Source: a virus (lineage: Duplodnaviria; Caudoviricetes). Taken from it: a DNA stretch of 39,706 nt. Location of the stretch: positions 1 through 39,706 of IMG/VR virus record IMGVR_UViG_3300033109_000107; one strand, written 5' to 3'. How positions within the stretch are numbered: the first letter of the stretch is position 1; each line of letters begins with the position of its first letter. Positions 1 through 39,706 of this stretch are shown here, one piece after another. The notes beneath the pieces were generated by a model. It saw nothing but the letters and a program-made list of their open reading frames with translations, was not told where the DNA came from and did not search any database. The position numbers and the translations under genes were made by a program.

Positions 1-525
1 TCATCTGTCGATGTATCCTTGGTGAAGGTGCTTTTTGAGGGCCATGTAGGTCTCAAAGGCTTCTTCCATGGTATCGAATGGACCAGACCGAACGTGCTTA
101 CCATCTACACTAATAACTGCTACCCACTTTGTGTCGTTTCCCTTTGACGCAAGCACTCCAATTGGCAGGTTTCCAGCGGACATTCTTGTGATGCTTTTTT
201 CTTTGACTGGTGTGTTGTGTGCATTCTCCTTGGGCGTTACATCCCGGAGATTCGCAATTCTGTTGTCGTCCTTTACCCCGTTGATGTGATCGATATTTTT
301 TGGCCACACTCCATAGATATAAAACCACGCCAAGCGATGCTCCCAATACAAGCCGCCAAGCACTCCAATCAATCGATACCCTGTTGGCTTTTTATTTCCT
401 GCTTGCTGACCAATCTGCCCACACCTTCTGCGTTGAACCTTCCATTTGAAAATGCCTGTCTCAGGGTCGTAATCTAGAACGCTACGCAGTTGAGTTAAAT
501 CAATTTTTGCGTTGTACTTGGCCAT
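1..525 (-). CDS. HNH homing endonuclease with C-terminal AP2-like DNA-binding region
   Basis: YDPETGIFKW N-terminus and HRLAW...IDHINGVKDDNRIANLR HNH motif; C-terminal KWVAVISVDGKHVRSGPFDT resembles AP2. Confidence 0.85.
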   Translation of the reverse strand: MAKYNAKIDLTQLRSVLDYDPETGIFKWKVQRRRCGQIGQQAGNKKPTGYRLIGVLGGLYWEHRLAWFYIYGVWPKNIDHINGVKDDNRIANLRDVTPKENAHNTPVKEKSITRMSAGNLPIGVLASKGNDTKWVAVISVDGKHVRSGPFDTMEEAFETYMALKKHLHQGYIDR

Positions 526-575
526 ATTGTCTCCGTAGTAGAAATGCCAATGTATTGTAGCATAAAACCACAGAG

Positions 576-1697
576 ATGCCTACAAACAAACTCACAGACG
601 CCCGCTGCAAGCAGATCAAAGAGCCAGGCAAGCATTTCGACGGCGGGGGAATGTACCTATTCTGCGCCCCTACCGGCTCTAAGCTCTGGCGACTGGCGTA
701 CAGGGTGAATGGCAAGGCGCAAACAGCGACCTTCGGCCCATACCCCGAAGTCTCTCTAGCTGAAGCCAGATCGAAGCGTGACGCGTTCAAACGAGACTTG
801 CGTAATGGCACATTGCCCACAAAGCGGACGCGCTCTATAGCCCTATCTGACGCGATTACGCAGTATTGGGATGGGCGCATGGATTTATCCGAGTCCTACC
901 GATCCAACGCTAAACGCGGGCTGGAGATGCACCTGACCAAGCTTCTCGATACGCAGGTATCGGACATCGCGCGGGAAATGCTGCTAGACGAACTTCGCCG
1001 CATGGACGCGAAGAAGCTCTATGTCTACGTCCGTAAGGTTAGGCGATGGGCAGGGCAGGTATTCGACTGGTGCCAAGATCATGGCTACATGCAAACCAAT
1101 CCTGCGAGAGACATACGCCCGCAGACATTCTCCACTGCTCCGGTAGAACACTTCGCCGCGCTTGAGTTATCAGAGGTTCCCGAGTTCATGGCAAGGCTGA
1201 GCATGGAATCTGACCTGCAATCCGTTCTTGCGTGTAAGCTCTTGGCGCTTACTTGGGTTCGGACGAATGAGCTTCGGATGATGGAGTGGTCGGAGATTGA
1301 CGGGGATTTGTGGCGGATTCCTGCGGGGAAGATGAAGCGCAGGAGGGATCACGTTGTTCCTCTATCACGGCAGTCAGTCGATATCCTAGAGCAACTAAAA
1401 CAGCGTGCAGGGGGTTGTTATGTGTTCTCGCACCCGTATCGGTCTGATCGTCCAATGTCAGAGAACTCCATACTTTATTTGCTCTACAGGATAGGCTACA
1501 AAGGCCGGCTCACTGGTCACGGATTCCGCACCATCGGATCAACATGGGCCAATGAAAACGGATTCAACGCTGATGCTATCGAGAGGCAACTAGCGCACGT
1601 TCCTGGTGATGTTAGGTCAGTGTATAACCGGGCTGAGTATCTGGATGAAAGAAGGCGCATGCTAGAGGCGTGGGCTGACTGGTTGATGCCTGAGTGA
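576..1697 (+). CDS. int: Phage tyrosine integrase (P4/IntA-like with N-terminal arm-binding domain)
   Basis: N-terminal DGGGMYL...GSKLWRLAYR...TFGPYPEVSLAEAR arm-binding motif; catalytic residues in VRTNELR, GKMK, HGFR, LAH, VYNR. Confidence 0.95.
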   Translation: MPTNKLTDARCKQIKEPGKHFDGGGMYLFCAPTGSKLWRLAYRVNGKAQTATFGPYPEVSLAEARSKRDAFKRDLRNGTLPTKRTRSIALSDAITQYWDGRMDLSESYRSNAKRGLEMHLTKLLDTQVSDIAREMLLDELRRMDAKKLYVYVRKVRRWAGQVFDWCQDHGYMQTNPARDIRPQTFSTAPVEHFAALELSEVPEFMARLSMESDLQSVLACKLLALTWVRTNELRMMEWSEIDGDLWRIPAGKMKRRRDHVVPLSRQSVDILEQLKQRAGGCYVFSHPYRSDRPMSENSILYLLYRIGYKGRLTGHGFRTIGSTWANENGFNADAIERQLAHVPGDVRSVYNRAEYLDERRRMLEAWADWLMPE

Positions 1698-1730
1698 TTT
1701 TGTCAGCGTGTCGCATAATTCAAGTTAGCC
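1691..1730 (+). other. Putative attI-like primary recombination site heading the left cassette array
   Basis: Ends in core GTTAGCC (1724-1730); 33/40 identical to the reverse complement of 14601-14640; not an attC hairpin. Confidence 0.7.
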
Positions 1731-1731
1731 G

Positions 1732-1917
1732 TCACAACTTGGCCTCATTGCTGAACCAGTTGCTTATGCGAACTGCCATCTGGTACGCCCCTTCACTTGC
1801 CGCGCCACCAACCGAGATGTACTGGTTGACGATGGCCCAAAATCTTAAAGCGTCTTCCTCGCTTTCGAGTACCAGCGCTATCGGATTAAACGCTCCTTCC
1901 TGCTGCATCATCTTCAT
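1732..1917 (-). CDS. Hypothetical protein (cassette L1, second gene)
   Basis: ORF MKMMQQEGAFNP...; ATGA-coupled to the upstream ORF; stop lies next to the GTTAGCC core. Confidence 0.6.
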   Translation of the reverse strand: MKMMQQEGAFNPIALVLESEEDALRFWAIVNQYISVGGAASEGAYQMAVRISNWFSNEAKL

Positions 1918-2168
1918 TCGTTGCATCCTCGCGTAAATGCCTTCAGCCGCCTCAGATACACGTCGCGCCCTTCGCCGTCTTTCCACAGCGGATCGTCCAT
2001 CTGCTTGTCCAGGTGCGGGCACTCTTCCTGTGCGCACGGAACCAGTGCTCCCAGGTCATCGTCAAACAGCGCCGCAAATATCCCGCGCCCGCATCCCTTG
2101 CCGTAGCAGTTGGCGGTTATCTCCGGCTCTTGCAACCGCAGCACTACGCCGAAAATCTTGGTGCCCAT
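1914..2168 (-). CDS. Hypothetical Cys-containing protein (cassette L1, first gene)
   Basis: 84 aa ORF with GAAAGG RBS just inside the attC inverse core. Confidence 0.65.
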   Translation of the reverse strand: MGTKIFGVVLRLQEPEITANCYGKGCGRGIFAALFDDDLGALVPCAQEECPHLDKQMDDPLWKDGEGRDVYLRRLKAFTRGCNE

Positions 2169-2183
2169 ATCAACCTTTCTGCC

Positions 2184-2243
2184 GGCTAACCCGGCATTGG
2201 TTCGGACCTGCCTTCGGCAGGCCGCACAACTTGGTCGCTAGAC
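2184..2243 (+). other. attC-like site L1 (core degenerate, GCTAGAC)
   Basis: GGCTAAC-CCGGC-ATTGGTTC...CTGCC TTC GGCAG...GCACAAC-TTGGTC-GCTAGAC; the inverse core is complementary to GTTAGCC at 1724. Confidence 0.75.
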
Positions 2244-2399
2244 ATTAATCCCCGCCTCCCTAAGCGTACTTTCTTTCCACCCAACACACCTTAGACTCAA
2301 CTGGACATCAGGCGGGGGAATCTTTCCGGCTTTCCTCCAGGCTAGGAATGTCTTGCGTGAGACTCCGAGCCACTTGCGCAGGTCTGCTTGTTTAATCAT
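2238..2399 (-). CDS. Excisionase / AlpA-like recombination directionality factor (53 aa, not in ORF track)
   Basis: Manual translation MIKQADLRKWLGVSRKTFLAWRKAGKIPPPDVQLSLRCVGWKESTLREAGINV; AlpA/Xis winged-HTH pattern; AAGGA RBS; near int. Confidence 0.8.
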   Translation of the reverse strand: MIKQADLRKWLGVSRKTFLAWRKAGKIPPPDVQLSLRCVGWKESTLREAGINV

Positions 2400-2430
2400 G
2401 TACGATCCTTGATGTTATGGTGTTGTTTGC

Positions 2431-2745
2431 TCATGCCGCGCCAACCCGCGGCATCGACTTCCTCAGTCCGGCCAGCGCCTGAGAGAATCCTATGCGCCGC
2501 TTCCATTCCCTTCCATCGACAACAACGCGGAAGCAGTCGATTCGGTCAGTCTTGAAAAACTCCATGACGTGAGTTTCGTGGCCGAAGTCGAATGACTCGA
2601 CCACCAAGCGACGGCGTAGGTCGGGAAGCGGCGCTGGATAGTCCGGCGCTGATTCTTCCATGCGAGCAACGTCACGAGACCGGCGAATCGCCGCCAGTTC
2701 TTCACGACGCTGCGCTGCTTTTTTGGTCAGTCTGTACATGATCAA
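2431..2745 (-). CDS. Hypothetical protein
   Basis: 104 aa ORF co-oriented with the early left operon. Confidence 0.6.
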   Translation of the reverse strand: MIMYRLTKKAAQRREELAAIRRSRDVARMEESAPDYPAPLPDLRRRLVVESFDFGHETHVMEFFKTDRIDCFRVVVDGREWKRRIGFSQALAGLRKSMPRVGAA

Positions 2746-2760
2746 CCTTGCACGGTAGGT

Positions 2761-3051
2761 CTACTTAACGTTCGGCGTCAGCTTCACGAAGCCGCGAGCG
2801 ACCATGTAGGGGTCGCGCTCGGGGTGATATCGCCGTGCGGCGACATTCTTCGCAGGCTTCAAGCTCAGCATCCGGCGCCAGTATTTCCCGCAGGCCAGCG
2901 CCCGCTCTTGATTCTCCGCCGCGACGTAAACCGAACTGCCGCACTGCTTGCCCTTCTTGTCCACCGGGAAGACCTCCCATTGAAGTCTCTCCGGGTTCAT
3001 TCCCCACGTTCTCGGGTCGTCTCTCACAGGTCTTTCTCCATCACTCTGCAC
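2761..3051 (-). CDS. Hypothetical protein (cassette L2; start may be GTG at 3027)
   Basis: ORF ends TPNVK*, reading across core GTTCGGC (2770-2776). Confidence 0.6.
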   Translation of the reverse strand: MQSDGERPVRDDPRTWGMNPERLQWEVFPVDKKGKQCGSSVYVAAENQERALACGKYWRRMLSLKPAKNVAARRYHPERDPYMVARGFVKLTPNVK

Positions 3052-3242
3052 GGCCAGTGGTGGCCGCAGTTTGCGCAGGCTGCCGTGTCCAGCCGGGTTG
3101 TTTTCAGCGCGGCCGGCGAGCCGTTGGCCATCAGCCAGTGGTAGGCGTGTGTCCCACAGCGGGGGCAGCGCCGCTCCACCTTGGCCGGTAGCCGCCGAAC
3201 CCGTCGCTCCAGGGGGACGCCCTCCATGCCGCTTCGCGTCAT
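3024..3242 (-). CDS. Small zinc-ribbon-like protein (cassette L2)
   Basis: CPRC and CANC pairs; likely start lies within attC L2. Confidence 0.5.
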   Translation of the reverse strand: MTRSGMEGVPLERRVRRLPAKVERRCPRCGTHAYHWLMANGSPAALKTTRLDTAACANCGHHWPCRVMEKDL

Positions 3243-3272
3243 TCCGGTCGCCCCTGAGCTAGTGCGTTGGGC
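3194..3272 (+). other. attC-like site L2
   Basis: GCCGAAC-CCGTC-GCTC(C)AGG...CCTGAGC-TAGTGC-GTTGGGC; extra C in L'' box. Confidence 0.88.
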
Positions 3273-3273
3273 C

Positions 3274-3588
3274 TCACCATCCGCGCGCCACGCACAGCGC
3301 ATCGTTCACCTGTTGTTCCAGGCTCTTGTCGGCCGCATCAGGCAGGCTCACGTCGTCGCCGTCCTGGTTGCTCAGTTGCACCCACGCCGCCCCTCGCTCC
3401 ATGCACAGGTTTAATTGCCACCCTTCCGGCAGGTGTTGGCATACCTTGTTTGCCAGCGCCAGTACGAACATTTGGCCGTCGTCGGTTGTGGGTGCTGCCG
3501 GAGCCAGTCCAAGGCGTTCCAGGTTGCGAATCACGGCGTTCTCGCCAGCTCGTATCTGTGCGCTCCGAATCTCGTCGTGCAAACTCAT
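3274..3588 (-). CDS. Hypothetical protein (cassette L3)
   Basis: MSLHDEIRSAQ..., GAGGA RBS; fills the space between two attC sites. Confidence 0.7.
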   Translation of the reverse strand: MSLHDEIRSAQIRAGENAVIRNLERLGLAPAAPTTDDGQMFVLALANKVCQHLPEGWQLNLCMERGAAWVQLSNQDGDDVSLPDAADKSLEQQVNDALCVARGW

Positions 3589-3613
3589 GATCCTGTCCTC
3601 TCCGGGCGCTGAG

Positions 3614-3681
3614 GCCCAACACTTCAATCGAGGCGACCTGTCGCATAAAGCCGCGCCAGTCGCTCACCTCCAGCGTTATGC
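3614..3681 (+). other. attC-like site L3
   Basis: GCCCAAC...GTTATGC imperfect inverted repeat; GAGGCCCAAC complements GTTGGGCCTC at 3266. Confidence 0.85.
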
Positions 3682-3682
3682 C

Positions 3683-3889
3683 TCATGCTGCGCGCCAGTG
3701 AATGTTCAGGCCGAGCAACGTGGCGCGAAGCTGCTTGTATTGCCGTTGCCAGTAGAACAGTCGCGGGTGTAGCGAGAGTGAGACCTTCCACCCTTCTCGG
3801 TGCTCCCACCGTCCGCTTTCAAATCGAAACAGCGTTACCCGGCTGTCTCCTGTCGCTCTTGCGCCAATCCAGAACATCATTCGCATCAT
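3683..3889 (-). CDS. Hypothetical Trp/Arg-rich protein (cassette L4)
   Basis: 68 aa ORF with GGAG RBS between attC L3 and L4. Confidence 0.6.
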   Translation of the reverse strand: MMRMMFWIGARATGDSRVTLFRFESGRWEHREGWKVSLSLHPRLFYWQRQYKQLRATLLGLNIHWRAA

Positions 3890-4551
3890 CGTTCTCCGTT
3901 GTTGTCGCCGGCATAACCCGGCAGTCCAGCGGACGCCGTGCCGGCTCCGCTGACTTTTGCGTTGGGGGTCTTACACTTTGCTGCCAGCTCTACGAGCCAT
4001 TGCGCGAGCGCCGGCGGCGTGTGCTCGCGTTCCGACTTCGTCACCTCCGGGCGCCACCCGGCCATGCCCTTCACCAAGCGCCGACCATCTGGCAACGTCC
4101 TGTGCTGCGCTATTACGTGTGTCGCTCCGCCCAGGTGCATGGGTATCGGCGGCACGTCCGCCGGCTCGGCGCCAACGATGTAGAGAAGCGTCAACTTCTC
4201 CGCTCGGTGCCCAAACCAATGCTGAGAAATTCCGAGCGTCCAACCTCCAAATGCATCGCGCTCGCCTGGGCGTGGAAGGGCCTGCGCCGGCCAAAGAGTC
4301 GAGCCTTCCGGGTGCTCCAGCACCCCGCCGAATTCGCGCACCAGCGCCACCGCCAGCCTGGCCAGGTTGCGCTCGTCAGCGCGCACCTTTGCAAATCTTC
4401 GCAGTCGCCCCCATCCACGGCATGGCGGGTGCGCTACCACAGGCCAAGGGCCGTCGTAGGTGCGCGCATCACGCTCCATGTCATACACGTCCACGTCAGG
4501 CAGCGCCTTGTAGTTGCTGTCTGCGCGGGCAAACAAAACCGCCACGGTCAT
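3886..4551 (-). CDS. DNA cytosine-5 methyltransferase-like protein (cassette L5)
   Basis: Start MTVAVLF; VVAHPPC (motif IV-like) and GVLEHP (motif VI-like); C-terminus reads through attC L4. Confidence 0.65.
   Translation of the reverse strand: MTVAVLFARADSNYKALPDVDVYDMERDARTYDGPWPVVAHPPCRGWGRLRRFAKVRADERNLARLAVALVREFGGVLEHPEGSTLWPAQALPRPGERDAFGGWTLGISQHWFGHRAEKLTLLYIVGAEPADVPPIPMHLGGATHVIAQHRTLPDGRRLVKGMAGWRPEVTKSEREHTPPALAQWLVELAAKCKTPNAKVSGAGTASAGLPGYAGDNNGER
3911..3967 (+). other. attC-like site L4 (57 bp)
   Basis: GCATAAC-CCGGC-AGTC(C)AGC-GGA(C)GCCG TGC CGGCTCC-GCTGACT-TTTGC-GTTGGGG: canonical R''/L''/L'/R' layout with two extrahelical bases. Confidence 0.92.
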
Positions 4552-4561
4552 GAGCCGAGAC

Positions 4562-4632
4562 CCCCAACACTGCGTTGCAGGGGACGCTCCGCCGAAAAGC
4601 CGGCGGCGCGCCCCTGAACTTGGACGTTGGGC
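4562..4632 (+). other. attC-like site L5
   Basis: CCCCAAC-ACTGC-GTTGCAGG...CCTGAAC-TTGGAC-GTTGGGC. Confidence 0.88.
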
Positions 4633-4636
4633 CTCA

Positions 4637-4855
4637 TCAGCATCCACACGTAGGCGGTTGTTCCTTCCCGGCCTTGCGGAACACCTCATCCCGGAAGTCT
4701 CGGCACAGCTTGTCCAGGGTCAGCGAGTCCAGGTCGCTCAGTGGGTAGCACGGGAGTTCCTGCATCCCGTCCTGCTTCAGCCCGGGCTTTCCAACCGCCC
4801 GCACAAAGTTCGGCGTCTGGAACGGTTGCAGTTCAACTTGTAGCGTTGCTTTCAT
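4637..4855 (-). CDS. Hypothetical protein (cassette L6)
   Basis: 72 aa ORF with AAGGA RBS between attC L5 and L6. Confidence 0.7.
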   Translation of the reverse strand: MKATLQVELQPFQTPNFVRAVGKPGLKQDGMQELPCYPLSDLDSLTLDKLCRDFRDEVFRKAGKEQPPTCGC

Positions 4856-4885
4856 GTCCTTGTCCTTTCTTCGTAGTCACCAGAG

Positions 4886-4972
4886 GCCCAACCCTACGGT
4901 CGACATCGCTCCCTTCGGTCGCTGGACCTCGCGCGATAAGGCCGCGCGAGGCCGGTCACCTACACGTTCGGC
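4886..4972 (+). other. attC-like site L6
   Basis: GCCCAAC...CCTCGCGCG ATAAGGC CGCGCGAGG...GTTCGGC. Confidence 0.82.
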
Positions 4973-5123
4973 GTCACTTCCCAATCGGTGCAGTCGTCAA
5001 TGTCGATGCGTAGGTCGTAACCGTTCTCGCGCTCAAAATGTTTCGTCAGCCATACGTCTCCCATTCGGCTGCAACCGATGCAGCGGTAACGCTTGCCGTC
5101 CTTGTAGGTGCAAAACAGCTTTC
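4966..5123 (-). repeat. 158 bp exact inverted copy of 14450-14607
   Basis: Base-by-base comparison; identity stops at the GTT/AAC core. Confidence 0.92.
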
Positions 5124-5159
5124 TTCAGCATTTCCGATTATCACTTTTTCAGCCATCAT
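4967..5159 (-). pseudogene. Chimeric cassette remnant: N-terminus MMAEKVIIGNAE fused out of frame to the 3' half of the 14332-14610 gene
   Basis: RBS and ATG at 5159; junction at 5123; the cassette's two cores are non-complementary. Confidence 0.65.
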
Positions 5160-5181
5160 CACTCCGTAGTTACGTTTTGCC

Positions 5182-5251
5182 TGCCAACCCGTCGCTCAAG
5201 CGGGACGCGCCGCGATAAAGCTGCGTCGCGCCCCTTAGCTCTACGTTAGGG
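5182..5251 (+). other. attC-like site L7
   Basis: TGCCAAC-CCGTC-GCTCAAGC-GGGACGCG...CGCGCCCCTTAGC-TCTAC-GTTAGGG. Confidence 0.88.
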
Positions 5252-5255
5252 AACT

Positions 5256-5666
5256 TCATTTCACGATGCCGTATTTCCGCGTAGCCCCTGCCACTGCCGG
5301 ATTAACGACCCTCGATTTCCATCCGTCGCGGGTCTTTTGTTGGAACCGCTCGGCGAATGTTTCCTCGCGCAGCAACTTGCCGCCCATGAGACGATCCAGC
5401 CGCTGCACACCCTTACGCACGTTCCCGCTTCCGTTCCCTGCATTGCAAAGCGTGCGCAGCCGCAGGCGCAAATCGGGCGGAAACGAATCAAACTCCCTCG
5501 CTACCAGTTCGACCGCGCTTTCGTGGCTCAGTTGGGTAAAAATCGACTGCGCCACCTTGTCGGTGTTCTTCGAGCTAAAGAAGCCCGCTCCGTTCTCTCG
5601 CGGTACATACGCCTTCCACTGCGATAGCGGCACGTTAAACGCCAGCATCTCTAATGCTATGCTCAT
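5256..5666 (-). CDS. Hypothetical protein (cassette L8)
   Basis: MSIALEMLAF..., GGAG RBS; 136 aa between attC L7 and L8. Confidence 0.7.
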   Translation of the reverse strand: MSIALEMLAFNVPLSQWKAYVPRENGAGFFSSKNTDKVAQSIFTQLSHESAVELVAREFDSFPPDLRLRLRTLCNAGNGSGNVRKGVQRLDRLMGGKLLREETFAERFQQKTRDGWKSRVVNPAVAGATRKYGIVK

Positions 5667-5684
5667 TCTTGTTCTCCGCCAGTT

Positions 5685-5771
5685 CCCTAACCTTACGTTG
5701 CAGGGGACGCCGATTAAGCGTCGTTGGTCTTGGCGGGCGCTTCTAAGGCGCCCCTGAACTCCACGTTGGGC
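5685..5771 (+). other. attC-like site L8
   Basis: CCCTAAC-CTTAC-GTTGCAGG...CCTGAAC-TCCAC-GTTGGGC; AGTTCCCTAAC complements GTTAGGGAACT at 5245. Confidence 0.88.
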
Positions 5772-6016
5772 ATTTTGGTCTTTTTCACCGGCACAGCCGC
5801 TGCCAGTGCGTTGCACATCGCCTCACCAGCAGCGAACAGCGCCTGTAGTTCAGGCGTCCTCTCGCCTGGCTGGACGCACTCCTCCCGCAGCCGCCCGTCG
5901 TTGGTGGCGATGTAAACCCATGTCGGAGCATTGCTCCAGCCGGGGCCGTTACAGCGTTCCGGTACTACGGCGACAACCCGCTCGCCGTAGGCCAGTTTGA
6001 TGGTTCGTGCCTTCAT
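5714..6016 (-). CDS. Hypothetical protein (cassette L9)
   Basis: GGAGGGAG RBS; C-terminus PNVEFRG... is encoded by attC L8. Confidence 0.7.
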   Translation of the reverse strand: MKARTIKLAYGERVVAVVPERCNGPGWSNAPTWVYIATNDGRLREECVQPGERTPELQALFAAGEAMCNALAAAVPVKKTKMPNVEFRGALEAPAKTNDA

Positions 6017-6029
6017 TCTCCCTCCTGAT

Positions 6030-6088
6030 GCCCAACAGGGCCATGCACCGGACCCGCTGAAGCGGGCCGGTGATGTTCGACGTTAGGC
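6030..6088 (+). other. attC-like site L9 (59 bp)
   Basis: GCCCAAC-AGGGC-CATGCACC-GGACCCGCT GA AGCGGGCC-GGTGATG-TTCGAC-GTTAGGC. Confidence 0.88.
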
Positions 6089-6120
6089 CCCAATGCCGAA
6101 GCACCGGGGCCGCCCCATGT

Positions 6121-6333
6121 TCAGAACCGCATCGCCTCGGCAATGTCACGAATCCGCATCCCAAGCAGCGGCGCAAGCGTCTTCTTGCTCTCTTCCAGAC
6201 GCTCAATCTCTTGGCGCAGCGTGGAAATCTTGGCGTCGATGTTCTCTTCCACGGTCGGGTTGTGGTCGCGCCCGCCAATCAGTTGCCCTGCTGCCCTGTT
6301 TTCGCATTTCGCCATCTGTGCTTGTTCGTACAT
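6121..6333 (-). CDS. Hypothetical coiled-coil protein (cassette L10)
   Basis: MYEQAQMAK..., AGGAG RBS. Confidence 0.7.
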   Translation of the reverse strand: MYEQAQMAKCENRAAGQLIGGRDHNPTVEENIDAKISTLRQEIERLEESKKTLAPLLGMRIRDIAEAMRF

Positions 6334-6366
6334 TTCGATTTCTCCTGCCCGTCTCAAGGGTGCCGG

Positions 6367-6447
6367 GCCTAACCCGTCGATCAACACGGACGCCCTTCGG
6401 CGTCGCTGCGCGCCGCCTACGTGCGCCGGTTATCTAGGTCGTTATCA
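6367..6447 (+). other. attC-like site L10 (last in left array)
   Basis: GCCTAAC-CCGTC-GATCAACACGGACGCC...TGCGCCGGTTATC-TAGGTC-GTTATCA. Confidence 0.85.
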
Positions 6448-6455
6448 TCCTCAAA

Positions 6456-6920
6456 CTAGAACGGAATGTCGTCCTCGAAGTCGTTGAAGCCGCCGCCCGA
6501 AGACGGTGCGGCCGGCTTCGACGGAGCCGGCCGGCTGCCGCCGCCGCTGCTCTCGCGCGGTCCGGCATCGCCCATGCCCTCACGCCGGCCCAGCATCTGC
6601 ATCTCGTTGGCTTCGATCTCGGTGGTGTAGCGCTCCTGGCCTTCCTTGTCGGTCCACTTGCGCGTACGGATGCGGCCTTCGAGGTAAACCTGCGAGCCCT
6701 TCTTGAGGTACTGGCCGGCAATCTCGGCCAGCTTGCGGTAGAAGACCACGCGATGCCACTCGGTGATTTCCTTCTTCTCGCCCGACTGCTTGTCTTTCCA
6801 GCTCTCGGTGGTCGCCACGCGGATGTTGCACACCGCGTCGCCGTTGGGCATGTAGCGTGTCTCCGGGTCCGCACCGAGGTTGCCGATGAGGATTACTTTG
6901 TTGACGCTTGCCATGCTCAT
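6456..6920 (-). CDS. ssb: Single-stranded DNA-binding protein
   Basis: [21 protein letters not shown]... OB fold and acidic DDIPF tail. Confidence 0.97.
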
Positions 6921-7648
6921 TCCTTTACGTTTGATTTGGTGAATTTCGTCCAGGCGGTCGAAAGCTTCTTTCCGTCCTCAGTCTTTGCCGCCCCGAGGAA
7001 GTACGGGACCGCTGCCAGCATGTCGTTTGTCAGACCTGTAGTGAATCGCAAGTGCTGGTCTACTTGTTGAATGTCTCCTGTTTCGCGGTAGATTGTTACC
7101 GCTTCTTTGACGGAATCAAAGACGATTACACGTTCTTCATCCGTCAAGTCATCTGCGCACGATTGCGATGGGGTGATGGCTCCATTCCCTTGTTGAATCC
7201 CGGTGTCTTTGTACTTGGTGCCATCCCATCGTCCCATGTAGATGTCAGCAGCTACGCCAAGCATTTTGAGCGCAACCGATAGGGCATCCGTGGTTGCCAT
7301 CTTGAAAGACTCGTCATTGTGGTGAATGCCGTTTTTGTCTTTTTCAAGCAGCATTGATCCGCCGATGCCTGGAATTGGCGCAGACCACCCTTCGTCCTGT
7401 TTGGTATAAACCAGAACACTTGCAAAGGCGAACATCTGCCCGTCAAGCCCAGGCTCAGTCCAGAGGCGCGTTACTTCGTATTTCCAGCCAATCCCGCAAG
7501 GCCCGAAGGTGTCGTGCATAACCTTGTAGCGCCATTGCGGGTTGACATCTGTCATCCCCGACAATCGACCACCTTTGATCGCCTTGAGTGCGTCCTTTGG
7601 CGGTCTTGCCAGTTGTTCCCATGCGCTGATTTTCTCGGGTGCATTCAT
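6917..7648 (-). CDS. Single-strand annealing recombinase (Rad52/Sak-like)
   Basis: [16 protein letters not shown]...FGPCGIGW...[22 protein letters not shown] pattern; located directly upstream of ssb. Confidence 0.7.
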
Positions 7649-7692
7649 ATTCCTGCTCCTGTCCTAATTGCTGCCAATATTGGATGCCACGA

Positions 7693-7797
7693 TCAGACAT
7701 GATCATCAATCCATGCCTTCCAGAAAATCGACGCTATCGCCACACCTGCCAGAAGGCCGAAGAGAAACCACTTCATAATTTCGTAGTCACTCATCAT
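7693..7797 (-). CDS. Small membrane peptide (34 aa)
   Basis: Manual translation MMSDYEIMKWFLFGLLAGVAIASIFWKAWIDDHV; overlaps neighbouring ORFs. Confidence 0.45.
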   Translation of the reverse strand: MMSDYEIMKWFLFGLLAGVAIASIFWKAWIDDHV

Positions 7798-7888
7798 CGC
7801 CCATTCCATAACTGATCGCTGATCCAACAAGCCACGCGACCGCGCACATGACGACCGTATAGACGAATACCACTAACAGGAAGTCCAT
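7787..7888 (-). CDS. Small membrane peptide (33 aa)
   Basis: Manual translation MDFLLVVFVYTVVMCAVAWLVGSAISYGMGDDE; TAATG coupling and GGAGG RBS. Confidence 0.5.
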   Translation of the reverse strand: MDFLLVVFVYTVVMCAVAWLVGSAISYGMGDDE

Positions 7889-8223
7889 TACTTGCCCTCC
7901 ACCTTGAATCGAATCCATCCTTCTGCGGCATCAAGTAGCCATTCATTGATCCGCTGGTAGGCCCGAGTAATTCCAGAAGCATCCAAGTCACGCATGGCCG
8001 TCCCGAACTCCGAGAGAATCCGAATCATTGCGTTAGGCTCGGTGCCGTATTCGGCGCACATCGCGTTGCTAATGACATCGATCAACTCAAGCCGGTTGGA
8101 TACGTCAAACAGTTCCGTGACCTGGCGCTTGATTTCCTGCTCGGCTTCGCGCTCCTGCTGGTCAGTCATGAACATCCTGCGTTCCAAGTCAATAGGCATT
8201 GATATTCCGTCGCTGAATCCCAT
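7888..8223 (-). CDS. Hypothetical protein, first gene of the left early operon
   Basis: 111 aa ORF with AAGGAG RBS. Confidence 0.65.
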   Translation of the reverse strand: MGFSDGISMPIDLERRMFMTDQQEREAEQEIKRQVTELFDVSNRLELIDVISNAMCAEYGTEPNAMIRILSEFGTAMRDLDASGITRAYQRINEWLLDAAEGWIRFKVEGK

Positions 8224-8609
8224 GATGTCTCCTTGTTCGTCCCGGTGGTGCCTCGCCGGGAAGCGGCTTCTTCCAGCCTTCCCGACCCTTGGGGGTCAAT
8301 CCAAGCAGCTACTAGCGCCGCTGCTCAAGGCATCCTCGCCGGTCATCCGGGCCGGCACGGTTGAATCAACACTCCACTTTCTCAACTGGACTACTGACTT
8401 CCGCAGTAGCTAGATGGAGGGCGGCTCACCGGCTCCACTCGCCCGGTATGGCTTTTAGCGAGAACAAGCCGCCTTTCATCTAGCTACTGCACCTACCGGG
8501 TGATTCACCTATCGCTGCGGTCCTGCGTGGCCTAGCCCGTTGCGCCTGCGATCTGTGACAGTGCCCTTCGGTTTTGCTGCATCGGCTTTAACTTCATCCG
8601 ATGGTTCGT

Positions 8610-8637
8610 ATCTTACCAGACTAAGCGAACAAGTCAA
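8610..8637 (-). promoter_or_regulatory. Putative PL promoter with overlapping operator CTTA-N6-TAAG (8612-8625)
   Basis: TTGACT-16-TAAGAT on - strand; the same palindrome overlaps the PR -10. Confidence 0.6.
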
Positions 8638-8668
8638 GTGGAAAATTCGCGCGCTAAGTTATGCGGGC

Positions 8669-8692
8669 AAAAAAATCCCGCTGGTAGCGGGA
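8669..8692 (-). terminator. Rho-independent terminator after the cI-lipoprotein unit
   Basis: ATCCCGCT acc AGCGGGAT hairpin followed by a T-run on - strand. Confidence 0.7.
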
Positions 8693-8700
8693 TGATTTGG

Positions 8701-9063
8701 TTACTGGCAGAAGGTTTGTATTCGCCCTGTAGCGTCCCTGTAAGTTTGGCAATTCACCATGCGGGGCGGCTGAGGCGGTGAGGATAATACTTGCGGCTGG
8801 CTTTGATGTAGAAGCTGTGAGCCTATAGCAGCGCGTCTTGCATCCTTACTATCTTCGATCCTGGCTTGCTCGCTCGACAGCCTCCAATCACATTGATGCC
8901 CGCGTAAATGAAGCTCCCTTGCAGCAGCATCACGATTGCTTGCCCGTGTGAATACCGAATAACAGAGGTCTTCATTGGTTGCTGCCCTAGCTTCTTTTCG
9001 TTGCATTGCTTGGGTTGAGCAGCCAGTTATTGACGCCGCAAGCAACAATACGAGTATGCGCAT
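8701..9063 (-). CDS. Lipoprotein downstream of the repressor
   Basis: MRILVLLLAASITGC signal peptide with lipobox Cys. Confidence 0.7.
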   Translation of the reverse strand: MRILVLLLAASITGCSTQAMQRKEARAATNEDLCYSVFTRASNRDAAARELHLRGHQCDWRLSSEQARIEDSKDARRAAIGSQLLHQSQPQVLSSPPQPPRMVNCQTYRDATGRIQTFCQ

Positions 9064-9141
9064 TCCTTGCCTCCGATAAATATATGACTTTAGCATTAGT
9101 CAAAGGCGCTCTAGCCCTAGTCTTGCGCACTCGGGGTTGGG

Positions 9142-9579
9142 CTATCGTGTCCCGGTGCGCTTGTGAGGGGTTGTTTTTGGTGGGGCCTTCCCGAGTGTCA
9201 TGGCGATCTGCTGATTCTTCTTCGCCCGCTCTAAAGCTGCGGCCTTTTCCTCTGGCAAGAGCCAGTCAAAGGCATTCATCCACTCGGTTTGTTCGTCGGT
9301 CATCTTGGATGCCGGGGGCATGTCTTTAAGACGTTTGGGTAGCTTGCCATGATTTACCCAATCCGGTGAATAGCCCAAACGGACTAATCTAGCCAAGGAG
9401 TCTTCGCCCAATTTCTCGTTTGGGTCGGTACTGGTCTTGATCTGACCGACGCGGCCCGAACTTCTTCCGATCATCTCGGCAATTCTGTTATTCAGGCCGT
9501 GCGCGTCTTCCGCTCCCTGTTCAAGAGCGATTTCCTTCAGACGGTCGAATAGCTTTCCCATGCTTACCATGCTATTCAT
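9142..9579 (-). CDS. CI-like repressor (HTH; no S24 peptidase domain seen)
   Basis: Divergent from cro; IAEMIGRSSGRVGQI HTH-like segment and SPDWVNHGK motif. Confidence 0.7.
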   Translation of the reverse strand: MNSMVSMGKLFDRLKEIALEQGAEDAHGLNNRIAEMIGRSSGRVGQIKTSTDPNEKLGEDSLARLVRLGYSPDWVNHGKLPKRLKDMPPASKMTDEQTEWMNAFDWLLPEEKAAALERAKKNQQIAMTLGKAPPKTTPHKRTGTR

Positions 9580-9597
9580 TCATCTGCTTACTGCGCC

Positions 9598-9626
9598 TTG
9601 CTTTTTAACACTTAGCGGAGTAAGAT
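9598..9626 (+). promoter_or_regulatory. Putative PR promoter with operator CTTAGCGGAGTAAG (9611-9624)
   Basis: TTGCTT-17-TAAGAT just upstream of cro. Confidence 0.65.
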
Positions 9627-9633
9627 AGTCAGT

Positions 9634-9792
9634 ATGAACGCTAACAAAATCATTGACGCTCTCGGCGGAACTAGCGCGGTAGCCAAGCTGTTTGAGGTTA
9701 CGACCGGAGCGGTATCGCAGTGGCGCAAGAAGGGCATTCCAAAAGCTCGGTTGCTGCATTTGAAGTCTATTCGGCCGGATTTGGTTGCGTGA
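9634..9792 (+). CDS. cro: Cro-like repressor (52 aa, not in ORF track)
   Basis: MNANKIIDALGGTSAVAKLFEVTTGAVSQWRKKGIPKARLLHLKSIRPDLVA: typical Cro/YdaS HTH. Confidence 0.88.
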   Translation: MNANKIIDALGGTSAVAKLFEVTTGAVSQWRKKGIPKARLLHLKSIRPDLVA

Positions 9793-9837
9793 GTCCATGC
9801 AAAAAATTTTGCGCCATCTTCAACTGGTAACTCAACG

Positions 9838-10191
9838 ATGAATCCTATGAATTCTCTTGATATACCACTTGCCTTCGGAGTCTCAAACGCCCCGATCTGG
9901 TTGGACGACAAGGCCATATCTAGTGTTTCGTCCTACCGGGAAGCTGTCCGTATCTGCTGGATTCATCGTCGCATTCAAGGGATGACGCAACGGACTGCCG
10001 CTGAACTGTGCGGGCTGTACCCGTCACATGTCTCGGATTACCTCTCCGACGACGAAAGCAAGAGGAATCTGCCAGCAGATCGAATCCAGGCATTTGAATC
10101 CCTCTGCGGAAACCGTGCAATCACCCAATGGGAAATGCGCCAGAGGGGATTGACGATCATGGAAGAGGTCATCAGCAGGAAGGCTGCGTAG
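9838..10191 (+). CDS. CII-like HTH transcriptional regulator
   Basis: MTQRTAAELCGLYPSHVSDYL HTH; position after cro. Confidence 0.7.
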   Translation: MNPMNSLDIPLAFGVSNAPIWLDDKAISSVSSYREAVRICWIHRRIQGMTQRTAAELCGLYPSHVSDYLSDDESKRNLPADRIQAFESLCGNRAITQWEMRQRGLTIMEEVISRKAA

Positions 10192-10733
10192 TGGCTCAAC
10201 GTGCAAAGCTCGGCAAAAAAGTCCGCTTCAATGTTTTTAAGCGCGATGCCTTCACCTGCCAATACTGCGGGAGTAAGCCGCCCGCTGTGGTCTTAGAGGT
10301 AGATCACATACATCCAGTATCAAAGGGCGGCACAGACGAAATAGATAATCTCATTACTGCTTGCTTTGATTGCAACAGGGGTAAGTCGTCCGGGCTTCTA
10401 TCAGCGATCCCCCAGAGCCTTGAAGAAAGGGCGGAGCAACTACGCGAGAAGCACGAGCAAATCAAAGCATACGAACGTCTTTTAAAGACAATTAAGCGCA
10501 AGGAAGATGCCGACATTGATCGCGTTGAGGATGTCTTCAGGGAATACTTCAACGGATTTGTCTTTTCTGAAAATTTCAGAGACTCAGTGAGGTTGTTCCT
10601 TCAGAAGCTGCTTAGAGATGAGGTTGAGAGTGCAATGCACAAGGCATGCTCTCGCATCAAGACAAGACACGAAGCAATCAAATACTTCTGCGGAATTTGC
10701 TGGACGATGATTAGGAATAACAAGAATGCCTAA
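10191..10733 (+). CDS. HNH endonuclease
   Basis: RFNVFKRDAFTCQYCG...LEVDHIHPVSKGG...NLITACFDCNRGK. Confidence 0.9.
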   Translation: MAQRAKLGKKVRFNVFKRDAFTCQYCGSKPPAVVLEVDHIHPVSKGGTDEIDNLITACFDCNRGKSSGLLSAIPQSLEERAEQLREKHEQIKAYERLLKTIKRKEDADIDRVEDVFREYFNGFVFSENFRDSVRLFLQKLLRDEVESAMHKACSRIKTRHEAIKYFCGICWTMIRNNKNA

Positions 10734-11532
10734 TCGAATCCTCAAGGAAACCATCTGCACTAGCGAAGAGGTCGAAGCCCTCTCACCAGAGCAAGAGGTT
10801 TTCTTCTATCGCTTGATGGTCGTATGCGACGACTTTGGTCTCATGGATGCGCGGCCCGCAATACTGAAAGCACGGTGCTATCCATTGAAATCAATTGATA
10901 TCAAGCGAATTCAATTGAACTTGGATGTTTTGCAGCAGGTTGGGTTGATTTCAACCTACATGGTGGCCGGGAAACCGTACCTGCACATAGCAAATTGGGA
11001 AAAGCACCAGCAGATCAGGGCGAAGCGGGCGAAATACCCCATGCCAAGTGAATCTGATAGCACTTGCAATCAATTGATATCAGATGCACCCGTAATCCAA
11101 TCCAATCCAATCCAATCCGAATCCAATCCGAATCCAATCCAATCAGCGGGGAAAAAGGCATCCCCGCAGTTTGAGCAAGCATGGACAGAGTACCCGCGTA
11201 AGGGCGACACAAACAAGCGTGGTTCTCTAAAAGCATGGAACGCAAGGGTCAGTGATGGCGAAGACCCGGATGCGATGTTGGCTGGAGTCATTCGTTACGC
11301 GGCCTACTGTCGTGCCATGCAAACCGAGAACGCCTACATCAAGCAGCCGGCAACATTCTTCGGCCCGGACAAGCATTACCTGACCTCTTGGGAAATCCCG
11401 CAAAGGAGTCCGCATGCAAACCATCGGAACACTGCTGCCGACACTATCGCAGCCTTCACAGGACAACGACAGCCAGCCGTACCAGAAGGGAGTTCCGGAG
11501 TCGTGGTTGAGGGCAGCGGAACTCGTGTTTGA
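10726..11532 (+). CDS. Phage replication initiator protein
   Basis: MPNRILKETI...DDFG N-terminal domain, low-complexity linker, FEQAWTEYPRK...YIKQPATFF C-terminal domain. Confidence 0.8.
   Translation: MPNRILKETICTSEEVEALSPEQEVFFYRLMVVCDDFGLMDARPAILKARCYPLKSIDIKRIQLNLDVLQQVGLISTYMVAGKPYLHIANWEKHQQIRAKRAKYPMPSESDSTCNQLISDAPVIQSNPIQSESNPNPIQSAGKKASPQFEQAWTEYPRKGDTNKRGSLKAWNARVSDGEDPDAMLAGVIRYAAYCRAMQTENAYIKQPATFFGPDKHYLTSWEIPQRSPHANHRNTAADTIAAFTGQRQPAVPEGSSGVVVEGSGTRV
11094..11144 (+). repeat. AATCC(G) tandem microrepeat within the replication gene
   Basis: aatccaatccaatccaatccaatccgaatccaatccgaatccaatccaatc. Confidence 0.85.
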
Positions 11533-11821
11533 ACAACTCTCGATTCACTACGGAGCTTCCAGGATGTCCGCGCACTGGAACGGGATCAATGCAGACAAGG
11601 CGAAGGCGTATTGGGGCCGCAAGCTGATGCACATGCGCCGCGAGTCGATTGGTTATGCCCTGCGCCATCTTCCGAACAATCCTCCGACTGTCGAAGAGTT
11701 CTGCGCGATTGCTAGCCGTTGCCCGCCCCCCACTTTCAAGGCCCTTCCGTGGCGGTTGAGTGAAGAGGATCGGCAGAAGGGTAAGGAGAGGATTGCGAAG
11801 ATTCGGGAGATGTTCAAGTGA
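11414..11821 (+). CDS. Replication accessory protein (possible helicase loader)
   Basis: Overlaps the initiator gene; LPNNPPTVEEF motif; positional inference. Confidence 0.55.
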   Translation: MQTIGTLLPTLSQPSQDNDSQPYQKGVPESWLRAAELVFEQLSIHYGASRMSAHWNGINADKAKAYWGRKLMHMRRESIGYALRHLPNNPPTVEEFCAIASRCPPPTFKALPWRLSEEDRQKGKERIAKIREMFK

Positions 11822-11890
11822 TCCCCTGCATGGGCGGCTGGTGCCTTTCCCGCATTCGTTGCGCTCACTACCACTCGGAGATGCAAGTAG

Positions 11891-12109
11891 ATGAACCCTG
11901 CGAAAGACTCTGCGGCGAAGTCGAAGAACCGGAGCCAATGGAAACGAATCGACAAGTACGCGATACAAAACCCGCCGTGGCGAATATCAATGTCATACGT
12001 CGACGGAAACACGATGTACGTAGTTTGGAAAGACGGGACGCCGGGGCCGCTGGCGTTTAAGGAAGATTTGGACGACTGCTTTGATTGGATCGAACATGAA
12101 AAAGACTGA
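11891..12109 (+). CDS. Hypothetical protein
   Basis: ORF in the right early operon; start uncertain. Confidence 0.45.
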   Translation: MNPAKDSAAKSKNRSQWKRIDKYAIQNPPWRISMSYVDGNTMYVVWKDGTPGPLAFKEDLDDCFDWIEHEKD

Positions 12110-12305
12110 ATGGTTTCCTTGCTCTGTAAAACCGGTTAGGCCGGGGTTGTATGAGGTTGTTCTTAGTTCTGGTTTCGATCATCCTGAGCTTTGTAGTTTC
12201 AATGGTGGAAGGTGGCGAAAATGGAATGACTGTAAAGCTAAGGCAGTCGGAGAAGCGCGTCCTGGCTATATGCCTGACGACTACTGGCGCGGAGTGAAGA
12301 AATGA
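12096..12305 (+). CDS. Hypothetical phage protein
   Basis: MKKTEWFPCSVKPVRPGLYEV...WRG, a common phage small-protein pattern. Confidence 0.65.
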   Translation: MKKTEWFPCSVKPVRPGLYEVVLSSGFDHPELCSFNGGRWRKWNDCKAKAVGEARPGYMPDDYWRGVKK

Positions 12306-12700
12306 ATAACTACCCAGCCTGCTTCAACTCCCAAGCTGAATACGACCTCTGGAAAGATGCGCGCCATATCAGCGCAACACGCTGCCAGCCATGCACAGAT
12401 TGCACGGTCGATTACAAGGTAGAAATGTGCCTACAAGACCGCTGCGCCCATCCTGAAGTCCGCTTCCGATTGGATGAGGATGGATTCACGGAAGGTTACT
12501 TCCCTCCTATTGCCAATGGTTATGAGATTGCAGACAAAGCGATGCGGATGATCCTGGGTGGCCCGATCAAGATCAGCCACTTCAACCGGAAATTCAAAAT
12601 CACGCCTGTTGATTTTCCGGTCGCTGGTGATGTTGTTGGCGTGTATGCCATCGGTGTGACGGTAGGACAGATTGAGCAGGACATGCTGGAGGTTCTGTGA
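12302..12700 (+). CDS. Hypothetical Cys-rich protein
   Basis: ATGA-coupled ORF with CQPCTDC motif. Confidence 0.65.
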   Translation: MNNYPACFNSQAEYDLWKDARHISATRCQPCTDCTVDYKVEMCLQDRCAHPEVRFRLDEDGFTEGYFPPIANGYEIADKAMRMILGGPIKISHFNRKFKITPVDFPVAGDVVGVYAIGVTVGQIEQDMLEVL

Positions 12701-13005
12701 ATCGCTGCCCAACCTGCGGAGCGCCAGAGAAACTTAGTGACCCTCAACGTGACAGATATTGGGCAATGCTCCAAGGCTACTGCAAGCACCCGAAGATGAT
12801 CGCGCAAGGGGTGAAGCCTTCTGGCCTGCATGAATACCTTGCTGACCTCTACCTGCCGCGCAAAGAGGTAAAGACGCCGATGGGGGTGAAGAGTGTTCGT
12901 GGATCGGTCAGCAGGAAGGCCGGGCCGGGGAAGATGACGATGAGCGAGTATATGGATCAAGTCGAAGCCTGGGCAGTTGAGTGTGGATTGTGGGAGGCGG
13001 AATGA
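12697..13005 (+). CDS. NinB-like protein
   Basis: SDPQRDRYWAML...MSEYMDQVEAWAVE resembles NinB; precedes NinG. Confidence 0.65.
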   Translation: MNRCPTCGAPEKLSDPQRDRYWAMLQGYCKHPKMIAQGVKPSGLHEYLADLYLPRKEVKTPMGVKSVRGSVSRKAGPGKMTMSEYMDQVEAWAVECGLWEAE

Positions 13006-13403
13006 AGGGGCCATCGCTTCCAGCCCTCCAAGCAAAAGCAGACAAGATCATGTCCATTTACATCCGCATGAAGTACGCAGATGCAGATGGCTTGGTTAAG
13101 TGCGTTTCCTGTGGCCGAACGTTTCACTGGAAGGATGTTGATTGCGGGCACTTTGTTCCCAAGTCTCGCGGGGCGGCTATCCGGTACGTTGAAGAAAATG
13201 TGCATCCCGAGTGTAGAGGTTGTAACTCGTTCAATGATGGGCACTTGATCGGTTATACCCTGTACATGATCGATATGTACGGAAGGGAAAAGATTGACGA
13301 ACTCAAGCGAGAAGCAAGGAAGGTAATGAAGCCCTCAGAGAAGCGGGCGGTGGTCGAAGAAGCTATTGCTTACTACACGCAAGCGTTGAAAGCACTTGCA
13401 TGA
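13002..13403 (+). CDS. ninG: NinG/Rap-like recombination endonuclease
   Basis: YIRMKYAD...CVSCG...DCGHF...RYVEENVHPECRGCN. Confidence 0.85.
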   Translation: MKGPSLPALQAKADKIMSIYIRMKYADADGLVKCVSCGRTFHWKDVDCGHFVPKSRGAAIRYVEENVHPECRGCNSFNDGHLIGYTLYMIDMYGREKIDELKREARKVMKPSEKRAVVEEAIAYYTQALKALA

Positions 13404-13612
13404 TCTGCGGCAACAAAAACAAGCCTACCCTAGACGGCTATTGGGCGCAGAACGGCACAGAAGTAGTGATGGATGTCGAGCTAGGCCCGATTGTGGTTAG
13501 GAAGGCTGTATGGATAGAGGATCACATGTCACGTGAATGCAGGTTCGATCAGAAGACGGAAGAGATGTGCGGAGGATGTGAGAGGTTTAACTGCGAGGTA
13601 ACCGGCGCATGA
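13400..13612 (+). CDS. Hypothetical protein
   Basis: Coupled ORF; last codons (FNCEVTGA) are encoded by attC R2. Confidence 0.6.
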   Translation: MICGNKNKPTLDGYWAQNGTEVVMDVELGPIVVRKAVWIEDHMSRECRFDQKTEEMCGGCERFNCEVTGA

Positions 13613-13663
13613 CGGCGAGCGCAGCGATGCCGTCAGGCGTCCGTGTTGACCGTGTAGTTATGC
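13585..13663 (-). other. attC-like site R2
   Basis: - strand GCATAAC-TACAC-GGTCAACACGGACGCC...TGCGCCGGTTACC-TCGCA-GTTAAAC; very similar to attC L10. Confidence 0.85.
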
Positions 13664-14256
13664 GCCTGGCTGCGCTGTTCGTGCAGCCGGACGGATGCTA
13701 TGCGGGACTGCCCGGCGTTGATGCGTGGCCGGAGCATCGAGACGCGAGGCGCTACGCGGGACCGCTGCCGGTTGTTGCGCACCCGCCCTGCCAATTGTGG
13801 GGCGCGATGGCGAACGTGAACTATGCCCGATGGGGCGGCGAGCACAACCGGCCTGGGAATGATGGTGGTTGCTTCTCTTCGGCGCTTGAAAGCGTGCGGC
13901 GGTTTGGTGGGGTGCTGGAGCACCCAGCAAAGACGAAGGCATGGGCCGCGCACGGACTGGCGCAACCGACCGGAATTGGCTGGCAGCGAACCATTGATGG
14001 TGGGTGGGTGTGCGAGGTTTGGCAGAGCGCCTACGGCCACCGGGCGAACAAGGCGACATGGCTTTACTACCACGGCACGAACCCGCCATTTGAACTGCGG
14101 TGGGCGAGGCCGGAAGGGACGCACCAGATTGGGTTTCACGACCAACGAGGGAAGGCGGCAAACAAGCCGACCCTCGGCAAGCGAGAGGCGAACGCTACGC
14201 CTTTGGAATTTCGGGACGAACTGCTGCGCCTGGCGATGATGGCGCATAACGACTGA
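13609..14256 (+). CDS. DNA cytosine-5 methyltransferase-like protein (cassette R2; alternative start 13660)
   Basis: LAALF, VVAHPPC, GVLEHP, YGHRANKATWLY; paralogue of 3886-4551. Confidence 0.65.
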   Translation: MTASAAMPSGVRVDRVVMRLAALFVQPDGCYAGLPGVDAWPEHRDARRYAGPLPVVAHPPCQLWGAMANVNYARWGGEHNRPGNDGGCFSSALESVRRFGGVLEHPAKTKAWAAHGLAQPTGIGWQRTIDGGWVCEVWQSAYGHRANKATWLYYHGTNPPFELRWARPEGTHQIGFHDQRGKAANKPTLGKREANATPLEFRDELLRLAMMAHND

Positions 14257-14307
14257 GTTGTGGGGCGGGCCGCTTGCGGCACGTCCCACACGAACGACGG
14301 GTTCGGC
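14244..14307 (-). other. attC-like site R1
   Basis: - strand GCCGAAC-CCGTC-GTTCGTGT-GGGACG...GCCGC AA GCGGC...CCCACAAC-TCAGTC-GTTATGC. Confidence 0.82.
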
Positions 14308-14331
14308 GGCACTGGAAACGGAGGACAAGCG

Positions 14332-14610
14332 GTGAAACACATTGACGACTGGCTGGATGACCCGACAACCGGCCCGGCTGACGTAAAGGAATGGCTTGAG
14401 CATTTCCGCAGGCCGGCGATTGACAAGGACTACAAGTGGCTGGCAGCGCGAAAGCTGTTTTGCACCTACAAGGACGGCAAGCGTTACCGCTGCATCGGTT
14501 GCAGCCGAATGGGAGACGTATGGCTGACGAAACATTTTGAGCGCGAGAACGGTTACGACCTACGCATCGACATTGACGACTGCACCGATTGGGAAGTGAC
14601 GCCGAACTAG
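14332..14610 (+). CDS. Hypothetical protein (cassette R1)
   Basis: GGAGG RBS and GTG start; ends TPN* at the core. Confidence 0.75.
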   Translation: MKHIDDWLDDPTTGPADVKEWLEHFRRPAIDKDYKWLAARKLFCTYKDGKRYRCIGCSRMGDVWLTKHFERENGYDLRIDIDDCTDWEVTPN

Positions 14611-14640
14611 ATTTATACGACACGCCGACAAAAACACTCA
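14601..14640 (-). other. Putative attI-like site heading the right cassette array
   Basis: - strand tgagtgtttttgtcggcgtgtcgtataaatctaGTTCGGC, matching 1691-1730. Confidence 0.7.
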
Positions 14641-14779
14641 ACCAAGGAGAACAAATGAACGAACCATGTAAAGGATGCCGGTATCTCTCTTGGCTATGGG
14701 GCTGTCGAATCTGCATGAAGCACGATTACCAAGCGGGGGTAAGGTTCAGCAAGTGTCAAGACTACAAGGAACGAGACTG

Positions 14780-15280
14780 ATGGGTTTTAGCGAACACTTG
14801 GCTGAATGCGTTGTTTCCTCCGACCTCCAATCCAAAGACTCATCAATCCGCGATGTTGAGTTCGTTGCTGCGCTCTCTGGTGCTTCGTCACTTGGGGCTG
14901 ACCTACTCCGGGCGAAGGACTACGACGCAAAGGCCCTGAAACGGGCGATCCTGGCCCTTAGCGCAAGAGTTAGGAAGAGACTCAAGCTCTCCATGTCACC
15001 CGCTCAGTTACTTTCAACCACGGCGATATTTGAGCTAATGCAGTGGCAGTGCCGGGACTGTTGGGGAGCGTCTGAGCAGATCATCGGCGGAATACGGGTA
15101 ACTTGCCCGACATGCGGAGGGGTAGGGGTGCATCGGTGGTCAGATAAGGATAGGGCCAATACCTCGGGGTTCCACGTCGAGACTTGGCATAAGTGGGCGA
15201 AGAAGTATGAGATCGTGCTATCGATGGCGAGGGGCCATGACGGGAACACAGAGCATGCGGCTAGGGTGAGGTTGGGGTGA
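14780..15280 (+). CDS. Late antitermination protein Q-like
   Basis: CRDCWG and CPTCGGVG zinc finger; immediately upstream of a strong promoter and the late genes. Confidence 0.65.
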   Translation: MGFSEHLAECVVSSDLQSKDSSIRDVEFVAALSGASSLGADLLRAKDYDAKALKRAILALSARVRKRLKLSMSPAQLLSTTAIFELMQWQCRDCWGASEQIIGGIRVTCPTCGGVGVHRWSDKDRANTSGFHVETWHKWAKKYEIVLSMARGHDGNTEHAARVRLG

Positions 15281-15314
15281 CATACCACAAAACAGCCCAT
15301 CCGTGTATCAATCC

Positions 15315-15343
15315 TTGACATTGAACGATAAATAGTGTATAAG
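15315..15343 (+). promoter_or_regulatory. Late promoter (PR'-like)
   Basis: TTGACA-17-TATAAG. Confidence 0.75.
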
Positions 15344-15488
15344 GTATCCTGTACGCTGATAGATCGCTTGTGTCGAGCGAAAAACAATAGGGCGGGCTGA
15401 AGAGGCCCGCGCTCGTCTGTAGCATCTATACGCATGGCGATTCACTGTGTGTTGAGGCGCAGTTATCTGGCCAAGAGTCGCCAGCCGT

Positions 15489-15620
15489 ATGGGTGCAATG
15501 CGTAGGCTGTACGCCCGTTGCAGTGGGCCTTGGTTGCCAAAACGTCCGGGGGCGTGTCCGGGGAGCGTTGCACGATGCGACGGTTAACGCCAAAGCCAGG
15601 ATCAGCTCTGGCGCACCCAT
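15489..15620 (+). ncRNA. Candidate structured, tRNA-shaped ncRNA
   Basis: Closing stem ATGGGTGC/GCACCCAT plus three internal arms. Confidence 0.45.
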
Positions 15621-15721
15621 TACTTGCACGCCAACCGAGTTATGCCCCTACTGGGGAACGCCAGAACTCGCTGTCAGATAACCAAAGCTGACGCCGGATT
15701 AGAGTAACCGGCACCAATATC

Positions 15722-15792
15722 GCGGCCTACTCGGAGGAGAGTAACAGCCTTCCAAGCTGGCAGATAGGGTTCGACTCCCTAGGGTCGCTCCA
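15722..15792 (+). tRNA. tRNA-Gly(TCC), atypical D arm
   Basis: Acceptor GCGGCCT/GGGTCGC, anticodon loop CT-TCC-AA, TAGGG-TTCGACT-CCCTA T arm, TCCA end. Confidence 0.75.
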
Positions 15793-15800
15793 TGAAGTTT

Positions 15801-15880
15801 GGTGCGCGGGACTGCTTGGCGTGGTCGCTTGCCTGTCACGCAAGAGAATCAGCGGGGTTCGATTCCCCGGCGCACTGCCA
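15801..15880 (+). tRNA. tRNA-Asp(GTC)
   Basis: Acceptor GGTGCGC/GCGCACT, CTTGC-CT-GTC-AC-GCAAG anticodon arm, CGGGG-TTCGATT-CCCCG T arm, GCCA end. Confidence 0.85.
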
Positions 15881-15912
15881 CCCTCCACACGCGCATGGGT
15901 AACACCGTGCCC

Positions 15913-15934
15913 AACCCGCTTCGGCGGGTTTTTT
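15913..15934 (+). terminator. Rho-independent terminator
   Basis: AACCCGC-TTCG-GCGGGTT followed by TTTT. Confidence 0.85.
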
Positions 15935-15946
15935 CATTTCTAGCCC

Positions 15947-16291
15947 ATGAAAATCAAGGAATTCGTTAAGCCTAGCGAGCAAATGGCGCATATCGGCAGG
16001 CACAAGTGGTACGTGTCTCGCTTGATTGAGCTTTCCAAAGACCTGCCTGTTATGGAAGTTCCATTGAACCATTTAAGTGTTTGGGCCAAGTACGACATTT
16101 CTTTGCGTGAGTTGGTTGGGCACATGAAGGCAGTGCTAGAGGCTGATTTGCAATACCCGATCATCCTTGATGAAGATGGCGAGGTTATGGATGGCCGCCA
16201 CAGGATTATGAAGGCCATCCTGAATGGACACGAAACAATCAAAGCGGTGCGGTTTGATGAGAACCCGCCTCCATGCCAAACAACTGAATAG
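15947..16291 (+). CDS. ParB/Srx N-terminal-like protein
   Basis: ADLQYPIILDEDGEVMDGRHRIMKA motif. Confidence 0.7.
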   Translation: MKIKEFVKPSEQMAHIGRHKWYVSRLIELSKDLPVMEVPLNHLSVWAKYDISLRELVGHMKAVLEADLQYPIILDEDGEVMDGRHRIMKAILNGHETIKAVRFDENPPPCQTTE

Positions 16292-16505
16292 CAGCATGGA
16301 AGAGTACGAAATAACAATAGACCTGCAATGCCCTCACTCAGTAATCCGAAGCCGCGGGCTAAGTGTCTTTGAAATGCTCGACCTTCCAGAGACAGAGGCT
16401 CTTGAGGAAAAGCAAGAGGCCGGATCATTGACCACTGAAGGCATGATCCATACGGAGGCGTAAATGGCCTGCAAGAAGAAACCGCCAAAGCCCAAGAAGT
16501 AAGCC

Positions 16506-16676
16506 ATGCCTTACTACACCTTCAAATGTTCTGTCTGTGGGGTTGAGTGGGTAGAAAAACGCTCAATCGAAGACCGGGACAACACCCCGAAATGCTGCGG
16601 AGAGCAGCAGACCGAACGACAGCTAGACGCCCCATTCGTGGCGATAGATCAACCAGCAGCAGGCAAATCAACCTAA
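16506..16676 (+). CDS. FmdB-like zinc ribbon protein (56 aa, not in ORF track)
   Basis: MPYYTFKCSVCG...PKCCG. Confidence 0.7.
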   Translation: MPYYTFKCSVCGVEWVEKRSIEDRDNTPKCCGEQQTERQLDAPFVAIDQPAAGKST

Positions 16677-16710
16677 TCCAACCTACCCACAAGGGCGCGA
16701 GGAATGAGAA

Positions 16711-16971
16711 ATGGCAGGAAAACCAGGAATGCACCGCAAGGTATTAAACCCTGCGGCAGTTGAGAGGATTCGAGAAAGAATTAAGGCCGACAGACTTATA
16801 GATTCCCTAGAGAATCATGTGTTTGGCGAAAAAGAAATGTCCTCATCGCAAGTTACTGCTGCCCTTGGCCTGTTGAAGAAGCGCGTTCCCGATTTATCAG
16901 CCATTGAGCATAGTGGAGAGGTTGAACATAAGCACTCTCTTGCGCAAATCCTAAGTGCTATCAAAGACTGA
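16711..16971 (+). CDS. Terminase small subunit (probable)
   Basis: Directly upstream of TerL; MSSSQVTAALGLLKKRVPDLSAIEHSGE pattern. Confidence 0.7.
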   Translation: MAGKPGMHRKVLNPAAVERIRERIKADRLIDSLENHVFGEKEMSSSQVTAALGLLKKRVPDLSAIEHSGEVEHKHSLAQILSAIKD

Positions 16972-18349
16972 TGCTGACGCTCTGAGCGAGGCGGTTAAGC
17001 GATGGAGAAAGGGTGGTCCGGCTCTATTTGCAAAAGAAGCGCTTGGAGCATCACCCACAGAACAGCAGTGGGAAGCATCGAGGGCCATTGTTGGTCGTCG
17101 CAGGGTTTCTATCCGGTCAGGGCATGGAACCGGGAAGTCTGCTTTCATGGCTTGGTCTGTGCTGTGGTTCATCTCCTGCTACTTCCCATGCAAGATTCCA
17201 TGCACAGCGCCTACGGCACACCAGCTTAATGATGTGTTGTGGGCGGAAATCGCCAAGTGGCATAGGAAACTTAAAGAGCGAATACCGCAATTAGGCGAGG
17301 CGTTTGGATGGACTAGCGAGCGCTTTCAACTTTTGGAAGGCCCGAACGAATCGTTTGCGGTGGCGCGAACCGCTAGACCCGAGAACCCGGAGGCATTACA
17401 GGGCTTCCATAGCGAGAACATATTGTTCTTGATTGATGAGGCTTCCGGCGTTCCTGAAGTTGTATTCCAGGTTGCCGAGGGCGCGCTATCCACTGAGGGC
17501 GCATTCGTCATCATGGCCGCGAACCCCACAAGGGAGGACGGCTACTTTCACGCCTCACACCACAAGATGCGCGAAAGGTGGGCGGCGTTGCATTGGGATG
17601 GCGAAGAAAGTCCCATGGTCAGCAAAGCCTACATAGAGGACATGCGGAAGAAGTACGGAGTAGATAGCCCCATCTATCAAGTCCGCGTTAAGGGGAATTT
17701 TGCTTCCTCATCAGACGGTGTTATCCCGTTGCATCTGTGCGAGTCAGCAAAGGCTCGGGATGTTTCCGGCATCAAAGCTCATGAGATATGGGGGCTAGAT
17801 GTCGCGCGGTTTGGTGATGACTCCACAGCCCTAGCTAAGCGTAAAGGCAACATCCAGGTTGAGCCTACGCGCGAGTGGTTTGGCAAAGACACCATGCAAA
17901 CCGCAGGGCTGATAAAGCTGGAATACGACAGCGCCCCCGTTAAGCCTGCGGCTATTAATGTTGATGTGATCGGAATTGGTGCTGGTGTGGTGGATAGGCT
18001 AAAAGAGTTGGGCCTTCCGGTTCGCGGAATCAATGTTGCCGAATCTGCAAGCGTGTCAGATCGCTACTCCAGGTTGCGAGATGAACTCTGGTTTAAAGGT
18101 CGCGAATGGCTTGCCGGAATGGATTGTAGGCTGGCTGATGATGACGCACTAATAGCCGAGCTAACGACCGCCAAATACAGCGTTCTTTCTACCGGGAAGA
18201 TAAAGGTAGAAGGTAAAGACGAAATGAAGAAGCGCGGCATTGCGTCACCCAATAGGGCTGATGCCTGGCTGCTTACCTTTGCCGAAACTGGCGTTATGGA
18301 CGACTCATGGACGAAACCACTAGCAATCAACACGAAATACGTAGTGTGA
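16955..18349 (+). CDS. terL: Terminase large subunit
   Basis: Walker A RSGHGTGKS, Walker B LIDEA, nuclease motifs GLDVARFGDD and SPNRADA. Confidence 0.95.
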   Translation: MLSKTDADALSEAVKRWRKGGPALFAKEALGASPTEQQWEASRAIVGRRRVSIRSGHGTGKSAFMAWSVLWFISCYFPCKIPCTAPTAHQLNDVLWAEIAKWHRKLKERIPQLGEAFGWTSERFQLLEGPNESFAVARTARPENPEALQGFHSENILFLIDEASGVPEVVFQVAEGALSTEGAFVIMAANPTREDGYFHASHHKMRERWAALHWDGEESPMVSKAYIEDMRKKYGVDSPIYQVRVKGNFASSSDGVIPLHLCESAKARDVSGIKAHEIWGLDVARFGDDSTALAKRKGNIQVEPTREWFGKDTMQTAGLIKLEYDSAPVKPAAINVDVIGIGAGVVDRLKELGLPVRGINVAESASVSDRYSRLRDELWFKGREWLAGMDCRLADDDALIAELTTAKYSVLSTGKIKVEGKDEMKKRGIASPNRADAWLLTFAETGVMDDSWTKPLAINTKYVV

Positions 18350-18516
18350 GGCGAGGCCGACCGCCAAAAGCAAAGGAAGTGGATAGCCACGCCCAGGAAC
18401 TTGCTAGCCGCATTTGGTCTGGTCAATCTCCCGACCTCCCGCGCGTTGAGCGTCTTGCTCGTGTTGAGCGTGGATTGGCTGCGCAAGGTCTCTCTATGGA
18501 TGGCGTTGAGCTGTGA
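18346..18516 (+). CDS. Small hypothetical protein
   Basis: GTGA-coupled between terL and portal; RRGRPPK motif. Confidence 0.55.
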   Translation: MRRGRPPKAKEVDSHAQELASRIWSGQSPDLPRVERLARVERGLAAQGLSMDGVEL

Positions 18517-20804
18517 GAGACGCAGACCTCATCGCCATCATCGGCTCGCATCGTCGGGATGCACTCGGCTATGAAGACGGCGGCCTGTCCAATGAGCGGT
18601 CTAAGGCGCTTGACCACTATCACGGTCGGCCCTATGGCAACGAGGTAGAGGGGCGCTCGCATGTAGTCTCCAAGGACTTGTCAGAGGCTGTGGATTGGGC
18701 TATGCCCGCCATCCTGAAGGTCTTTGTGCAGTCCGGGAACATTGCTGAATTTGAGCCGATTGGCCCCGAAGACGAGGCCCTGGCGCAGCAAGAGTCCGAT
18801 GTTACGAATAAAGTGTTCATGCAGGATAACAACGGCTTTATGGTGCTGCACGACGCCATTAAAGACGCACTCCTGCTGAAGAATGGCTACATCAAGCACT
18901 TTTGGGAAGAGACAGAAAGCGCCGAGGCCACGCAATACACCGGCCTAACACTGGATGAGGTTGCTAAGCTGTTCAGTGATCTTGAAGGCGAGGGGGCAAC
19001 TGTTACGGTTGAGGGGCAAGATAGCCGATCCGAGCAGATTGAAACTCCGATTGGTCCGCAGCAAATCGAGGTGTTTGACGTAAAGCTGCGCGTGACTCGC
19101 AAAGAGGGCAAGGTCAAGTGCGTTCCTGTTCCTCCCGAGGAAATCCGCGTCTCCAAGCGTTGCACTGGCCCGCTGAGTACCTCCCCGTTTGTTGAGCATG
19201 TCACTCGCAAGACGCGGACCGATCTGCTTGAAATGGGAATGCCGCGTTCGTTTGTGGATCGTCTGCCGGCGTTCTCTGACCAAGACAACAACACTGAAAA
19301 GCTGTCGCGGGATTCCGTTACAGACGAGTCTAACGCGGGCGGACTGGCGTTCATCGACAAATCGATGGATGAGGTTGAGTACTGCGAAGCCTACATTCGC
19401 GTAGATTGGGATGGCGACGGGATCGCCGAGCTTCGCAAGGTTGTCACTGTCGCTAATCAGATTCCTCCTGGCGAAGAATGGAACGAGGAAATAGACGCGC
19501 TGCCTATCTCTGGTGGCGTTCCTAAGCGTATTCCTCATCGCCATATTGGCGAGTCTCTGGACGATGATATCTCCGACCTTCAGGAGATCAAGACCACGCT
19601 TGTTCGGCAGATGCTGGACAACATCTACGCCACGAACAACAACCAATGGCTGGTCAATGAGCGGGTAAATCTCCCCGACTTCATGCAGTCGCTGCCAGGT
19701 GGAATCAAGCGCATCAAGGGCATGGAGCCTGTTGCTGGCGCTGTTGAGCCGGTCATCGCTACGCCGATCATGCAGCAGATTATGCCGGCGATTGATTATA
19801 TCGACGCGACCAAAGAGGGGCGCACTGGCATTAATCGGGCTACTACGGGGCTTGATCCTGATGTGCTGAAGCAAAGCACTAAGGGCGCGTTCATGGAGAA
19901 CTTGAACCGCGCCAGCCAGAAGATCGAGATGATTACCCGCATGCTGGCCGAGACGCTTGTTCGTCCGACCATGCTTGCCGTCCATGCGCTGCTCATCAAG
20001 CACCAAGATAAGCCGATGGTAACTCGGCTGCGCGGGAAGTTCGTGCAGGTTAATCCGCAGGAATGGCGGCGTCGTACCGATATCGTGCTGAAGGTTGGTA
20101 TTGGTACTGGCAACGAAGAAGAGAAGCGCCAGAAGCTGCTGATGCTGACGCAGATGCAAGACCGGCTGATGCCGCTTGGCCTTGTCGGTCCGATGCAGGC
20201 GTATTCGATCTTTGCTGACATGGCTAGGGCGATGGGATTCGATATGCCGGAAAAATACGCCATGTCGCCCGAGTCGCCAGAGTTCCAGCAAGCGCAACAG
20301 ATGCCGCGCCCACCAGACCCCATAGTGCAGGTTAAGCAGATGGAATTGCAGGCGGATGCTCAGAAGTTCCAAGCTGAGACTGTCGTTGAACACCAGAACA
20401 TGCAGATGCAGGCTGAACTTGATCGCCAAAAGGCCGAGTTCAACATGAAGCAAGAGCAACTGCGCAGCCAGAACGATGTCGCTATCGAGCAGGCCAAGAT
20501 TCAAGCGCAGGCAGAACTAGAGCGATGGAAGGCTGAGCTTGATGCACAAGTGGCTCTAGAGAAGGCCAGGATTGACGCTGCCGCAAAGCTAGAAATTGAG
20601 CAAGTCAAAGCAGCCAACCAGCCTCCCCCTGCTGCTGTGAGCGTGAATAACGACCCGAACGGTGATTTTGCCAAGTCTCTGGAAACCATCATTCAGCGAT
20701 CAGAGCAAAACCAGCAGCAAGTGCTTGGGGCAATTGTTGATGCCCTTTCCCGTCCTAAAACAATCGTTCGCGGTCAGGATGGCCGCGCTATCGGAGTTCA
20801 GTAA
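18513..20804 (+). CDS. Portal protein (P22-like with long C-terminal coiled coil)
   Basis: 763 aa after terL; Q/E-rich helical C-terminus. Confidence 0.88.
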   Translation: MRDADLIAIIGSHRRDALGYEDGGLSNERSKALDHYHGRPYGNEVEGRSHVVSKDLSEAVDWAMPAILKVFVQSGNIAEFEPIGPEDEALAQQESDVTNKVFMQDNNGFMVLHDAIKDALLLKNGYIKHFWEETESAEATQYTGLTLDEVAKLFSDLEGEGATVTVEGQDSRSEQIETPIGPQQIEVFDVKLRVTRKEGKVKCVPVPPEEIRVSKRCTGPLSTSPFVEHVTRKTRTDLLEMGMPRSFVDRLPAFSDQDNNTEKLSRDSVTDESNAGGLAFIDKSMDEVEYCEAYIRVDWDGDGIAELRKVVTVANQIPPGEEWNEEIDALPISGGVPKRIPHRHIGESLDDDISDLQEIKTTLVRQMLDNIYATNNNQWLVNERVNLPDFMQSLPGGIKRIKGMEPVAGAVEPVIATPIMQQIMPAIDYIDATKEGRTGINRATTGLDPDVLKQSTKGAFMENLNRASQKIEMITRMLAETLVRPTMLAVHALLIKHQDKPMVTRLRGKFVQVNPQEWRRRTDIVLKVGIGTGNEEEKRQKLLMLTQMQDRLMPLGLVGPMQAYSIFADMARAMGFDMPEKYAMSPESPEFQQAQQMPRPPDPIVQVKQMELQADAQKFQAETVVEHQNMQMQAELDRQKAEFNMKQEQLRSQNDVAIEQAKIQAQAELERWKAELDAQVALEKARIDAAAKLEIEQVKAANQPPPAAVSVNNDPNGDFAKSLETIIQRSEQNQQQVLGAIVDALSRPKTIVRGQDGRAIGVQ

Positions 20805-20933
20805 TGAGCGACCTGCAAGGCCCGCCCGCTGAACTGCGCTTCACCATTACCATAAAACGCGCGGCAACGGGACAAGAAGAAACCTACGAAATGATCGGAA
20901 CCCCGGTCCAAGAGCAACAACAGGAGACACAAG

Positions 20934-21323
20934 ATGGCAGTAACTCACTCGACAGCGGCGCGTAATGCTGCAACTGATGCTGTAACCGCACTGATTGGCG
21001 CGTCTGGCAACCTCAAGTTTCGGTTGTCTGGAACCGTAGGCGCTCCCGGTACTGCGGTAGCTACGCTTCCGCTCTCTGCTACCGCCTTCGGCGCTTCATC
21101 GACCGGCACGGCGACCGCTAACGCGATTACCTCTGACACGAACGCGACTGGTAACGCCTCTGCTGTAGCTACTGCCACGCTTGAGACTTCCGGGGGCACG
21201 GTGGTCATTCACTGCGCTGTAGCTGCGTCTGCTTCTGACATCAATATGTCGGGGGGCCTGACGGTTGCGGCTGGTGATACCGTATCTTGTTCAAGCCTGA
21301 CATATACCGCGCTTAGCGCGTAA
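20934..21323 (+). CDS. Ala/Thr-rich virion structural protein
   Basis: Composition and position in the head module. Confidence 0.65.
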   Translation: MAVTHSTAARNAATDAVTALIGASGNLKFRLSGTVGAPGTAVATLPLSATAFGASSTGTATANAITSDTNATGNASAVATATLETSGGTVVIHCAVAASASDINMSGGLTVAAGDTVSCSSLTYTALSA

Positions 21324-21499
21324 TGCGGCTTATTAGGCCATCATCTGCCCCTGGAACTCGCCCAGTGGTGTGTGTGTCGTGATGAGGTAGTCTATGCCTT
21401 CATTTGTCGCCTCGGTCATTGCTGGTGCGATTACCAGTTCTCCCACGACGACAGCCGGGCTTTACCACGGGCGCGTTTGGTTGTTTGTGAGCGTCTGAG

Positions 21500-24490
21500 A
21501 TGACCCTTAGCTGCACTCACCACACGCTGAAGGTCGATCTGCTCGGGTCAGGCACCGACCCGATGACGACCGCTGCCGTCGATACCTCGACGGCGACGGG
21601 CACCAAGACGATTCTAGTCGCGGTCGGATTGCAGAGTACGGGAACACTCGGCTCAGGCGGGCTGACCGACAACAAGGGCAATACCTATACCCGGTACAAC
21701 CTAACCACTTATGCGGGTGGCGGCGGGGGCTGCGCGTTCTACTACTGCGCGAACGCCAGCGTCGGGACCGGCCACACTTGGAGTCTAGACAAGGCAGCCG
21801 GCTACGAAACCAACGAAGCGGCCTTGCAGGTTCAGGTGTGGTCGGATACCGACGGCGGCACGCCGACGATCAGCTTCACCAACAACACCGCTTTCACGGC
21901 CAGCATCACGCCGACGCAAGACGGCGCCGGCCTCGCTTCGTTCTGGCTGGCGGCAGACTTCACGGGCGGCACATACAACTACACGGTCGATGCCAACTGG
22001 ACGCAATTGGAGGAGTGGGAGAACTCCAACGGCTACAACTCCGGTTCGCACGCGTACCGGATCGGCTCCGGCACCGGCTCGCATTCGGTCACATGGGCGT
22101 CGACAGGATCCATCGAGCCGTCCTCCGGCATCTACATGGTCGAGGTTCTTGCCGGAGGTCCGCCGCCGCAAGTTGCCTACCCGAACGCGGATGGCACTGA
22201 TGGCGCCTGGACGCCGAGCACCGGAGCCGATCTCTACGCCTGCATCGACGAGACTACGCCGTCAGATGCAGACTACATCAGCACGACCAGCAACAGCACA
22301 TGTCGGGGCGGGCTTGGCACACTTAGTACGCCGGTCGAAGGTACACAGACCTTCGCCTTCCGGGCTAGTGGTTCTCCTGCGAAGAAGCTGATCGCCACCC
22401 TGATCGAGGCCGCGAGCACCAGTCGCGGCACGGTCACGGTCGATCCTCTGACCAGCACAGTCACCGAATACACGTTCAGTCCCTCCGGAATTACGGACTA
22501 CGCGGACCTCGACTGGCAGTTCGAGATCGCGGATGCGACGACGCCGCCGACACCATCGGTCAGCTTCGGGGCGATTGGCACGGGCGTCAATGGCAGCACG
22601 TCGATCAACGTCGGCGCGGTGACTGGCATTACGGAGGGGGATTATCTAACCCTCCATGTCACCAGCGGCGCGACCAATAGCGAGACGCCGGGCACCCCGT
22701 CCGGCTGGACGCTACTGGCCACCGGAGCCAGCACGGACGGAACGTTCGGCCTTGATACAGGCCCGCGTCGGGCCACGGTCTTCGGCAAGGTCGCGGGCGC
22801 ATCAGAGGGCGCGGTCACGGTCGCGACCACCAACGGCAACACCGTGCGCGGCGTGATGGTGCGCTGGACGCCAGCGCATCGTGGCTACGATTGGGATGTT
22901 GTCGGTCAGGGCGCGAACGACAGCACCAGCGGCACTGGGGTCAGTATGACGACGGCCGCGATCAATTGGGCGGTCGGCGACTGCGCTTGCGTGACTGTTG
23001 GCCAGCGCGTCGATTCAGCAACGCAGTCAGCCCAATCCTTGACCGCTTCCGGAACGACCTTCGGCACGCGGACGAACCGCGCCAGCACTGCCGTCACCAC
23101 CGGCAACGACCACCGGCATGTGGTCGACACCTTCGCGGCTGTAACAACTGGCGGCGGCAGCGCGGCGACGACATGGGCCTATACCGCCAGCGCAGCAGTT
23201 TCGGCCGGCGGGGTGGTGGTCCGGCTGCGGGAAGTCCCGCCGACCGAGTTCGGCCGAGTCACGCACGCGAAGTTCACGATTCCGGCTGCCGCAGGCGGGA
23301 GTTCGCACGCGACATCTGGCGTATTGACTGGGCAAGGCGCGTCGGTATCAGGCTCGGCAGTGCACAACACATTGCATGCGACATCTGGCGTGCTAGTTGG
23401 GCAGGGGTCATCGATAGTTGGAACCGCTGTTCATTACACGCTGCATGCCGCATCTGGTTCGCTTGCTGGTCAAGGGGCATCGATTTCTGGTAGTGCACTG
23501 AGGTACATTACCCACACGACTAGCGGGGAGTTGCTTGGCCAGGGCTCGGTTATTGCCGGCGCAGCGACACACTCGACGGCGGCTAGTCATGACACTACAG
23601 GCGATCTAACTGGCCAAGGGGCTGTAATCAGTGGCACGGCACTGCGGTATCGAGTGCATACCAGTAGTGGGGCGCTTTCTGGTCAAGGTTCGCTGATTGC
23701 GGGGTCTGCGCTTCGATACAGGCAGCATCCGACGAGCGGAACACTTGCAGGACAAGGTTCAACGATCAGCGGAACGGCGGTTCATTCGGCCCCCGCTGAA
23801 CACGCTGCAACTGGTGCGCTAACGGGCCAGGGTTCGATTATCTCGGGGGTGTCCCTGAGATATCGACAGCATGCCACCAGTGGCGCGCTGAGCGGTCAGA
23901 GTTCTATTCTGTCCGGTACTGCGGCGCATAAGACGCTTCATGCTACAAGCGGCATACTTGTTGGACAGGGGGCAACGATTACCGGGGTATCTCTCCGATA
24001 TCGTGCCTTTACGTCATCCGGCTCTCTGGTGGGGGCCGGGGCGATTGTTAGCGGTGTTGCCGAGCATACGTTTCCTGGAGTGCATTCTGCGACCGGGGCG
24101 CTGGTTGGTCAGGGTGCGCAGCTATATGGAGCAGCAACATTTACCCCTAAAGCTGTGGTTGGCGGGGTTGTTCCTGGGAAGCGCAAGCAGGAGCGGCGAA
24201 TTCTCATCACGCTCGACGGGAATCGCTACTTAGTACCGGAAAGTGAGCTTCCGCAGTGGGTTGATGACAAGGCTGAAGAGGTTGTTACACAGGTTCTAAC
24301 GCGGCCCGTCAAATCCTCAAAGAAGGTCAAGAAGCAGAAGCAGGAGCGCATCCCTGAGTTGGTAACAAAGGTCGATGACTCTTGGGTTCGGTTGTTGATC
24401 GATAGCGCAAACAACGCCATCCGCGCCGAGCTTGAGTTTAGGCGGCAGATGGATGAAGACGACGTTGAAATTCTATTAATGGTGGCCTGA
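21500..24490 (+). CDS. Large Gly/Thr/Ser-rich virion fibre or decoration protein with 12 tandem 23-25 aa repeats
   Basis: 996 aa ORF; HxxSGxLxGQGxxIxG repeats at about 23306-24142. Confidence 0.75.
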   Translation: MTLSCTHHTLKVDLLGSGTDPMTTAAVDTSTATGTKTILVAVGLQSTGTLGSGGLTDNKGNTYTRYNLTTYAGGGGGCAFYYCANASVGTGHTWSLDKAAGYETNEAALQVQVWSDTDGGTPTISFTNNTAFTASITPTQDGAGLASFWLAADFTGGTYNYTVDANWTQLEEWENSNGYNSGSHAYRIGSGTGSHSVTWASTGSIEPSSGIYMVEVLAGGPPPQVAYPNADGTDGAWTPSTGADLYACIDETTPSDADYISTTSNSTCRGGLGTLSTPVEGTQTFAFRASGSPAKKLIATLIEAASTSRGTVTVDPLTSTVTEYTFSPSGITDYADLDWQFEIADATTPPTPSVSFGAIGTGVNGSTSINVGAVTGITEGDYLTLHVTSGATNSETPGTPSGWTLLATGASTDGTFGLDTGPRRATVFGKVAGASEGAVTVATTNGNTVRGVMVRWTPAHRGYDWDVVGQGANDSTSGTGVSMTTAAINWAVGDCACVTVGQRVDSATQSAQSLTASGTTFGTRTNRASTAVTTGNDHRHVVDTFAAVTTGGGSAATTWAYTASAAVSAGGVVVRLREVPPTEFGRVTHAKFTIPAAAGGSSHATSGVLTGQGASVSGSAVHNTLHATSGVLVGQGSSIVGTAVHYTLHAASGSLAGQGASISGSALRYITHTTSGELLGQGSVIAGAATHSTAASHDTTGDLTGQGAVISGTALRYRVHTSSGALSGQGSLIAGSALRYRQHPTSGTLAGQGSTISGTAVHSAPAEHAATGALTGQGSIISGVSLRYRQHATSGALSGQSSILSGTAAHKTLHATSGILVGQGATITGVSLRYRAFTSSGSLVGAGAIVSGVAEHTFPGVHSATGALVGQGAQLYGAATFTPKAVVGGVVPGKRKQERRILITLDGNRYLVPESELPQWVDDKAEEVVTQVLTRPVKSSKKVKKQKQERIPELVTKVDDSWVRLLIDSANNAIRAELEFRRQMDEDDVEILLMVA

Positions 24491-24771
24491 TGACACTTGA
24501 GCAAGATCGAATCACCGGGGAAGACGCAAAGCAACTTCTGAATAACAAGCTGCTGAAGGATGCGTTTTCCAAGGTCGGAGAGTACATCGACCAGAAGGCA
24601 TTGACCTGCGATCCTGACAACAAAGAGGTTGCACAGCGGATCATTCTCAGCAAGCAAATCCTGATGGGCATCAGGCGCGAAATTGAGCGCCTGGTTGAAA
24701 CCGGGATGATTGCCGAGGTTCAGCTATCGGAGATTGAGAAGAAGCGCAGATTTAGCGTCTTCCAAAGGTAA
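24490..24771 (+). CDS. Hypothetical head-module protein
   Basis: 93 aa coupled ORF before the scaffold gene. Confidence 0.7.
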   Translation: MTLEQDRITGEDAKQLLNNKLLKDAFSKVGEYIDQKALTCDPDNKEVAQRIILSKQILMGIRREIERLVETGMIAEVQLSEIEKKRRFSVFQR

Positions 24772-24859
24772 CAAGCCCTCCTGTAAGGGATTCGGCCTCT
24801 GTCGTGAGACACGCCAACTTTAGCGACAGGCACCGCTAAGGACAGACGGAAAACACAAC

Positions 24860-25885
24860 ATGACAGTTGAGAACCCTACCGCTGATAGCGGCGCAAGTAT
24901 CACTGACCGGATTGAGAGCCTTCTCACTGGTCAAAATCCGGCCCCCGAAGTACCCCCCAAGGAACCCGATCCGGTTCCTGAATCTGCACCCGAAGCAGCG
25001 GAAGAACAACCGGCAAGCGATGAGCAACCGAGTTCCGATGAGCCGCAGCTAAGCCTTTCCGACCTGGCGAAATACCTTGGCGTTGAAGAAGAGTCGTTGG
25101 ATGTTGATGACGATGGTTCTTTGAAGGTCAAGACCAAGATTGACGGGAAGGAAGGCGCTGCCAAGTTCAAGGATTTGGTCAAGTCCTACCAATTGCAGGG
25201 GCATGTAGACGCGAAGGCAAGGGAAGCGGCTGAACAAGCTAAATCCTTGCAAGAACGGGTGTCGCAGTTTGAGGCATACGCGCAATCCGAGGCGCAAAAG
25301 TTGGCGCATCTCGCCAGCATTGCAAATCAGGAACTTATGCGCGAACTCGGAGAGATTGACTGGCAGGGGCTTGCTAGAAATGACCCGGCTGAGTACGTCG
25401 CCAAACAGGCTGAGTATCAAGTCCGTCAAGGACGGATCAATCAGCTTAACGAGGCGGCGCAACAACAGGCGGAACAGGCTCGGCAGGCACAAGAGCAACG
25501 AACCAGACAGATGTTGGCTGCTGAAGCGGCGCGACTTCCTACCCTGATTCCTGAATGGGCGGATGAAAAAGTCGCTGCAACAGAGAAAGCGGAACTGAGT
25601 AAGTGGCTCATCAGCCAAGGCGTTAGCGAGAAAGAGGTCAACAGCCTGGCGCGTGCTGATGTCGTGTCGATGCTTCGCAAGGCGTGGCTATTCGATCAAG
25701 GCAAAGGCAAGGCGGCAGTGGTTGAAAAACAACTTCGCATCGCGCCTAAGTTGGTCAAGCCAGGCCAATCGAAAGACTCCGGGGAACGTGCGGCTGAAAC
25801 GGTCCGCACCCTCAAAGACAACATTCGCAAATCTGGCGGCAAGAACGGTATCGCTGAATACCTCTTGGCTACTGGGAAAGTCTAA
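24860..25885 (+). CDS. Capsid scaffolding protein
   Basis: Acidic Pro-rich N-terminus, KVKTKIDGKE...LVKSYQ, coiled coil; precedes the capsid gene. Confidence 0.82.
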   Translation: MTVENPTADSGASITDRIESLLTGQNPAPEVPPKEPDPVPESAPEAAEEQPASDEQPSSDEPQLSLSDLAKYLGVEEESLDVDDDGSLKVKTKIDGKEGAAKFKDLVKSYQLQGHVDAKAREAAEQAKSLQERVSQFEAYAQSEAQKLAHLASIANQELMRELGEIDWQGLARNDPAEYVAKQAEYQVRQGRINQLNEAAQQQAEQARQAQEQRTRQMLAAEAARLPTLIPEWADEKVAATEKAELSKWLISQGVSEKEVNSLARADVVSMLRKAWLFDQGKGKAAVVEKQLRIAPKLVKPGQSKDSGERAAETVRTLKDNIRKSGGKNGIAEYLLATGKV

Positions 25886-25907
25886 CCCCAATTCATAGGA
25901 CAAAATC

Positions 25908-26855
25908 ATGACGCAACCTACCAACACCCATTCGACCTACGATGCCGTAGGCAACCGTGAAGACCTTTCGGACATCATCTACGATGTCTCGCCGACCGAA
26001 ACCCCGTTTCTTTCTGCCATTGGCAAGACCAAAGCGACCGCGACTAAGCACGAGTGGCTGACTAGAACGCTGGCTGCTGCGTCTGGCTCGAACTTCGTGA
26101 TTGAAGGCGACGATGCTACGACCGATGCCGCGAATGCGAACGTCCGTTTGTACAACTATCGCGCAATTTCGGACAAGGTTGCCCGCGTCTCTGGTTCGCA
26201 AGAGGCGGTCTCCAAGGCTGGCATGGCAAGCAACATGGCCCGCGAGATGGAAGACAAGATGAAGGAGCTGAAGCGGGACGTTGAAACCATCCTGCTCCAG
26301 AACAACGCTTCGGTGGCCGGTAACGACACGCTGGCTTCGGAGAGTGCGGGTGCGCAAGCCTTCATCAAGACGAACACCTCGATTGCCGCCGACGCAATCG
26401 CCTCCAGCGGTAACGGCACGGATGAGCACACCGATGGCACGGCGCGTGCGCTTACTGAAGCGTTCGTTGAAACCGTCTTGGCTTCTGCCTGGACCAACGG
26501 CGGCAACCCGACGCTCGGCATTCTCAACGCTTTCCAAAAGCGTAAGTTTGCGACGTTCTCCGGTTCCTCGACCAAGATGTCGGATGGCGACAAGAAGAAG
26601 GTTGTCAACTCGGTCGACATCTACATCGACCCGCTGGGTAATGAGGTTCGCCTGGTGCCGTGCCGTCAAGCGCCCACGGACGTTGTGTTCTTCTTCGATC
26701 CCGAGTATGTCAAGTTTGCCACGCTGCGCAACTTCAAGACCTCGGATTTGGCGAAGACCGGCGATTCGGAGCGCAAGCAAATCTTGGTGGAATACACGCT
26801 GGAGGTTTGCAACGAGAAGGCCCACGCGGGCATTTACGACCTGTCGGCTTCCTGA
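25908..26855 (+). CDS. Major capsid protein (DUF5309/SU10-like)
   Basis: GNREDLSDIIYDVSPTETPF...LAKTGDSERKQILVEYTL. Confidence 0.9.
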   Translation: MTQPTNTHSTYDAVGNREDLSDIIYDVSPTETPFLSAIGKTKATATKHEWLTRTLAAASGSNFVIEGDDATTDAANANVRLYNYRAISDKVARVSGSQEAVSKAGMASNMAREMEDKMKELKRDVETILLQNNASVAGNDTLASESAGAQAFIKTNTSIAADAIASSGNGTDEHTDGTARALTEAFVETVLASAWTNGGNPTLGILNAFQKRKFATFSGSSTKMSDGDKKKVVNSVDIYIDPLGNEVRLVPCRQAPTDVVFFFDPEYVKFATLRNFKTSDLAKTGDSERKQILVEYTLEVCNEKAHAGIYDLSAS

Positions 26856-26898
26856 TAACCACGCGGGGGCTTCGCCCCCGTTCTTTTAGGAGACCGCT

Positions 26899-27477
26899 AT
26901 GGGCTTCAGCATCAAGCAAGTGGATGGTGGGCTGCAAGTTTCTGACTCGACCTACGACCTGGGTTCTACCCCGCTCTCGACGGTCAAAGTCAAGAACGAG
27001 CAGTTCGGTCCGTTCATCAAAACGACTCTCACTCTTAACAACGTCGCGCAAACCGTCACCAACGGCACCGAGTATCAAGGGACGAAGATTTACGACTTCC
27101 CGGCTGGGCGCCTGCTGGTTCTCGGGGTGACTGCGACCCTTCAGCAGAAGACCACTTCCGCCATTGCTTCGACCATCAATAGCGGCGTTACTGGCGCTAT
27201 CAGTCTCGGCACGGCGACTGCTTCCAGTGTGACGCTGGCAGGCACGATGGTTGATCTTCTGCCATCGACGGCATTTACCTCTTCGACCACGATCAACGTG
27301 GCCGGCGCTGCGGTTAGTGCTGCTCTTGCCGCGTCTGCTCATTTCGACGGCACGTCGACTGCCAAGGATATGTACCTGAACACTGCTTATGCCACGACTA
27401 CTGATGTCGATGGCGACGGCACTCAGACCATTTCCGGTACGGTGGTTGTTGTGTGGGTCAATCTGGGCGACTACTAA
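26899..27477 (+). CDS. Virion structural/decoration protein
   Basis: Thr-rich; follows the capsid gene with AGGAG RBS; flanked by GGGGGC-TTCG-GCCCCC-type hairpins. Confidence 0.65.
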   Translation: MGFSIKQVDGGLQVSDSTYDLGSTPLSTVKVKNEQFGPFIKTTLTLNNVAQTVTNGTEYQGTKIYDFPAGRLLVLGVTATLQQKTTSAIASTINSGVTGAISLGTATASSVTLAGTMVDLLPSTAFTSSTTINVAGAAVSAALAASAHFDGTSTAKDMYLNTAYATTTDVDGDGTQTISGTVVVVWVNLGDY

Positions 27478-27518
27478 TCACTAGGGGGGCTTCGGCCCCC
27501 CGCTTCTCTGAGGCGCAT

Positions 27519-27878
27519 ATGTGCAAAGAGCATCAATTGATCTTCGCTAAGGCATCTAGGACGGCGACTGCTTCAGCTACGATTTCGACGGATTCGACTC
27601 AGGCGTTGATCTTTATCAACGTCACTGCGGTTACTGCAACTCCTTCAGTTGTGTTCACTATTGCCGGGGTTTCCCCTGCTGGAAGCTCCGAATACACCAT
27701 CTTGGCTTCCGCTGCGATCACGGCTACCGGCCTTACCGTGCTGCGCATCTCCCCTCACCTGACCGCTGCGGCCAACACGATTGCCAAGGATATCCTGCCG
27801 TCTGAAATCAAAGTTACCGCCACGCATGCCGACACGGATGCAATCACCTATGAAGTGCGCATGGTGGGGATGGAATGA
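27519..27878 (+). CDS. Virion structural protein (hypothetical)
   Basis: Ala/Thr-rich ORF in the structural operon. Confidence 0.6.
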   Translation: MCKEHQLIFAKASRTATASATISTDSTQALIFINVTAVTATPSVVFTIAGVSPAGSSEYTILASAAITATGLTVLRISPHLTAAANTIAKDILPSEIKVTATHADTDAITYEVRMVGME

Positions 27879-28201
27879 GCGACCTAGTACGAACCACAAT
27901 CTACGATCAACTGGAAGACAAAGTAATCAACCGGGTGACGTATGACAACACGGCAATCCTTGAGCAGAACGCCAGGGATCGGGCCGACCGTCAAGGATTT
28001 GGTAAGTACAAAGGAACGCTAGTTCACGCTGGCCGCTTGCATATGGGGGATATTGAGCGGCTGAAAAACATGGGTTACAACCTGCTATCAAGCGACCCAG
28101 AAGAGGTTAGGCGAGCACTGCTCTATATCCAGTCTAACGAGTGGAAGCTGTTGAGCGTTGAGGGTACGCCGTTTGCCAAGCAGCGGGTCAAGTGGCAATG
28201 A
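27875..28201 (+). CDS. Hypothetical protein
   Basis: Coupled ORF. Confidence 0.65.
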   Translation: MSDLVRTTIYDQLEDKVINRVTYDNTAILEQNARDRADRQGFGKYKGTLVHAGRLHMGDIERLKNMGYNLLSSDPEEVRRALLYIQSNEWKLLSVEGTPFAKQRVKWQ

Positions 28202-28755
28202 AGGTTGCTGTTCTCGGGTTGTCTCCGACAACGCATGATCTAGCGCCGCTTAACGACCCAGACTGGGAGGTATGGGGTCTGCCATGGGACCGGCAGGCGT
28301 GGCCCTATATGTCGCGGGTATTTGAGATGCATGATCTCCGCTTGCTGGAGTCTGTGCATAGCCGGCGTTCAAGCGGGTATCTGGAGTTTCTGTCCGACAT
28401 TGGGTGCCCGCTGTACATGCAGGACGACTCTTTGCCGGGGGCTACAGCCTATCCGTTTGAAGCGGTGGCAGAGACCATCGGTGAATACTACTTCAATTCA
28501 TCCGTTGCCTATGCGCTGGCTTTAGCGATCCATGATGGTGCCGAAGAGATCGCTATCTATGGCGTAGACATGAAGGCGGACGATGAATACGGCTACCAAA
28601 AGCCGAACATGGAATATCTGATTGGAATTGCTAGGGGGCGGGGAATCAAAGTGACGATTCCAGAAGCATCACCGCTCTGCAAATTCCAGAACACCGGCAT
28701 TCGGTTCTATGACCATGTGCCGACATACCACAAAAGATATGGGTGGCTAGGATGA
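28198..28755 (+). CDS. Rossmann-like enzyme, possibly DUF115/MAF or sialyltransferase-like
   Basis: KVAVLG...VWGL...SSVAYALALAIHDGAEEIAIYGVDM. Confidence 0.55.
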   Translation: MKVAVLGLSPTTHDLAPLNDPDWEVWGLPWDRQAWPYMSRVFEMHDLRLLESVHSRRSSGYLEFLSDIGCPLYMQDDSLPGATAYPFEAVAETIGEYYFNSSVAYALALAIHDGAEEIAIYGVDMKADDEYGYQKPNMEYLIGIARGRGIKVTIPEASPLCKFQNTGIRFYDHVPTYHKRYGWLG

Positions 28756-29330
28756 GTATTACTAACTACGCTGAGCTTCAGACCAAAATTGGCAATTACC
28801 TGCACCGCGATCTGGCCACCATTATTCCTGACTTCATCACCCTGGCCGAGGCCAAGCTGAATCGTCGGCTCCGACTCCGCTCGATGGAGCAGCGCACTAC
28901 AGGGGTGGTGGCAGCGACGGTTGCGCTGCCGACGCGCTTTGCCGAGATCATCTCGCTTACCGTCACCAACAACGGGAGCACCTATCCAGTTTCCTACCTG
29001 CCCAGCTCCCGCCTTCAAGGTGAATCGTCCGACACGTTCTATTACTCCATCATCGGCGACAACATCTACTTTGAGCCGGTTGGGTCTGGACTGACCTACA
29101 CGCTGCATTACTTCCAGAAGTTTGACGCGCTGTCCTCTGGAGTGAATTGGCTGATCACCAACGCTCCCGACATCTACCTGTATGCATCTCTGTTGGAGTC
29201 GGCCCCCTACATCAAGGACGACCAGCGTATTGCGACATGGGGAACCCTGCTTGACAAGGCAATTGCTGATCTTGAACGTGACGACAGGTGGGCGCGGTAC
29301 GGGAATAACCTCCGTATGGTGGCGGCATGA
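28752..29330 (+). CDS. Head-tail adaptor protein
   Basis: ITNYAELQ...IPDFITLAEAKLNRRLR...NWLITNAPDIYLYASL. Confidence 0.75.
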   Translation: MSITNYAELQTKIGNYLHRDLATIIPDFITLAEAKLNRRLRLRSMEQRTTGVVAATVALPTRFAEIISLTVTNNGSTYPVSYLPSSRLQGESSDTFYYSIIGDNIYFEPVGSGLTYTLHYFQKFDALSSGVNWLITNAPDIYLYASLLESAPYIKDDQRIATWGTLLDKAIADLERDDRWARYGNNLRMVAA

Positions 29331-30760
29331 TCCCGTTCGCCGGATTCCTTCCTGATGCAGATCCTGCAACTCCTGGGGTCATCACGGATTGCACGGACAT
29401 GCTGCCATCTCTGCGGGGGATGAAAACTGCGCCATCTCTGGTTTCTCAGGGCATTGACGCTCTGGCGGCTACTTGTCTAGGGGCTGCGTCCATGTTCAAG
29501 TTGGACGCTACTACACGGACGTTTGCCGGGACCGCGACAAAGCTCTATGAACTCTCTGGAACGAGTTGGACGGATGTCACGCGGGCTACCGACTACACGA
29601 CCGGAGACATCCGCTGGCGCTTTGCGATCATGGGCAATACTTGTTTGGCGACGAACAAGAACGACACCATGCAGTATTCGACCTCTGGCGACTTCGCAGA
29701 CATCGCTAGCGGCATTAAGGCGTCATATATCGATGTGTCTGGTGGGTTTGTCATGGCTGCCGACATCAACGATGGTACTGATACTCCCGATGGGTGGATG
29801 TGTTCGGGGTTTCAGGATTATGCCGATTGGACGCCTAGCGTAACCACCCAATGCACGACCGGAAGAATTGTTGACGCTCCCGGTCCTATCCGTGGGCTGC
29901 GTGCGCTTGGGTCTAATTTCGTCATCTACAAAGATCGTGGCGTGTTCTTTGGGCAGTACGTTGGCGCTCCTGCGGTATGGCAATGGACACAGGTTCCTGG
30001 CGACATCGGATGCTCAAGCCATGAAGCGATCATCTCGATTCAAACCGCTCATTACTTTATCGGCCAAGAAAACTTCTACGTCTTCGACGGAAACACAATT
30101 CAGCCTATCGGCGATGGGTTCAAGACTTGGTTTTTCTCTCAACTGAACAACATCTACCGCCACACGATCAGAGGGCTTCACGACAGACAGAATTCTCGTG
30201 TGATCTGGTTCTTCCCGAAAGTCGGTTCTTCCACACTGAACGCTGCTGCTGCGTACAACTACATGACCGGGAAGTGGGGATACGCTGAGTACAACATTGA
30301 ATGCCCAATCGAGTATGTCTCTAGTGGCATCACGTTCGACGGACTCGGCGCGATTGCCGCGACTTGGGATGACTTCCCGAATGTCTCGTATGACTCGCCT
30401 TATTGGGTAGCTTCAAACCATCTTCCATCAGTAATCAATTCCTCTCACGCTCTAGTCACGATGACCGGCGTATCTGCTGGCGGAACACTGGTAACAGGGG
30501 TGATTGGTGACGATACACAATTTTCTATGCTCACCAGAGCAAGGCCAAGATTCACCGTGTCGCCTTCGACGGGAACGATGACGAATTCCTACTCCAACAC
30601 AGACGGGGTAACGATGACCACGGATGCCACTGCGACTCTAAACAATGGAAAGTTTGACGTTCTGCGTTCTGCTCGGTGGCACAAATTGTCCTACACCTTT
30701 GCCGGTGATTGCGAAGTCATCGGACACACCGTTTCTCTGGAAGCGGACGGACTGGAATGA
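29327..30760 (+). CDS. Tail tubular/nozzle (DNA stabilisation) protein
   Basis: 477 aa beta-rich protein after the adaptor gene; podovirus gene order. Confidence 0.7.
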   Translation: MIPFAGFLPDADPATPGVITDCTDMLPSLRGMKTAPSLVSQGIDALAATCLGAASMFKLDATTRTFAGTATKLYELSGTSWTDVTRATDYTTGDIRWRFAIMGNTCLATNKNDTMQYSTSGDFADIASGIKASYIDVSGGFVMAADINDGTDTPDGWMCSGFQDYADWTPSVTTQCTTGRIVDAPGPIRGLRALGSNFVIYKDRGVFFGQYVGAPAVWQWTQVPGDIGCSSHEAIISIQTAHYFIGQENFYVFDGNTIQPIGDGFKTWFFSQLNNIYRHTIRGLHDRQNSRVIWFFPKVGSSTLNAAAAYNYMTGKWGYAEYNIECPIEYVSSGITFDGLGAIAATWDDFPNVSYDSPYWVASNHLPSVINSSHALVTMTGVSAGGTLVTGVIGDDTQFSMLTRARPRFTVSPSTGTMTNSYSNTDGVTMTTDATATLNNGKFDVLRSARWHKLSYTFAGDCEVIGHTVSLEADGLE

Positions 30761-31035
30761 GACTTAACCTTCCTGCATCGCCTGAACTGGCGAGGGTTCT
30801 GCTCGACCTATCAAAGAAGCTAGATGCTTTGTCCGGTGGACATATTGAAGGCACAGCGTCTAAAGGGACTGCTGCTCCGACTACCGGGCTGTGGGCACAA
30901 GGTGACTTCTACAAGAACACCACACCAACGGAACAAGGAACAGCAGGGAGTAAGTACGTTGTGCTTGGGTGGATTTGCACAGTAAGCGGAGAGCCTGGGA
31001 CTTGGCTCCAAGCAAGAGTTTTGACGGGGAACTGA
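30757..31035 (+). CDS. Small tail-associated protein
   Basis: APTTGLWAQGDF...GWICTVSGEPGTW motif typical of tail proteins. Confidence 0.6.
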   Translation: MRLNLPASPELARVLLDLSKKLDALSGGHIEGTASKGTAAPTTGLWAQGDFYKNTTPTEQGTAGSKYVVLGWICTVSGEPGTWLQARVLTGN

Positions 31036-31036
31036 T

Positions 31037-31969
31037 ATGCCCACATTTGAACAACGGAACCCCTACGTATCGGCAGTGCCTAACCTCGTTAAGCGTGTGC
31101 CAGTGCGTCGTTACGGGCTGCTGGTGCCTCAACAGCAGACCGGCTTGCTTGGCGAGCCGATGCAGCCGCAGGACAAGCCATCCTACGACCAGACCATGCT
31201 GCGCGGGCAGGCTGCGGAACAGAATTTCTCCACAGACGAATATCGGCGGCGCTACATCGCGGCGATGGAAGCACAGCAGCGCCAGCGCGACCAGCAGGCG
31301 CTGGAACGGGCGGCAATCAAGGGCGGCAAAAAGTACCTATCAGATTACGATCTCGGCACCGGAACGGCCGGAAATGCGACGGCGGCACAGCAGGGCTATG
31401 GCTCACTTGATCACGCTAATTACAATGATGTGGCGAACACCATCGACGATGCCGGCGGCGCGGAGGCGACCAATCAGGACGCCGGATCAGGCGGTGGCGG
31501 GTCAGGGGGTTCCTATCTCGGGGCTGCTACCGGGGCACTCGGCGGCTACAGCAGAGGCAAGAAGAATTACTACACGGACCCGGCCATGCGCAGCGGAGAA
31601 GATGGCTACGGTAGATATCACCGGGATTACCGAGCCGAGATTGGAGGCGGCATTCTCGGCGGCGTCCTCGGCTATTACGCTCCTTATGCATCAGGAGCGG
31701 CTGGCCCCATCGTCGAATGGATACACCCATACATGCAGGACATGACGCGGGATGTCATCAATTTTGGCGACCGTATCGGCGGTGTAACCGGGGCCATGTT
31801 GCTCGATCCCATCGGGGCATATGCATCGGGCAAATACTCGAACAAGGACATCCTGACTTCCGGGCTGCTGGCCCCGCTGGGGCCGCTGAATGCACTGATC
31901 GGTGGCGGGGATGATGATCGCAGTACGGCCGAACGGGTGTTGGACCCAGGCGGTCTGCTTGATTGGTAA
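31037..31969 (+). CDS. Putative internal virion/ejection protein
   Basis: Gly-rich with hydrophobic glycine zippers; position. Confidence 0.55.
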   Translation: MPTFEQRNPYVSAVPNLVKRVPVRRYGLLVPQQQTGLLGEPMQPQDKPSYDQTMLRGQAAEQNFSTDEYRRRYIAAMEAQQRQRDQQALERAAIKGGKKYLSDYDLGTGTAGNATAAQQGYGSLDHANYNDVANTIDDAGGAEATNQDAGSGGGGSGGSYLGAATGALGGYSRGKKNYYTDPAMRSGEDGYGRYHRDYRAEIGGGILGGVLGYYAPYASGAAGPIVEWIHPYMQDMTRDVINFGDRIGGVTGAMLLDPIGAYASGKYSNKDILTSGLLAPLGPLNALIGGGDDDRSTAERVLDPGGLLDW

Positions 31970-31981
31970 GGAGAAATAGAA

Positions 31982-32794
31982 ATGGCTGATTTCGGGACTG
32001 ATTGGTGGTCTGATCTACAGACCGATGGAAGCGGCGACTGGCTGACTTATGACGACTGGGGAAACGACGCCAACCTGGCAAGCGACTATGCGGACAGTCT
32101 CTCCGGGAATACCAGCAACTGGTCATGGCTCAGCGATGTTGGCAAGGCTGCGATCGGAGCGCTTGGCTCGCAAGGCGGCATGACGGCGCTCGGCGGCCTG
32201 CTTGGCTATATGGGATCGAAGAATAACCCGAGTTCCATCACACAGACGCAGGAACCCTGGACACCGCAGCAGCCTTTCCTGATCGATGCCTTCCAAGGCG
32301 CCGCTGCTGCCGCCAAGGGCAATCCACTGACGACCAAGGCCAACGAGAACTACACGGCTTTGCTTGGCGGGCCGACCGTGAATCCCATGCTCGGACTGGA
32401 TAATCCGTACCTGCAACAGTCAATCGATCTGGCCAATGCCGATGTAACGCGGGCCATGAATCCGGCCCTGATCGCCGCGAACCGGGCTTCCGGCTCCTAC
32501 GGAAATTCCGGAGTTGCCGAGACCTACGGCCGGGCACTGGGCGATGCCTATTCGCAGAACGCGACGAATATGCGCATGCAGGATTACGCGCAGCAGCAGG
32601 GGTTGCAGCAACAGGCGGTCAACAATACGCTCGGCTTCACGACCAATGCTCAGAACTGGGCGGCACAACCTTCGCAGAACTACGCCAACACTGTGCGCGG
32701 AACCTATGGTGGAACGAGCACGACCCCGCTCTATTCCAACCCGTACTCTGGTTTGCTTGGTGGTGCTATGGCTGGCTACACGATGGGGAAATAA
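31982..32794 (+). CDS. Putative DNA ejection/pilot protein
   Basis: Gly/Gln/Asn-rich; TQEPWTPQQPFL, NPYLQ, GSYGNSG motifs. Confidence 0.65.
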   Translation: MADFGTDWWSDLQTDGSGDWLTYDDWGNDANLASDYADSLSGNTSNWSWLSDVGKAAIGALGSQGGMTALGGLLGYMGSKNNPSSITQTQEPWTPQQPFLIDAFQGAAAAAKGNPLTTKANENYTALLGGPTVNPMLGLDNPYLQQSIDLANADVTRAMNPALIAANRASGSYGNSGVAETYGRALGDAYSQNATNMRMQDYAQQQGLQQQAVNNTLGFTTNAQNWAAQPSQNYANTVRGTYGGTSTTPLYSNPYSGLLGGAMAGYTMGK

Positions 32795-32796
32795 TC

Positions 32797-33924
32797 ATGG
32801 GCCTTCTTGATAACCCGAAAGACGCGGCAATGCTGCAAATGGGCCTTGGGCTGCTGTCTCGCTCCGGGCCTTCTCGTATGCCTGTATCGCTCGGACAAGC
32901 CCTCGGTGATTCTGGTCAAGAAGCAATGGGCACCTATCAACAGGTAGACCAAGCCAACCAGATGAAGCAAATGCGCGACATGCAGATGCAGCAGCAACGC
33001 GCACAGGCTGAAGAGGCTGCACGGAGGCAAGCGGCGCTTAAAGCATTCCGCGATCAACTGCCTCCACAATTGCAAAACCAATTCGACGTTGACCCGCATG
33101 GCTTTATGCAGCAGATGTACGCAAAGCCTAAAGTGCATGTGGTAGATGGTGCGTTGGTAGATGAGTCTGGTAATGTCAAATATCAAGGCACTCCCAAGGC
33201 CGCGACTGACATTGAGAAGTTGATTGCTGCCCGCGACCGTTACCCGATTGGCGATCCCAACCGAAAGTTGTTTGATGCCGCGATTGCCAAGGCTTCCACT
33301 CATGCCCCGCAAGTCAATGTGTCGTATGGCTCACCTGTTGCTGGCGAGGATGACAAAGGGAACAAGGTTTTTTTCCAGCCAGACAAGAAGGGTGGAACGC
33401 CTGCCATTATCAAAGGTGTAAAGCCAAGCGGTGAAGTTGGAAAGGCTCCTACTGAGGCCGAAACTAAAGCCGCGTTTTACGCAGGAAACATGAAGGCCGC
33501 TACCCGCGTTCTCGATCAACTTGAGAAGGAAGGGCTTGACATGTCCAAGCTTGGTTCTCAGGTCGATACAGCAATGGCGGGCGGGATGGGGAACCTTGTT
33601 TCCAGCCCTCGTGCGCAACAAGCAAGGCAAGCTCAAAACCAGTGGGCAGAACAAATGCTCCGCATGCAAACCGGCGCTGCGGCGACACAAGACGAAATTA
33701 CCCGTACGGTGGCGACGTACTTCCCGAAGCCTGGTGACTCTTCAGAAGTGGTGGCGCAAAAGAAGGCCATGCGGGCACAGGCTGAACAAGGCGTATTTGC
33801 CGCTTCAGGTCGTGCTCAATCTCGCGTTCCTAGTGGTGGTGGAAAGACGGCAGTTCGCCGAGGCACGTATGGCGGAAAACCTGTAATCCAGTACGATGAC
33901 GGGAGTGTTGAATATGCCGATTAA
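32797..33924 (+). CDS. Putative DNA ejection protein
   Basis: MGLLD start, Gln-rich helical region, LRMQTGAA...YFPKPGDS. Confidence 0.65.
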   Translation: MGLLDNPKDAAMLQMGLGLLSRSGPSRMPVSLGQALGDSGQEAMGTYQQVDQANQMKQMRDMQMQQQRAQAEEAARRQAALKAFRDQLPPQLQNQFDVDPHGFMQQMYAKPKVHVVDGALVDESGNVKYQGTPKAATDIEKLIAARDRYPIGDPNRKLFDAAIAKASTHAPQVNVSYGSPVAGEDDKGNKVFFQPDKKGGTPAIIKGVKPSGEVGKAPTEAETKAAFYAGNMKAATRVLDQLEKEGLDMSKLGSQVDTAMAGGMGNLVSSPRAQQARQAQNQWAEQMLRMQTGAAATQDEITRTVATYFPKPGDSSEVVAQKKAMRAQAEQGVFAASGRAQSRVPSGGGKTAVRRGTYGGKPVIQYDDGSVEYAD

Positions 33925-35572
33925 TCCGCGCATGGTGAAGTGGGAAGAATCTCCCGCTATCGACCCGCGCATGGTCAAGTGGGATTCTGAGCAAGAGCCT
34001 AAAGTCGAGCCTGCCAAGCAAAACATGGGTGCGCTAGGCAATATCGGAATGGGGGCGCTGAAGGGCGCTTCAGATATTGGTGCGACACTTCTTACCCCTG
34101 TTGATTGGGCCTTGAATAAGACTGGTCTTAGCAACATGACCAATGACCAGCGCCGGCAATCGCTTGCATCATTCTTTTCTGAGAATGCTGACCCTGAATC
34201 AATGGCGTTCAAGGGTGGTGAGTTGGCTACTGATGTGGCTGGAACTGCTGGCGCGGGTGGATTGATTGTCAAGGGAGCTAAGGCTGTTCCTGTTGTCGCT
34301 AATGCTGCGCCTAAATTGCTTAGTGCTGTCGAGTCTGGTGGATTCAAACTTGGCGCTCCTGCTGCCAAGACAATCGGAGGAAAACTCGCCGATGCCGCAA
34401 CACGGGCGACTGGCGGTGCTGTCACAGGCGGGCTATCTGCTGGCATGATCGATCCAGAAACCGCTGGCACTGGTGCTGCGATTGGGTCTGTCATTCCGAT
34501 GGGGGCCAAGGCTGCCGGGTTCGTTGGCAGTGGGGCCAAGAAACTCGCCGGCACAGTCATTCAGAAGACGCTCGGACTAGCGACCGGGGCAGGTGACGAA
34601 GCCATCAAGACGGCGTTTTCTGCTGGCAAGGCAGGGAATCAATCTTTCCTGGACAACATGCGCGGCAAGGTCAATATGACCGACATCTTGGATGATGCCA
34701 AGTCAGCTTTGACTCAACTCAGGATCGAACGCAGCAATCAATACGCAGCTAATAAAGCTCAGTTCGTCAAAGACCAATCGGTGATTGACTTCACGCCGAT
34801 TAACGACGCCCTGAATAAACTCAAGTCTATGGGTTCGTTCAAAGGACAGCAGATCAACAAGAATGCCGCTGGCGTTGTGGATGACCTGTCAAATGCTGTG
34901 GATGATTGGGCCAAACTCGACCCCAAGGAATTTCATACTCCTGAAGGCTTGGATGCCCTTAAGCAGAAGATCGGTGACATTCGGGACGTAACCCAATTCG
35001 GAACTCCGGCCCGTCGCGCTGCTGATGAGATGTACAACGCGGTAAAGAAGCAGATCACCGACCAAGCCCCCGAGTATTCCAAGATGATGAAGGACTACTC
35101 AGAGGCTTCGGAACTCATTACCGAGATTCAGAAAGCGTTTTCCCTTGGAGAGAAAACATCCAAGGACACCGCCATGCGCAAGTTGCAATCACTGATGCGC
35201 AACAACGTCAATACAAACTACGGAAATAGGCTTGACCTGGCAAAAGAGTTGGAGACCAAGGGCGGGAAAGACTTACTCCCCGCTATCGCTGGTCAGGCAT
35301 TGAACTCTGCTACTCCGAGGGGATTGCAGGGTGTTGCAGCGACTGGGACTGGTTTGTATGGCATGACCAATCCCGCTTTCCTTGCTGCCCTGCCATTTCA
35401 GTCTCCGCGCCTCATGGGCGAGGCTTCCTATGCATTAGGCCGCATGGGGGGGGCCGCAGATAGCGCGATGGGCCTGCTTGGCAACAAGGCGCAATGGATG
35501 GGGCTGTTGGGCAATCGCTCGGTGCTCATGCCGATGATGACCATTGCCCCGTCTGTTTATCTCAGCCAGTAA
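33914..35572 (+). CDS. Putative large DNA ejection protein
   Basis: Ala/Gly-rich N-terminal half, helical C-terminal half, SPRLMGE motif. Confidence 0.65.
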   Translation: MPINPRMVKWEESPAIDPRMVKWDSEQEPKVEPAKQNMGALGNIGMGALKGASDIGATLLTPVDWALNKTGLSNMTNDQRRQSLASFFSENADPESMAFKGGELATDVAGTAGAGGLIVKGAKAVPVVANAAPKLLSAVESGGFKLGAPAAKTIGGKLADAATRATGGAVTGGLSAGMIDPETAGTGAAIGSVIPMGAKAAGFVGSGAKKLAGTVIQKTLGLATGAGDEAIKTAFSAGKAGNQSFLDNMRGKVNMTDILDDAKSALTQLRIERSNQYAANKAQFVKDQSVIDFTPINDALNKLKSMGSFKGQQINKNAAGVVDDLSNAVDDWAKLDPKEFHTPEGLDALKQKIGDIRDVTQFGTPARRAADEMYNAVKKQITDQAPEYSKMMKDYSEASELITEIQKAFSLGEKTSKDTAMRKLQSLMRNNVNTNYGNRLDLAKELETKGGKDLLPAIAGQALNSATPRGLQGVAATGTGLYGMTNPAFLAALPFQSPRLMGEASYALGRMGGAADSAMGLLGNKAQWMGLLGNRSVLMPMMTIAPSVYLSQ

Positions 35573-35651
35573 TGAACTTGTAGATAAACGCCAAGGCCAT
35601 GACTACGAAGAGTTTGATTAACAGGTAGTCAGTAAATAGCGATGTTTCCAT
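35562..35651 (-). CDS. Small antisense membrane peptide (29 aa)
   Basis: METSLFTDYLLIKLFVVMALAFIYKFITG. Confidence 0.4.
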   Translation of the reverse strand: METSLFTDYLLIKLFVVMALAFIYKFITG

Positions 35652-35680
35652 AAGCCGCCATTGTGCGGCTTTTTTCTTTT
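35652..35680 (+). terminator. Rho-independent terminator
   Basis: AAGCCGC-cattgt-GCGGCTT followed by TTTTCTTT. Confidence 0.7.
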
Positions 35681-35690
35681 GGAGTCCAGT

Positions 35691-37463
35691 ATGCCCGTAC
35701 CGACCCTAATCTCTGACCTTTCTACTACAGCCGCCAGCAATTCACCGACTGGTGGTGAATCGGTAGGCAACAACGCAGACAACTACCTCCGTGCGCATGC
35801 CGCATTCATCGCGCAACTGGAAGCCAATAAGCTTGACTCTGCCGACGCTGCGACCACGTACCAACCGCTAGACGCGTTACTGACCTCTCTTGCGGGGCAA
35901 ACGACTGCGGCGAACAAGGTTCAAGCGTATTCCGCTGCGGACACTGCAAGCCTGTTGGACTTCAAAGACGAAGACGACATGGTATCCAACTCTGCGACCG
36001 CCGTTCCAAGTCAGCAGAGTGTAAAGGCGTATGTCGATGGTTCCGCTGGCGGAATAAGGGTTCCAGTCAGACAGGCCGTCCTTTCAGGCCCAGTCGATGC
36101 CAATGGCTATGCTGCCTTCTTGACGACCGGCTCAGGCTTGCGTCCGGGCCTTGACGCTTCCCCGACTCCGGTTGCCATCGCCTTCGCCAATGGTTTCGGA
36201 GCGCAGGGCGCGGTGGACTACGTATCCGTCCTTTCCGCTGACGTGACCGACCCACTTGGGGCCGACCTTCCGGCGAACAATCTCTCACATCTCTACACGA
36301 CCTATTCGTCGCCAACCGCCGTTACGTGGGGTTCTACGTTGAATCCTCCGCAGTACGGGTATTCCTACGACCGCACGCGACAGTCGCTGCTGCGCTTTGC
36401 CGGCACAGATGGTTCGACCACGATCCTCGACGACTATGGCAACACTTGGACGGCATCCGGGAATGCTCAGATTGACACGGCGGTGCAGATCGACGGGCTA
36501 AATACTCTGCTGCTGGATGGTACCGGGGATTACATCTCCTCGACCAACTTCACATCATTTGGCTCTGATGGCTGGACGATTGAGTTCAAAGTTCGGTTCA
36601 ACAGCCTTGCTGCGGTGGCTGATCTGCTCTCCGCAGGAAACGCCGGCAATTATGGCGTAGGCATCAGAAAGGGAGCCGGCACGGGCACTACCCTCGCCCT
36701 CTATCTGAGTAGCACTGGAACGTCATGGGATTTAGCCAGTGGCACCTTGGGCGCTAAGGCGTCGTGGGCAACGGGGACCACGTACCACATTGCGCTATGT
36801 TTCGACGCGGTCAACAGCAAATATGTCCTGTATGTTGACGGCGTAGCTGATATCACTGTTTCGACAGGCGCCAGAATCTGCGCTGTCACTCAGTGGCTGT
36901 ACGGATACCTGCCGGGGTTCAACTACACCAACGGTGCATTTGCTGGATGCCGCTACTCCCCCTTCTGCCGCTACCCGAACGGCGCCACTTTCACTCCGGC
37001 AGCAATCAGCACTTACGCAGTAGAAGGACACTTCTTCTCTATCCCTGAGATGAAGATGTACGAGGTCACCAGCGCCTCTGCTTCTGTTGGTACAAACCCC
37101 GGCATGACGCAACGAAATCGTGTCTTCGCAGGACAGGCAACCACGGGCGCGGCCAGTGTTAGTAGTATTGCAGAACAGAACTACAGAGACCAGCGTCGCT
37201 GGAAATCCTTCACTATAGGTGCTGGGGGAGAGCGGTACCTCGCCAACATCTATAGAAACAACACGCCATTTATGCGCACTGTTAGTTTGCAGGTCACAGT
37301 CGGAGGTACACCTGGCGAGTTCTATATCGACAACACTCTTATGTGTCAGTACAGCAATGCTGCTGGACTCTCGAATACGCAGATAATTTTTGACATTCCG
37401 CCTGGGTCGTCATACAAGATTACCAATACCGTTCCGGCTCGGTGGTTTGAATTAACAAACTGA
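35691..37463 (+). CDS. Tail fibre / receptor-binding protein with LamG/concanavalin A-like domain
   Basis: ISDLSTTAASNSP N-terminal anchor; SLLRFAGTDGST...LDGTGDY...WTIEF...YHIALC...LYVDG. Confidence 0.82.
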   Translation: MPVPTLISDLSTTAASNSPTGGESVGNNADNYLRAHAAFIAQLEANKLDSADAATTYQPLDALLTSLAGQTTAANKVQAYSAADTASLLDFKDEDDMVSNSATAVPSQQSVKAYVDGSAGGIRVPVRQAVLSGPVDANGYAAFLTTGSGLRPGLDASPTPVAIAFANGFGAQGAVDYVSVLSADVTDPLGADLPANNLSHLYTTYSSPTAVTWGSTLNPPQYGYSYDRTRQSLLRFAGTDGSTTILDDYGNTWTASGNAQIDTAVQIDGLNTLLLDGTGDYISSTNFTSFGSDGWTIEFKVRFNSLAAVADLLSAGNAGNYGVGIRKGAGTGTTLALYLSSTGTSWDLASGTLGAKASWATGTTYHIALCFDAVNSKYVLYVDGVADITVSTGARICAVTQWLYGYLPGFNYTNGAFAGCRYSPFCRYPNGATFTPAAISTYAVEGHFFSIPEMKMYEVTSASASVGTNPGMTQRNRVFAGQATTGAASVSSIAEQNYRDQRRWKSFTIGAGGERYLANIYRNNTPFMRTVSLQVTVGGTPGEFYIDNTLMCQYSNAAGLSNTQIIFDIPPGSSYKITNTVPARWFELTN

Positions 37464-37539
37464 TAGGAGTCACCATGCCCACGTATACTTTTACCGCAGC
37501 CCCTGCCCAGTACAAACTCATTGCGAAGCGGAGGTTCTG

Positions 37540-37989
37540 ATGGACCAGCTCCTTGCCTTCATCCAGCTCGCTTCCTCCCTCCTGCGCGGAGTGACGTTCA
37601 TCGACGCGGCGCAATTGGTGTTCGTGGTTTTCGCATGGTGGCTCATCATCGGAGCAGGGATCATTGGCCCGCTGTTCGTGGGCTATGTGTTCGTGACGCA
37701 TCTGGACAAGGTGAAGAAGGCCAACGGCAATAAGCTGCCGCCGTTCGTCTGGATAATCTCGTTAGCCCCAGCCATCGTAACCGTCATCCTTGATGTCGTG
37801 TTCCACCTTGGATGGGGGTGGGCCTTGTTCATGGACTTCATCCCGCATGAGTGGACCCTTAGCCAACGAATGACACGGCTATGGGATACCGATACCGGCA
37901 CTAGGCGCGAAATTGTCGGGTGGATCAAGCGGAACACGCTGATCGACTCGTTTGACTTCCGTGGCATGCATATCGGGAACAAGCCATGA
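37540..37989 (+). CDS. Membrane protein
   Basis: Two to three hydrophobic segments; EWTLSQR motif. Confidence 0.65.
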   Translation: MDQLLAFIQLASSLLRGVTFIDAAQLVFVVFAWWLIIGAGIIGPLFVGYVFVTHLDKVKKANGNKLPPFVWIISLAPAIVTVILDVVFHLGWGWALFMDFIPHEWTLSQRMTRLWDTDTGTRREIVGWIKRNTLIDSFDFRGMHIGNKP

Positions 37990-38264
37990 ACATCGAGCAA
38001 GCAGAAACACTATCTAAGGGCCTTGAGAAAGCCACTTACGCTTCTGCCAGTGCAGGTTTGATCTTTGGCATGTCTGCCGAAGTATTCGCGGCCATTGCCT
38101 CGATTGTCGTTGCAGTGATCTTCGGGGTGATCTCTCAAGTGATTAACTGGTACTGGAAACATCAGAACTTCAAACTTGAGAAACTGAGATTCGAGTACGA
38201 AACCGGCCAGAAACTCGAAAGGCGCTCTGACTCTGTTCCAGTGAATTCTGACAGGCGATCATGA
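37986..38264 (+). CDS. Holin
   Basis: 92 aa with a transmembrane segment, INWYWK and a charged tail; directly before the endolysin. Confidence 0.75.
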   Translation: MNIEQAETLSKGLEKATYASASAGLIFGMSAEVFAAIASIVVAVIFGVISQVINWYWKHQNFKLEKLRFEYETGQKLERRSDSVPVNSDRRS

Positions 38265-38797
38265 TTAGCCGAACTACGGTATCCGCCCTTGTTATCTCTG
38301 CTTCTGCTCTGGTTAGCATCGCTCTCCACGAAAGCTACCGTTCTGATGCTTACATCCCTGTTCCTGGTGATGTACCAACTATCGGATTTGGCACGACACA
38401 TGGAGTAAAGCCGGGAGACAGGACGACCCCGGAACGCGCTTTAGTCTTGCTGCTCTCTGATGCAGACAAGTACGCTAAGGCGGTGAAGAAGTGCGCCCCT
38501 GTGCCGATGTACCAGCACGAGTTCGATGCCATGACCTCGCTAACGTACAACATCGGTCCTGGTGCGTTCTGCAATTCCACCATCGCCAAACGATTGCGTG
38601 CGGGTGATTACAAGGGCGCATGTGAAGGCATCTTGGCTTGGGACAAGTTCAAGGGGAAACCGTTGCGGGGTCTGACCAAGCGCAGGCAGGCCGAATACAT
38701 GATGTGCATCAAGAATCCCGAAGCCGCACCGTCAATTGATACGGGGCGCGTAGCCGCCAGCGGCTCGGGGCTGTCTACTAATTTGCAAAGAGATTAG
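38261..38797 (+). CDS. Endolysin, GH24 lysozyme with N-terminal SAR-like segment
   Basis: HESY...PGDVPTIGFGTT (E-D-T triad), YNIG, GLTKRRQAE. Confidence 0.93.
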   Translation: MISRTTVSALVISASALVSIALHESYRSDAYIPVPGDVPTIGFGTTHGVKPGDRTTPERALVLLLSDADKYAKAVKKCAPVPMYQHEFDAMTSLTYNIGPGAFCNSTIAKRLRAGDYKGACEGILAWDKFKGKPLRGLTKRRQAEYMMCIKNPEAAPSIDTGRVAASGSGLSTNLQRD

Positions 38798-38878
38798 TAG
38801 GAATTAGTACGCGCATAGGATATGTCGCTTCCATGTACATATCCGCCTAACGTGTCGCAAAAATGAGGAAACTGTAAC

Positions 38879-39706
38879 ATGGGATTGCTAGACGACACCT
38901 ATGCTAAAGCCAAAGCACTTGCTGGCCTATTGGCTGACTCCTATCAGACAGGAGCTCAGGCGTACTTCCCTAACGAGCAAGACGTAAAGGCTCGCCCTGA
39001 TCTTGCCAAGGGGCTACTGCAATTTGTGCCAGGCCCTGGAGATGCCATCAGCGGATATGACGCTGTGCAAAGCGCGCGACAGGGAAACTATGGTGAAGCT
39101 GCGCTGAATGGGATTGGGATGCTGCCTTTTTTGCCAGCAATGGGCGGTATGATTAAAGAAACCGGGAATTTCAGTAAGAAACTACATGTGCCGGAGCAAT
39201 TATCAGGAAAGATTGTAACCCCGGTTATGGGTTCCCTTCCTGAAAGCCAGCTATACGACAAAGCCGGAATGTTTTCCGTAGGGACGGCGGGAAATGGCGA
39301 CTTGCGAAAACTGATGAATGGTGACTATCTTGCGATACTAACTCCGCAATGGCTGGGGAAGTCTAAGCCGTATTACGCTATTGGGGATACTCCTGAAGAG
39401 CTTGTTGCAAATGTTCGCAAAGTTGCCGACAACAGTAATCGCGCAATAACAGCGGCGCGGACGGCGAAAATACCAAAAGAAGTCCGAGGAGAGCTAGAAA
39501 AAAAGTTTGGGAAAAACTTCTCCTATGACATCAGTAACGCATCGAACTCTAATTCGTACTACATCACACATAAGCCAAGTGGGACAAAAATTCGCGTATC
39601 AGATCACGACCTCCCAGGGTATTACGAGAATTCGGCGAGCATTGATATACGTCCGGAGGATATTGAAACTCTGCCGGCGCTGCTGTCGGAATTTTTACGT
39701 AAATAA
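38879..39706 (+). CDS. Hypothetical protein with MGLLD N-terminus and pre-toxin-like segment
   Basis: 275 aa; FVPGPGDAISGYDA...AALNGIGMLPFLP; GAGG RBS. Confidence 0.7.
   Translation: MGLLDDTYAKAKALAGLLADSYQTGAQAYFPNEQDVKARPDLAKGLLQFVPGPGDAISGYDAVQSARQGNYGEAALNGIGMLPFLPAMGGMIKETGNFSKKLHVPEQLSGKIVTPVMGSLPESQLYDKAGMFSVGTAGNGDLRKLMNGDYLAILTPQWLGKSKPYYAIGDTPEELVANVRKVADNSNRAITAARTAKIPKEVRGELEKKFGKNFSYDISNASNSNSYYITHKPSGTKIRVSDHDLPGYYENSASIDIRPEDIETLPALLSEFLRK

What the first reader, a model, noticed from the sequence alone, without database searches (positions are those of the whole stretch)
1691..6447. Phage early operon built as an integron-like attC gene-cassette array
Seen in sequence: ten 57-87 bp imperfect inverted repeats start at 2184, 3194, 3614, 3911, 4562, 4886, 5182, 5685, 6030 and 6367. 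They have attC anatomy (..AAC inverse core, 5 bp spacer, L'' with an extra base, variable stem-loop, L', GTT.. core) and separate units of 1-2 small genes. In 9 of 10 units the core at the unit's left end is the exact reverse complement of the inverse core at its right end. The pairs are GTTAGCC/GGCTAAC, GTTCGGC/GCCGAAC, GTTGGGC/GCCCAAC (x3), GTTATGC/GCATAAC, GTTGGGG/CCCCAAC, GTTAGGG/CCCTAAC and GTTAGGC/GCCTAAC, often extending to 9-11 bp. Established knowledge: this offset complementarity is the signature of circular cassettes inserted at G|TT. Inference: the phage uses integron cassette recombination to acquire and shuffle its accessory genes. attC clusters without an integrase (CALINs) are known in bacteria, but I do not know of this arrangement as a described phage system.
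Basis: partly seen in the sequence, partly recalled or inferred. Interest (0 to 1): 0.97.

Follow-up and report, generated by a model that had tools for sequence, protein, structure and literature searches.

The report
Backwards integron cassette arrays in phage
A temperate phage carries twelve small gene cassettes in three integron-type arrays whose genes run backwards relative to bacterial integrons, and related phages differ by whole cassettes at the same junctions, so these phages likely reshuffle their early genes with an integron recombinase supplied by the host or by another phage.

Summary
All ten attC sites are real, and 9 of 10 offset cores match (permutation p about 5e-6).

(1) The region is two arrays, each headed by an attI-like site (1724, 2770).
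(2) A third array lies in the rightward operon (13585-14607).
(3) Cassette genes are antisense to attC, so phage early promoters would drive them.
(4) The window has no intI, but relatives carry intact IntI.

Across phage and prophage loci, orientation calls were 148 antisense, 8 sense and 88 uncalled. In chromosomal integrons they were 11, 95 and 63. Of 30 alignment ends inside arrays, 19 lie within 12 nt of G|TT (8.6% expected). 22 of 23 phage IntI group in one branch, though the sampling is partly biased. One phage-type cassette sits at a chromosomal attI.

Best reading: a phage-resident, backwards integron served by IntI in trans. Recombination itself is untested.

Phage attC clusters are published (Qi 2023, 2-4 sites each in the 14 phages tabulated). 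I did not find the antisense class in print, but this scan has noted it before on other DNA. Verdict: new variant of a known kind, interest 0.8.

The parts
576..1697 (+). Phage integrase (Arm-DNA-bind_3 + Phage_int_M + Phage_integrase); not an integron integrase
   Evidence: PHROG 1; Pfam; no TIGR02249 match
1702..1730 (+). attI-like site A, phage type; crossover G at 1724
   Evidence: Best of 1203 GTT sites under the phage attI matrix: 18.8 bits, next unrelated site -0.4, but below the training range 22.1-40.7
1725..2237 (+). Cassette A1: two antisense genes (1732-1917, 1914-2168, minus strand) plus attC 2184-2243, whose right core is G|CT
   Evidence: homologues beside attC sites in the same layout in L127, L135, L136, L254
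2238..2399 (-). xis/AlpA-like gene, phage backbone; its TAG stop overlaps the G|CT core
   Evidence: PHROG 66/597; weak Pfam HTH_17/AlpA below cut-off
2431..2739 (-). Conserved 102-aa gene of unknown function in the slot where relatives carry intI
   Evidence: 214 homologues; an attC or attC array lies upstream in 7 of 8 viral loci and a GTT core 30-37 nt upstream in 7 of 8
2748..2776 (+). attI-like site B, chromosomal betaproteobacterial type; crossover G at 2770
   Evidence: Best of 1203 GTT sites under the chromosomal attI matrix: 17.0 bits, next 8.1
2771..3266 (+). Cassette B1: two antisense ORFs plus attC 3194-3272
   Evidence: Same unit with the same ends in L138 (92%) and L122 (87%)
3267..3675 (+). 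Cassette B2: antisense ORF 3274-3588 plus attC 3614-3681
3676..3961 (+). Cassette B3: antisense ORF 3683-3889 plus attC 3911-3967
   Evidence: contigs of runs X2 and X3 match from 3674/3675
3962..4626 (+). Cassette B4: antisense gene 3967-4551, predicted C5 DNA-methyltransferase-like (PHROG 12600), plus attC 4562-4632
   Evidence: Invariant HPPC motif; model pLDDT 92 with DNMT3/M.HaeIII as top folds, best E 9e-4
4627..4966 (+). Cassette B5: antisense ORF 4637-4855 plus attC 4886-4972
   Evidence: a run X3 contig matches from 4625
4967..5245 (+). Cassette B6, broken hybrid: a 158-bp exact copy of the core end of cassette C1 joined to the start and attC (5182-5251) of an N6/N4-methyltransferase cassette
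   Evidence: Self-BLAST ends on the G at 4966; the 5124-5255 part matches cassette starts in more than ten loci; L120 genes that begin with the same residues match PF01555
5246..5765 (+). Cassette B7: antisense ORF 5256-5666 plus attC 5685-5771
5766..6082 (+). Cassette B8: antisense ORF starting at 6016 plus attC 6030-6088
6083..6441 (+). Cassette B9: antisense ORF ending at 6121 plus attC 6367-6447; last cassette, followed by backbone and ssb
6456..6920 (-). Phage ssb, upstream backbone of the leftward early operon
   Evidence: PHROG 44
13585..14249 (-). Cassette C2 of the third array: gene 13660-14256 on + (second PHROG 12600 member) plus attC 13585-13663
   Evidence: 85% match over 606 nt next to attI and intI in L153
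14244..14606 (-). Cassette C1: gene 14335-14610 on + plus attC 14244-14307
14601..14629 (-). attI-like site C, phage type; crossover G at 14607
   Evidence: Second best of 1203 GTT sites under the phage attI matrix: 15.0 bits

Best explanation
This lambdoid phage holds three arrays of attC-bounded cassettes, each headed by an attI-like site, with genes on the strand opposite to bacterial integron cassettes; an integron integrase (IntI) from the host or a co-resident phage likely inserts and excises them at G|TT, and the phage's own early promoters would express them. Shown in sequence: the sites, their polarity, the antisense genes, cassette-exact differences between relatives, and intact intI genes behind such arrays in relatives. 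Inferred: IntI recombines folded bottom strands, new cassettes enter at attI (the promoter-distal end of the operon), and this phage lost intI but kept substrates. Inferred reasons for the flip: genes stay co-directional with phage replication while the recombinogenic strand sits on the lagging template, which favours turnover; and sense cassettes captured from the host would be silent in the phage, and the reverse.
For: Anatomy: the extra base is C at position 4 of L'' in 310 of 347 sites. The model calls the same bottom strand as Qi et al. cloned for TJE1. Offset cores are perfect in 11 of 12 window cassettes and in 209 of 265 units across loci, against a shuffled mean of 20.7 (max 34) and 29 of 347 within single sites. 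Polarity: bare cores sit at the gene-3' end and score as attI; cassette B1 recurs with both ends in L138 and L122. Orientation: 148 antisense, 8 sense, 88 uncalled in 244 mostly phage units, against 11, 95 and 63 in 169 chromosomal units. Ribosome-site test: 115 antisense vs 6 sense in 192 phage units, 8 vs 30 in 146 chromosomal units. Movement: 19 of 30 alignment ends lie within 12 nt of G|TT, 8.6% expected; L144/L145 and L147/L148 share backbones and differ by whole cassettes; the 158-bp duplicate ends on the crossover G. Enzyme: 7 of 7 phage IntI tested pass TIGR02249, and 22 of 23 keep four catalytic motifs. Host compatibility: a cassette 90% identical to one in phage L136 sits antisense in first position at a chromosomal attI in G062, 1 of 33 first cassettes.
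Against: No intI in the window, and the host is unknown. No recombination, cassette circle or transcript was observed. The two phage-type attI sites score below the training range. Only 7 of 33 heads of intI-less arrays, two of them the window's, score as attI-like. A1 has a G|CT core and B6 is broken, so decay is under way. 11 of 30 alignment ends are not at cores. Minimum-energy folds of several window bottom strands are not the canonical hairpin, with z from -0.6 to -5.2. The codon model is only 78% accurate on 70-codon fragments (235 of 300) and leaves 88 units uncalled. The replication origin is inferred from lambdoid layout only.
Confidence: 0.7

Rival explanations
1. Frozen relic: the cassettes were gathered when an ancestor carried intI. 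In this phage they no longer move by IntI and change only by homologous or illegitimate recombination between phages, with similar attC sites serving as anchors.
For: No intI in the window; G|CT core in A1; broken hybrid B6; diverged attI scores; a decayed core with gene fusion in L136.
Against: 11 of 12 offset pairs are intact. The 158-bp duplicate between arrays is 100% identical and ends on the crossover base. IntI passed the cut-off in 36 of the 80 sampled genomes and in the centre genome G004 (37 of 81 match, one of them under the cut-off length listed), so a trans source is common if the host is of that group.
Confidence: 0.2
2. Captured bacterial attC cluster: a piece of a chromosomal array was picked up by off-target recombination and only rides in the phage, as Qi et al. 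suggest for some phage clusters.
For: attI site B is of chromosomal type; one attC shares 58 bp at 86% with an Azoarcus plasmid.
Against: Orientation is opposite to chromosomal arrays. 0 of 197 phage cassette ORF queries hit 169 chromosomal units, while 56 hit other phage arrays; the chromosomal sample is small and recurs little itself (9 of 174). There are three separate arrays at early-operon positions.
Confidence: 0.04
3. Mirror-image sites: the genes are ordinary sense cassettes and the phage enzyme recombines the other strand, so only the attC looks flipped.
For: Stop codons cluster next to the AAC on the coding strand (-8, -1, +6), as they do beside the inverse core of ordinary cassettes. 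Offset complementarity alone cannot tell the polarity.
Against: attI and intI lie at the gene-3' end in canonical geometry. B1 travels with the attC at its gene-5' side. New cassettes in L145 and L148 lie next to attI.
Confidence: 0.03
4. The phage's own integrase, or the 102-aa protein, moves the cassettes without IntI.
For: int lies 27 nt from attI A, and the 102-aa gene occupies the intI slot.
Against: int is an arm-binding phage integrase without a TIGR02249 match. The five closest int homologues gave a single attC match, in L004, and no array. The 102-aa protein is too short for a tyrosine recombinase.
Confidence: 0.03

Closest known systems
Phage CALINs (clusters of attC lacking an integrase), Qi et al. 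2023, PMC9892861
   Same: attC arrays in phages without intI, often with DNA methyltransferase cassettes. One of their phages (MW202573) shares 52 bp of an attC with this window and has the same antisense layout by its GenBank annotation.
   Different: 2-4 sites per phage in their Table S1 against 12 here in three arrays, each with an attI-like head. The text I read does not note antisense genes. Of three of their phages that I checked, TJE1 is sense, MW202573 is antisense, and the two PH101 sites found also have their bottom strand on the coding strand.
Sedentary chromosomal integrons of Betaproteobacteria (IntI, attI, attC array)
   Same: Same attC family: one model finds both. Same offset cores (146 of 169), same intI-attI-array geometry.
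   Different: Genes are sense there and antisense here. Median unit length is 479 vs 336 nt. Cassette pools barely overlap. Phage attI has its own consensus, and phage IntI its own branch.
attC x attG insertion outside integrons (Loot et al., bioRxiv 10.1101/2022.09.11.507474)
   Same: IntI acts in trans at G|WT sites and the cassette is expressed from a resident promoter (passages).
   Different: Here the heads match extended attI consensus sequences rather than a bare GWT, arrays are long, and orientation is fixed.
Lambdoid early-region accessory genes exchanged by homologous or illegitimate recombination (own knowledge)
   Same: Small variable genes in the leftward early operon and the nin region.
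   Different: Units are bounded by folded single-strand recombination sites with base-exact junctions.

Membership tests
Integron (complete) | intI gene (TIGR02249) next to the array | tested here: not met
   No IntI match in the window; int has no TIGR02249 match. Met in relatives such as L177, L143, L145, L148.
Integron (complete) | attI site at the head of the array | tested here: met
   1724, 14607 and 2770 are the top-scoring GTT sites under matrices built from intI-linked attI sites; by sequence only.
Integron (complete) | attC sites with R''/L''/L'/R' boxes and an extrahelical base | tested here: met
   the same model recovers chromosomal attC sites and TJE1's tested sites. IntegronFinder's own model was not available.
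Integron (complete) | Offset core complementarity of inserted cassettes | tested here: met
   11 of 12 cassettes; p about 5e-6 for the ten left units.
Integron (complete) | Promoterless genes on the top strand, read from a Pc promoter near attI | tested here: not met
   Genes lie on the bottom strand and point toward attI; the consensus scan found no promoter-like site near any of the three attI sites.
Integron (complete) | IntI-dependent, bottom-strand-specific recombination | not testable with these tools
   Needs conjugation or excision assays.
CALIN | Two or more attC sites within 3-4 kb and no neighbouring intI | tested here: met
   Ten sites in 2184-6447 and two in 13585-14307, no intI.
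attG insertion | Insertion at a short GWT target unrelated to attI | tested here: not met
   All three heads carry extended attI-like sequence.
C5 DNA methyltransferase (cassettes B4, C2) | Catalytic PC motif and methyltransferase fold | tested here: met
   HPPC invariant in 19 sequences; top structural matches are DNMT3 and M.HaeIII, TM 0.43-0.55.
C5 DNA methyltransferase (cassettes B4, C2) | Complete SAM-binding motif I and methylation activity | tested here: inconclusive
   No Pfam, NCBIfam or PDB sequence match; the protein is only 195 aa; activity untested.

The most novel reading that the evidence does not exclude
Phages run their own integron lineage and their own cassette pool. Ordinary phage genes are repeatedly packaged into antisense cassettes, a phage-specific IntI clade spreads them, and the flipped orientation works as a firewall: host defence cassettes captured by a phage stay silent, and phage cassettes stay silent in the host. 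One gene family occurs both as a plain phage gene and as a cassette at 82% identity, with the state changing many times on its tree, which would make cassette genesis directly testable. The 102-aa gene behind attI may be a helper that marks a second, IntI-free platform.
Probability: 0.3. Interest if true: 0.93.

Novelty: new variant of a known kind. Interest (0 to 1): 0.8.

Why it matters
It would give a base-exact mechanism for the mosaic early regions of one group of temperate phages, which are usually put down to illegitimate recombination. It would extend integrons from a bacterial device to one that phages run, with the expression logic reversed. It also bears on a stated open question: Loot et al. 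[quoted passage not shown] Here close plain and cassette versions of one gene can be compared. Phage and host cassettes appear enzymatically compatible, so phages may be a source or sink for host integrons.

Tried and rejected
- A hand-written grammar scanner found only 5 of 12 sites and was dropped for covariance models.
- A first orientation heuristic ignored stop codons inside attC and gave mixed calls (143 antisense, 92 sense, 30 uncalled). It was replaced by a codon model plus ribosome-site and longest-ORF tests.
- Selection for translational read-through across attC bottom strands was not supported: 0.77 open frames per site in phage vs 0.88 chromosomal.
- The guess that L241, the one chromosomal locus with an antisense majority, is a prophage was rejected; its contig holds bacterial genes.
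- Integrase and recombination-protein homologues (L001-L012) gave one attC match and no arrays.
- The 102-aa protein has no informative family or fold match.
- No PADLOC match in 14 cassette-region proteins. Rfam found only a tRNA.
- The promoter and terminator scan was at chance level.
- LexA-like boxes were found before 2 of 23 phage and 7 of 38 chromosomal intI genes, which is uninformative.
- No RNA holder was listed, and only contigs could be laid, so excision joints and expression could not be tested.
- The careful IntI tree did not finish; the quick tree is reported and no one-clade test was run.
- In the gene-family tree L046 was mislabelled plain and L068 looks like a decayed cassette, so the change count is approximate.
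Full report
Setting. The window is a 39.7-kb virus record laid out like a lambdoid temperate phage: integrase 576-1697, xis-like gene, ssb, replication initiator, NinB/NinG, terminase, portal, head and lysis genes. The leftward early genes run on the minus strand toward int.

Observation. All ten repeats lie where stated and have attC anatomy. Model R1 was built from 12 window sites. Its 60 matches in 16 other loci trained model R2, which recovers the ten sites and two more and lists no other window match. This is only partly independent, because R1 chose the training sites. Offset cores are perfect in 9 of 10 units, 0 of 10 sites match within themselves, and p is about 5e-6.

Three arrays, not one. 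The bare cores at 1724, 2770 and 14607 (minus) head separate arrays of 1, 9 and 2 cassettes. I collected attI sites between intI and the first attC in related loci and built two matrices from 17 phage and 21 chromosomal sites. Among 1203 GTT sites in the window, 1724 and 14607 rank first and second under the phage matrix (18.8 and 15.0; next -0.4), and 2770 ranks first under the chromosomal one (17.0; next 8.1). The two phage-type scores lie below the training range. tblastn finds no IntI in the window.

Polarity and orientation. The extra base lies in the L'' box on the plus strand in the left arrays and on the minus strand in the right array. The genes lie on the other strand in each case. 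The strand call agrees with the bottom strands that Qi et al. cloned for TJE1 and with intI geometry. Cassette B1 recurs in L138 and L122 from its G|TT to the end of its own attC, which fixes which attC belongs to which gene.

Generality. Scans with the B4 protein, an attC pattern and an IntI fragment gave 347 attC matches in 70 loci, the window included. 209 of 265 units have perfect offset cores, against a shuffled mean of 20.7 (duplicates included, and one window coordinate was off by one there). After dropping five duplicate loci, a codon model called 148 units antisense, 8 sense and 88 uncalled (the set includes one plasmid unit and two MAG contigs). As a control I fetched 40 regions around intI genes, mostly from an 81-genome sample of one order. 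The same tools called 95 sense, 11 antisense and 63 uncalled. By locus, 50 of 54 arrays in the phage set have an antisense majority and none a sense majority; 26 of 31 chromosomal arrays have a sense majority and one an antisense majority. Ribosome-site and longest-ORF tests agree.

Evidence of movement. 19 of 30 alignment ends inside arrays fall within 12 nt of a crossover, against 8.6% for random positions; 11 do not. L144/L145 and L147/L148 share near-identical backbones and differ by whole cassettes, including extra ones next to attI. Within the window, 158 bp of cassette C1 is repeated exactly at 4966-5123 and ends on the crossover G. In run X1, which may be the source, this is a collapsed two-copy unitig at depth 122 against 73-87, so the repeat is real but its phasing is not proven. 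Contigs of two other runs match window cassettes starting at 3674/3675, 4625 and 4965/4966.

The enzyme. Many related phages place a full intI right after attI, co-directional with the early operon and before the phage integrase, for example the prophage in the Thiobacillus MAG locus L177. Seven of seven tested pass TIGR02249. In a quick tree, 22 of 23 phage IntI form one branch (SH-aLRT 96) with none of 38 chromosomal proteins inside. Most were found with a phage IntI query. Of the six found without it, five are inside and L044 is outside. Among arrays found without that query, 7 of 39 have intI within the fetched stretch, so intI-less arrays like this one may be the majority; flanks were limited. 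A cassette 90% identical to one in phage L136 sits antisense at a chromosomal attI in G062, which suggests that host IntI accepts phage cassettes.

Cargo. Most cassette genes have no family. B4 and C2 are predicted C5 methyltransferase-like, and B6 keeps the start of an N6/N4 methyltransferase cassette. 56 of 197 phage cassette ORF queries hit other phage arrays and none hit 169 chromosomal units; one chromosomal ORF hit a phage unit. In a tree of 89 B4 homologues (8 edge rows dropped), cassette and plain states need 13 changes, at least 5 forced by strong branches, against about 15 for shuffled labels. That means repeated gain, repeated loss, or both. Flanks show clean plain copies and at least one decayed cassette.

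Mechanism. Shown: sites, polarity, orientation, cassette-exact differences between relatives, intact IntI in relatives. Inferred: IntI acting in trans; entry at attI, the far end of the operon; expression from phage early promoters. If the origin lies in the initiator gene near 11 kb (lambdoid analogy; GC skew changes sign near 10 kb), all three arrays have their bottom strands on the lagging template, the orientation that favours excision (PMC5371416, passages). The firewall idea is my inference.

Literature. Qi et al. 2023 (PMC9892861; parts 1-4 of 7 of the text, supplement file part 1 of 2; figures and the Dryad file not seen) report 17 phage CALINs and IntI1 recombination of five sites. 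They do not discuss antisense genes in what I read, although unseen figures may show them. Loot et al. (10.1101/2022.09.11.507474), PMC11551772, PMC5371416, PMC8352920, PMC9024848 and PMC10500605 were seen as passages only. Nine searches found no description of antisense phage integrons or a phage IntI clade; most subscription journals are not covered. Earlier notes of this scan report the same class on other DNA. I had reached the reading before opening them, and they are not independent support.

Verdict. The feature is real and mechanistically integron-like. It qualifies as a CALIN, not as a complete integron, and it belongs to an inverted, phage-resident variant. What this window adds is three attI-headed arrays of two attI types in one phage, a duplicated cassette end shared between arrays, and the 102-aa gene in the intI slot. 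Novelty: new variant of a known kind. Interest 0.8.

Noticed in passing
window 2431-2739 (-); L254-L261: A conserved 102-aa gene with no known family follows an attI-like core 30-37 nt upstream in 7 of 8 viral loci and precedes an xis-like gene in several; it occupies the slot of intI.
   Followed up: partly
window 2237-2240: The core of the first attC is G|CT and overlaps the TAG stop of the xis-like gene; a synonymous stop change may have locked cassette A1 in place.
   Followed up: partly
window 4966-5123 and 14450-14607: The exact inverted repeat could also allow inversion of the immunity and replication region between the two copies; the contigs cannot phase it.
   Followed up: partly
L017 11371-11862 (G001 end): The N-terminal part of an intI is fused in frame to what looks like the C-terminal end of a phage integrase; either a deletion or a misassembly.
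   Followed up: no
L216 8416-8900 and L136 5240-5709: A phage-type antisense cassette sits first at a chromosomal attI; in the phage its core has decayed and the gene has fused with the next ORF.
   Followed up: yes
KR534323 76529-76585 and 77931-77987: The two PH101 attC matches are near-identical copies with the bottom strand on the coding strand, each followed by the same AT-rich leader.
   Followed up: partly
window 8403-8490: A 24-bp inverted repeat (92%) with a 40-nt spacer lies at the start of the leftward operon; possibly an antitermination or regulatory RNA. No Rfam match.
   Followed up: no
window 15722-15880: Two tRNA genes (Gly TCC, Asp GTC) lie before the late genes.
   Followed up: no
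window 1-525 and 10128-10733: Two HNH endonuclease genes, one divergent from int and one overlapping the start of the replication initiator.
   Followed up: no
L241 (G006:C30 141-3111): A chromosomal integron with short, similar, apparently non-coding cassettes; its IntI is sister to the phage branch (support 85).
   Followed up: partly
L167; L166: Antisense arrays also occur in MAG contigs labelled Omnitrophota and Hydrocarboniphaga, so the host range may go beyond Betaproteobacteria (binning not checked).
   Followed up: no

Follow-up and report, generated by a model that had tools for sequence, protein, structure and literature searches.

Integron attachment sites and the closest described systems

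Integrons are viewed as platforms belonging to bacteria, and CALINs (at least two clustered attC sites with no intI nearby) are often taken as leftovers that are unable to gain cassettes for want of attI and intI. The attI site recombines as double-stranded DNA with the bottom strand of attC, and replication resolves the product (PMC8352920; PMC12901181; here and below, in the sections of these papers that we used). Partial copies of attI remain active, across integron classes too (PMC12901181). In phages, CALINs and active attC sites have been described by Qi et al. (2023; PMC9892861, likewise in the sections used), and in one prophage, Shewanella M16-3, a host-type attI heads an integron and also a CALIN.

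The stretch of DNA studied here, referred to below as the window, is the whole IMG/VR provirus record IMGVR_UViG_3300033109_000107 (39,706 nt). It carries two copies, A and B, of a short site preceding attC cassettes, and a third row of cassettes headed by a different attI-like site, C (Table 1). The attI1 of class 1 integrons is like A and B in that it does not fold, has a left box, a 5-nt spacer and GTTRRRY, joins cassettes at G↓TT (the arrow marks the crossover) and has its array downstream (PMC12901181). Unlike attI1, however, A and B have no adjacent intI or Pc, some 36 bp are conserved instead of 65, and the left arm is TGTCG(C/T)ATAA in place of CCCTAAA; the window also differs from the attI1 integrons of that account in having three heads in one genome and antisense cassette genes (PMC12901181). 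The Delta-attI of class 1 and 2 arrays resemble A and B as partial attI detached from intI, which are still substrates of IntI. They differ in that they replace the attC of a cassette within an array and keep mostly 8–12 nt upstream of the G, whereas A and B keep about 33 nt and start a new array among ordinary phage genes (PMC12901181). M16-3 shares with the window the presence of attC clusters in a phage and of one attI type twice per phage genome. However, its IntI is host-like (95% to S. oneidensis) and its attI is of host type, while in the window neither A nor B has an integron integrase with it and the site type is that of a phage IntI clade (PMC9892861). Systematically antisense arrays are a feature of the window that is absent from the description of M16-3 in the part of PMC9892861 used here. 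Searches of the open-access literature brought up no publication describing an IntI clade specific to phages, the attI of such a clade or orphan copies of that attI. The new point is an integrase-less phage with two orphan copies of the phage-clade attI plus a host-type head.

Table 1. Coordinates of the sites, arrays and neighboring genes in the window, and of detached attI sites in two other contigs.
Feature	Positions	Strand	Details
P4-type phage integrase gene (int)	576-1697	+	Arm-DNA-bind_3, Phage_int_M, Phage_integrase; not an IntI
Site A	1691-1726	+	left arm TGTCGCATAA 1709-1718; spacer 5 nt, 1719-1723; crossover G↓TT at 1724
Array of site A, one cassette	1725-2243	+	attC 2184-2243; antisense ORFs 1732-2037 and 1914-2168
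Phage DNA outside cassettes, separating two arrays	2238-2745	-	AlpA/excisionase-like gene 2238-2399; gene 2431-2745 without assigned function; no attC
Site C, attI-like head, putatively of host chromosomal type	2752-2772	+	GGTCTAC, 5 nt, G↓TT at 2770
Array of site C, nine cassettes	2771-6446	+	antisense genes; attC at 3194, 3614, 3911, 4562, 4886, 5182, 5685, 6030 and 6367
Repeat (158 nt, no mismatch) of the beginning of the first cassette at site B	4966-5123	+	by sequence identity
Two-cassette array headed by site B, nin region	13585-14606	-	attC 14244-14307 and 13585-13663; antisense genes 14260-14610 and 13609-14256 (phrog_12600)
Site B	14605-14640	-	left arm 14622-14613; spacer 14612-14608; crossover G↓TT at 14607
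attI, contig L446 (IMGVR_UViG_3300001199_000021), which has a second, detached one	3842 and 7216
Detached attI, contig L459	3694

A provirus with three cassette arrays

The record is 54% complete (CheckV) and has no match to the IntI alignment anywhere in it; given this completeness, an intI may lie in another part of the phage. Its early region is lambdoid, with the P4-type int, an AlpA/xis-like gene, ssb, Cro, NinB and NinG, and SU10-type portal and capsid genes are also encoded. The SSB of the phage shares 95% identity with those of Rhodocyclaceae, and therefore the host is likely a betaproteobacterium of this family. The ssb gene itself (6456–6920) is high in GC and nearly identical to a Rhodocyclaceae host ssb, which suggests a recent capture, and the end of the long array falls just beyond its stop codon. 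Site A is missing from five relatives of the phage int, in three of which the xis-like gene directly abuts int, and it is therefore not a fixed part of the int locus. For the Q-like gene adjoining site B no relatives were found. Downstream of this gene (15722–15900) there is a tRNA-like match (15722–15789, Rfam) with a second tRNA-looking stretch just after it.

The attC sites were located with a covariance model built from 15 sites; the window contributed 12 of these, and its own hits are thus by construction. As a check, the model gave 36 hits in 30 host integron loci, all of them on the strand reading away from intI, and none in 65 unrelated viral loci taken as control. The 12 attC sites of the window form three arrays, with A and B upstream of theirs, that is, at the end where an attI belongs, as had been claimed from the sequence in an earlier note. 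The same note had the motif at the head of both cassette arrays; A and B do head arrays, but there are three of these, and the nine-cassette row is headed by site C. Between the cassette of site A and site C lie about 530 nt of non-cassette phage DNA. The array of A runs as far as G↓CTAGAC (a single deviation from the consensus) at the end of the xis-like gene, and that of B stops within the 3′ end of a nin-region gene (13400–13612). The segment 2745–2776 had also been considered as a truncated attC, a candidate dropped after comparison with host attI sites (site C).

In 11 of the 12 cassettes the first 8–11 bases are complementary to the inverse core of the same cassette. The one that departs from this is the chimeric cassette at 4966–5245, where the inverse core is not complementary to the start and the gene looks broken. 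The 158 nt repeated from the first cassette of site B begin exactly at the crossover G, but adjoin an attC rather than site B. Two cassette genes of different arrays (3886–4551 and 13609–14256) are paralogs, both belonging to phrog_12600, of unknown function. This family has 173 viral relatives, the closest of which lie within antisense attC arrays, and 61 of the best 80 are without an attC hit. A ribosome binding site and start codon on the antisense strand were found at 8/12 attC sites of the window and 39/49 of phage integrons, against 6/31 of host integrons.

With 12 attC sites in three arrays and no intI nearby the window has the constitution of CALINs, the array of site A having a single attC. 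It is not a complete integron, as there is no intI beside an attI and the neighbor of A is the P4-type integrase. Nor is there a Pc driving the cassettes in the sense of the array: we found no promoter- or terminator-like hits at or near A and B, and the genes are antisense.

The two copies of the site

Positions 1691–1730 (+) and the reverse complement of 14601–14640 are identical at 33/40 positions, and at 31/36 up to the GTT. These values, already given in the earlier note, were reproduced, and they stand out in the window: the next-best match is 22/36 for the 36-mer of site A and 21/36 for that of site B, and about 1e-4 such pairs would be expected by chance. The similarity ends at the left edge of the motif, and on the other side extends 5 nt beyond the 40 (45 nt, 84%) because the first cassettes at both sites start alike. 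Contigs from the probable source run (Logan) span both sites with no differences, and therefore the pair is not an assembly artefact. Site A overlaps with its first 7 nt the last codon and stop of int, and site B provides the stop codon for the antisense gene of its first cassette. A general rule that the site supplies a stop codon was rejected, being clear only for B and for contig L113 (see below).

Two further observations of the earlier note were also borne out. Neither copy is a hairpin, since both fold no better than shuffled versions on either strand (z from -0.27 to +0.82), and the attC covariance model gives no match at A or B. The bases from the G onward are complementary to the inverse core of the first cassette, over 8 bp at both sites. 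Judged from sequence, the identification of the motif as an attI-type site has good support. It is likely that A and B were used in the past; selection on them, as suggested in the earlier note, and any present activity are at the level of inference.

Anatomy and recurrence of the motif

In 6/6 copies of the motif CG(C/T)ATAA is followed by 5 nt and GTT, with the left box inverted to the core. The core has the form of an attI, i.e., GTTRRRY with the crossover after the G and the following bases coming from the first cassette, and conservation stops at the GTT. Exact hits to this short core numbered 45 (6 viral, 18 in genomes and 21 in metagenomes). Only four of them (L006, L016, L113 and L132) precede attC, and the other 41 have none nearby and are mostly inside unrelated genes, so the short core alone is not specific. 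The long form with the conserved 5′ part was found outside the window in L016, L113 and L132, with 29–33/36 identities to A or B: 3/3 precede attC, at the heads of arrays in phage-like DNA, in agreement with the claim that the motif is phage-borne. The five long copies share 27/36 positions, including the entire left arm and AGTT, and their first cassettes all differ, which therefore indicates several separate insertions at this family of sites.

The 39-kb contig of L016, which was binned in an Ignavibacteriaceae MAG, has ORFs that by eye look like portal, terminase and capsid genes; the intI of that MAG has a different attI and is on another contig. L113 adjoins a ninG-like gene (read by eye) and L132 a NinB gene. 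The array of L113 closes (~1153–1160) with an almost exact inverted copy of the left arm of the site; before any insertion the site may have been symmetric, or else a decayed cassette could begin here. Two further phage arrays, in L053 (5944) and L037 (5913), also have attI-like heads, one of which resembles the tail of class 1 attI1 as given in PMC12901181.

Searches with other forms of the motif returned little. A strict upstream pattern had no matches in the viral contigs; the upstream half had 65, none running into a full left arm plus GTT, and these were used as negative controls. Among INPHARED phages and PLSDB plasmids, BLAST with site B gave chance-level matches only. With up to three mismatches the pattern matched 23 times in 401 Burkholderiales genomes, versus 21 for the reversed control, with none beside an intI among those listed, and the long pattern had no match in 401 class-level genomes.

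Phage-encoded integrases and their attI

The viral relatives of IntI analyzed were the best 80 of 303 and, with a clade-specific query, the best 80 of 279, from contigs that are partly shared. The first tree comprised 63 viral loci, after omission of 15 duplicates or short loci and two broken frames, and in 28 of the 63 we found a TGTCG..AA..GTT site ending 114–174 nt upstream of the intI match. The form of these phage attI is GTGTCG-NN-GAATT(T/C)AAG↓TT, often with GTTA-NN-CGACA before it, and mostly attC arrays follow. In a tree of 226 IntIs, which left out the loci of three unpublished genomes, a phage IntI clade of 62 viral loci plus one host locus had a support of 0.98 (0.97 in an earlier tree). 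The lone host locus (L428/L439) has PHROG-matching antisense cassettes and an adjacent phage integrase, and is prophage-like. None of the 27 usable best class-wide hits belonged to the clade, with a host sampling of one class only, and chromosomal members may exist in other groups. We found no cultured phage encoding an IntI of the clade (best match 54.6%); the cultured Ralstonia phage PQ43W has a cassette-type gene and no attI-like hit.

Site A is identical at 18/19 positions to the attI cores of two of these loci, L320 (IMGVR_UViG_3300014205_000350) and L325, and site B at 15/19 to the nearest phage attI core. Scored with a profile of 24 distinct phage cores, A (24.4 bits) and B (19.2 bits) rank first and second among ~79,000 positions of the window, followed by 11.2, a result that is partly circular as the cores were picked by a pattern inspired by A and B, the independent part being their fixed place between intI and attC. 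True phage cores score 15–33 when left out one at a time. No shuffled window out of 100 reached the score of A and 3/100 reached that of B; site B alone is modest. There are also differences: the upstream 15 nt of A and B are unlike the GTTA-N2-CGACA arm of most phage attI, A and B carry TAA where most phage attI carry GAA, and their exact long form was not found beside any intI. Within the first 20–30 codons of phage-clade intI genes (L260–L338) we observed repeated TGTCG boxes, which are possibly extra sites of integrase binding or autoregulation.

Host-type sites

IntI is encoded in 161 of the 401 sampled Burkholderiales genomes (a tally that includes two unpublished genomes), and we examined 130 of these intI loci, 124 of them with at least 200 nt upstream. 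The common end of the host attI is a GTCTAC-like box, 5 nt and GTT. With a host profile (89 distinct cores) site C ranks first in the window with 16.9 bits, a score reached by 9/200 shuffles, which gives moderate support to C being of host type. Sites A and B scored 12.4 and 11.3, a level reached by 64/200 shuffles, and by these profiles they are not of the Burkholderiales chromosomal attI type. Host-type heads are present also on the integrase-less arrays L032, L038 and L042, and therefore phages recruit several attI types.

Alternative explanations

The earlier note took A and B for attI sites used by a host chromosomal IntI. The frequency of IntI in Burkholderiales, the Rhodocyclaceae-like ssb of the phage, the finding of the same attC family in host integrons and the host-type heads of site C and of L032, L038 and L042 all speak for this enzyme, as does the use of truncated attI2 sites by IntI1 (PMC12901181). 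The sites themselves do not: the match to attI beside betaproteobacterial chromosomal intI that the note had expected appeared at just 1/130 host intI loci, that one prophage-like, none of the 95 host attI cores reaches 19 bits with the phage profile, and with the host profile about a third of the shuffles (64/200) do as well as A and B. We consider it unlikely that the host enzyme is the one concerned. The same degree of doubt applies to A and B being inert relics, i.e., blocks of attI plus cassettes spread among phages by short-homology recombination that are no longer substrates or under selection. This would fit with a record without intI and source contigs without joints, with the lack of an intI relic upstream of either site, with the NinB/NinG-type recombination genes of the phage and with the shortness of the arrays at A and B (one and two cassettes). 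It fits poorly with five copies that are alike at 27/36 positions and yet precede different first cassettes, requiring several separate insertions, or with cassette ends that at A and B are still complementary over 8 bp.

The motif could also be a dif-like XerC/XerD site, or a promoter, terminator or operator, that merely abuts cassettes. Like dif/pdif it has a left arm ending in (C/T)ATAA, a 6-nt centre and then TT, and the arm matches two Burkholderiales dif-like sites at 7–8/11. In L023 (~2990–3021, a Desulfosporosinus MAG) the same arm recurs in a perfect inverted repeat, with 6 nt at its centre, just upstream of a gene resembling, by appearance, a tyrosine recombinase. The right arm, however, is part of the cassette and so varies from copy to copy across all six, with only 4–6/11 matches to dif; there is no conserved XerD arm and the exchange boundary is at G↓TT with attC cassettes. 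The motif is not palindromic and neither site has a promoter- or terminator-like hit, so that we regard this explanation as very improbable.

Proposed origin and use of A and B

We think it probable that A and B are integrase-less copies of the attI type of phage IntIs, and that they would have served in the past as points of cassette entry for such an integrase. A phage-type integrase, lost from the lineage or provided by a co-resident phage, would have inserted attC cassettes at G↓TT. By established integron chemistry, double-stranded A or B would recombine with the folded bottom strand of the incoming attC, and replication would resolve the junction, leaving the incoming cassette in the first place of the row. 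Several of the phage integrons have upstream a GTTA(T/G)GCGACA box of which the left arm TGTCG(C/T)ATAA is the precise inverse, so this arm would probably make an ideal integrase half-site. Early transcripts, leftward and rightward, would traverse the arrays toward the sites, and no Pc promoter would be needed because the cassette genes are antisense.

Sites of this kind are also detached in other contigs. L446 and L459, which encode IntI, each bear a further attI that is detached and has an attC array to itself, and in L446 it is a near-duplicate of ~60 bp located between xis-like and int-like genes, as in the window. L006 (IMGVR_UViG_3300042455_000945) has an orphan attI (~2890–3021) heading five attC sites and no intI in its 44%-complete record, but keeps ~120 nt alignable to the 5′ region of phage intI (score 78, vs 45 for A and 37 for B). 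Both routes to putative orphan sites, duplication and integrase loss, are seen among these contigs. A and B, without a relic of intI, look like copied modules. In the contigs of the source run, which drop rare variants, no excision or insertion joints were found.

Implications for phages and their hosts

Three attI-like heads are thus present in a phage record without an integron integrase, and the type of two of them is associated with integrases that phages encode. A wider picture, which we offer tentatively, is that temperate phages of betaproteobacteria may have an integron network of their own, in which IntIs of the phage clade would act in trans on satellite attI of integrase-less phages and shuffle antisense early genes, with phage-type (A, B) and host-type (C) entries in one genome. 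The three sites in a single genome provide a clean test case for attI specificity with phage IntI, host IntI and IntI1. If active, they would let phages become mosaic by a site-specific route and would allow cassettes to pass between phages and host integrons.

What the first reader, a model, noticed from the sequence alone, without database searches (positions are those of the whole stretch)
1725..6441. All cassette genes are antisense to canonical integron orientation
The extra base in L'' and the position of the attI-like site define + as the attC top strand in the left array and - in the right array, yet every ORF is on the opposite strand. In standard integrons most cassette genes read from attI/Pc toward their attC. 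Here they read toward attI, driven by the phage PL/PR promoters, so new cassettes would land at the promoter-distal end. Inference: this is a separate, phage-specific cassette pool that would be transcriptionally silent if inserted in a host integron, and host cassettes would be silent in the phage.
Basis: partly seen in the sequence, partly recalled or inferred. Interest (0 to 1): 0.82.

Follow-up and report, generated by a model that had tools for sequence, protein, structure and literature searches.

The report
Phage integron arrays with reversed genes
This temperate phage keeps twelve small gene cassettes between genuine integron recombination sites, with every intact gene facing the opposite way from bacterial cassettes and no integron enzyme in the sequenced contig, so it likely borrows that enzyme from a helper prophage or its host to swap genes that would be read only in the phage.

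Summary
Confirmed. A covariance model and a profile, both trained only on attC sites of intI-anchored bacterial integrons, put all 10 left sites on + and both right sites on -, with no hit on the opposite strand. All 11 intact cassettes code on the other strand. The pattern is general: 93 of 109 cassettes in viral contigs are antisense (2 sense, 14 uncalled), against 67 of 83 sense in bacterial integrons.

Three corrections:
(1) The left block is two arrays. A phage-type attI at 1707 heads one cassette; after xis, a host-type attI at 2753 heads nine. A second phage-type attI heads the right array.
(2) Related phages carry their own IntI clade (28 viral plus 2 phage-type genome rows, SH-aLRT 97), next to this attI type and antisense arrays. 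The window has the same layout without intI.
(3) The pools leak: 3 of 21 chromosomal integrons hold an antisense cassette in first position.

Transcription from PL/PR and present-day activity are inferred, not shown. Ten literature searches found no description of this polarity.

The parts
576..1697 (+). Phage integrase with an arm-binding domain; not an integron integrase. Its stop abuts attI-A.
   Evidence: phrog_1; PF13356 and PF00589; no TIGR02249 hit
1707..1730 (+). attI-A, phage-type primary site; crossover after G1724
   Evidence: Best hit in the window (22.1 bits) to a profile of 18 attI sites lying beside IntI genes of phage contigs and prophage-type genome loci
1725..2237 (+). Cassette c1 (attC 2184-2243). 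ORF 1914-2168 on -, plus a second minus-strand frame ending at 1732.
2238..2399 (-). Excisionase-like gene, not a cassette; its stop codon lies in the R' box of the c1 attC
   Evidence: phrog_66, E 1e-4
2431..2739 (-). 102-aa ORF, not a cassette; its relative in L285 also lies just beyond the head of an antisense array
2753..2776 (+). attI-B, host-type primary site core; crossover after G2770; heads cassettes c2-c10
   Evidence: Best hit in the window (16.9 bits, next 9.0) to a profile of 16 chromosomal attI cores; just under the leave-one-out range of 17.1-32; attC right ends score 0.5 or less
2771..3266 (+). Cassette c2 (attC 3194-3272). Two ORFs on -: 3024-3179, and a frame ending at 2761 whose stop is supplied by attI-B.
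   Evidence: 81% identical, from the crossover on, to a cassette of the complete phage-type integron L249
3267..3675 (+). Cassette c3 (attC 3614-3681); ORF 3274-3588 on -
3676..3961 (+). Cassette c4 (attC 3911-3967); ORF 3683-3889 on -
   Evidence: 88% identical to a cassette in L285, with a different neighbour, from the crossover on
3962..4626 (+). Cassette c5 (attC 4562-4632). The phrog_12600 gene 3886-4551 on - reads through the whole c4 attC.
   Evidence: one phage relative is annotated 'putative DNA methylase'
4627..4966 (+). Cassette c6 (attC 4886-4972); ORF 4637-4855 on -
   Evidence: The attC is 81-87% identical to attC sites in the chromosomal arrays of L165, L255 and L288
4967..5245 (+). 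Cassette c7, a broken chimera: 157 nt identical to r1, fused to the 5' end and attC (5182-5251) of a methylase-like cassette
   Evidence: 93% to L197; the only cassette whose two ends are not complementary
5246..5765 (+). Cassette c8 (attC 5685-5771); ORF 5256-5666 on -
5766..6082 (+). Cassette c9 (attC 6030-6088); ORF 5714-6016 on -, with its stop inside the c8 attC
6083..6441 (+). Cassette c10 (attC 6367-6447); ORF 6121-6333 on -; the ssb gene ends just beyond it
9142..11532 (.). Divergent control and replication region: repressor-like ORF (-); cro-like, cII-like and replication initiator genes (+); iteron-like repeats near 10876-11146. It places PL, PR and the origin between the arrays.
   Evidence: the repressor call rests on position only (no family hit)
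13591..14249 (-). Cassette r2 (attC 13585-13663, top strand -). The phrog_12600 gene 13660-14256 on + starts in its own R'' box and stops in the r1 attC.
   Evidence: 85% to L191 from the crossover on
14250..14606 (-). Cassette r1 (attC 14244-14307, top strand -). The 92-aa gene 14332-14610 on + has its stop supplied by attI-C.
   Evidence: DNA likeness starts at cassette base 1 in 8 of 10 viral relatives; 171 protein relatives
14601..14624 (-). attI-C, phage-type primary site; crossover after G14607
   Evidence: Second-best hit (17.9 bits) to the phage attI profile; its motif retrieves other antisense arrays

Best explanation
The phage carries three integron arrays (attI plus 1, 9 and 2 attC cassettes) whose genes lie on the attC bottom strand, and an integron integrase supplied from outside (from a co-resident prophage with a phage-type intI, or from the host chromosome) likely cuts cassettes out and inserts them at these attI sites. 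Shown: the sites, their polarity, cassette-exact boundaries with relatives, two attI types, and a phage IntI clade linked to the same attI type and polarity. Inferred: IntI chemistry is unchanged (a folded bottom strand, crossover at G|TT), so only the gene is flipped. The genes are then read by the phage's early PL and PR transcripts, which run towards attI, so a new cassette is appended at the far end of an operon without disturbing the genes ahead of it. Because recombination is shared and polarity is opposite, a host cassette entering the phage, or a phage cassette entering the host array, would face away from the local promoter and be silent unless it has its own promoter. [quoted passage not shown] Flipped cassettes would thus give fast turnover without head-on transcription.
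For: Polarity. IntI-type insertion history: in 11 of 12 cassettes the start is the exact complement of the cassette's own R'' box, while 0 of 12 attC sites are self-complementary; the wider sets give 80 against 6 of 109 (viral) and 68 against 10 of 83 (bacterial). Mobility: likeness to relatives starts at the crossover for c2, c4, c5 (L006), r1 (8 of 10 loci) and r2, with unrelated DNA just upstream in the cases printed (c2, c4, r1). A contig of another public run starts to match at the c4 crossover (3674) after 51 unlike letters. Recent traffic: 157 nt are 100% identical between c7 and r1, and r1 is in first position at attI-C. The attI motif searched alone found 8 metagenome loci (5 with antisense arrays, 1 sense array, 2 unclear) and 8 viral loci (3 with antisense arrays, two of them the same phage as L143 and one the same contig as L133; 5 chance hits without attC). 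Phage IntI: 31 of 56 viral intI loci have attC upstream, all on the strand that intI dictates and mostly with antisense genes. 28 of 35 viral rows plus L161 and L249 form one clade (SH-aLRT 97, quick tree). L167 shows array, attI, intI, a tyrosine recombinase, then host genes: the window's layout with intI still present. Host side: 26 of 40 genomes in the family of G216 have intI over the cut-off; their attI core matches attI-B; window attC sites match theirs at up to 87%. Phage attC sites from other phages are IntI1 substrates (Qi 2023, section 3.4 read). Lagging-template effect: Loot 2017, passages.
Against: The window has no intI and no lysogen was found, so the source of the enzyme is unproven; the source run suggests about 2 kb of flanking DNA lies outside the window. 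No excision joint was seen in the source run, which is contigs only. Signs of decay: c7 is a broken fusion, c5 reads through a whole attC, and the R box left behind c1 starts GCT rather than GTT. The attI-A/C motif also heads one sense array with no intI in 590 nt upstream (L142), so it may be the host type of a lineage I did not sample. attI-B scores just under its leave-one-out range and could be the right half of a lost attC. The IntI clade is partly by construction, since the query was L161, and L211 (antisense array) falls among host IntIs. The promoter scan found no more sites than shuffles do (4 against 7.6), so PL and PR are placed by gene order only. Two viral cassettes were called sense, one family of them shared by L134 and L152.
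Confidence: 0.7

Rival explanations
1. Fossil arrays: they were built by a phage intI that once sat between attI-A and the phage integrase. It was lost, and the cassettes are now ordinary early genes that change only by deletion and homologous recombination.
For: L167 has intI at exactly that position; L006 has an internally deleted intI; c7 is a non-IntI fusion; some genes rely on neighbouring att sites for their stop codons.
Against: The 157-nt perfect duplicate begins exactly at a crossover; 11 of 12 attC sites score at E 4e-5 or better; complete or near-complete phage records without intI keep intact attI and arrays (G406 100%, G409 90% complete); likely hosts have intI.
Confidence: 0.15
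2. Only the host IntI matters. attI-A and attI-C are the chromosomal attI type of an unsampled host, and the likeness to the phage IntI clade's attI is shared ancestry.
For: L142 is a sense array headed by the same motif; attI-A/C lack the upstream box typical of attI sites beside phage intI genes.
Against: The motif was found with up to 1 mismatch in only 1 of 401 betaproteobacterial genomes, beside head/portal-like phage genes; it scores in the range of the phage attI profile and not the host profile. This rival changes the source of the enzyme, not the polarity.
Confidence: 0.2
3. The hairpins serve as short homologies and expression signals for modular shuffling by the phage's own recombination proteins or integrase, with no integron integrase involved.
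For: The phage encodes an integrase, ssb, an exonuclease-like protein, NinB and NinG; start or stop codons overlap att sites in several cassettes.
Against: The attC sites are too unlike each other for that (one search finds only short, 70-85% alike families); boundaries fall at G|TT; the extra bases and spacer asymmetry that IntI reads are kept; related arrays sit beside intI.
Confidence: 0.07
4. The polarity is incidental: the cassettes are read from their own promoters, or were dropped one by one at non-attI (attG-like) sites in whichever orientation happened to be expressed.
For: IntI inserts cassettes at many genomic sites, and these can be expressed from resident promoters (preprint 10.1101/2022.09.11.507474, passages).
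Against: The arrays start at conserved attI sites. Strand selectivity fixes a cassette's orientation relative to attI, so the gene must already be flipped inside the cassette, and homologous cassettes are flipped wherever they were found with attC (5 of 39 phrog_12600 loci and 8 of 10 r1 loci have attC, none with a neighbouring site on the gene's strand).
Confidence: 0.05

Closest known systems
Class 1 and sedentary chromosomal integrons (intI, attI, Pc, attC cassettes)
   Same: attC architecture and sequence families, G|TT crossover, attI at the array head, intI opposite to the attC top strand in related phage loci
   Different: Genes lie on the bottom strand and read towards attI; no intI in this contig; no Pc role; where intI is present in relatives it is co-oriented with the cassette genes; several arrays per genome
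Integrons and CALINs in phage genomes (Qi, Rajabal, Ghaly, Tetu, Gillings 2023, PMC9892861)
   Same: attC clusters without intI in phages; attI at the head of a CALIN in prophage M16-3; phage attC sites recombine with IntI1; methylase cargo
   Different: In the sections and passages I read (3.3, 3.4, term searches; supplements and figures not seen) the arrays are called typical in structure. No systematic antisense polarity, phage IntI clade or phage attI type is described.
Replication-dependent attC orientation (Loot et al. 2017, PMC5371416)
   Same: Bottom strand on the lagging template favours folding and excision; such arrays are short (up to 22, median 15)
   Different: Large chromosomal arrays use the leading template. 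Here the flip would combine the lagging template with co-directional genes (inferred).
Cassette insertion outside attI (attG sites; Loot et al., preprint 10.1101/2022.09.11.507474)
   Same: Cassettes can be expressed from resident, non-Pc promoters
   Different: Here there are ordered arrays behind conserved attI sites, not scattered single insertions

Membership tests
Integron attC cassettes | R''-L''-L'-R' imperfect palindrome with asymmetric spacers and extrahelical bases | tested here: met
   12 sites found by profile and covariance model
Integron attC cassettes | Cassette ends complementary; crossover at G|TT | tested here: met
   11 of 12 cassettes; homology breakpoints at the crossover
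Integron attC cassettes | Gene on the top strand, upstream of its attC (typical, not absolute) | tested here: not met
   0 of 11 intact cassettes
Integron attC cassettes | Bottom strand recombined by IntI | not testable with these tools
   Needs a recombination assay. The predicted bottom-strand fold is more stable than the top in 10 of 12 sites, which is only suggestive.
Complete integron | intI (TIGR02249) next to attI | tested here: not met
   The only tyrosine recombinase beside the arrays is a phage integrase; I did not run a separate IntI search on the late-gene half, and about 2 kb of flank may be missing
Complete integron | attI at the array head | tested here: met
   attI-A and attI-C match attI sites beside phage intI genes; attI-B matches chromosomal attI cores more weakly
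Complete integron | Pc promoter reading from attI into the array | tested here: inconclusive
   No promoter-like match near any attI; the scan is at chance level. Such a promoter would be antisense to the genes.
CALIN (attC cluster lacking intI) | Two or more attC sites without a neighbouring intI | tested here: met
Lambdoid temperate phage | int-xis, divergent early operons, replication initiator, nin genes, terminase, portal, capsid, endolysin | tested here: met
   the repressor and Q-like genes are assigned by position only

The most novel reading that the evidence does not exclude
Phages run their own branch of integrons: a phage IntI clade with its own attI type and a mirror-image cassette pool. 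This phage is an integrase-less user of it with two keys, phage-type attI sites for helper prophages and a host-type attI for the host enzyme. The flip works as a firewall: anti-phage defence cassettes picked up from host integrons stay unread in the phage, while the lagging-strand position keeps turnover high. Phage arrays also feed cassettes into host integrons, and ordinary phage genes (phrog_12600 occurs with attC in only 5 of 39 loci) are being turned into cassettes, which gives a handle on how cassettes are made.
Probability: 0.35. Interest if true: 0.9.

Novelty: new variant of a known kind. Interest (0 to 1): 0.78.

Why it matters
Integrons are treated as bacterial devices, now seen as stores of anti-phage defences (search listing and start of abstract). 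Here phages use the same recombination system with reversed polarity, apparently widely and with their own integrase clade. It offers a simple rule (shared recombination, opposite expression) that can be tested with existing conjugation assays. It explains some 'backwards' first cassettes in chromosomal integrons as phage captures. It also supplies paired examples of one gene family with and without attC, which bears on the open question of how cassettes originate.

Tried and rejected
(1) My first strict motif scanners missed half the sites and gave false ones; they were replaced by trained models. (2) The first attI pattern gave 4 viral hits with no attC array, which I treat as chance. (3) Five relatives of the phage integrase had no attC within the DNA held, so the arrays do not follow the integrase family. 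(4) The structure-free model R1 found 8 left sites, part of a ninth and neither right site. (5) Length-and-RBS strand calls were misled by shadow ORFs in GC-rich DNA (34 'sense' viral calls when flanks were cut off); I rely on the composition model. Of its 7 host 'antisense' calls, 3 look like shadows of the DUF1010 cassette (annotated on the sense strand), 1 looks like a shadow of a sense gene, 2 are unclear and 1 (phrog_3848) is real. L252 was a miscall; L228 and L235 stay uncertain. I inspected only the flagged host loci, not all 21. (6) The 2433-2490 stretch looks like a left attC half but lies inside the 102-aa ORF and scored under threshold; rejected as a site. (7) LexA boxes: 0 of 26 phage-type intI, but also 0 of 19 in the likely host family (10 of 11 in other Betaproteobacteria and class 1), so uninformative. 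(8) RNA: no RNA holder listed, and contigs cannot show strand. Joints in run X2 have sides of 20-34 letters at attC repeats and were not used. (9) The promoter and terminator scans were at chance level. (10) Pfam, NCBIfam and PHROGs name none of the cassette genes beyond phrog_12600. (11) The careful tree did not finish; the quick tree is reported. Rows under 250 aligned residues, with stops, duplicated, or over 93% identical to IntI1 (3 kept) were left out. (12) No folding or complex job was sent, as none bore on the claim.
Full report
Setting. The window is a whole 39.7-kb virus record with a lambdoid layout: integrase 576-1697(+), xis 2238-2399(-), ssb and an exonuclease-like gene (-), divergent control genes near 9.6 kb, a replication initiator with iteron-like repeats, ninB, ninG, two tRNAs, terminase, portal, capsid and endolysin. 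The likely source run covers nearly all of 1-16000 with long contigs that show no differing letters, so the sequence is not an assembly artefact.

Observation. I needed a strand call independent of the window. I fetched 80 intI loci from named genomes and collected attC sites upstream of intI with a rule-based caller; 53 of 56 unique calls fell on the strand that intI dictates. A profile trained on 32 of them and a covariance model built from 28 both gave ten sites on + (2184, 3194, 3614, 3911, 4562, 4886, 5182, 5685, 6030, 6367) and two on - (13585, 14244), and nothing on the opposite strands. A phage attC read on my 'top' strand aligns with the aadA5 attC on the gene strand. In all 11 intact cassettes the coding ORF is on the bottom strand by a composition model, and in 4 of 4 tested by substitution pattern.

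These are cassettes with an IntI-type history. In 11 of 12 the first bases are the exact complement of the cassette's own R'' box, and no attC is self-complementary. That is what circle insertion at G|TT leaves; it says nothing about polarity by itself. Homologues begin to match at the crossover (c2 in L249, c4 in L285, c5 in L006, r2 in L191, r1 in 8 of 10 loci), with unrelated DNA just upstream in the cases printed. The exception, c7, is a deletion fusion of an r1 copy (157 nt, 100% identical) with the head of a methylase-like cassette known from L197. One cassette was therefore recently present in both arms.

Three attI sites of two types. The motif shared by 1707-1730 and 14601-14624, searched alone, retrieved 5 antisense arrays, 1 sense array and 2 unclear loci among 8 metagenome hits, and 3 antisense arrays and 5 chance hits among 8 viral hits. 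Among 401 genomes of a betaproteobacterial order it hit one, G216. G216 has three intI genes: two chromosomal ones with sense cassettes, and one (L161) with a similar attI and antisense cassettes, followed by a tyrosine recombinase and then host genes. A profile of attI sites beside phage-type intI genes ranks attI-A and attI-C first in the window. A profile of host attI cores ranks 2753-2772 first, at 16.9 bits against 9.0 for the next hit, though just under its leave-one-out range. In L285 the relative of the 102-aa gene also flanks an array head, with a different core.

A phage branch. L161's IntI retrieved 56 viral loci. The 31 with attC upstream keep the usual intI-attC geometry but mostly have antisense genes, co-oriented with intI. 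Over all loci, unique attC-to-attC cassettes scored 93 antisense, 2 sense and 14 uncalled of 109 viral, against 67 sense, 7 antisense and 9 uncalled of 83 bacterial; most of the 7 look like shadow ORFs. In a quick tree of 78 IntI proteins, 28 of 35 viral rows plus L161 and L249 form one clade (SH-aLRT 97) apart from host enzymes. The query biases this, and L211 is an antisense array whose IntI falls among host ones. Of five phage records with antisense arrays searched for intI, four had none and one had an internally deleted copy, so integrase-less users look common.

The pools leak. Of 21 chromosomal integrons of the G216 family with a called cassette, 3 clearly have an antisense first cassette (L239, L244, L247), 2 are uncertain, and an Aquincola MAG (L118) adds one. 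Flanks of L244 (pdxJ, nagZ, uvrC), L247 (soxAB) and L239 (a Lon-like gene) are host genes, and where the array continues the later cassettes are mostly sense. The second cassette of L239 is phrog_3848. The best of 26 viral relatives of the L244 cassette is itself an antisense cassette in an array; 24 of the other, mostly weak, hits have no attC. First position means recent insertion (established integron biology), so host IntIs accept phage-polarity cassettes. In the other direction, 2 sense calls exist in viral arrays, one family of them in L134 and L152.

Mechanism. Shown: anatomy, polarity, boundaries, attI types, the IntI clade and exchange. Established knowledge: IntI recombines the folded bottom strand, which fixes a cassette's orientation at attI (passage). 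Inferred: the genes are read from PL and PR towards attI; new cassettes are appended at operon ends; crossed cassettes are silent; the enzyme comes in trans. Several genes take their stop codon from the neighbouring att site (c2, c9, r1, r2) or read through it (c5), so their last residues change with the neighbour. The cause of the flip is open. My preferred pair of reasons, both untested: it keeps host defence cassettes unread, and, with an origin between the arms, it puts the bottom strand on the lagging template, where excision is higher (Loot 2017, passages), while genes stay co-directional.

Literature. Ten full-text searches found one paper on phage integrons, Qi 2023. I read its sections 3.3 and 3.4 and passages by term and saw no statement of antisense polarity; its figures and supplements, which I did not see, could show it. 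I read passages only of PMC5371416, PMC11551772, 10.1101/2025.06.18.660453 and 10.1101/2022.09.11.507474, and listing lines only of the defence-cassette preprints. Subscription journals are mostly outside the library. The labels PL, PR, Q-like and lambda-type bidirectional replication are recalled, not from calls. This scan's own notes report the same polarity in at least 42 other genomes; these are unchecked AI notes and not evidence.

Verdict. A real feature and a new variant of integrons.

Noticed in passing
window 4967-5123 and 14450-14606: The 157-nt duplicate is an inverted repeat around the control and replication block, so it could invert that 9.3-kb block. Contigs of the likely source run break at it, and depth is 73-75 between the copies against 85-87 outside; this is unexplained.
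   Followed up: partly
window 1-525: HNH endonuclease gene (phrog_99) divergent from the integrase; a second HNH-type gene lies at 10191-10733, before the replication initiator.
   Followed up: no
window 15722-15880: tRNA-Gly(TCC) and tRNA-Asp(GTC) between the Q-like gene and the terminase region, preceded by GC-rich non-coding DNA at about 15400-15720.
   Followed up: no
window 8403-8490: A 24-bp inverted repeat (92% complementary) in the non-coding leader of the leftward operon; possibly an antitermination or RNA element.
   Followed up: no
L285 (G216:C26) 6700-9560: An element with a large primase-like gene and tyrosine recombinases but no head genes in the stretch, possibly a phage satellite, carries an antisense cassette array sharing c4 and a duplicated attC with a cassette head.
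   Followed up: partly
L134 near 4300-4890 and L152 10977-11566: A cassette whose likely ORF is in the sense (host) orientation within otherwise antisense phage arrays; it may carry its own promoter.
   Followed up: no
L142 590-5600 (flipped): A sense array with an HNH-like first cassette (label recalled), headed by the same attI core as the phage, with no intI in 590 nt upstream.
   Followed up: partly
L006 7371-7862 (G410): An internally deleted intI at the end of an antisense array in a provirus record.
   Followed up: partly
L132, L135: Other phages also have attC sites of opposite polarity in their two divergent early arms, as this window does.
   Followed up: partly
L008, L009, L010, L133, L143: Many cassette ORFs begin inside their own attC, so attC bottom strands are translated as N- and C-terminal tails that gene callers add to phage proteins.
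   Followed up: partly

Follow-up and report, generated by a model that had tools for sequence, protein, structure and literature searches.

A cassette fragment repeated across two inverted attC arrays of a lambdoid provirus, a likely product of integron-type recombination

The stretch of DNA analysed here (the window, 39,706 nt) is the whole of a viral record, a lambdoid provirus estimated to be 54% complete, with genes for a P4-like integrase, SSB, a repressor region, a replication protein, NinB, NinG, terminase, an SU10-type portal and capsid, a holin and a lysozyme. The phage integrase (576..1697, + strand), which carries the Arm-DNA-bind_3, Phage_int_M and Phage_integrase domains, does not match the integron-integrase model and is thereby ruled out as an IntI; that model, TIGR02249, found nothing in the 39.7 kb of this 54%-complete record, so that the available sequence lacks the IntI gene of a complete integron. 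None of the 58 ORFs scanned fell into an invertase Pfam family, as would be expected of an invertase-controlled segment. Inside the left of the two arrays described below lies an AlpA/HTH_17-like excisionase candidate (2238..2399, - strand), whose stop overlaps the first attC at its R', which is of the GCT type; in three relatives of the integrase xis directly adjoins int, but here an attI-like site and the first cassette separate the two. Genes for tRNA-Gly(TCC) and tRNA-Asp(GTC) follow the Q-like gene at 15722-15880, and short tandem repeats within the replication gene (11088-11146) mark a possible origin.

The provirus carries two attC-type arrays in opposite orientation, one in each early operon and each with an attI-like site at its outer end. 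The left array (1724..6447, + strand) comprises 11 segments with antisense genes and 10 intact attC sites, all on the top strand (at 2184, 3194, 3614, 3911, 4562, 4886, 5182, 5685, 6030 and 6367, spanning 2184-6447). The right array, on the - strand, has two attC sites between 13585 and 14307: that of a cassette we call R1 (14244..14307) and the terminal one (13585-13663) of cassette R2 (13585..14249), whose phrog_12600 gene is again antisense. All 12 sites have the attC hairpin with its R'', L'', L' and R' boxes, as identified with models of our own that were trained partly on these very sites and are to that extent circular, the covariance model among them having no base pairs and scoring sequence alone. 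Within the left array, half an attC (2431-2470) and a fused, hairpin-less core (2740-2776) around a 102-aa gene look like a decayed cassette boundary. None of the 80 loci collected as terminase relatives matched the arrays.

Cassettes of a complete integron have complementary end cores, and 11 of the 12 window cassettes with two identifiable ends (a set that omits the segment with the xis-like gene, which has no intact attC) have end cores complementary at 7/7 positions. Shuffling gave 1.9 matching cassettes on average, and not one of 100,000 shuffles reached 11. The sole exception is the cassette at 4967-5245, the subject of what follows. The longest frames of the window's cassettes run antisense to their array instead of in sense from a Pc promoter as in an integron, an orientation also found in 128 of 164 attC hits in viral loci (15 sense, 3 without a gene and 18 at edges, in a set enriched by the queries used); transcription of such cassettes would come from the early promoters. 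With at least two attC sites and no nearby intI, the window's arrays are, on sequence grounds, CALINs by definition and not a complete integron. A second phage (G005) has two inverted arrays as well, each headed by a 42-bp site that ends at GTT (L119:5562-5603 and 13962-14003, corresponding to G005 25562-25603 and 33962-34003; 41/42 identical); this heading site, a hairpin with a T-run, is of another type than the window's attI-like site and is perhaps derived from an attC.

The left attI-like site (1690..1726, + strand, crossover G at 1724) begins the left array just after the integrase stop, and its counterpart on the right (14605..14640, - strand, crossover G at 14607) stands directly ahead of R1. 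The two agree at 24 of 28 positions, form no hairpin and end in G|TT; their left half may also resemble XerC arms. Scans for the site returned 2 genome, 8 viral and 5 metagenome matches, six of which (L087, L098/L103, L099, L101 and L105) were dropped as chance, having no matching upstream DNA and, in the five that were searched, no attC. The remaining matches represent seven distinct sites besides the window's two, and across these nine places the first cassettes differ from GTT onward; a complementary R'' of the first cassette is present in 7/9 and missing for L107 and L110. L109 and L110 have upstream DNA in common and diverge exactly at GTT, while L106, a bacterial-looking locus, has sense cassettes behind the same site. 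In this last locus (L106:1350-5050) a SoxB-like gene, so named by reading, lies upstream and the first cassette has an HNH motif. At L100:5975-6019 and L104:2451-2501, right after the lysis genes, stands a variant of the site that has a direct repeat of GTTRRRY and a short palindrome upstream.

Judged by its conservation and by the change of cassettes at G|TT, then, the boundary site is attI-like. It is given no stronger name because no intI was seen beside any copy, including that in the 5.6 kb of L106. A 39-kb phage contig (L086; G001:C5) that has this attI-like site together with an array of three cassettes comes from a bin labelled Ignavibacteriaceae, a putative host link; the one IntI examined in that genome bin has no such site beside it. 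Behind the integrase genes of five relatives of the phage integrase no attI-like site was found, a first viral scan with a long attI-like motif gave 0 matches, and a plasmid search with the site returned four weak partial matches only. From TAA to TT the spacer of the site measures 6 nt, one less than in the Shewanella attI as quoted in PMC9892861.

The two arrays are linked by a repeat. A preliminary description of this DNA had 4966-5123 matching the reverse complement of 14450-14607 exactly, which holds for 158/158 bases; the match can be extended on neither side. Self-comparison on both strands revealed no other exact repeat of at least 22 bases in the window, direct or inverted, which excludes chance as the source of this pair. 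The left copy (4966..5123, + strand) sits at attC L6 (4886..4972, + strand; R'' GCCCAAC, R' GTTCGGC, crossover G at 4966) and consists of the crossover G and the first 157 bp of R1, the 3' part of the R1 gene; the right copy (14450..14607, - strand) is the start of the intact R1, directly behind the right attI-like site. The same description had placed the end of identity at GTT, correctly: the outer end of the repeat is the G of G|TT, in attC L6 on the left and in the attI-like site on the right. Beyond that G the two partners share no identity, which rules out a homology-driven outer joint. No cassette-side repeat between arrays was found in six related records scanned.

Cassette R1 (14250..14606, - strand; 357 bp) has ends complementary at 7/7 and an antisense gene (14332-14610, + strand) for a 92-aa protein with no Pfam, PHROG or Atlas assignment. 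Homologues occur in 10 viral loci, in 8 of which they start at GTT after a stop, with seven different left neighbours, and 5/10 retain an attC with complementary R''; by this sequence context R1 is a mobile cassette. Similarity of the homologues to the left copy ends at the repeat boundary, whereas similarity to R1 continues; since the homologous cassettes start at GTT and continue only along R1, the right copy is the native one and the left copy a fragment. The inner end of the repeat falls mid-gene in R1, 200 bp before the end of R1's attC. The idea that the same cassette occupies both positions accordingly fails, and with it a whole-cassette duplication: the left array has 157 of 357 bp, lacks R1's attC altogether and has mismatched end cores.

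The copying event is, to judge from sequence divergence, recent on the scale of these homologues. In the 9 of 10 loci with a near-full-length match, other phages carry homologues of the 158 bp at 79-86% identity (the tenth aligns over 48 bp only), and homologues in sequencing run X14 are at 85-95%, against 100% between the window's two copies. Zero differences in a non-functional piece put the divergence of the copies below 1.9% (95%).

The left copy lies in a chimera. Cassette 4967-5245 (279 bp) starts with GTTCGGC and has the R'' TGCCAAC, complementary at 4/7. Behind the R1 fragment stands the 5' end of a gene for an N6/N4 DNA methylase, a stub of 12 codons (MMAEKVIIGNAE; 5124..5159, - strand) that is out of frame with the fragment and begins at an inferred internal G|TT; next comes the attC of the former methylase cassette (5182..5251, + strand; R'' TGCCAAC). 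A first scan for the stub gave 0 matches; a later scan with the gene start gave 61 loci in 58 distinct contexts, and the full N6_N4_Mtase gene is present in L004. The closest intact methylase cassette, L175 (859 bp, with a 258-aa gene and a complementary start core), is identical at 119/128 bases over stub and attC and has the same R''. The window retains the last 122 bp of such a cassette, with 737 bp replaced by 157 bp of R1, leaving both the methylase gene and the R1 fragment dead. The N-terminus MAEKV.IGNAELW (L134-L194) fronts many different methylase bodies in the 58 viral contexts, mostly followed by an AAC core, and reads as that of a very mobile family of antisense methylase cassettes.

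What was lost from this cassette appears to have had crossover cores at both ends. The TT of the inner joint is seen in the window, and of the 58 homologous contexts 56 have a G directly ahead of the stub; since this G completes a G|TT heptamer, the missing 737 bp would have run from G|TT to G|TT, as the corresponding 737 bp do in the intact L175 cassette, and the cut would fall at a GWT of the attG type, its G supplied by the homologues. In L175 the joint heptamer is the sole GTT with at least 3/4 RRRY matches in 764 nt (9 GTT and 14 GWT in all), and in L160 it is one of two per 764; a random break would strike so core-like a place with a chance of 0.1-2%, a figure from a post hoc test that takes the inferred G as given. 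The CRGM hotspot motif (+6 to +9), by reading of the sequence, is matched at 2/4. On its R1 side the joint resembles a core under none of the models, and this is the sole non-canonical side. Homology does not account for it: in register, R1 and the methylase agree at 1/12 positions with L175 at the inner joint, and clean microhomology was rejected, with none in register and two near-misses that each predict a product 1-3 bases off.

The preliminary description had read the repeat as the footprint of recent site-specific mobilisation. The part that stands is an outer joint at both crossovers, an inner joint at the inferred G|TT and identity of 100% against 79-86% elsewhere; the part that does not is the duplication of a whole cassette, the left copy being truncated within a dead, chimeric one. 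We consider it likely that the R1 fragment was recently placed at attC L6 by an integron-type tyrosine recombinase, presumably derived from the host. Integrons recombine by exchange of a single strand, with resolution through replication (PMC3458562, PMC5027507); between inverted attC sites, where replicative resolution is reported to be abortive, the rare products combine one canonical crossover with an illegitimate second joint (PMC4792948); and excision is described as able to use neighbouring GWT sites, deleting DNA (10.1101/2022.09.11.507474).

To the particular route set out here, with loss of the DNA from attC L6 to the internal G|TT, then strand exchange between attC L6 and the attI-like site, and closure by an irregular join, we give an even chance. 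Recombination of attC L6 with the core-like, attG-type G|TT inside the methylase gene would have removed 737 bp, leaving attC L6 with G|TTCAGC. This attC L6 would then have traded one strand with the inverted right attI-like site, in the same or a sister genome, and the intermediate, normally abortive, would have been sealed at a point 157 nt into R1 by a single non-canonical join. Genome order would thus be kept and the right R1 stay intact, and the outcome would be the dead methylase, the dead R1 fragment and the 158-bp inverted repeat. This order of steps is provisional, as it does not follow from one genome; a deletion-only intermediate was not seen among the 58 methylase contexts, which do not constitute a targeted search.

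Somewhat unlikely, yet the strongest of the alternatives, is a passage through a free circle. Here replicative excision would have released the whole of R1 for insertion at attC L6 or at the G|TT within the methylase gene; R1's last 200 bp, attC included, would later have been lost by aberrant excision cutting at its own attC, and the methylase body removed between G|TT cores. Replicative recombination has been proposed to explain cassette duplication (PMC3458562), R1 is itself a mobile cassette, and on this route the TT of the inner joint would be a true attC crossover. The scheme nevertheless takes more steps: a first-position cassette must be excised, inserted at an attC and then lose its end aberrantly, on top of the 737-bp deletion. 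R1's attC has left no trace on the left. A 3-nt near-miss of microhomology, between R1 positions 157-159 and the end of R1's attC, is suggestive, but slippage there would retain one G that is absent here, giving an identity of 159 and not 158.

It is a good deal more doubtful that the fragment came from outside, from a co-infecting or sister phage with R1 behind attC L6, and was joined by phage annealing or recombination proteins with no exchange between this genome's own arrays. Other phages do carry R1 homologues in arrays of the left type (L089/G003 and L090), and this phage encodes SSB, NinB and NinG; a further product of 243 aa gives a weak hint of Rad52 similarity (16% of one cluster at 0.95). 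The donor, however, would have to match this R1 exactly, where known homologues are 79-86% identical (85-95% in X14); it would still require a site-specific step, and the homology-free inner joint at G|TT would be left unexplained.

Whether the junctions are sound bears on all of these readings. Run X1, possibly the source sample, provides a separate short-word assembly, not independent biology. There the repeat is a contig of its own, of exactly 158 bases, with a depth of 121.7, less than the 149-171 expected from two full copies. Among the contig ends listed, four stop 30 bases inside the repeat, one from each side, and these flanking contigs (depths 86.5, 73.4, 75.3 and 84.8) are identical to the window over the parts compared. 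Their reach of 30 letters into the repeat is one under the 31-letter bridging rule, and the contigs do not pair outer with inner flanks. Misassembly of the repeat junctions appears unlikely.

Several other features of run X1 were recorded. Over window positions 1500-15500, outer contigs stand at 85-86x and inner ones at 73-75x, and the outer contigs are of sufficient length to extend about 200 and 1,800 bases beyond the window ends. Compared with the window, the sole contig across the 3' end of ssb (6466-6656, 76x) shows 7 base differences and a 3-base gap. A joint from 5255 to 4886 (depth 12.5, likeness 85) was not counted, since it probably belongs to an array of another organism. Many further contigs match attC L6, with a summed depth above 500, which is in line with a shared pool and no proof of a host array; runs X2-X4 and X14 contributed single related cassettes only.

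That the joints are false, or real but mispaired in a true genome with an inverted middle (whole R1 at attC L6, the chimera at the right attI-like site), is the least probable explanation, and a very improbable one: 158 bp exceed a typical short read, the contigs cannot phase the flanks, and the repeat depth of 121.7, the outer-to-inner step in depth and the divergent contig over the ssb 3' end are unexplained, but all four joints stand at full depth in the second assembly, a wrong pairing would relocate the chimera and not abolish it, and the gene order that follows from the pairing in the window is the usual one for lambdoid phages, with xis/int behind the leftward operon and the nin genes, Q-like gene and terminase behind the rightward operon.

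The 9,326 bp between the inverted copies (5124..14449) contain the rest of the left array, ssb, the immunity region, replication and nin genes, R2 and part of R1. Homologous inversion of this middle through the 158-bp repeat is geometrically possible, given the arrangement of the copies. In invertase-driven phage segments and shufflons (Gin/Cin, Rci), inverted repeats flank a block of genes. Unlike those systems, the repeat in the window is cassette cargo and not a dedicated site, and no invertase family appeared among the 58 ORFs.

The arrays resemble the 17 phage CALINs reported by Qi et al. in 2023, whose attC sites IntI1 was shown to use (PMC9892861), in having attC-bounded cassettes in a phage lacking intI, with methylases among the cargo. 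One phage from that study (MW202573) has a 52-bp stretch in common with the window's attC family at 98%, and its genes too are antisense to attC. They differ from what the main text of PMC9892861 describes in the attI-like sites of integrase-less phage arrays (beyond Shewanella M16-3), the pairing of inverted arrays in both early operons, the systematically antisense cargo and the recombination scar. A literature search, with subscription papers outside its scope, returned no report of paired inverted arrays with attI-like sites, or of exchange between arrays, in a phage.

The scar itself has partial precedents. As in the cassette duplication described by Loot et al. in 2012 (PMC3458562), one copy remains in place and another starts exactly at G|TT, but the window copies 157 of 357 bp, without the attC, into a second, inverted array. 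Like the products described by Escudero et al. in 2016, it combines one canonical crossover with one illegitimate joint; those arose from pairs of attC sites or of attI sites in laboratory constructs with IntI1, the attI x attI pair being able to invert the segment between (PMC4792948), whereas the window would present, in a prophage, a naturally occurring pair of an attC and an attI-like site, with gene order kept. The inner joint recalls attG secondary sites in having a GWT core within a gene, with deletions upon excision; attG was shown for Escherichia coli and Vibrio cholerae chromosomes with IntI1-3 (10.1101/2022.09.11.507474), and the window's CRGM match is 2/4.

The phage attC clusters published so far might be passive remnants. 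A non-functional fragment with zero mismatches and both joints at G|TT argues that these arrays recombine now, without a phage integron integrase, and suggests that phages reassort their accessory genes, methylases for instance, with anti-phage cassette machinery borrowed from the host. The scar would offer a natural example of a product so far known only as a rare laboratory event, and it names candidate recombination substrates: attC L6, the attI-like site and the internal G|TT. Tentatively, and with our confidence falling short of even, we propose that in a group of temperate phages integron platforms are maintained as inward-facing pairs, one platform per early operon, with attI-type docking sites of their own and backward cassettes read by the early promoters, and that a host recombinase acting in trans may move DNA between the arrays, kill cargo at internal G|TT sites and flip the immunity-replication block. 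If this is true, the scar would be a natural record of single-strand exchange between an inverted attC and attI, rescued by an illegitimate join.

Follow-up and report, generated by a model that had tools for sequence, protein, structure and literature searches.

Reversed integron cassettes among the rightward early genes of a temperate phage, probably serviced by the integrase of another phage

The systems closest to the locus described here are the phage CALINs of Qi et al. (2023), who reported 17 of them and found IntI1 active on phage attC (PMC9892861, in the text available). Like our arrays, these are attC clusters without intI in phages, with methyltransferase cargo. Antisense genes, paired mirror arrays within early operons, att sites that punctuate genes and a family of phage IntI that has an attI of its own all go unmentioned in the available text, where the complete integrons are fragments captured from bacterial ones (PMC9892861). 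One of its examples, MW202573, has 52 nt of att DNA in common with our sequence, and when tested here its four attC proved antisense to the annotated genes. Classical integrons, both class 1 and sedentary chromosomal, resemble our locus in having attI, attC with R and L boxes and extrahelical bases, G|TT crossovers, the core rule and an enzyme of the IntI family. Our locus departs from them in its antisense genes, the absence of a visible Pc, a newest cassette that would be promoter-distal, the lack of intI in cis and the presence of two attI per genome. Cassettes outside a full integron and expressed from nearby promoters are also described, in the accessible part of the source, for attG insertion and SALINs (Loot et al., 10.1101/2022.09.11.507474); here, by contrast, the head is a conserved 34-nt member of the attI family rather than a minimal GWT motif, orientation is consistent and the cargo is of phage type. 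The mobile regulatory cassettes of T4-type phages (PMC2839356), compared by title alone, likewise appear to be small phage genes swapped modularly at repeated elements, and are promoter-type elements according to that title. The accessible text of PMC13366799 reports no integrons in phages. Phage CALINs and att anatomy are already known; the reversed layout and the phage IntI/attI family were not found in the literature searched, where only Qi et al. treated phage integrons and whose scope left out most subscription journals and bioRxiv supplements.

We analysed a whole 39.7-kb provirus record (the window; 54% complete by CheckV) with a lambdoid gene order comprising a P4-like integrase (576-1697), xis, ssb, a replication gene (10726), ninB, ninG, terminase and portal. 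The host is probably a betaproteobacterium, judging by the named relatives of the R2 protein and of the phage IntI described below (Dechloromonas, Betaproteobacteria and Gallionellaceae). We consider it likely that the window carries a two-cassette integron array inserted in reverse among the rightward early genes of a temperate phage, probably read from an early promoter and probably reshuffled by the IntI of another phage in the same host (Table 1).

Table 1. Features of the right array, its flanks and the mirror array on the left
Feature	Coordinates	Strand	Details
Upstream flank gene	13400..13612	+	70 aa, orphan, after ninG; reads through last core
attC of R2	13585..13663	-	79 nt; bottom strand is +; three extrahelical bases
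Cassette R2	13591..14249	-	659 bp; core GTTATGCGCC / inverse core GGCGCATAAC
R2 gene	13609..14256	+	215 aa; alternative start 13660; phrog_12600; antisense to cassette
attC of R1	14244..14307	-	64 nt; bottom strand is +; contains stop codon of R2 gene
Cassette R1	14250..14606	-	357 bp; core GTTCGGC / inverse core GCCGAAC
R1 gene	14332..14610	+	92 aa; antisense to cassette; GGAGG ribosome site 5' of gene
attI-type site	14607..14640	-	head of right array; crossover G14607/T14606
Downstream flank gene	14655..14780	+	41 aa, Cys-rich; followed by Q-position gene 14783-15280
Second attI-type site	1691..1724	+	head of left array; abuts stop of phage integrase
Left mirror array	1725..6447	+	one cassette 1725-2243 and, past the xis region, nine more at 2770-6447; - strand genes
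R1 copy	4966..5123	+	158 nt, exact; from G of G|TT; identical to 14450-14607

The right array has integron anatomy with its genes reversed. An earlier note, made from the sequence alone, had listed on the minus strand an attI-like site, R1, an attC, R2 and a second attC, with both cassettes obeying the core/inverse-core rule. Every part was recovered in that order, the attI-type site spanning 14640-14607, and core and inverse core are complementary over 8 nt in R1 and 10 nt in R2. What the note did not state is that the genes lie on the plus strand, antisense to the cassettes; this departs from the usual layout, in which a top-strand gene precedes its attC. R''/R' cores, an L box, spacers and a bottom-strand extrahelical G are all present, extrahelical bases set the cassette polarity, and crossovers fall at G14607|T, G14250|T and G13591|T. 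With at least two attC and no intI nearby, the array is a CALIN, headed by an attI-type site in both sequence and position. The leader behind this site (14620-14655) resembles the intI leader of loci L146/L147, as if a small gene had replaced intI. The gene at 14783-15280 is taken as Q from its position.

A model trained on phage sites recovers both right-hand attC. Our structural scanner looked for AAC, a 5-nt spacer, an L box with one extra base, a stem and GTT; at a score of at least 13 it returned 10 sites (8 on the plus strand in the left operon, 2 on the minus strand in the right array), with a background of 0.27 sites per genome at that threshold in 30 dinucleotide shuffles and correct polarity on three known integron controls (class 1, Vibrio and Shewanella). 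Trained on 14 bacterial-type attC, a covariance model picked up 8 sites on the left but scored the right array weakly, with 12.8 bits (E 0.59) for the R2 attC and just a 20-nt piece of the R1 attC. A second model, built from 87 attC at 20 other phage loci, scored 12 sites of the window between 24 and 49 bits, each of them on the bottom strand as predicted, and the best remaining hit reached 12.6 bits; the R1 attC had 48.5 bits and the R2 attC 30.2 bits. The minus-strand covariance search suggested in the earlier note is positive with the phage-trained model and weak with the bacterial one. In the phage alignment, which was fitted to the structure, the L box is 95% paired and seven of seven pairs show two-sided changes. 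The R2 attC has a fold z of -3.66 and a predicted recombinogenic share of about 0.64; the R1 attC is predicted to prefer a non-recombinogenic fold (constrained -11.5 versus free -18.6 kcal/mol).

Reversed orientation recurs at other phage loci. In both window arrays the genes occupy the attC bottom strand and are co-oriented with the phage early genes. When each distinct cassette that follows the core rule was scored for orientation, antisense, sense and unclear cases numbered 10, 1 and 4 at R1 loci, 20, 2 and 13 at R2 loci, and 21, 4 and 21 at intI loci, a count that miscalls window cassette 3961-4632 as sense (PHROG puts its gene on the opposite strand). The bacterial-type controls (L160, L169, L171 and L172) gave 0 antisense, 16 sense and 11 unclear. 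Around 80 viral R2 homologs, attC were antisense in 69 cases and sense in 4. In another phage, Virus Rctr41k (KX853513, 4680-10101), a gene annotated xerD is IntI-like and points the same way as an array of six attC, whose cassettes are sense.

Att sites also punctuate the genes they border. The right attI-type site supplies the stop codon of the R1 gene (14608-14610, plus strand), and an ATGA overlap inside the R2 attC joins the end of gene 13400 to the start of the R2 gene; an empty site would put an in-frame stop for gene 13400 right at the joint. Of 37 antisense genes at the various loci, 20 end past the core, with AAC in frame every time, although 164 of 167 cores leave a second frame open as well. 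These cassettes are not fully independent.

The array heads match an attI family found beside phage-borne integrases. Right and left heads are identical at 29 of 34 nt, and the motif recurs at the array heads of L032 (20 nt), L131/L133 and L137 (25 nt, ahead of a cassette). No attC lies behind five of eight viral and two of three genome matches; the matches in L046 and L047, which have no attC, were put down to chance. One ORF at the R2 locus L052 is an integron integrase (473 bits on TIGR02249, cut-off 265) that faces away from its array, and an R2 homolog is the first cassette at its attI. Relatives of this IntI, which is 55% to IntI1, occur in 28 viral loci; 18 of these have the attI motif at a distance of 72-106 nt from the start of intI, a phage integrase adjoins intI in 9 of 11 loci checked, and one locus is a complete 37-kb genome with terminal repeats. 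The motif resembles an Xer/dif site, an identity set aside given its fixed distance from intI genes. A matrix of 18 intI-linked sites (10 distinct), picked by the motif that the window shares, ranked the left head first (24.6) and the right head second (17.4) in the window, ahead of the next site at 10.2; on 40 shuffles it gave a mean of 12.4 and a maximum of 20.7, above the score of the right head. Judged by sequence, the right attI-like site is a member of the attI family tied to phage-borne integrases. Available text on attI describes recognition by sequence by the cognate IntI (PMC4792948) and L and R boxes 4-5 bp apart (PMC12614218), which the 4-nt spacer here fits. In a tree with six controls the motif-bearing integrases fall on one side (93/88), a split with long control branches and no bacterial sister groups; they are a candidate phage-only group.

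The window itself yielded no intI: the record has no TIGR02249 match and no tblastn match, and its own integrase is P4-like, a result limited to the part in hand because the record is 54% complete. Nor was an intact intI found in 13 array-bearing records searched whole (G004, G005 and G006-G015, with the window's own record G000 as the 13th; the intI-bearing set is not counted), most of them incomplete. The R2-related locus L053 retains an intI stub by its attI. An intI-bearing phage, L143, also encodes a reverse transcriptase (18979-19974).

Homology among phages runs to cassette borders. In 8 of the 13 viral loci with nucleotide homology to R1 (7 of them distinct), the similarity ends at base 14607 and the DNA upstream is unrelated, and core and inverse core change together in the R1 loci L032, L034, L035/36 and L037. 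The contigs homologous to R1 carry phage recombination, replication or tail genes. For R2, all 11 closest of 80 viral homologs begin at the same G|TT, and homology runs from the core to the homolog's own attC in L049, L051, L053, L054, L056 and L057/58. An own attC was found for 10 of the 80; many homologs retain the core without an attC, and most below about 80% identity are plain phage genes. Two intI phages that are 99% identical with the same IntI, L142 and L143, differ by whole cassettes whose block ends lie at or in att sites, some of them inside similar attC and not at G|TT. This pair serves as a proxy for the comparison of close relatives that the earlier note proposed. Cassette sharing is sparse, with a full-length counterpart among the 47 cassettes of intI loci for just one of the 49 internal ones at loci lacking intI; left cassette 2770-3272 of the window matches a whole cassette of the intI phage L152 (87%).

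Searches with the flanking genes turned up no close relative of the window and no empty site. The Q-position gene had no relatives in viral contigs and one spurious 21-aa match in metagenomes; gene 13400 recovered only itself. Relatives of ninG (65-69%) proved to be another phage group, with no clean empty joint in its 7 loci. That group has a variable spot after the Q-position gene (L001 3200-3255, L005 6937-7005), with an antisense cassette in L001 and L005/L006, a PAPS-reductase-like gene in L005/L006, and no attC in L002, L004 and L007. A relative in run X2, forming a small share of that run, ends at 14628 and is uninformative. No excised joint occurs in the source-run contigs, and a plasmid search with the array gave no match.

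The left operon carries a mirror array of 10 attC, bearing out the earlier note's claim that both divergent early operons hold an array with identical logic. As evidence, each array does not stand apart from the other, since a single attI ancestor and one cassette are common to both. The core rule holds over 8-10 nt in 11 of 12 window cassettes. Its sole breaker is the chimeric cassette 4966-5251, in which the R1 start adjoins a DNA-methyltransferase cassette at the 5' end of the latter; the R1 copy is fused to the tail of that cassette (93% to L147). Source-run contigs contain all four junctions of the 158-nt duplicate at 73-87x, with a repeat contig at 122x, so an assembly artefact was rejected, while phasing across the repeat is unproven. 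These inverted pairs (attI 1724/14607; the 158-nt repeat 4966-5123/14450-14607) could invert the immunity/replication segment, which contigs cannot phase. The first left cassette has core GTTAGCC and inverse core GGCTAAC, and its degenerate attC (2184-2243) ends in GCT, not GTT; xis follows it, outside any cassette. A second head, before the nine-cassette run (2745-2776), is unlike the attI motif and similar to the heads of L049, L051 and L054, and an attC left-arm remnant (2431-2460) closes the gene at 2431-2745. The left cassette 3961-4632 holds a second phrog_12600 gene, 40% to R2.

The cassette proteins say less about function. R1 matched nothing in PHROG, NCBIfam or Pfam and had only an Atlas score of 0.76. 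The earlier note had called R2 MTase-like, which finds weak support: H40, P41, P42 and C43 are invariant in 37 sequences, giving the catalytic Pro-Cys motif, and the top four matches of its predicted fold are C5 DNA methyltransferases (Z 5.9-6.4, below the noise level of Z 8; rmsd 4.9-6.2; 153-169 aligned). The consensus begins AALFVQPDGCY and lacks the glycine-rich SAM-binding motif I of DNA cytosine-C5 methyltransferases; Foldseek gave E>0.02, and R2 had no match among solved-structure sequences. A degenerate cytosine-C5 methyltransferase fold is possible, going by the predicted model.

Our preferred reading is a phage-adapted integron serviced in trans, because this incomplete record holds no intI. 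An IntI supplied in trans would excise cassettes at attC and insert them at attI. Expression would come from the rightward phage early transcript, and new cassettes would therefore land promoter-distal; the antisense genes could not use a Pc on the attI side. Searches found no plus-strand terminator before 15913 and no promoter consensus, and the interval 12000-16500 contained nothing of sigma-70 type. Repeats within the replication gene (10876-10923 and 11044-11140), probable origin iterons, and a GC-skew turn near 9.5-10 kb would mark a likely origin between the arrays, so that both attC bottom strands would be lagging-strand templates, favouring excision. A lagging-strand effect of this kind is described in the available text of PMC5371416. 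One-off capture of a bacterial integron fragment, against which the earlier note had argued, is unlikely because the genes are antisense and come from phage families, and because entire cassettes reappear in other phages.

Other readings differ over what moves the cassettes. The arrays might be a frozen relic, assembled by IntI in an intI-bearing ancestor, with early genes now changing by deletion and homologous exchange; the lack of intI in this part-complete record, the degenerate attC at 2184-2243, the chimeric cassette, the predicted misfolding of the R1 attC and the many R2 homologs with a core and no attC would all suit it. We think it unlikely, since the two R1 copies are 100% identical and start exactly at G|TT, which speaks for a recent move, 11 of 12 cassettes keep 8-10 nt of core complementarity, and the R2 attC is predicted to fold well. 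Slightly less probable again is a host chromosomal IntI using the heads as secondary, attG-type insertion sites. Available accounts have IntI inserting cassettes at GWT genome sites (10.1101/2022.09.11.507474) and IntI1 recombining phage attC (PMC9892861), and several phage arrays have other heads; yet the two window heads have 29 of 34 nt in common and both resemble the attI that adjoins phage IntI genes, a likeness far beyond a GWT motif, the 20-nt motif has just 3 matches in 185,579 genomes with none beside intI, and bacterial-type arrays hold sense genes.

Least credible, at the far end of improbable, is that the hairpins are homology linkers or replication-slippage points at which phage recombination proteins shuffle genes without IntI. 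The arrays do flank ssb, annealing and nin genes, and some L142/L143 block ends fall within similar attC, not at G|TT. Nevertheless, where the neighbouring DNA is unrelated, homology ends right at the G|TT base, and L-box pairing with compensatory change and extrahelical bases would be useless for homologous exchange.

More tentatively, with confidence a little short of even, the trans-serviced integron may be one instance of an integron economy run by betaproteobacterial temperate phages themselves. Such phages would have their own IntI/attI lineage and reversed cassettes of phage genes, read by early promoters and punctuated by att sites; integrase-less members would plant two cognate attI, one per early operon, and freeload on a co-resident IntI, and recombination between the inverted attI could flip the central 12.9 kb. 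Homologous or illegitimate recombination is the usual explanation for the mosaic, fast-turning early accessory genes of lambdoid phages. Phage cassettes would offer a named, testable site-specific route for this turnover, with a candidate enzyme, attI and attC identified. R2 also gives a view of cassette origin, as one clade of an ordinary phage gene family gained att borders and most relatives lack them. If true, the reversed expression gradient and the sharing of an integrase among phages would be new integron biology.

Several features of the surrounding DNA and cargo deserve record. An HNH gene (10190 region) lies upstream of the replication gene. Downstream of the Q-position gene, 15722-15789 gives a weak tRNA match (31.8 bits), the only kind of match in an Rfam search, and 15390-15720 is more structured-looking DNA. 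PAPS-reductase-family and DNA-methyltransferase genes recur as cassette cargo in L140, L149, L037 and L006, and clear DNA methyltransferases are carried by other arrays.
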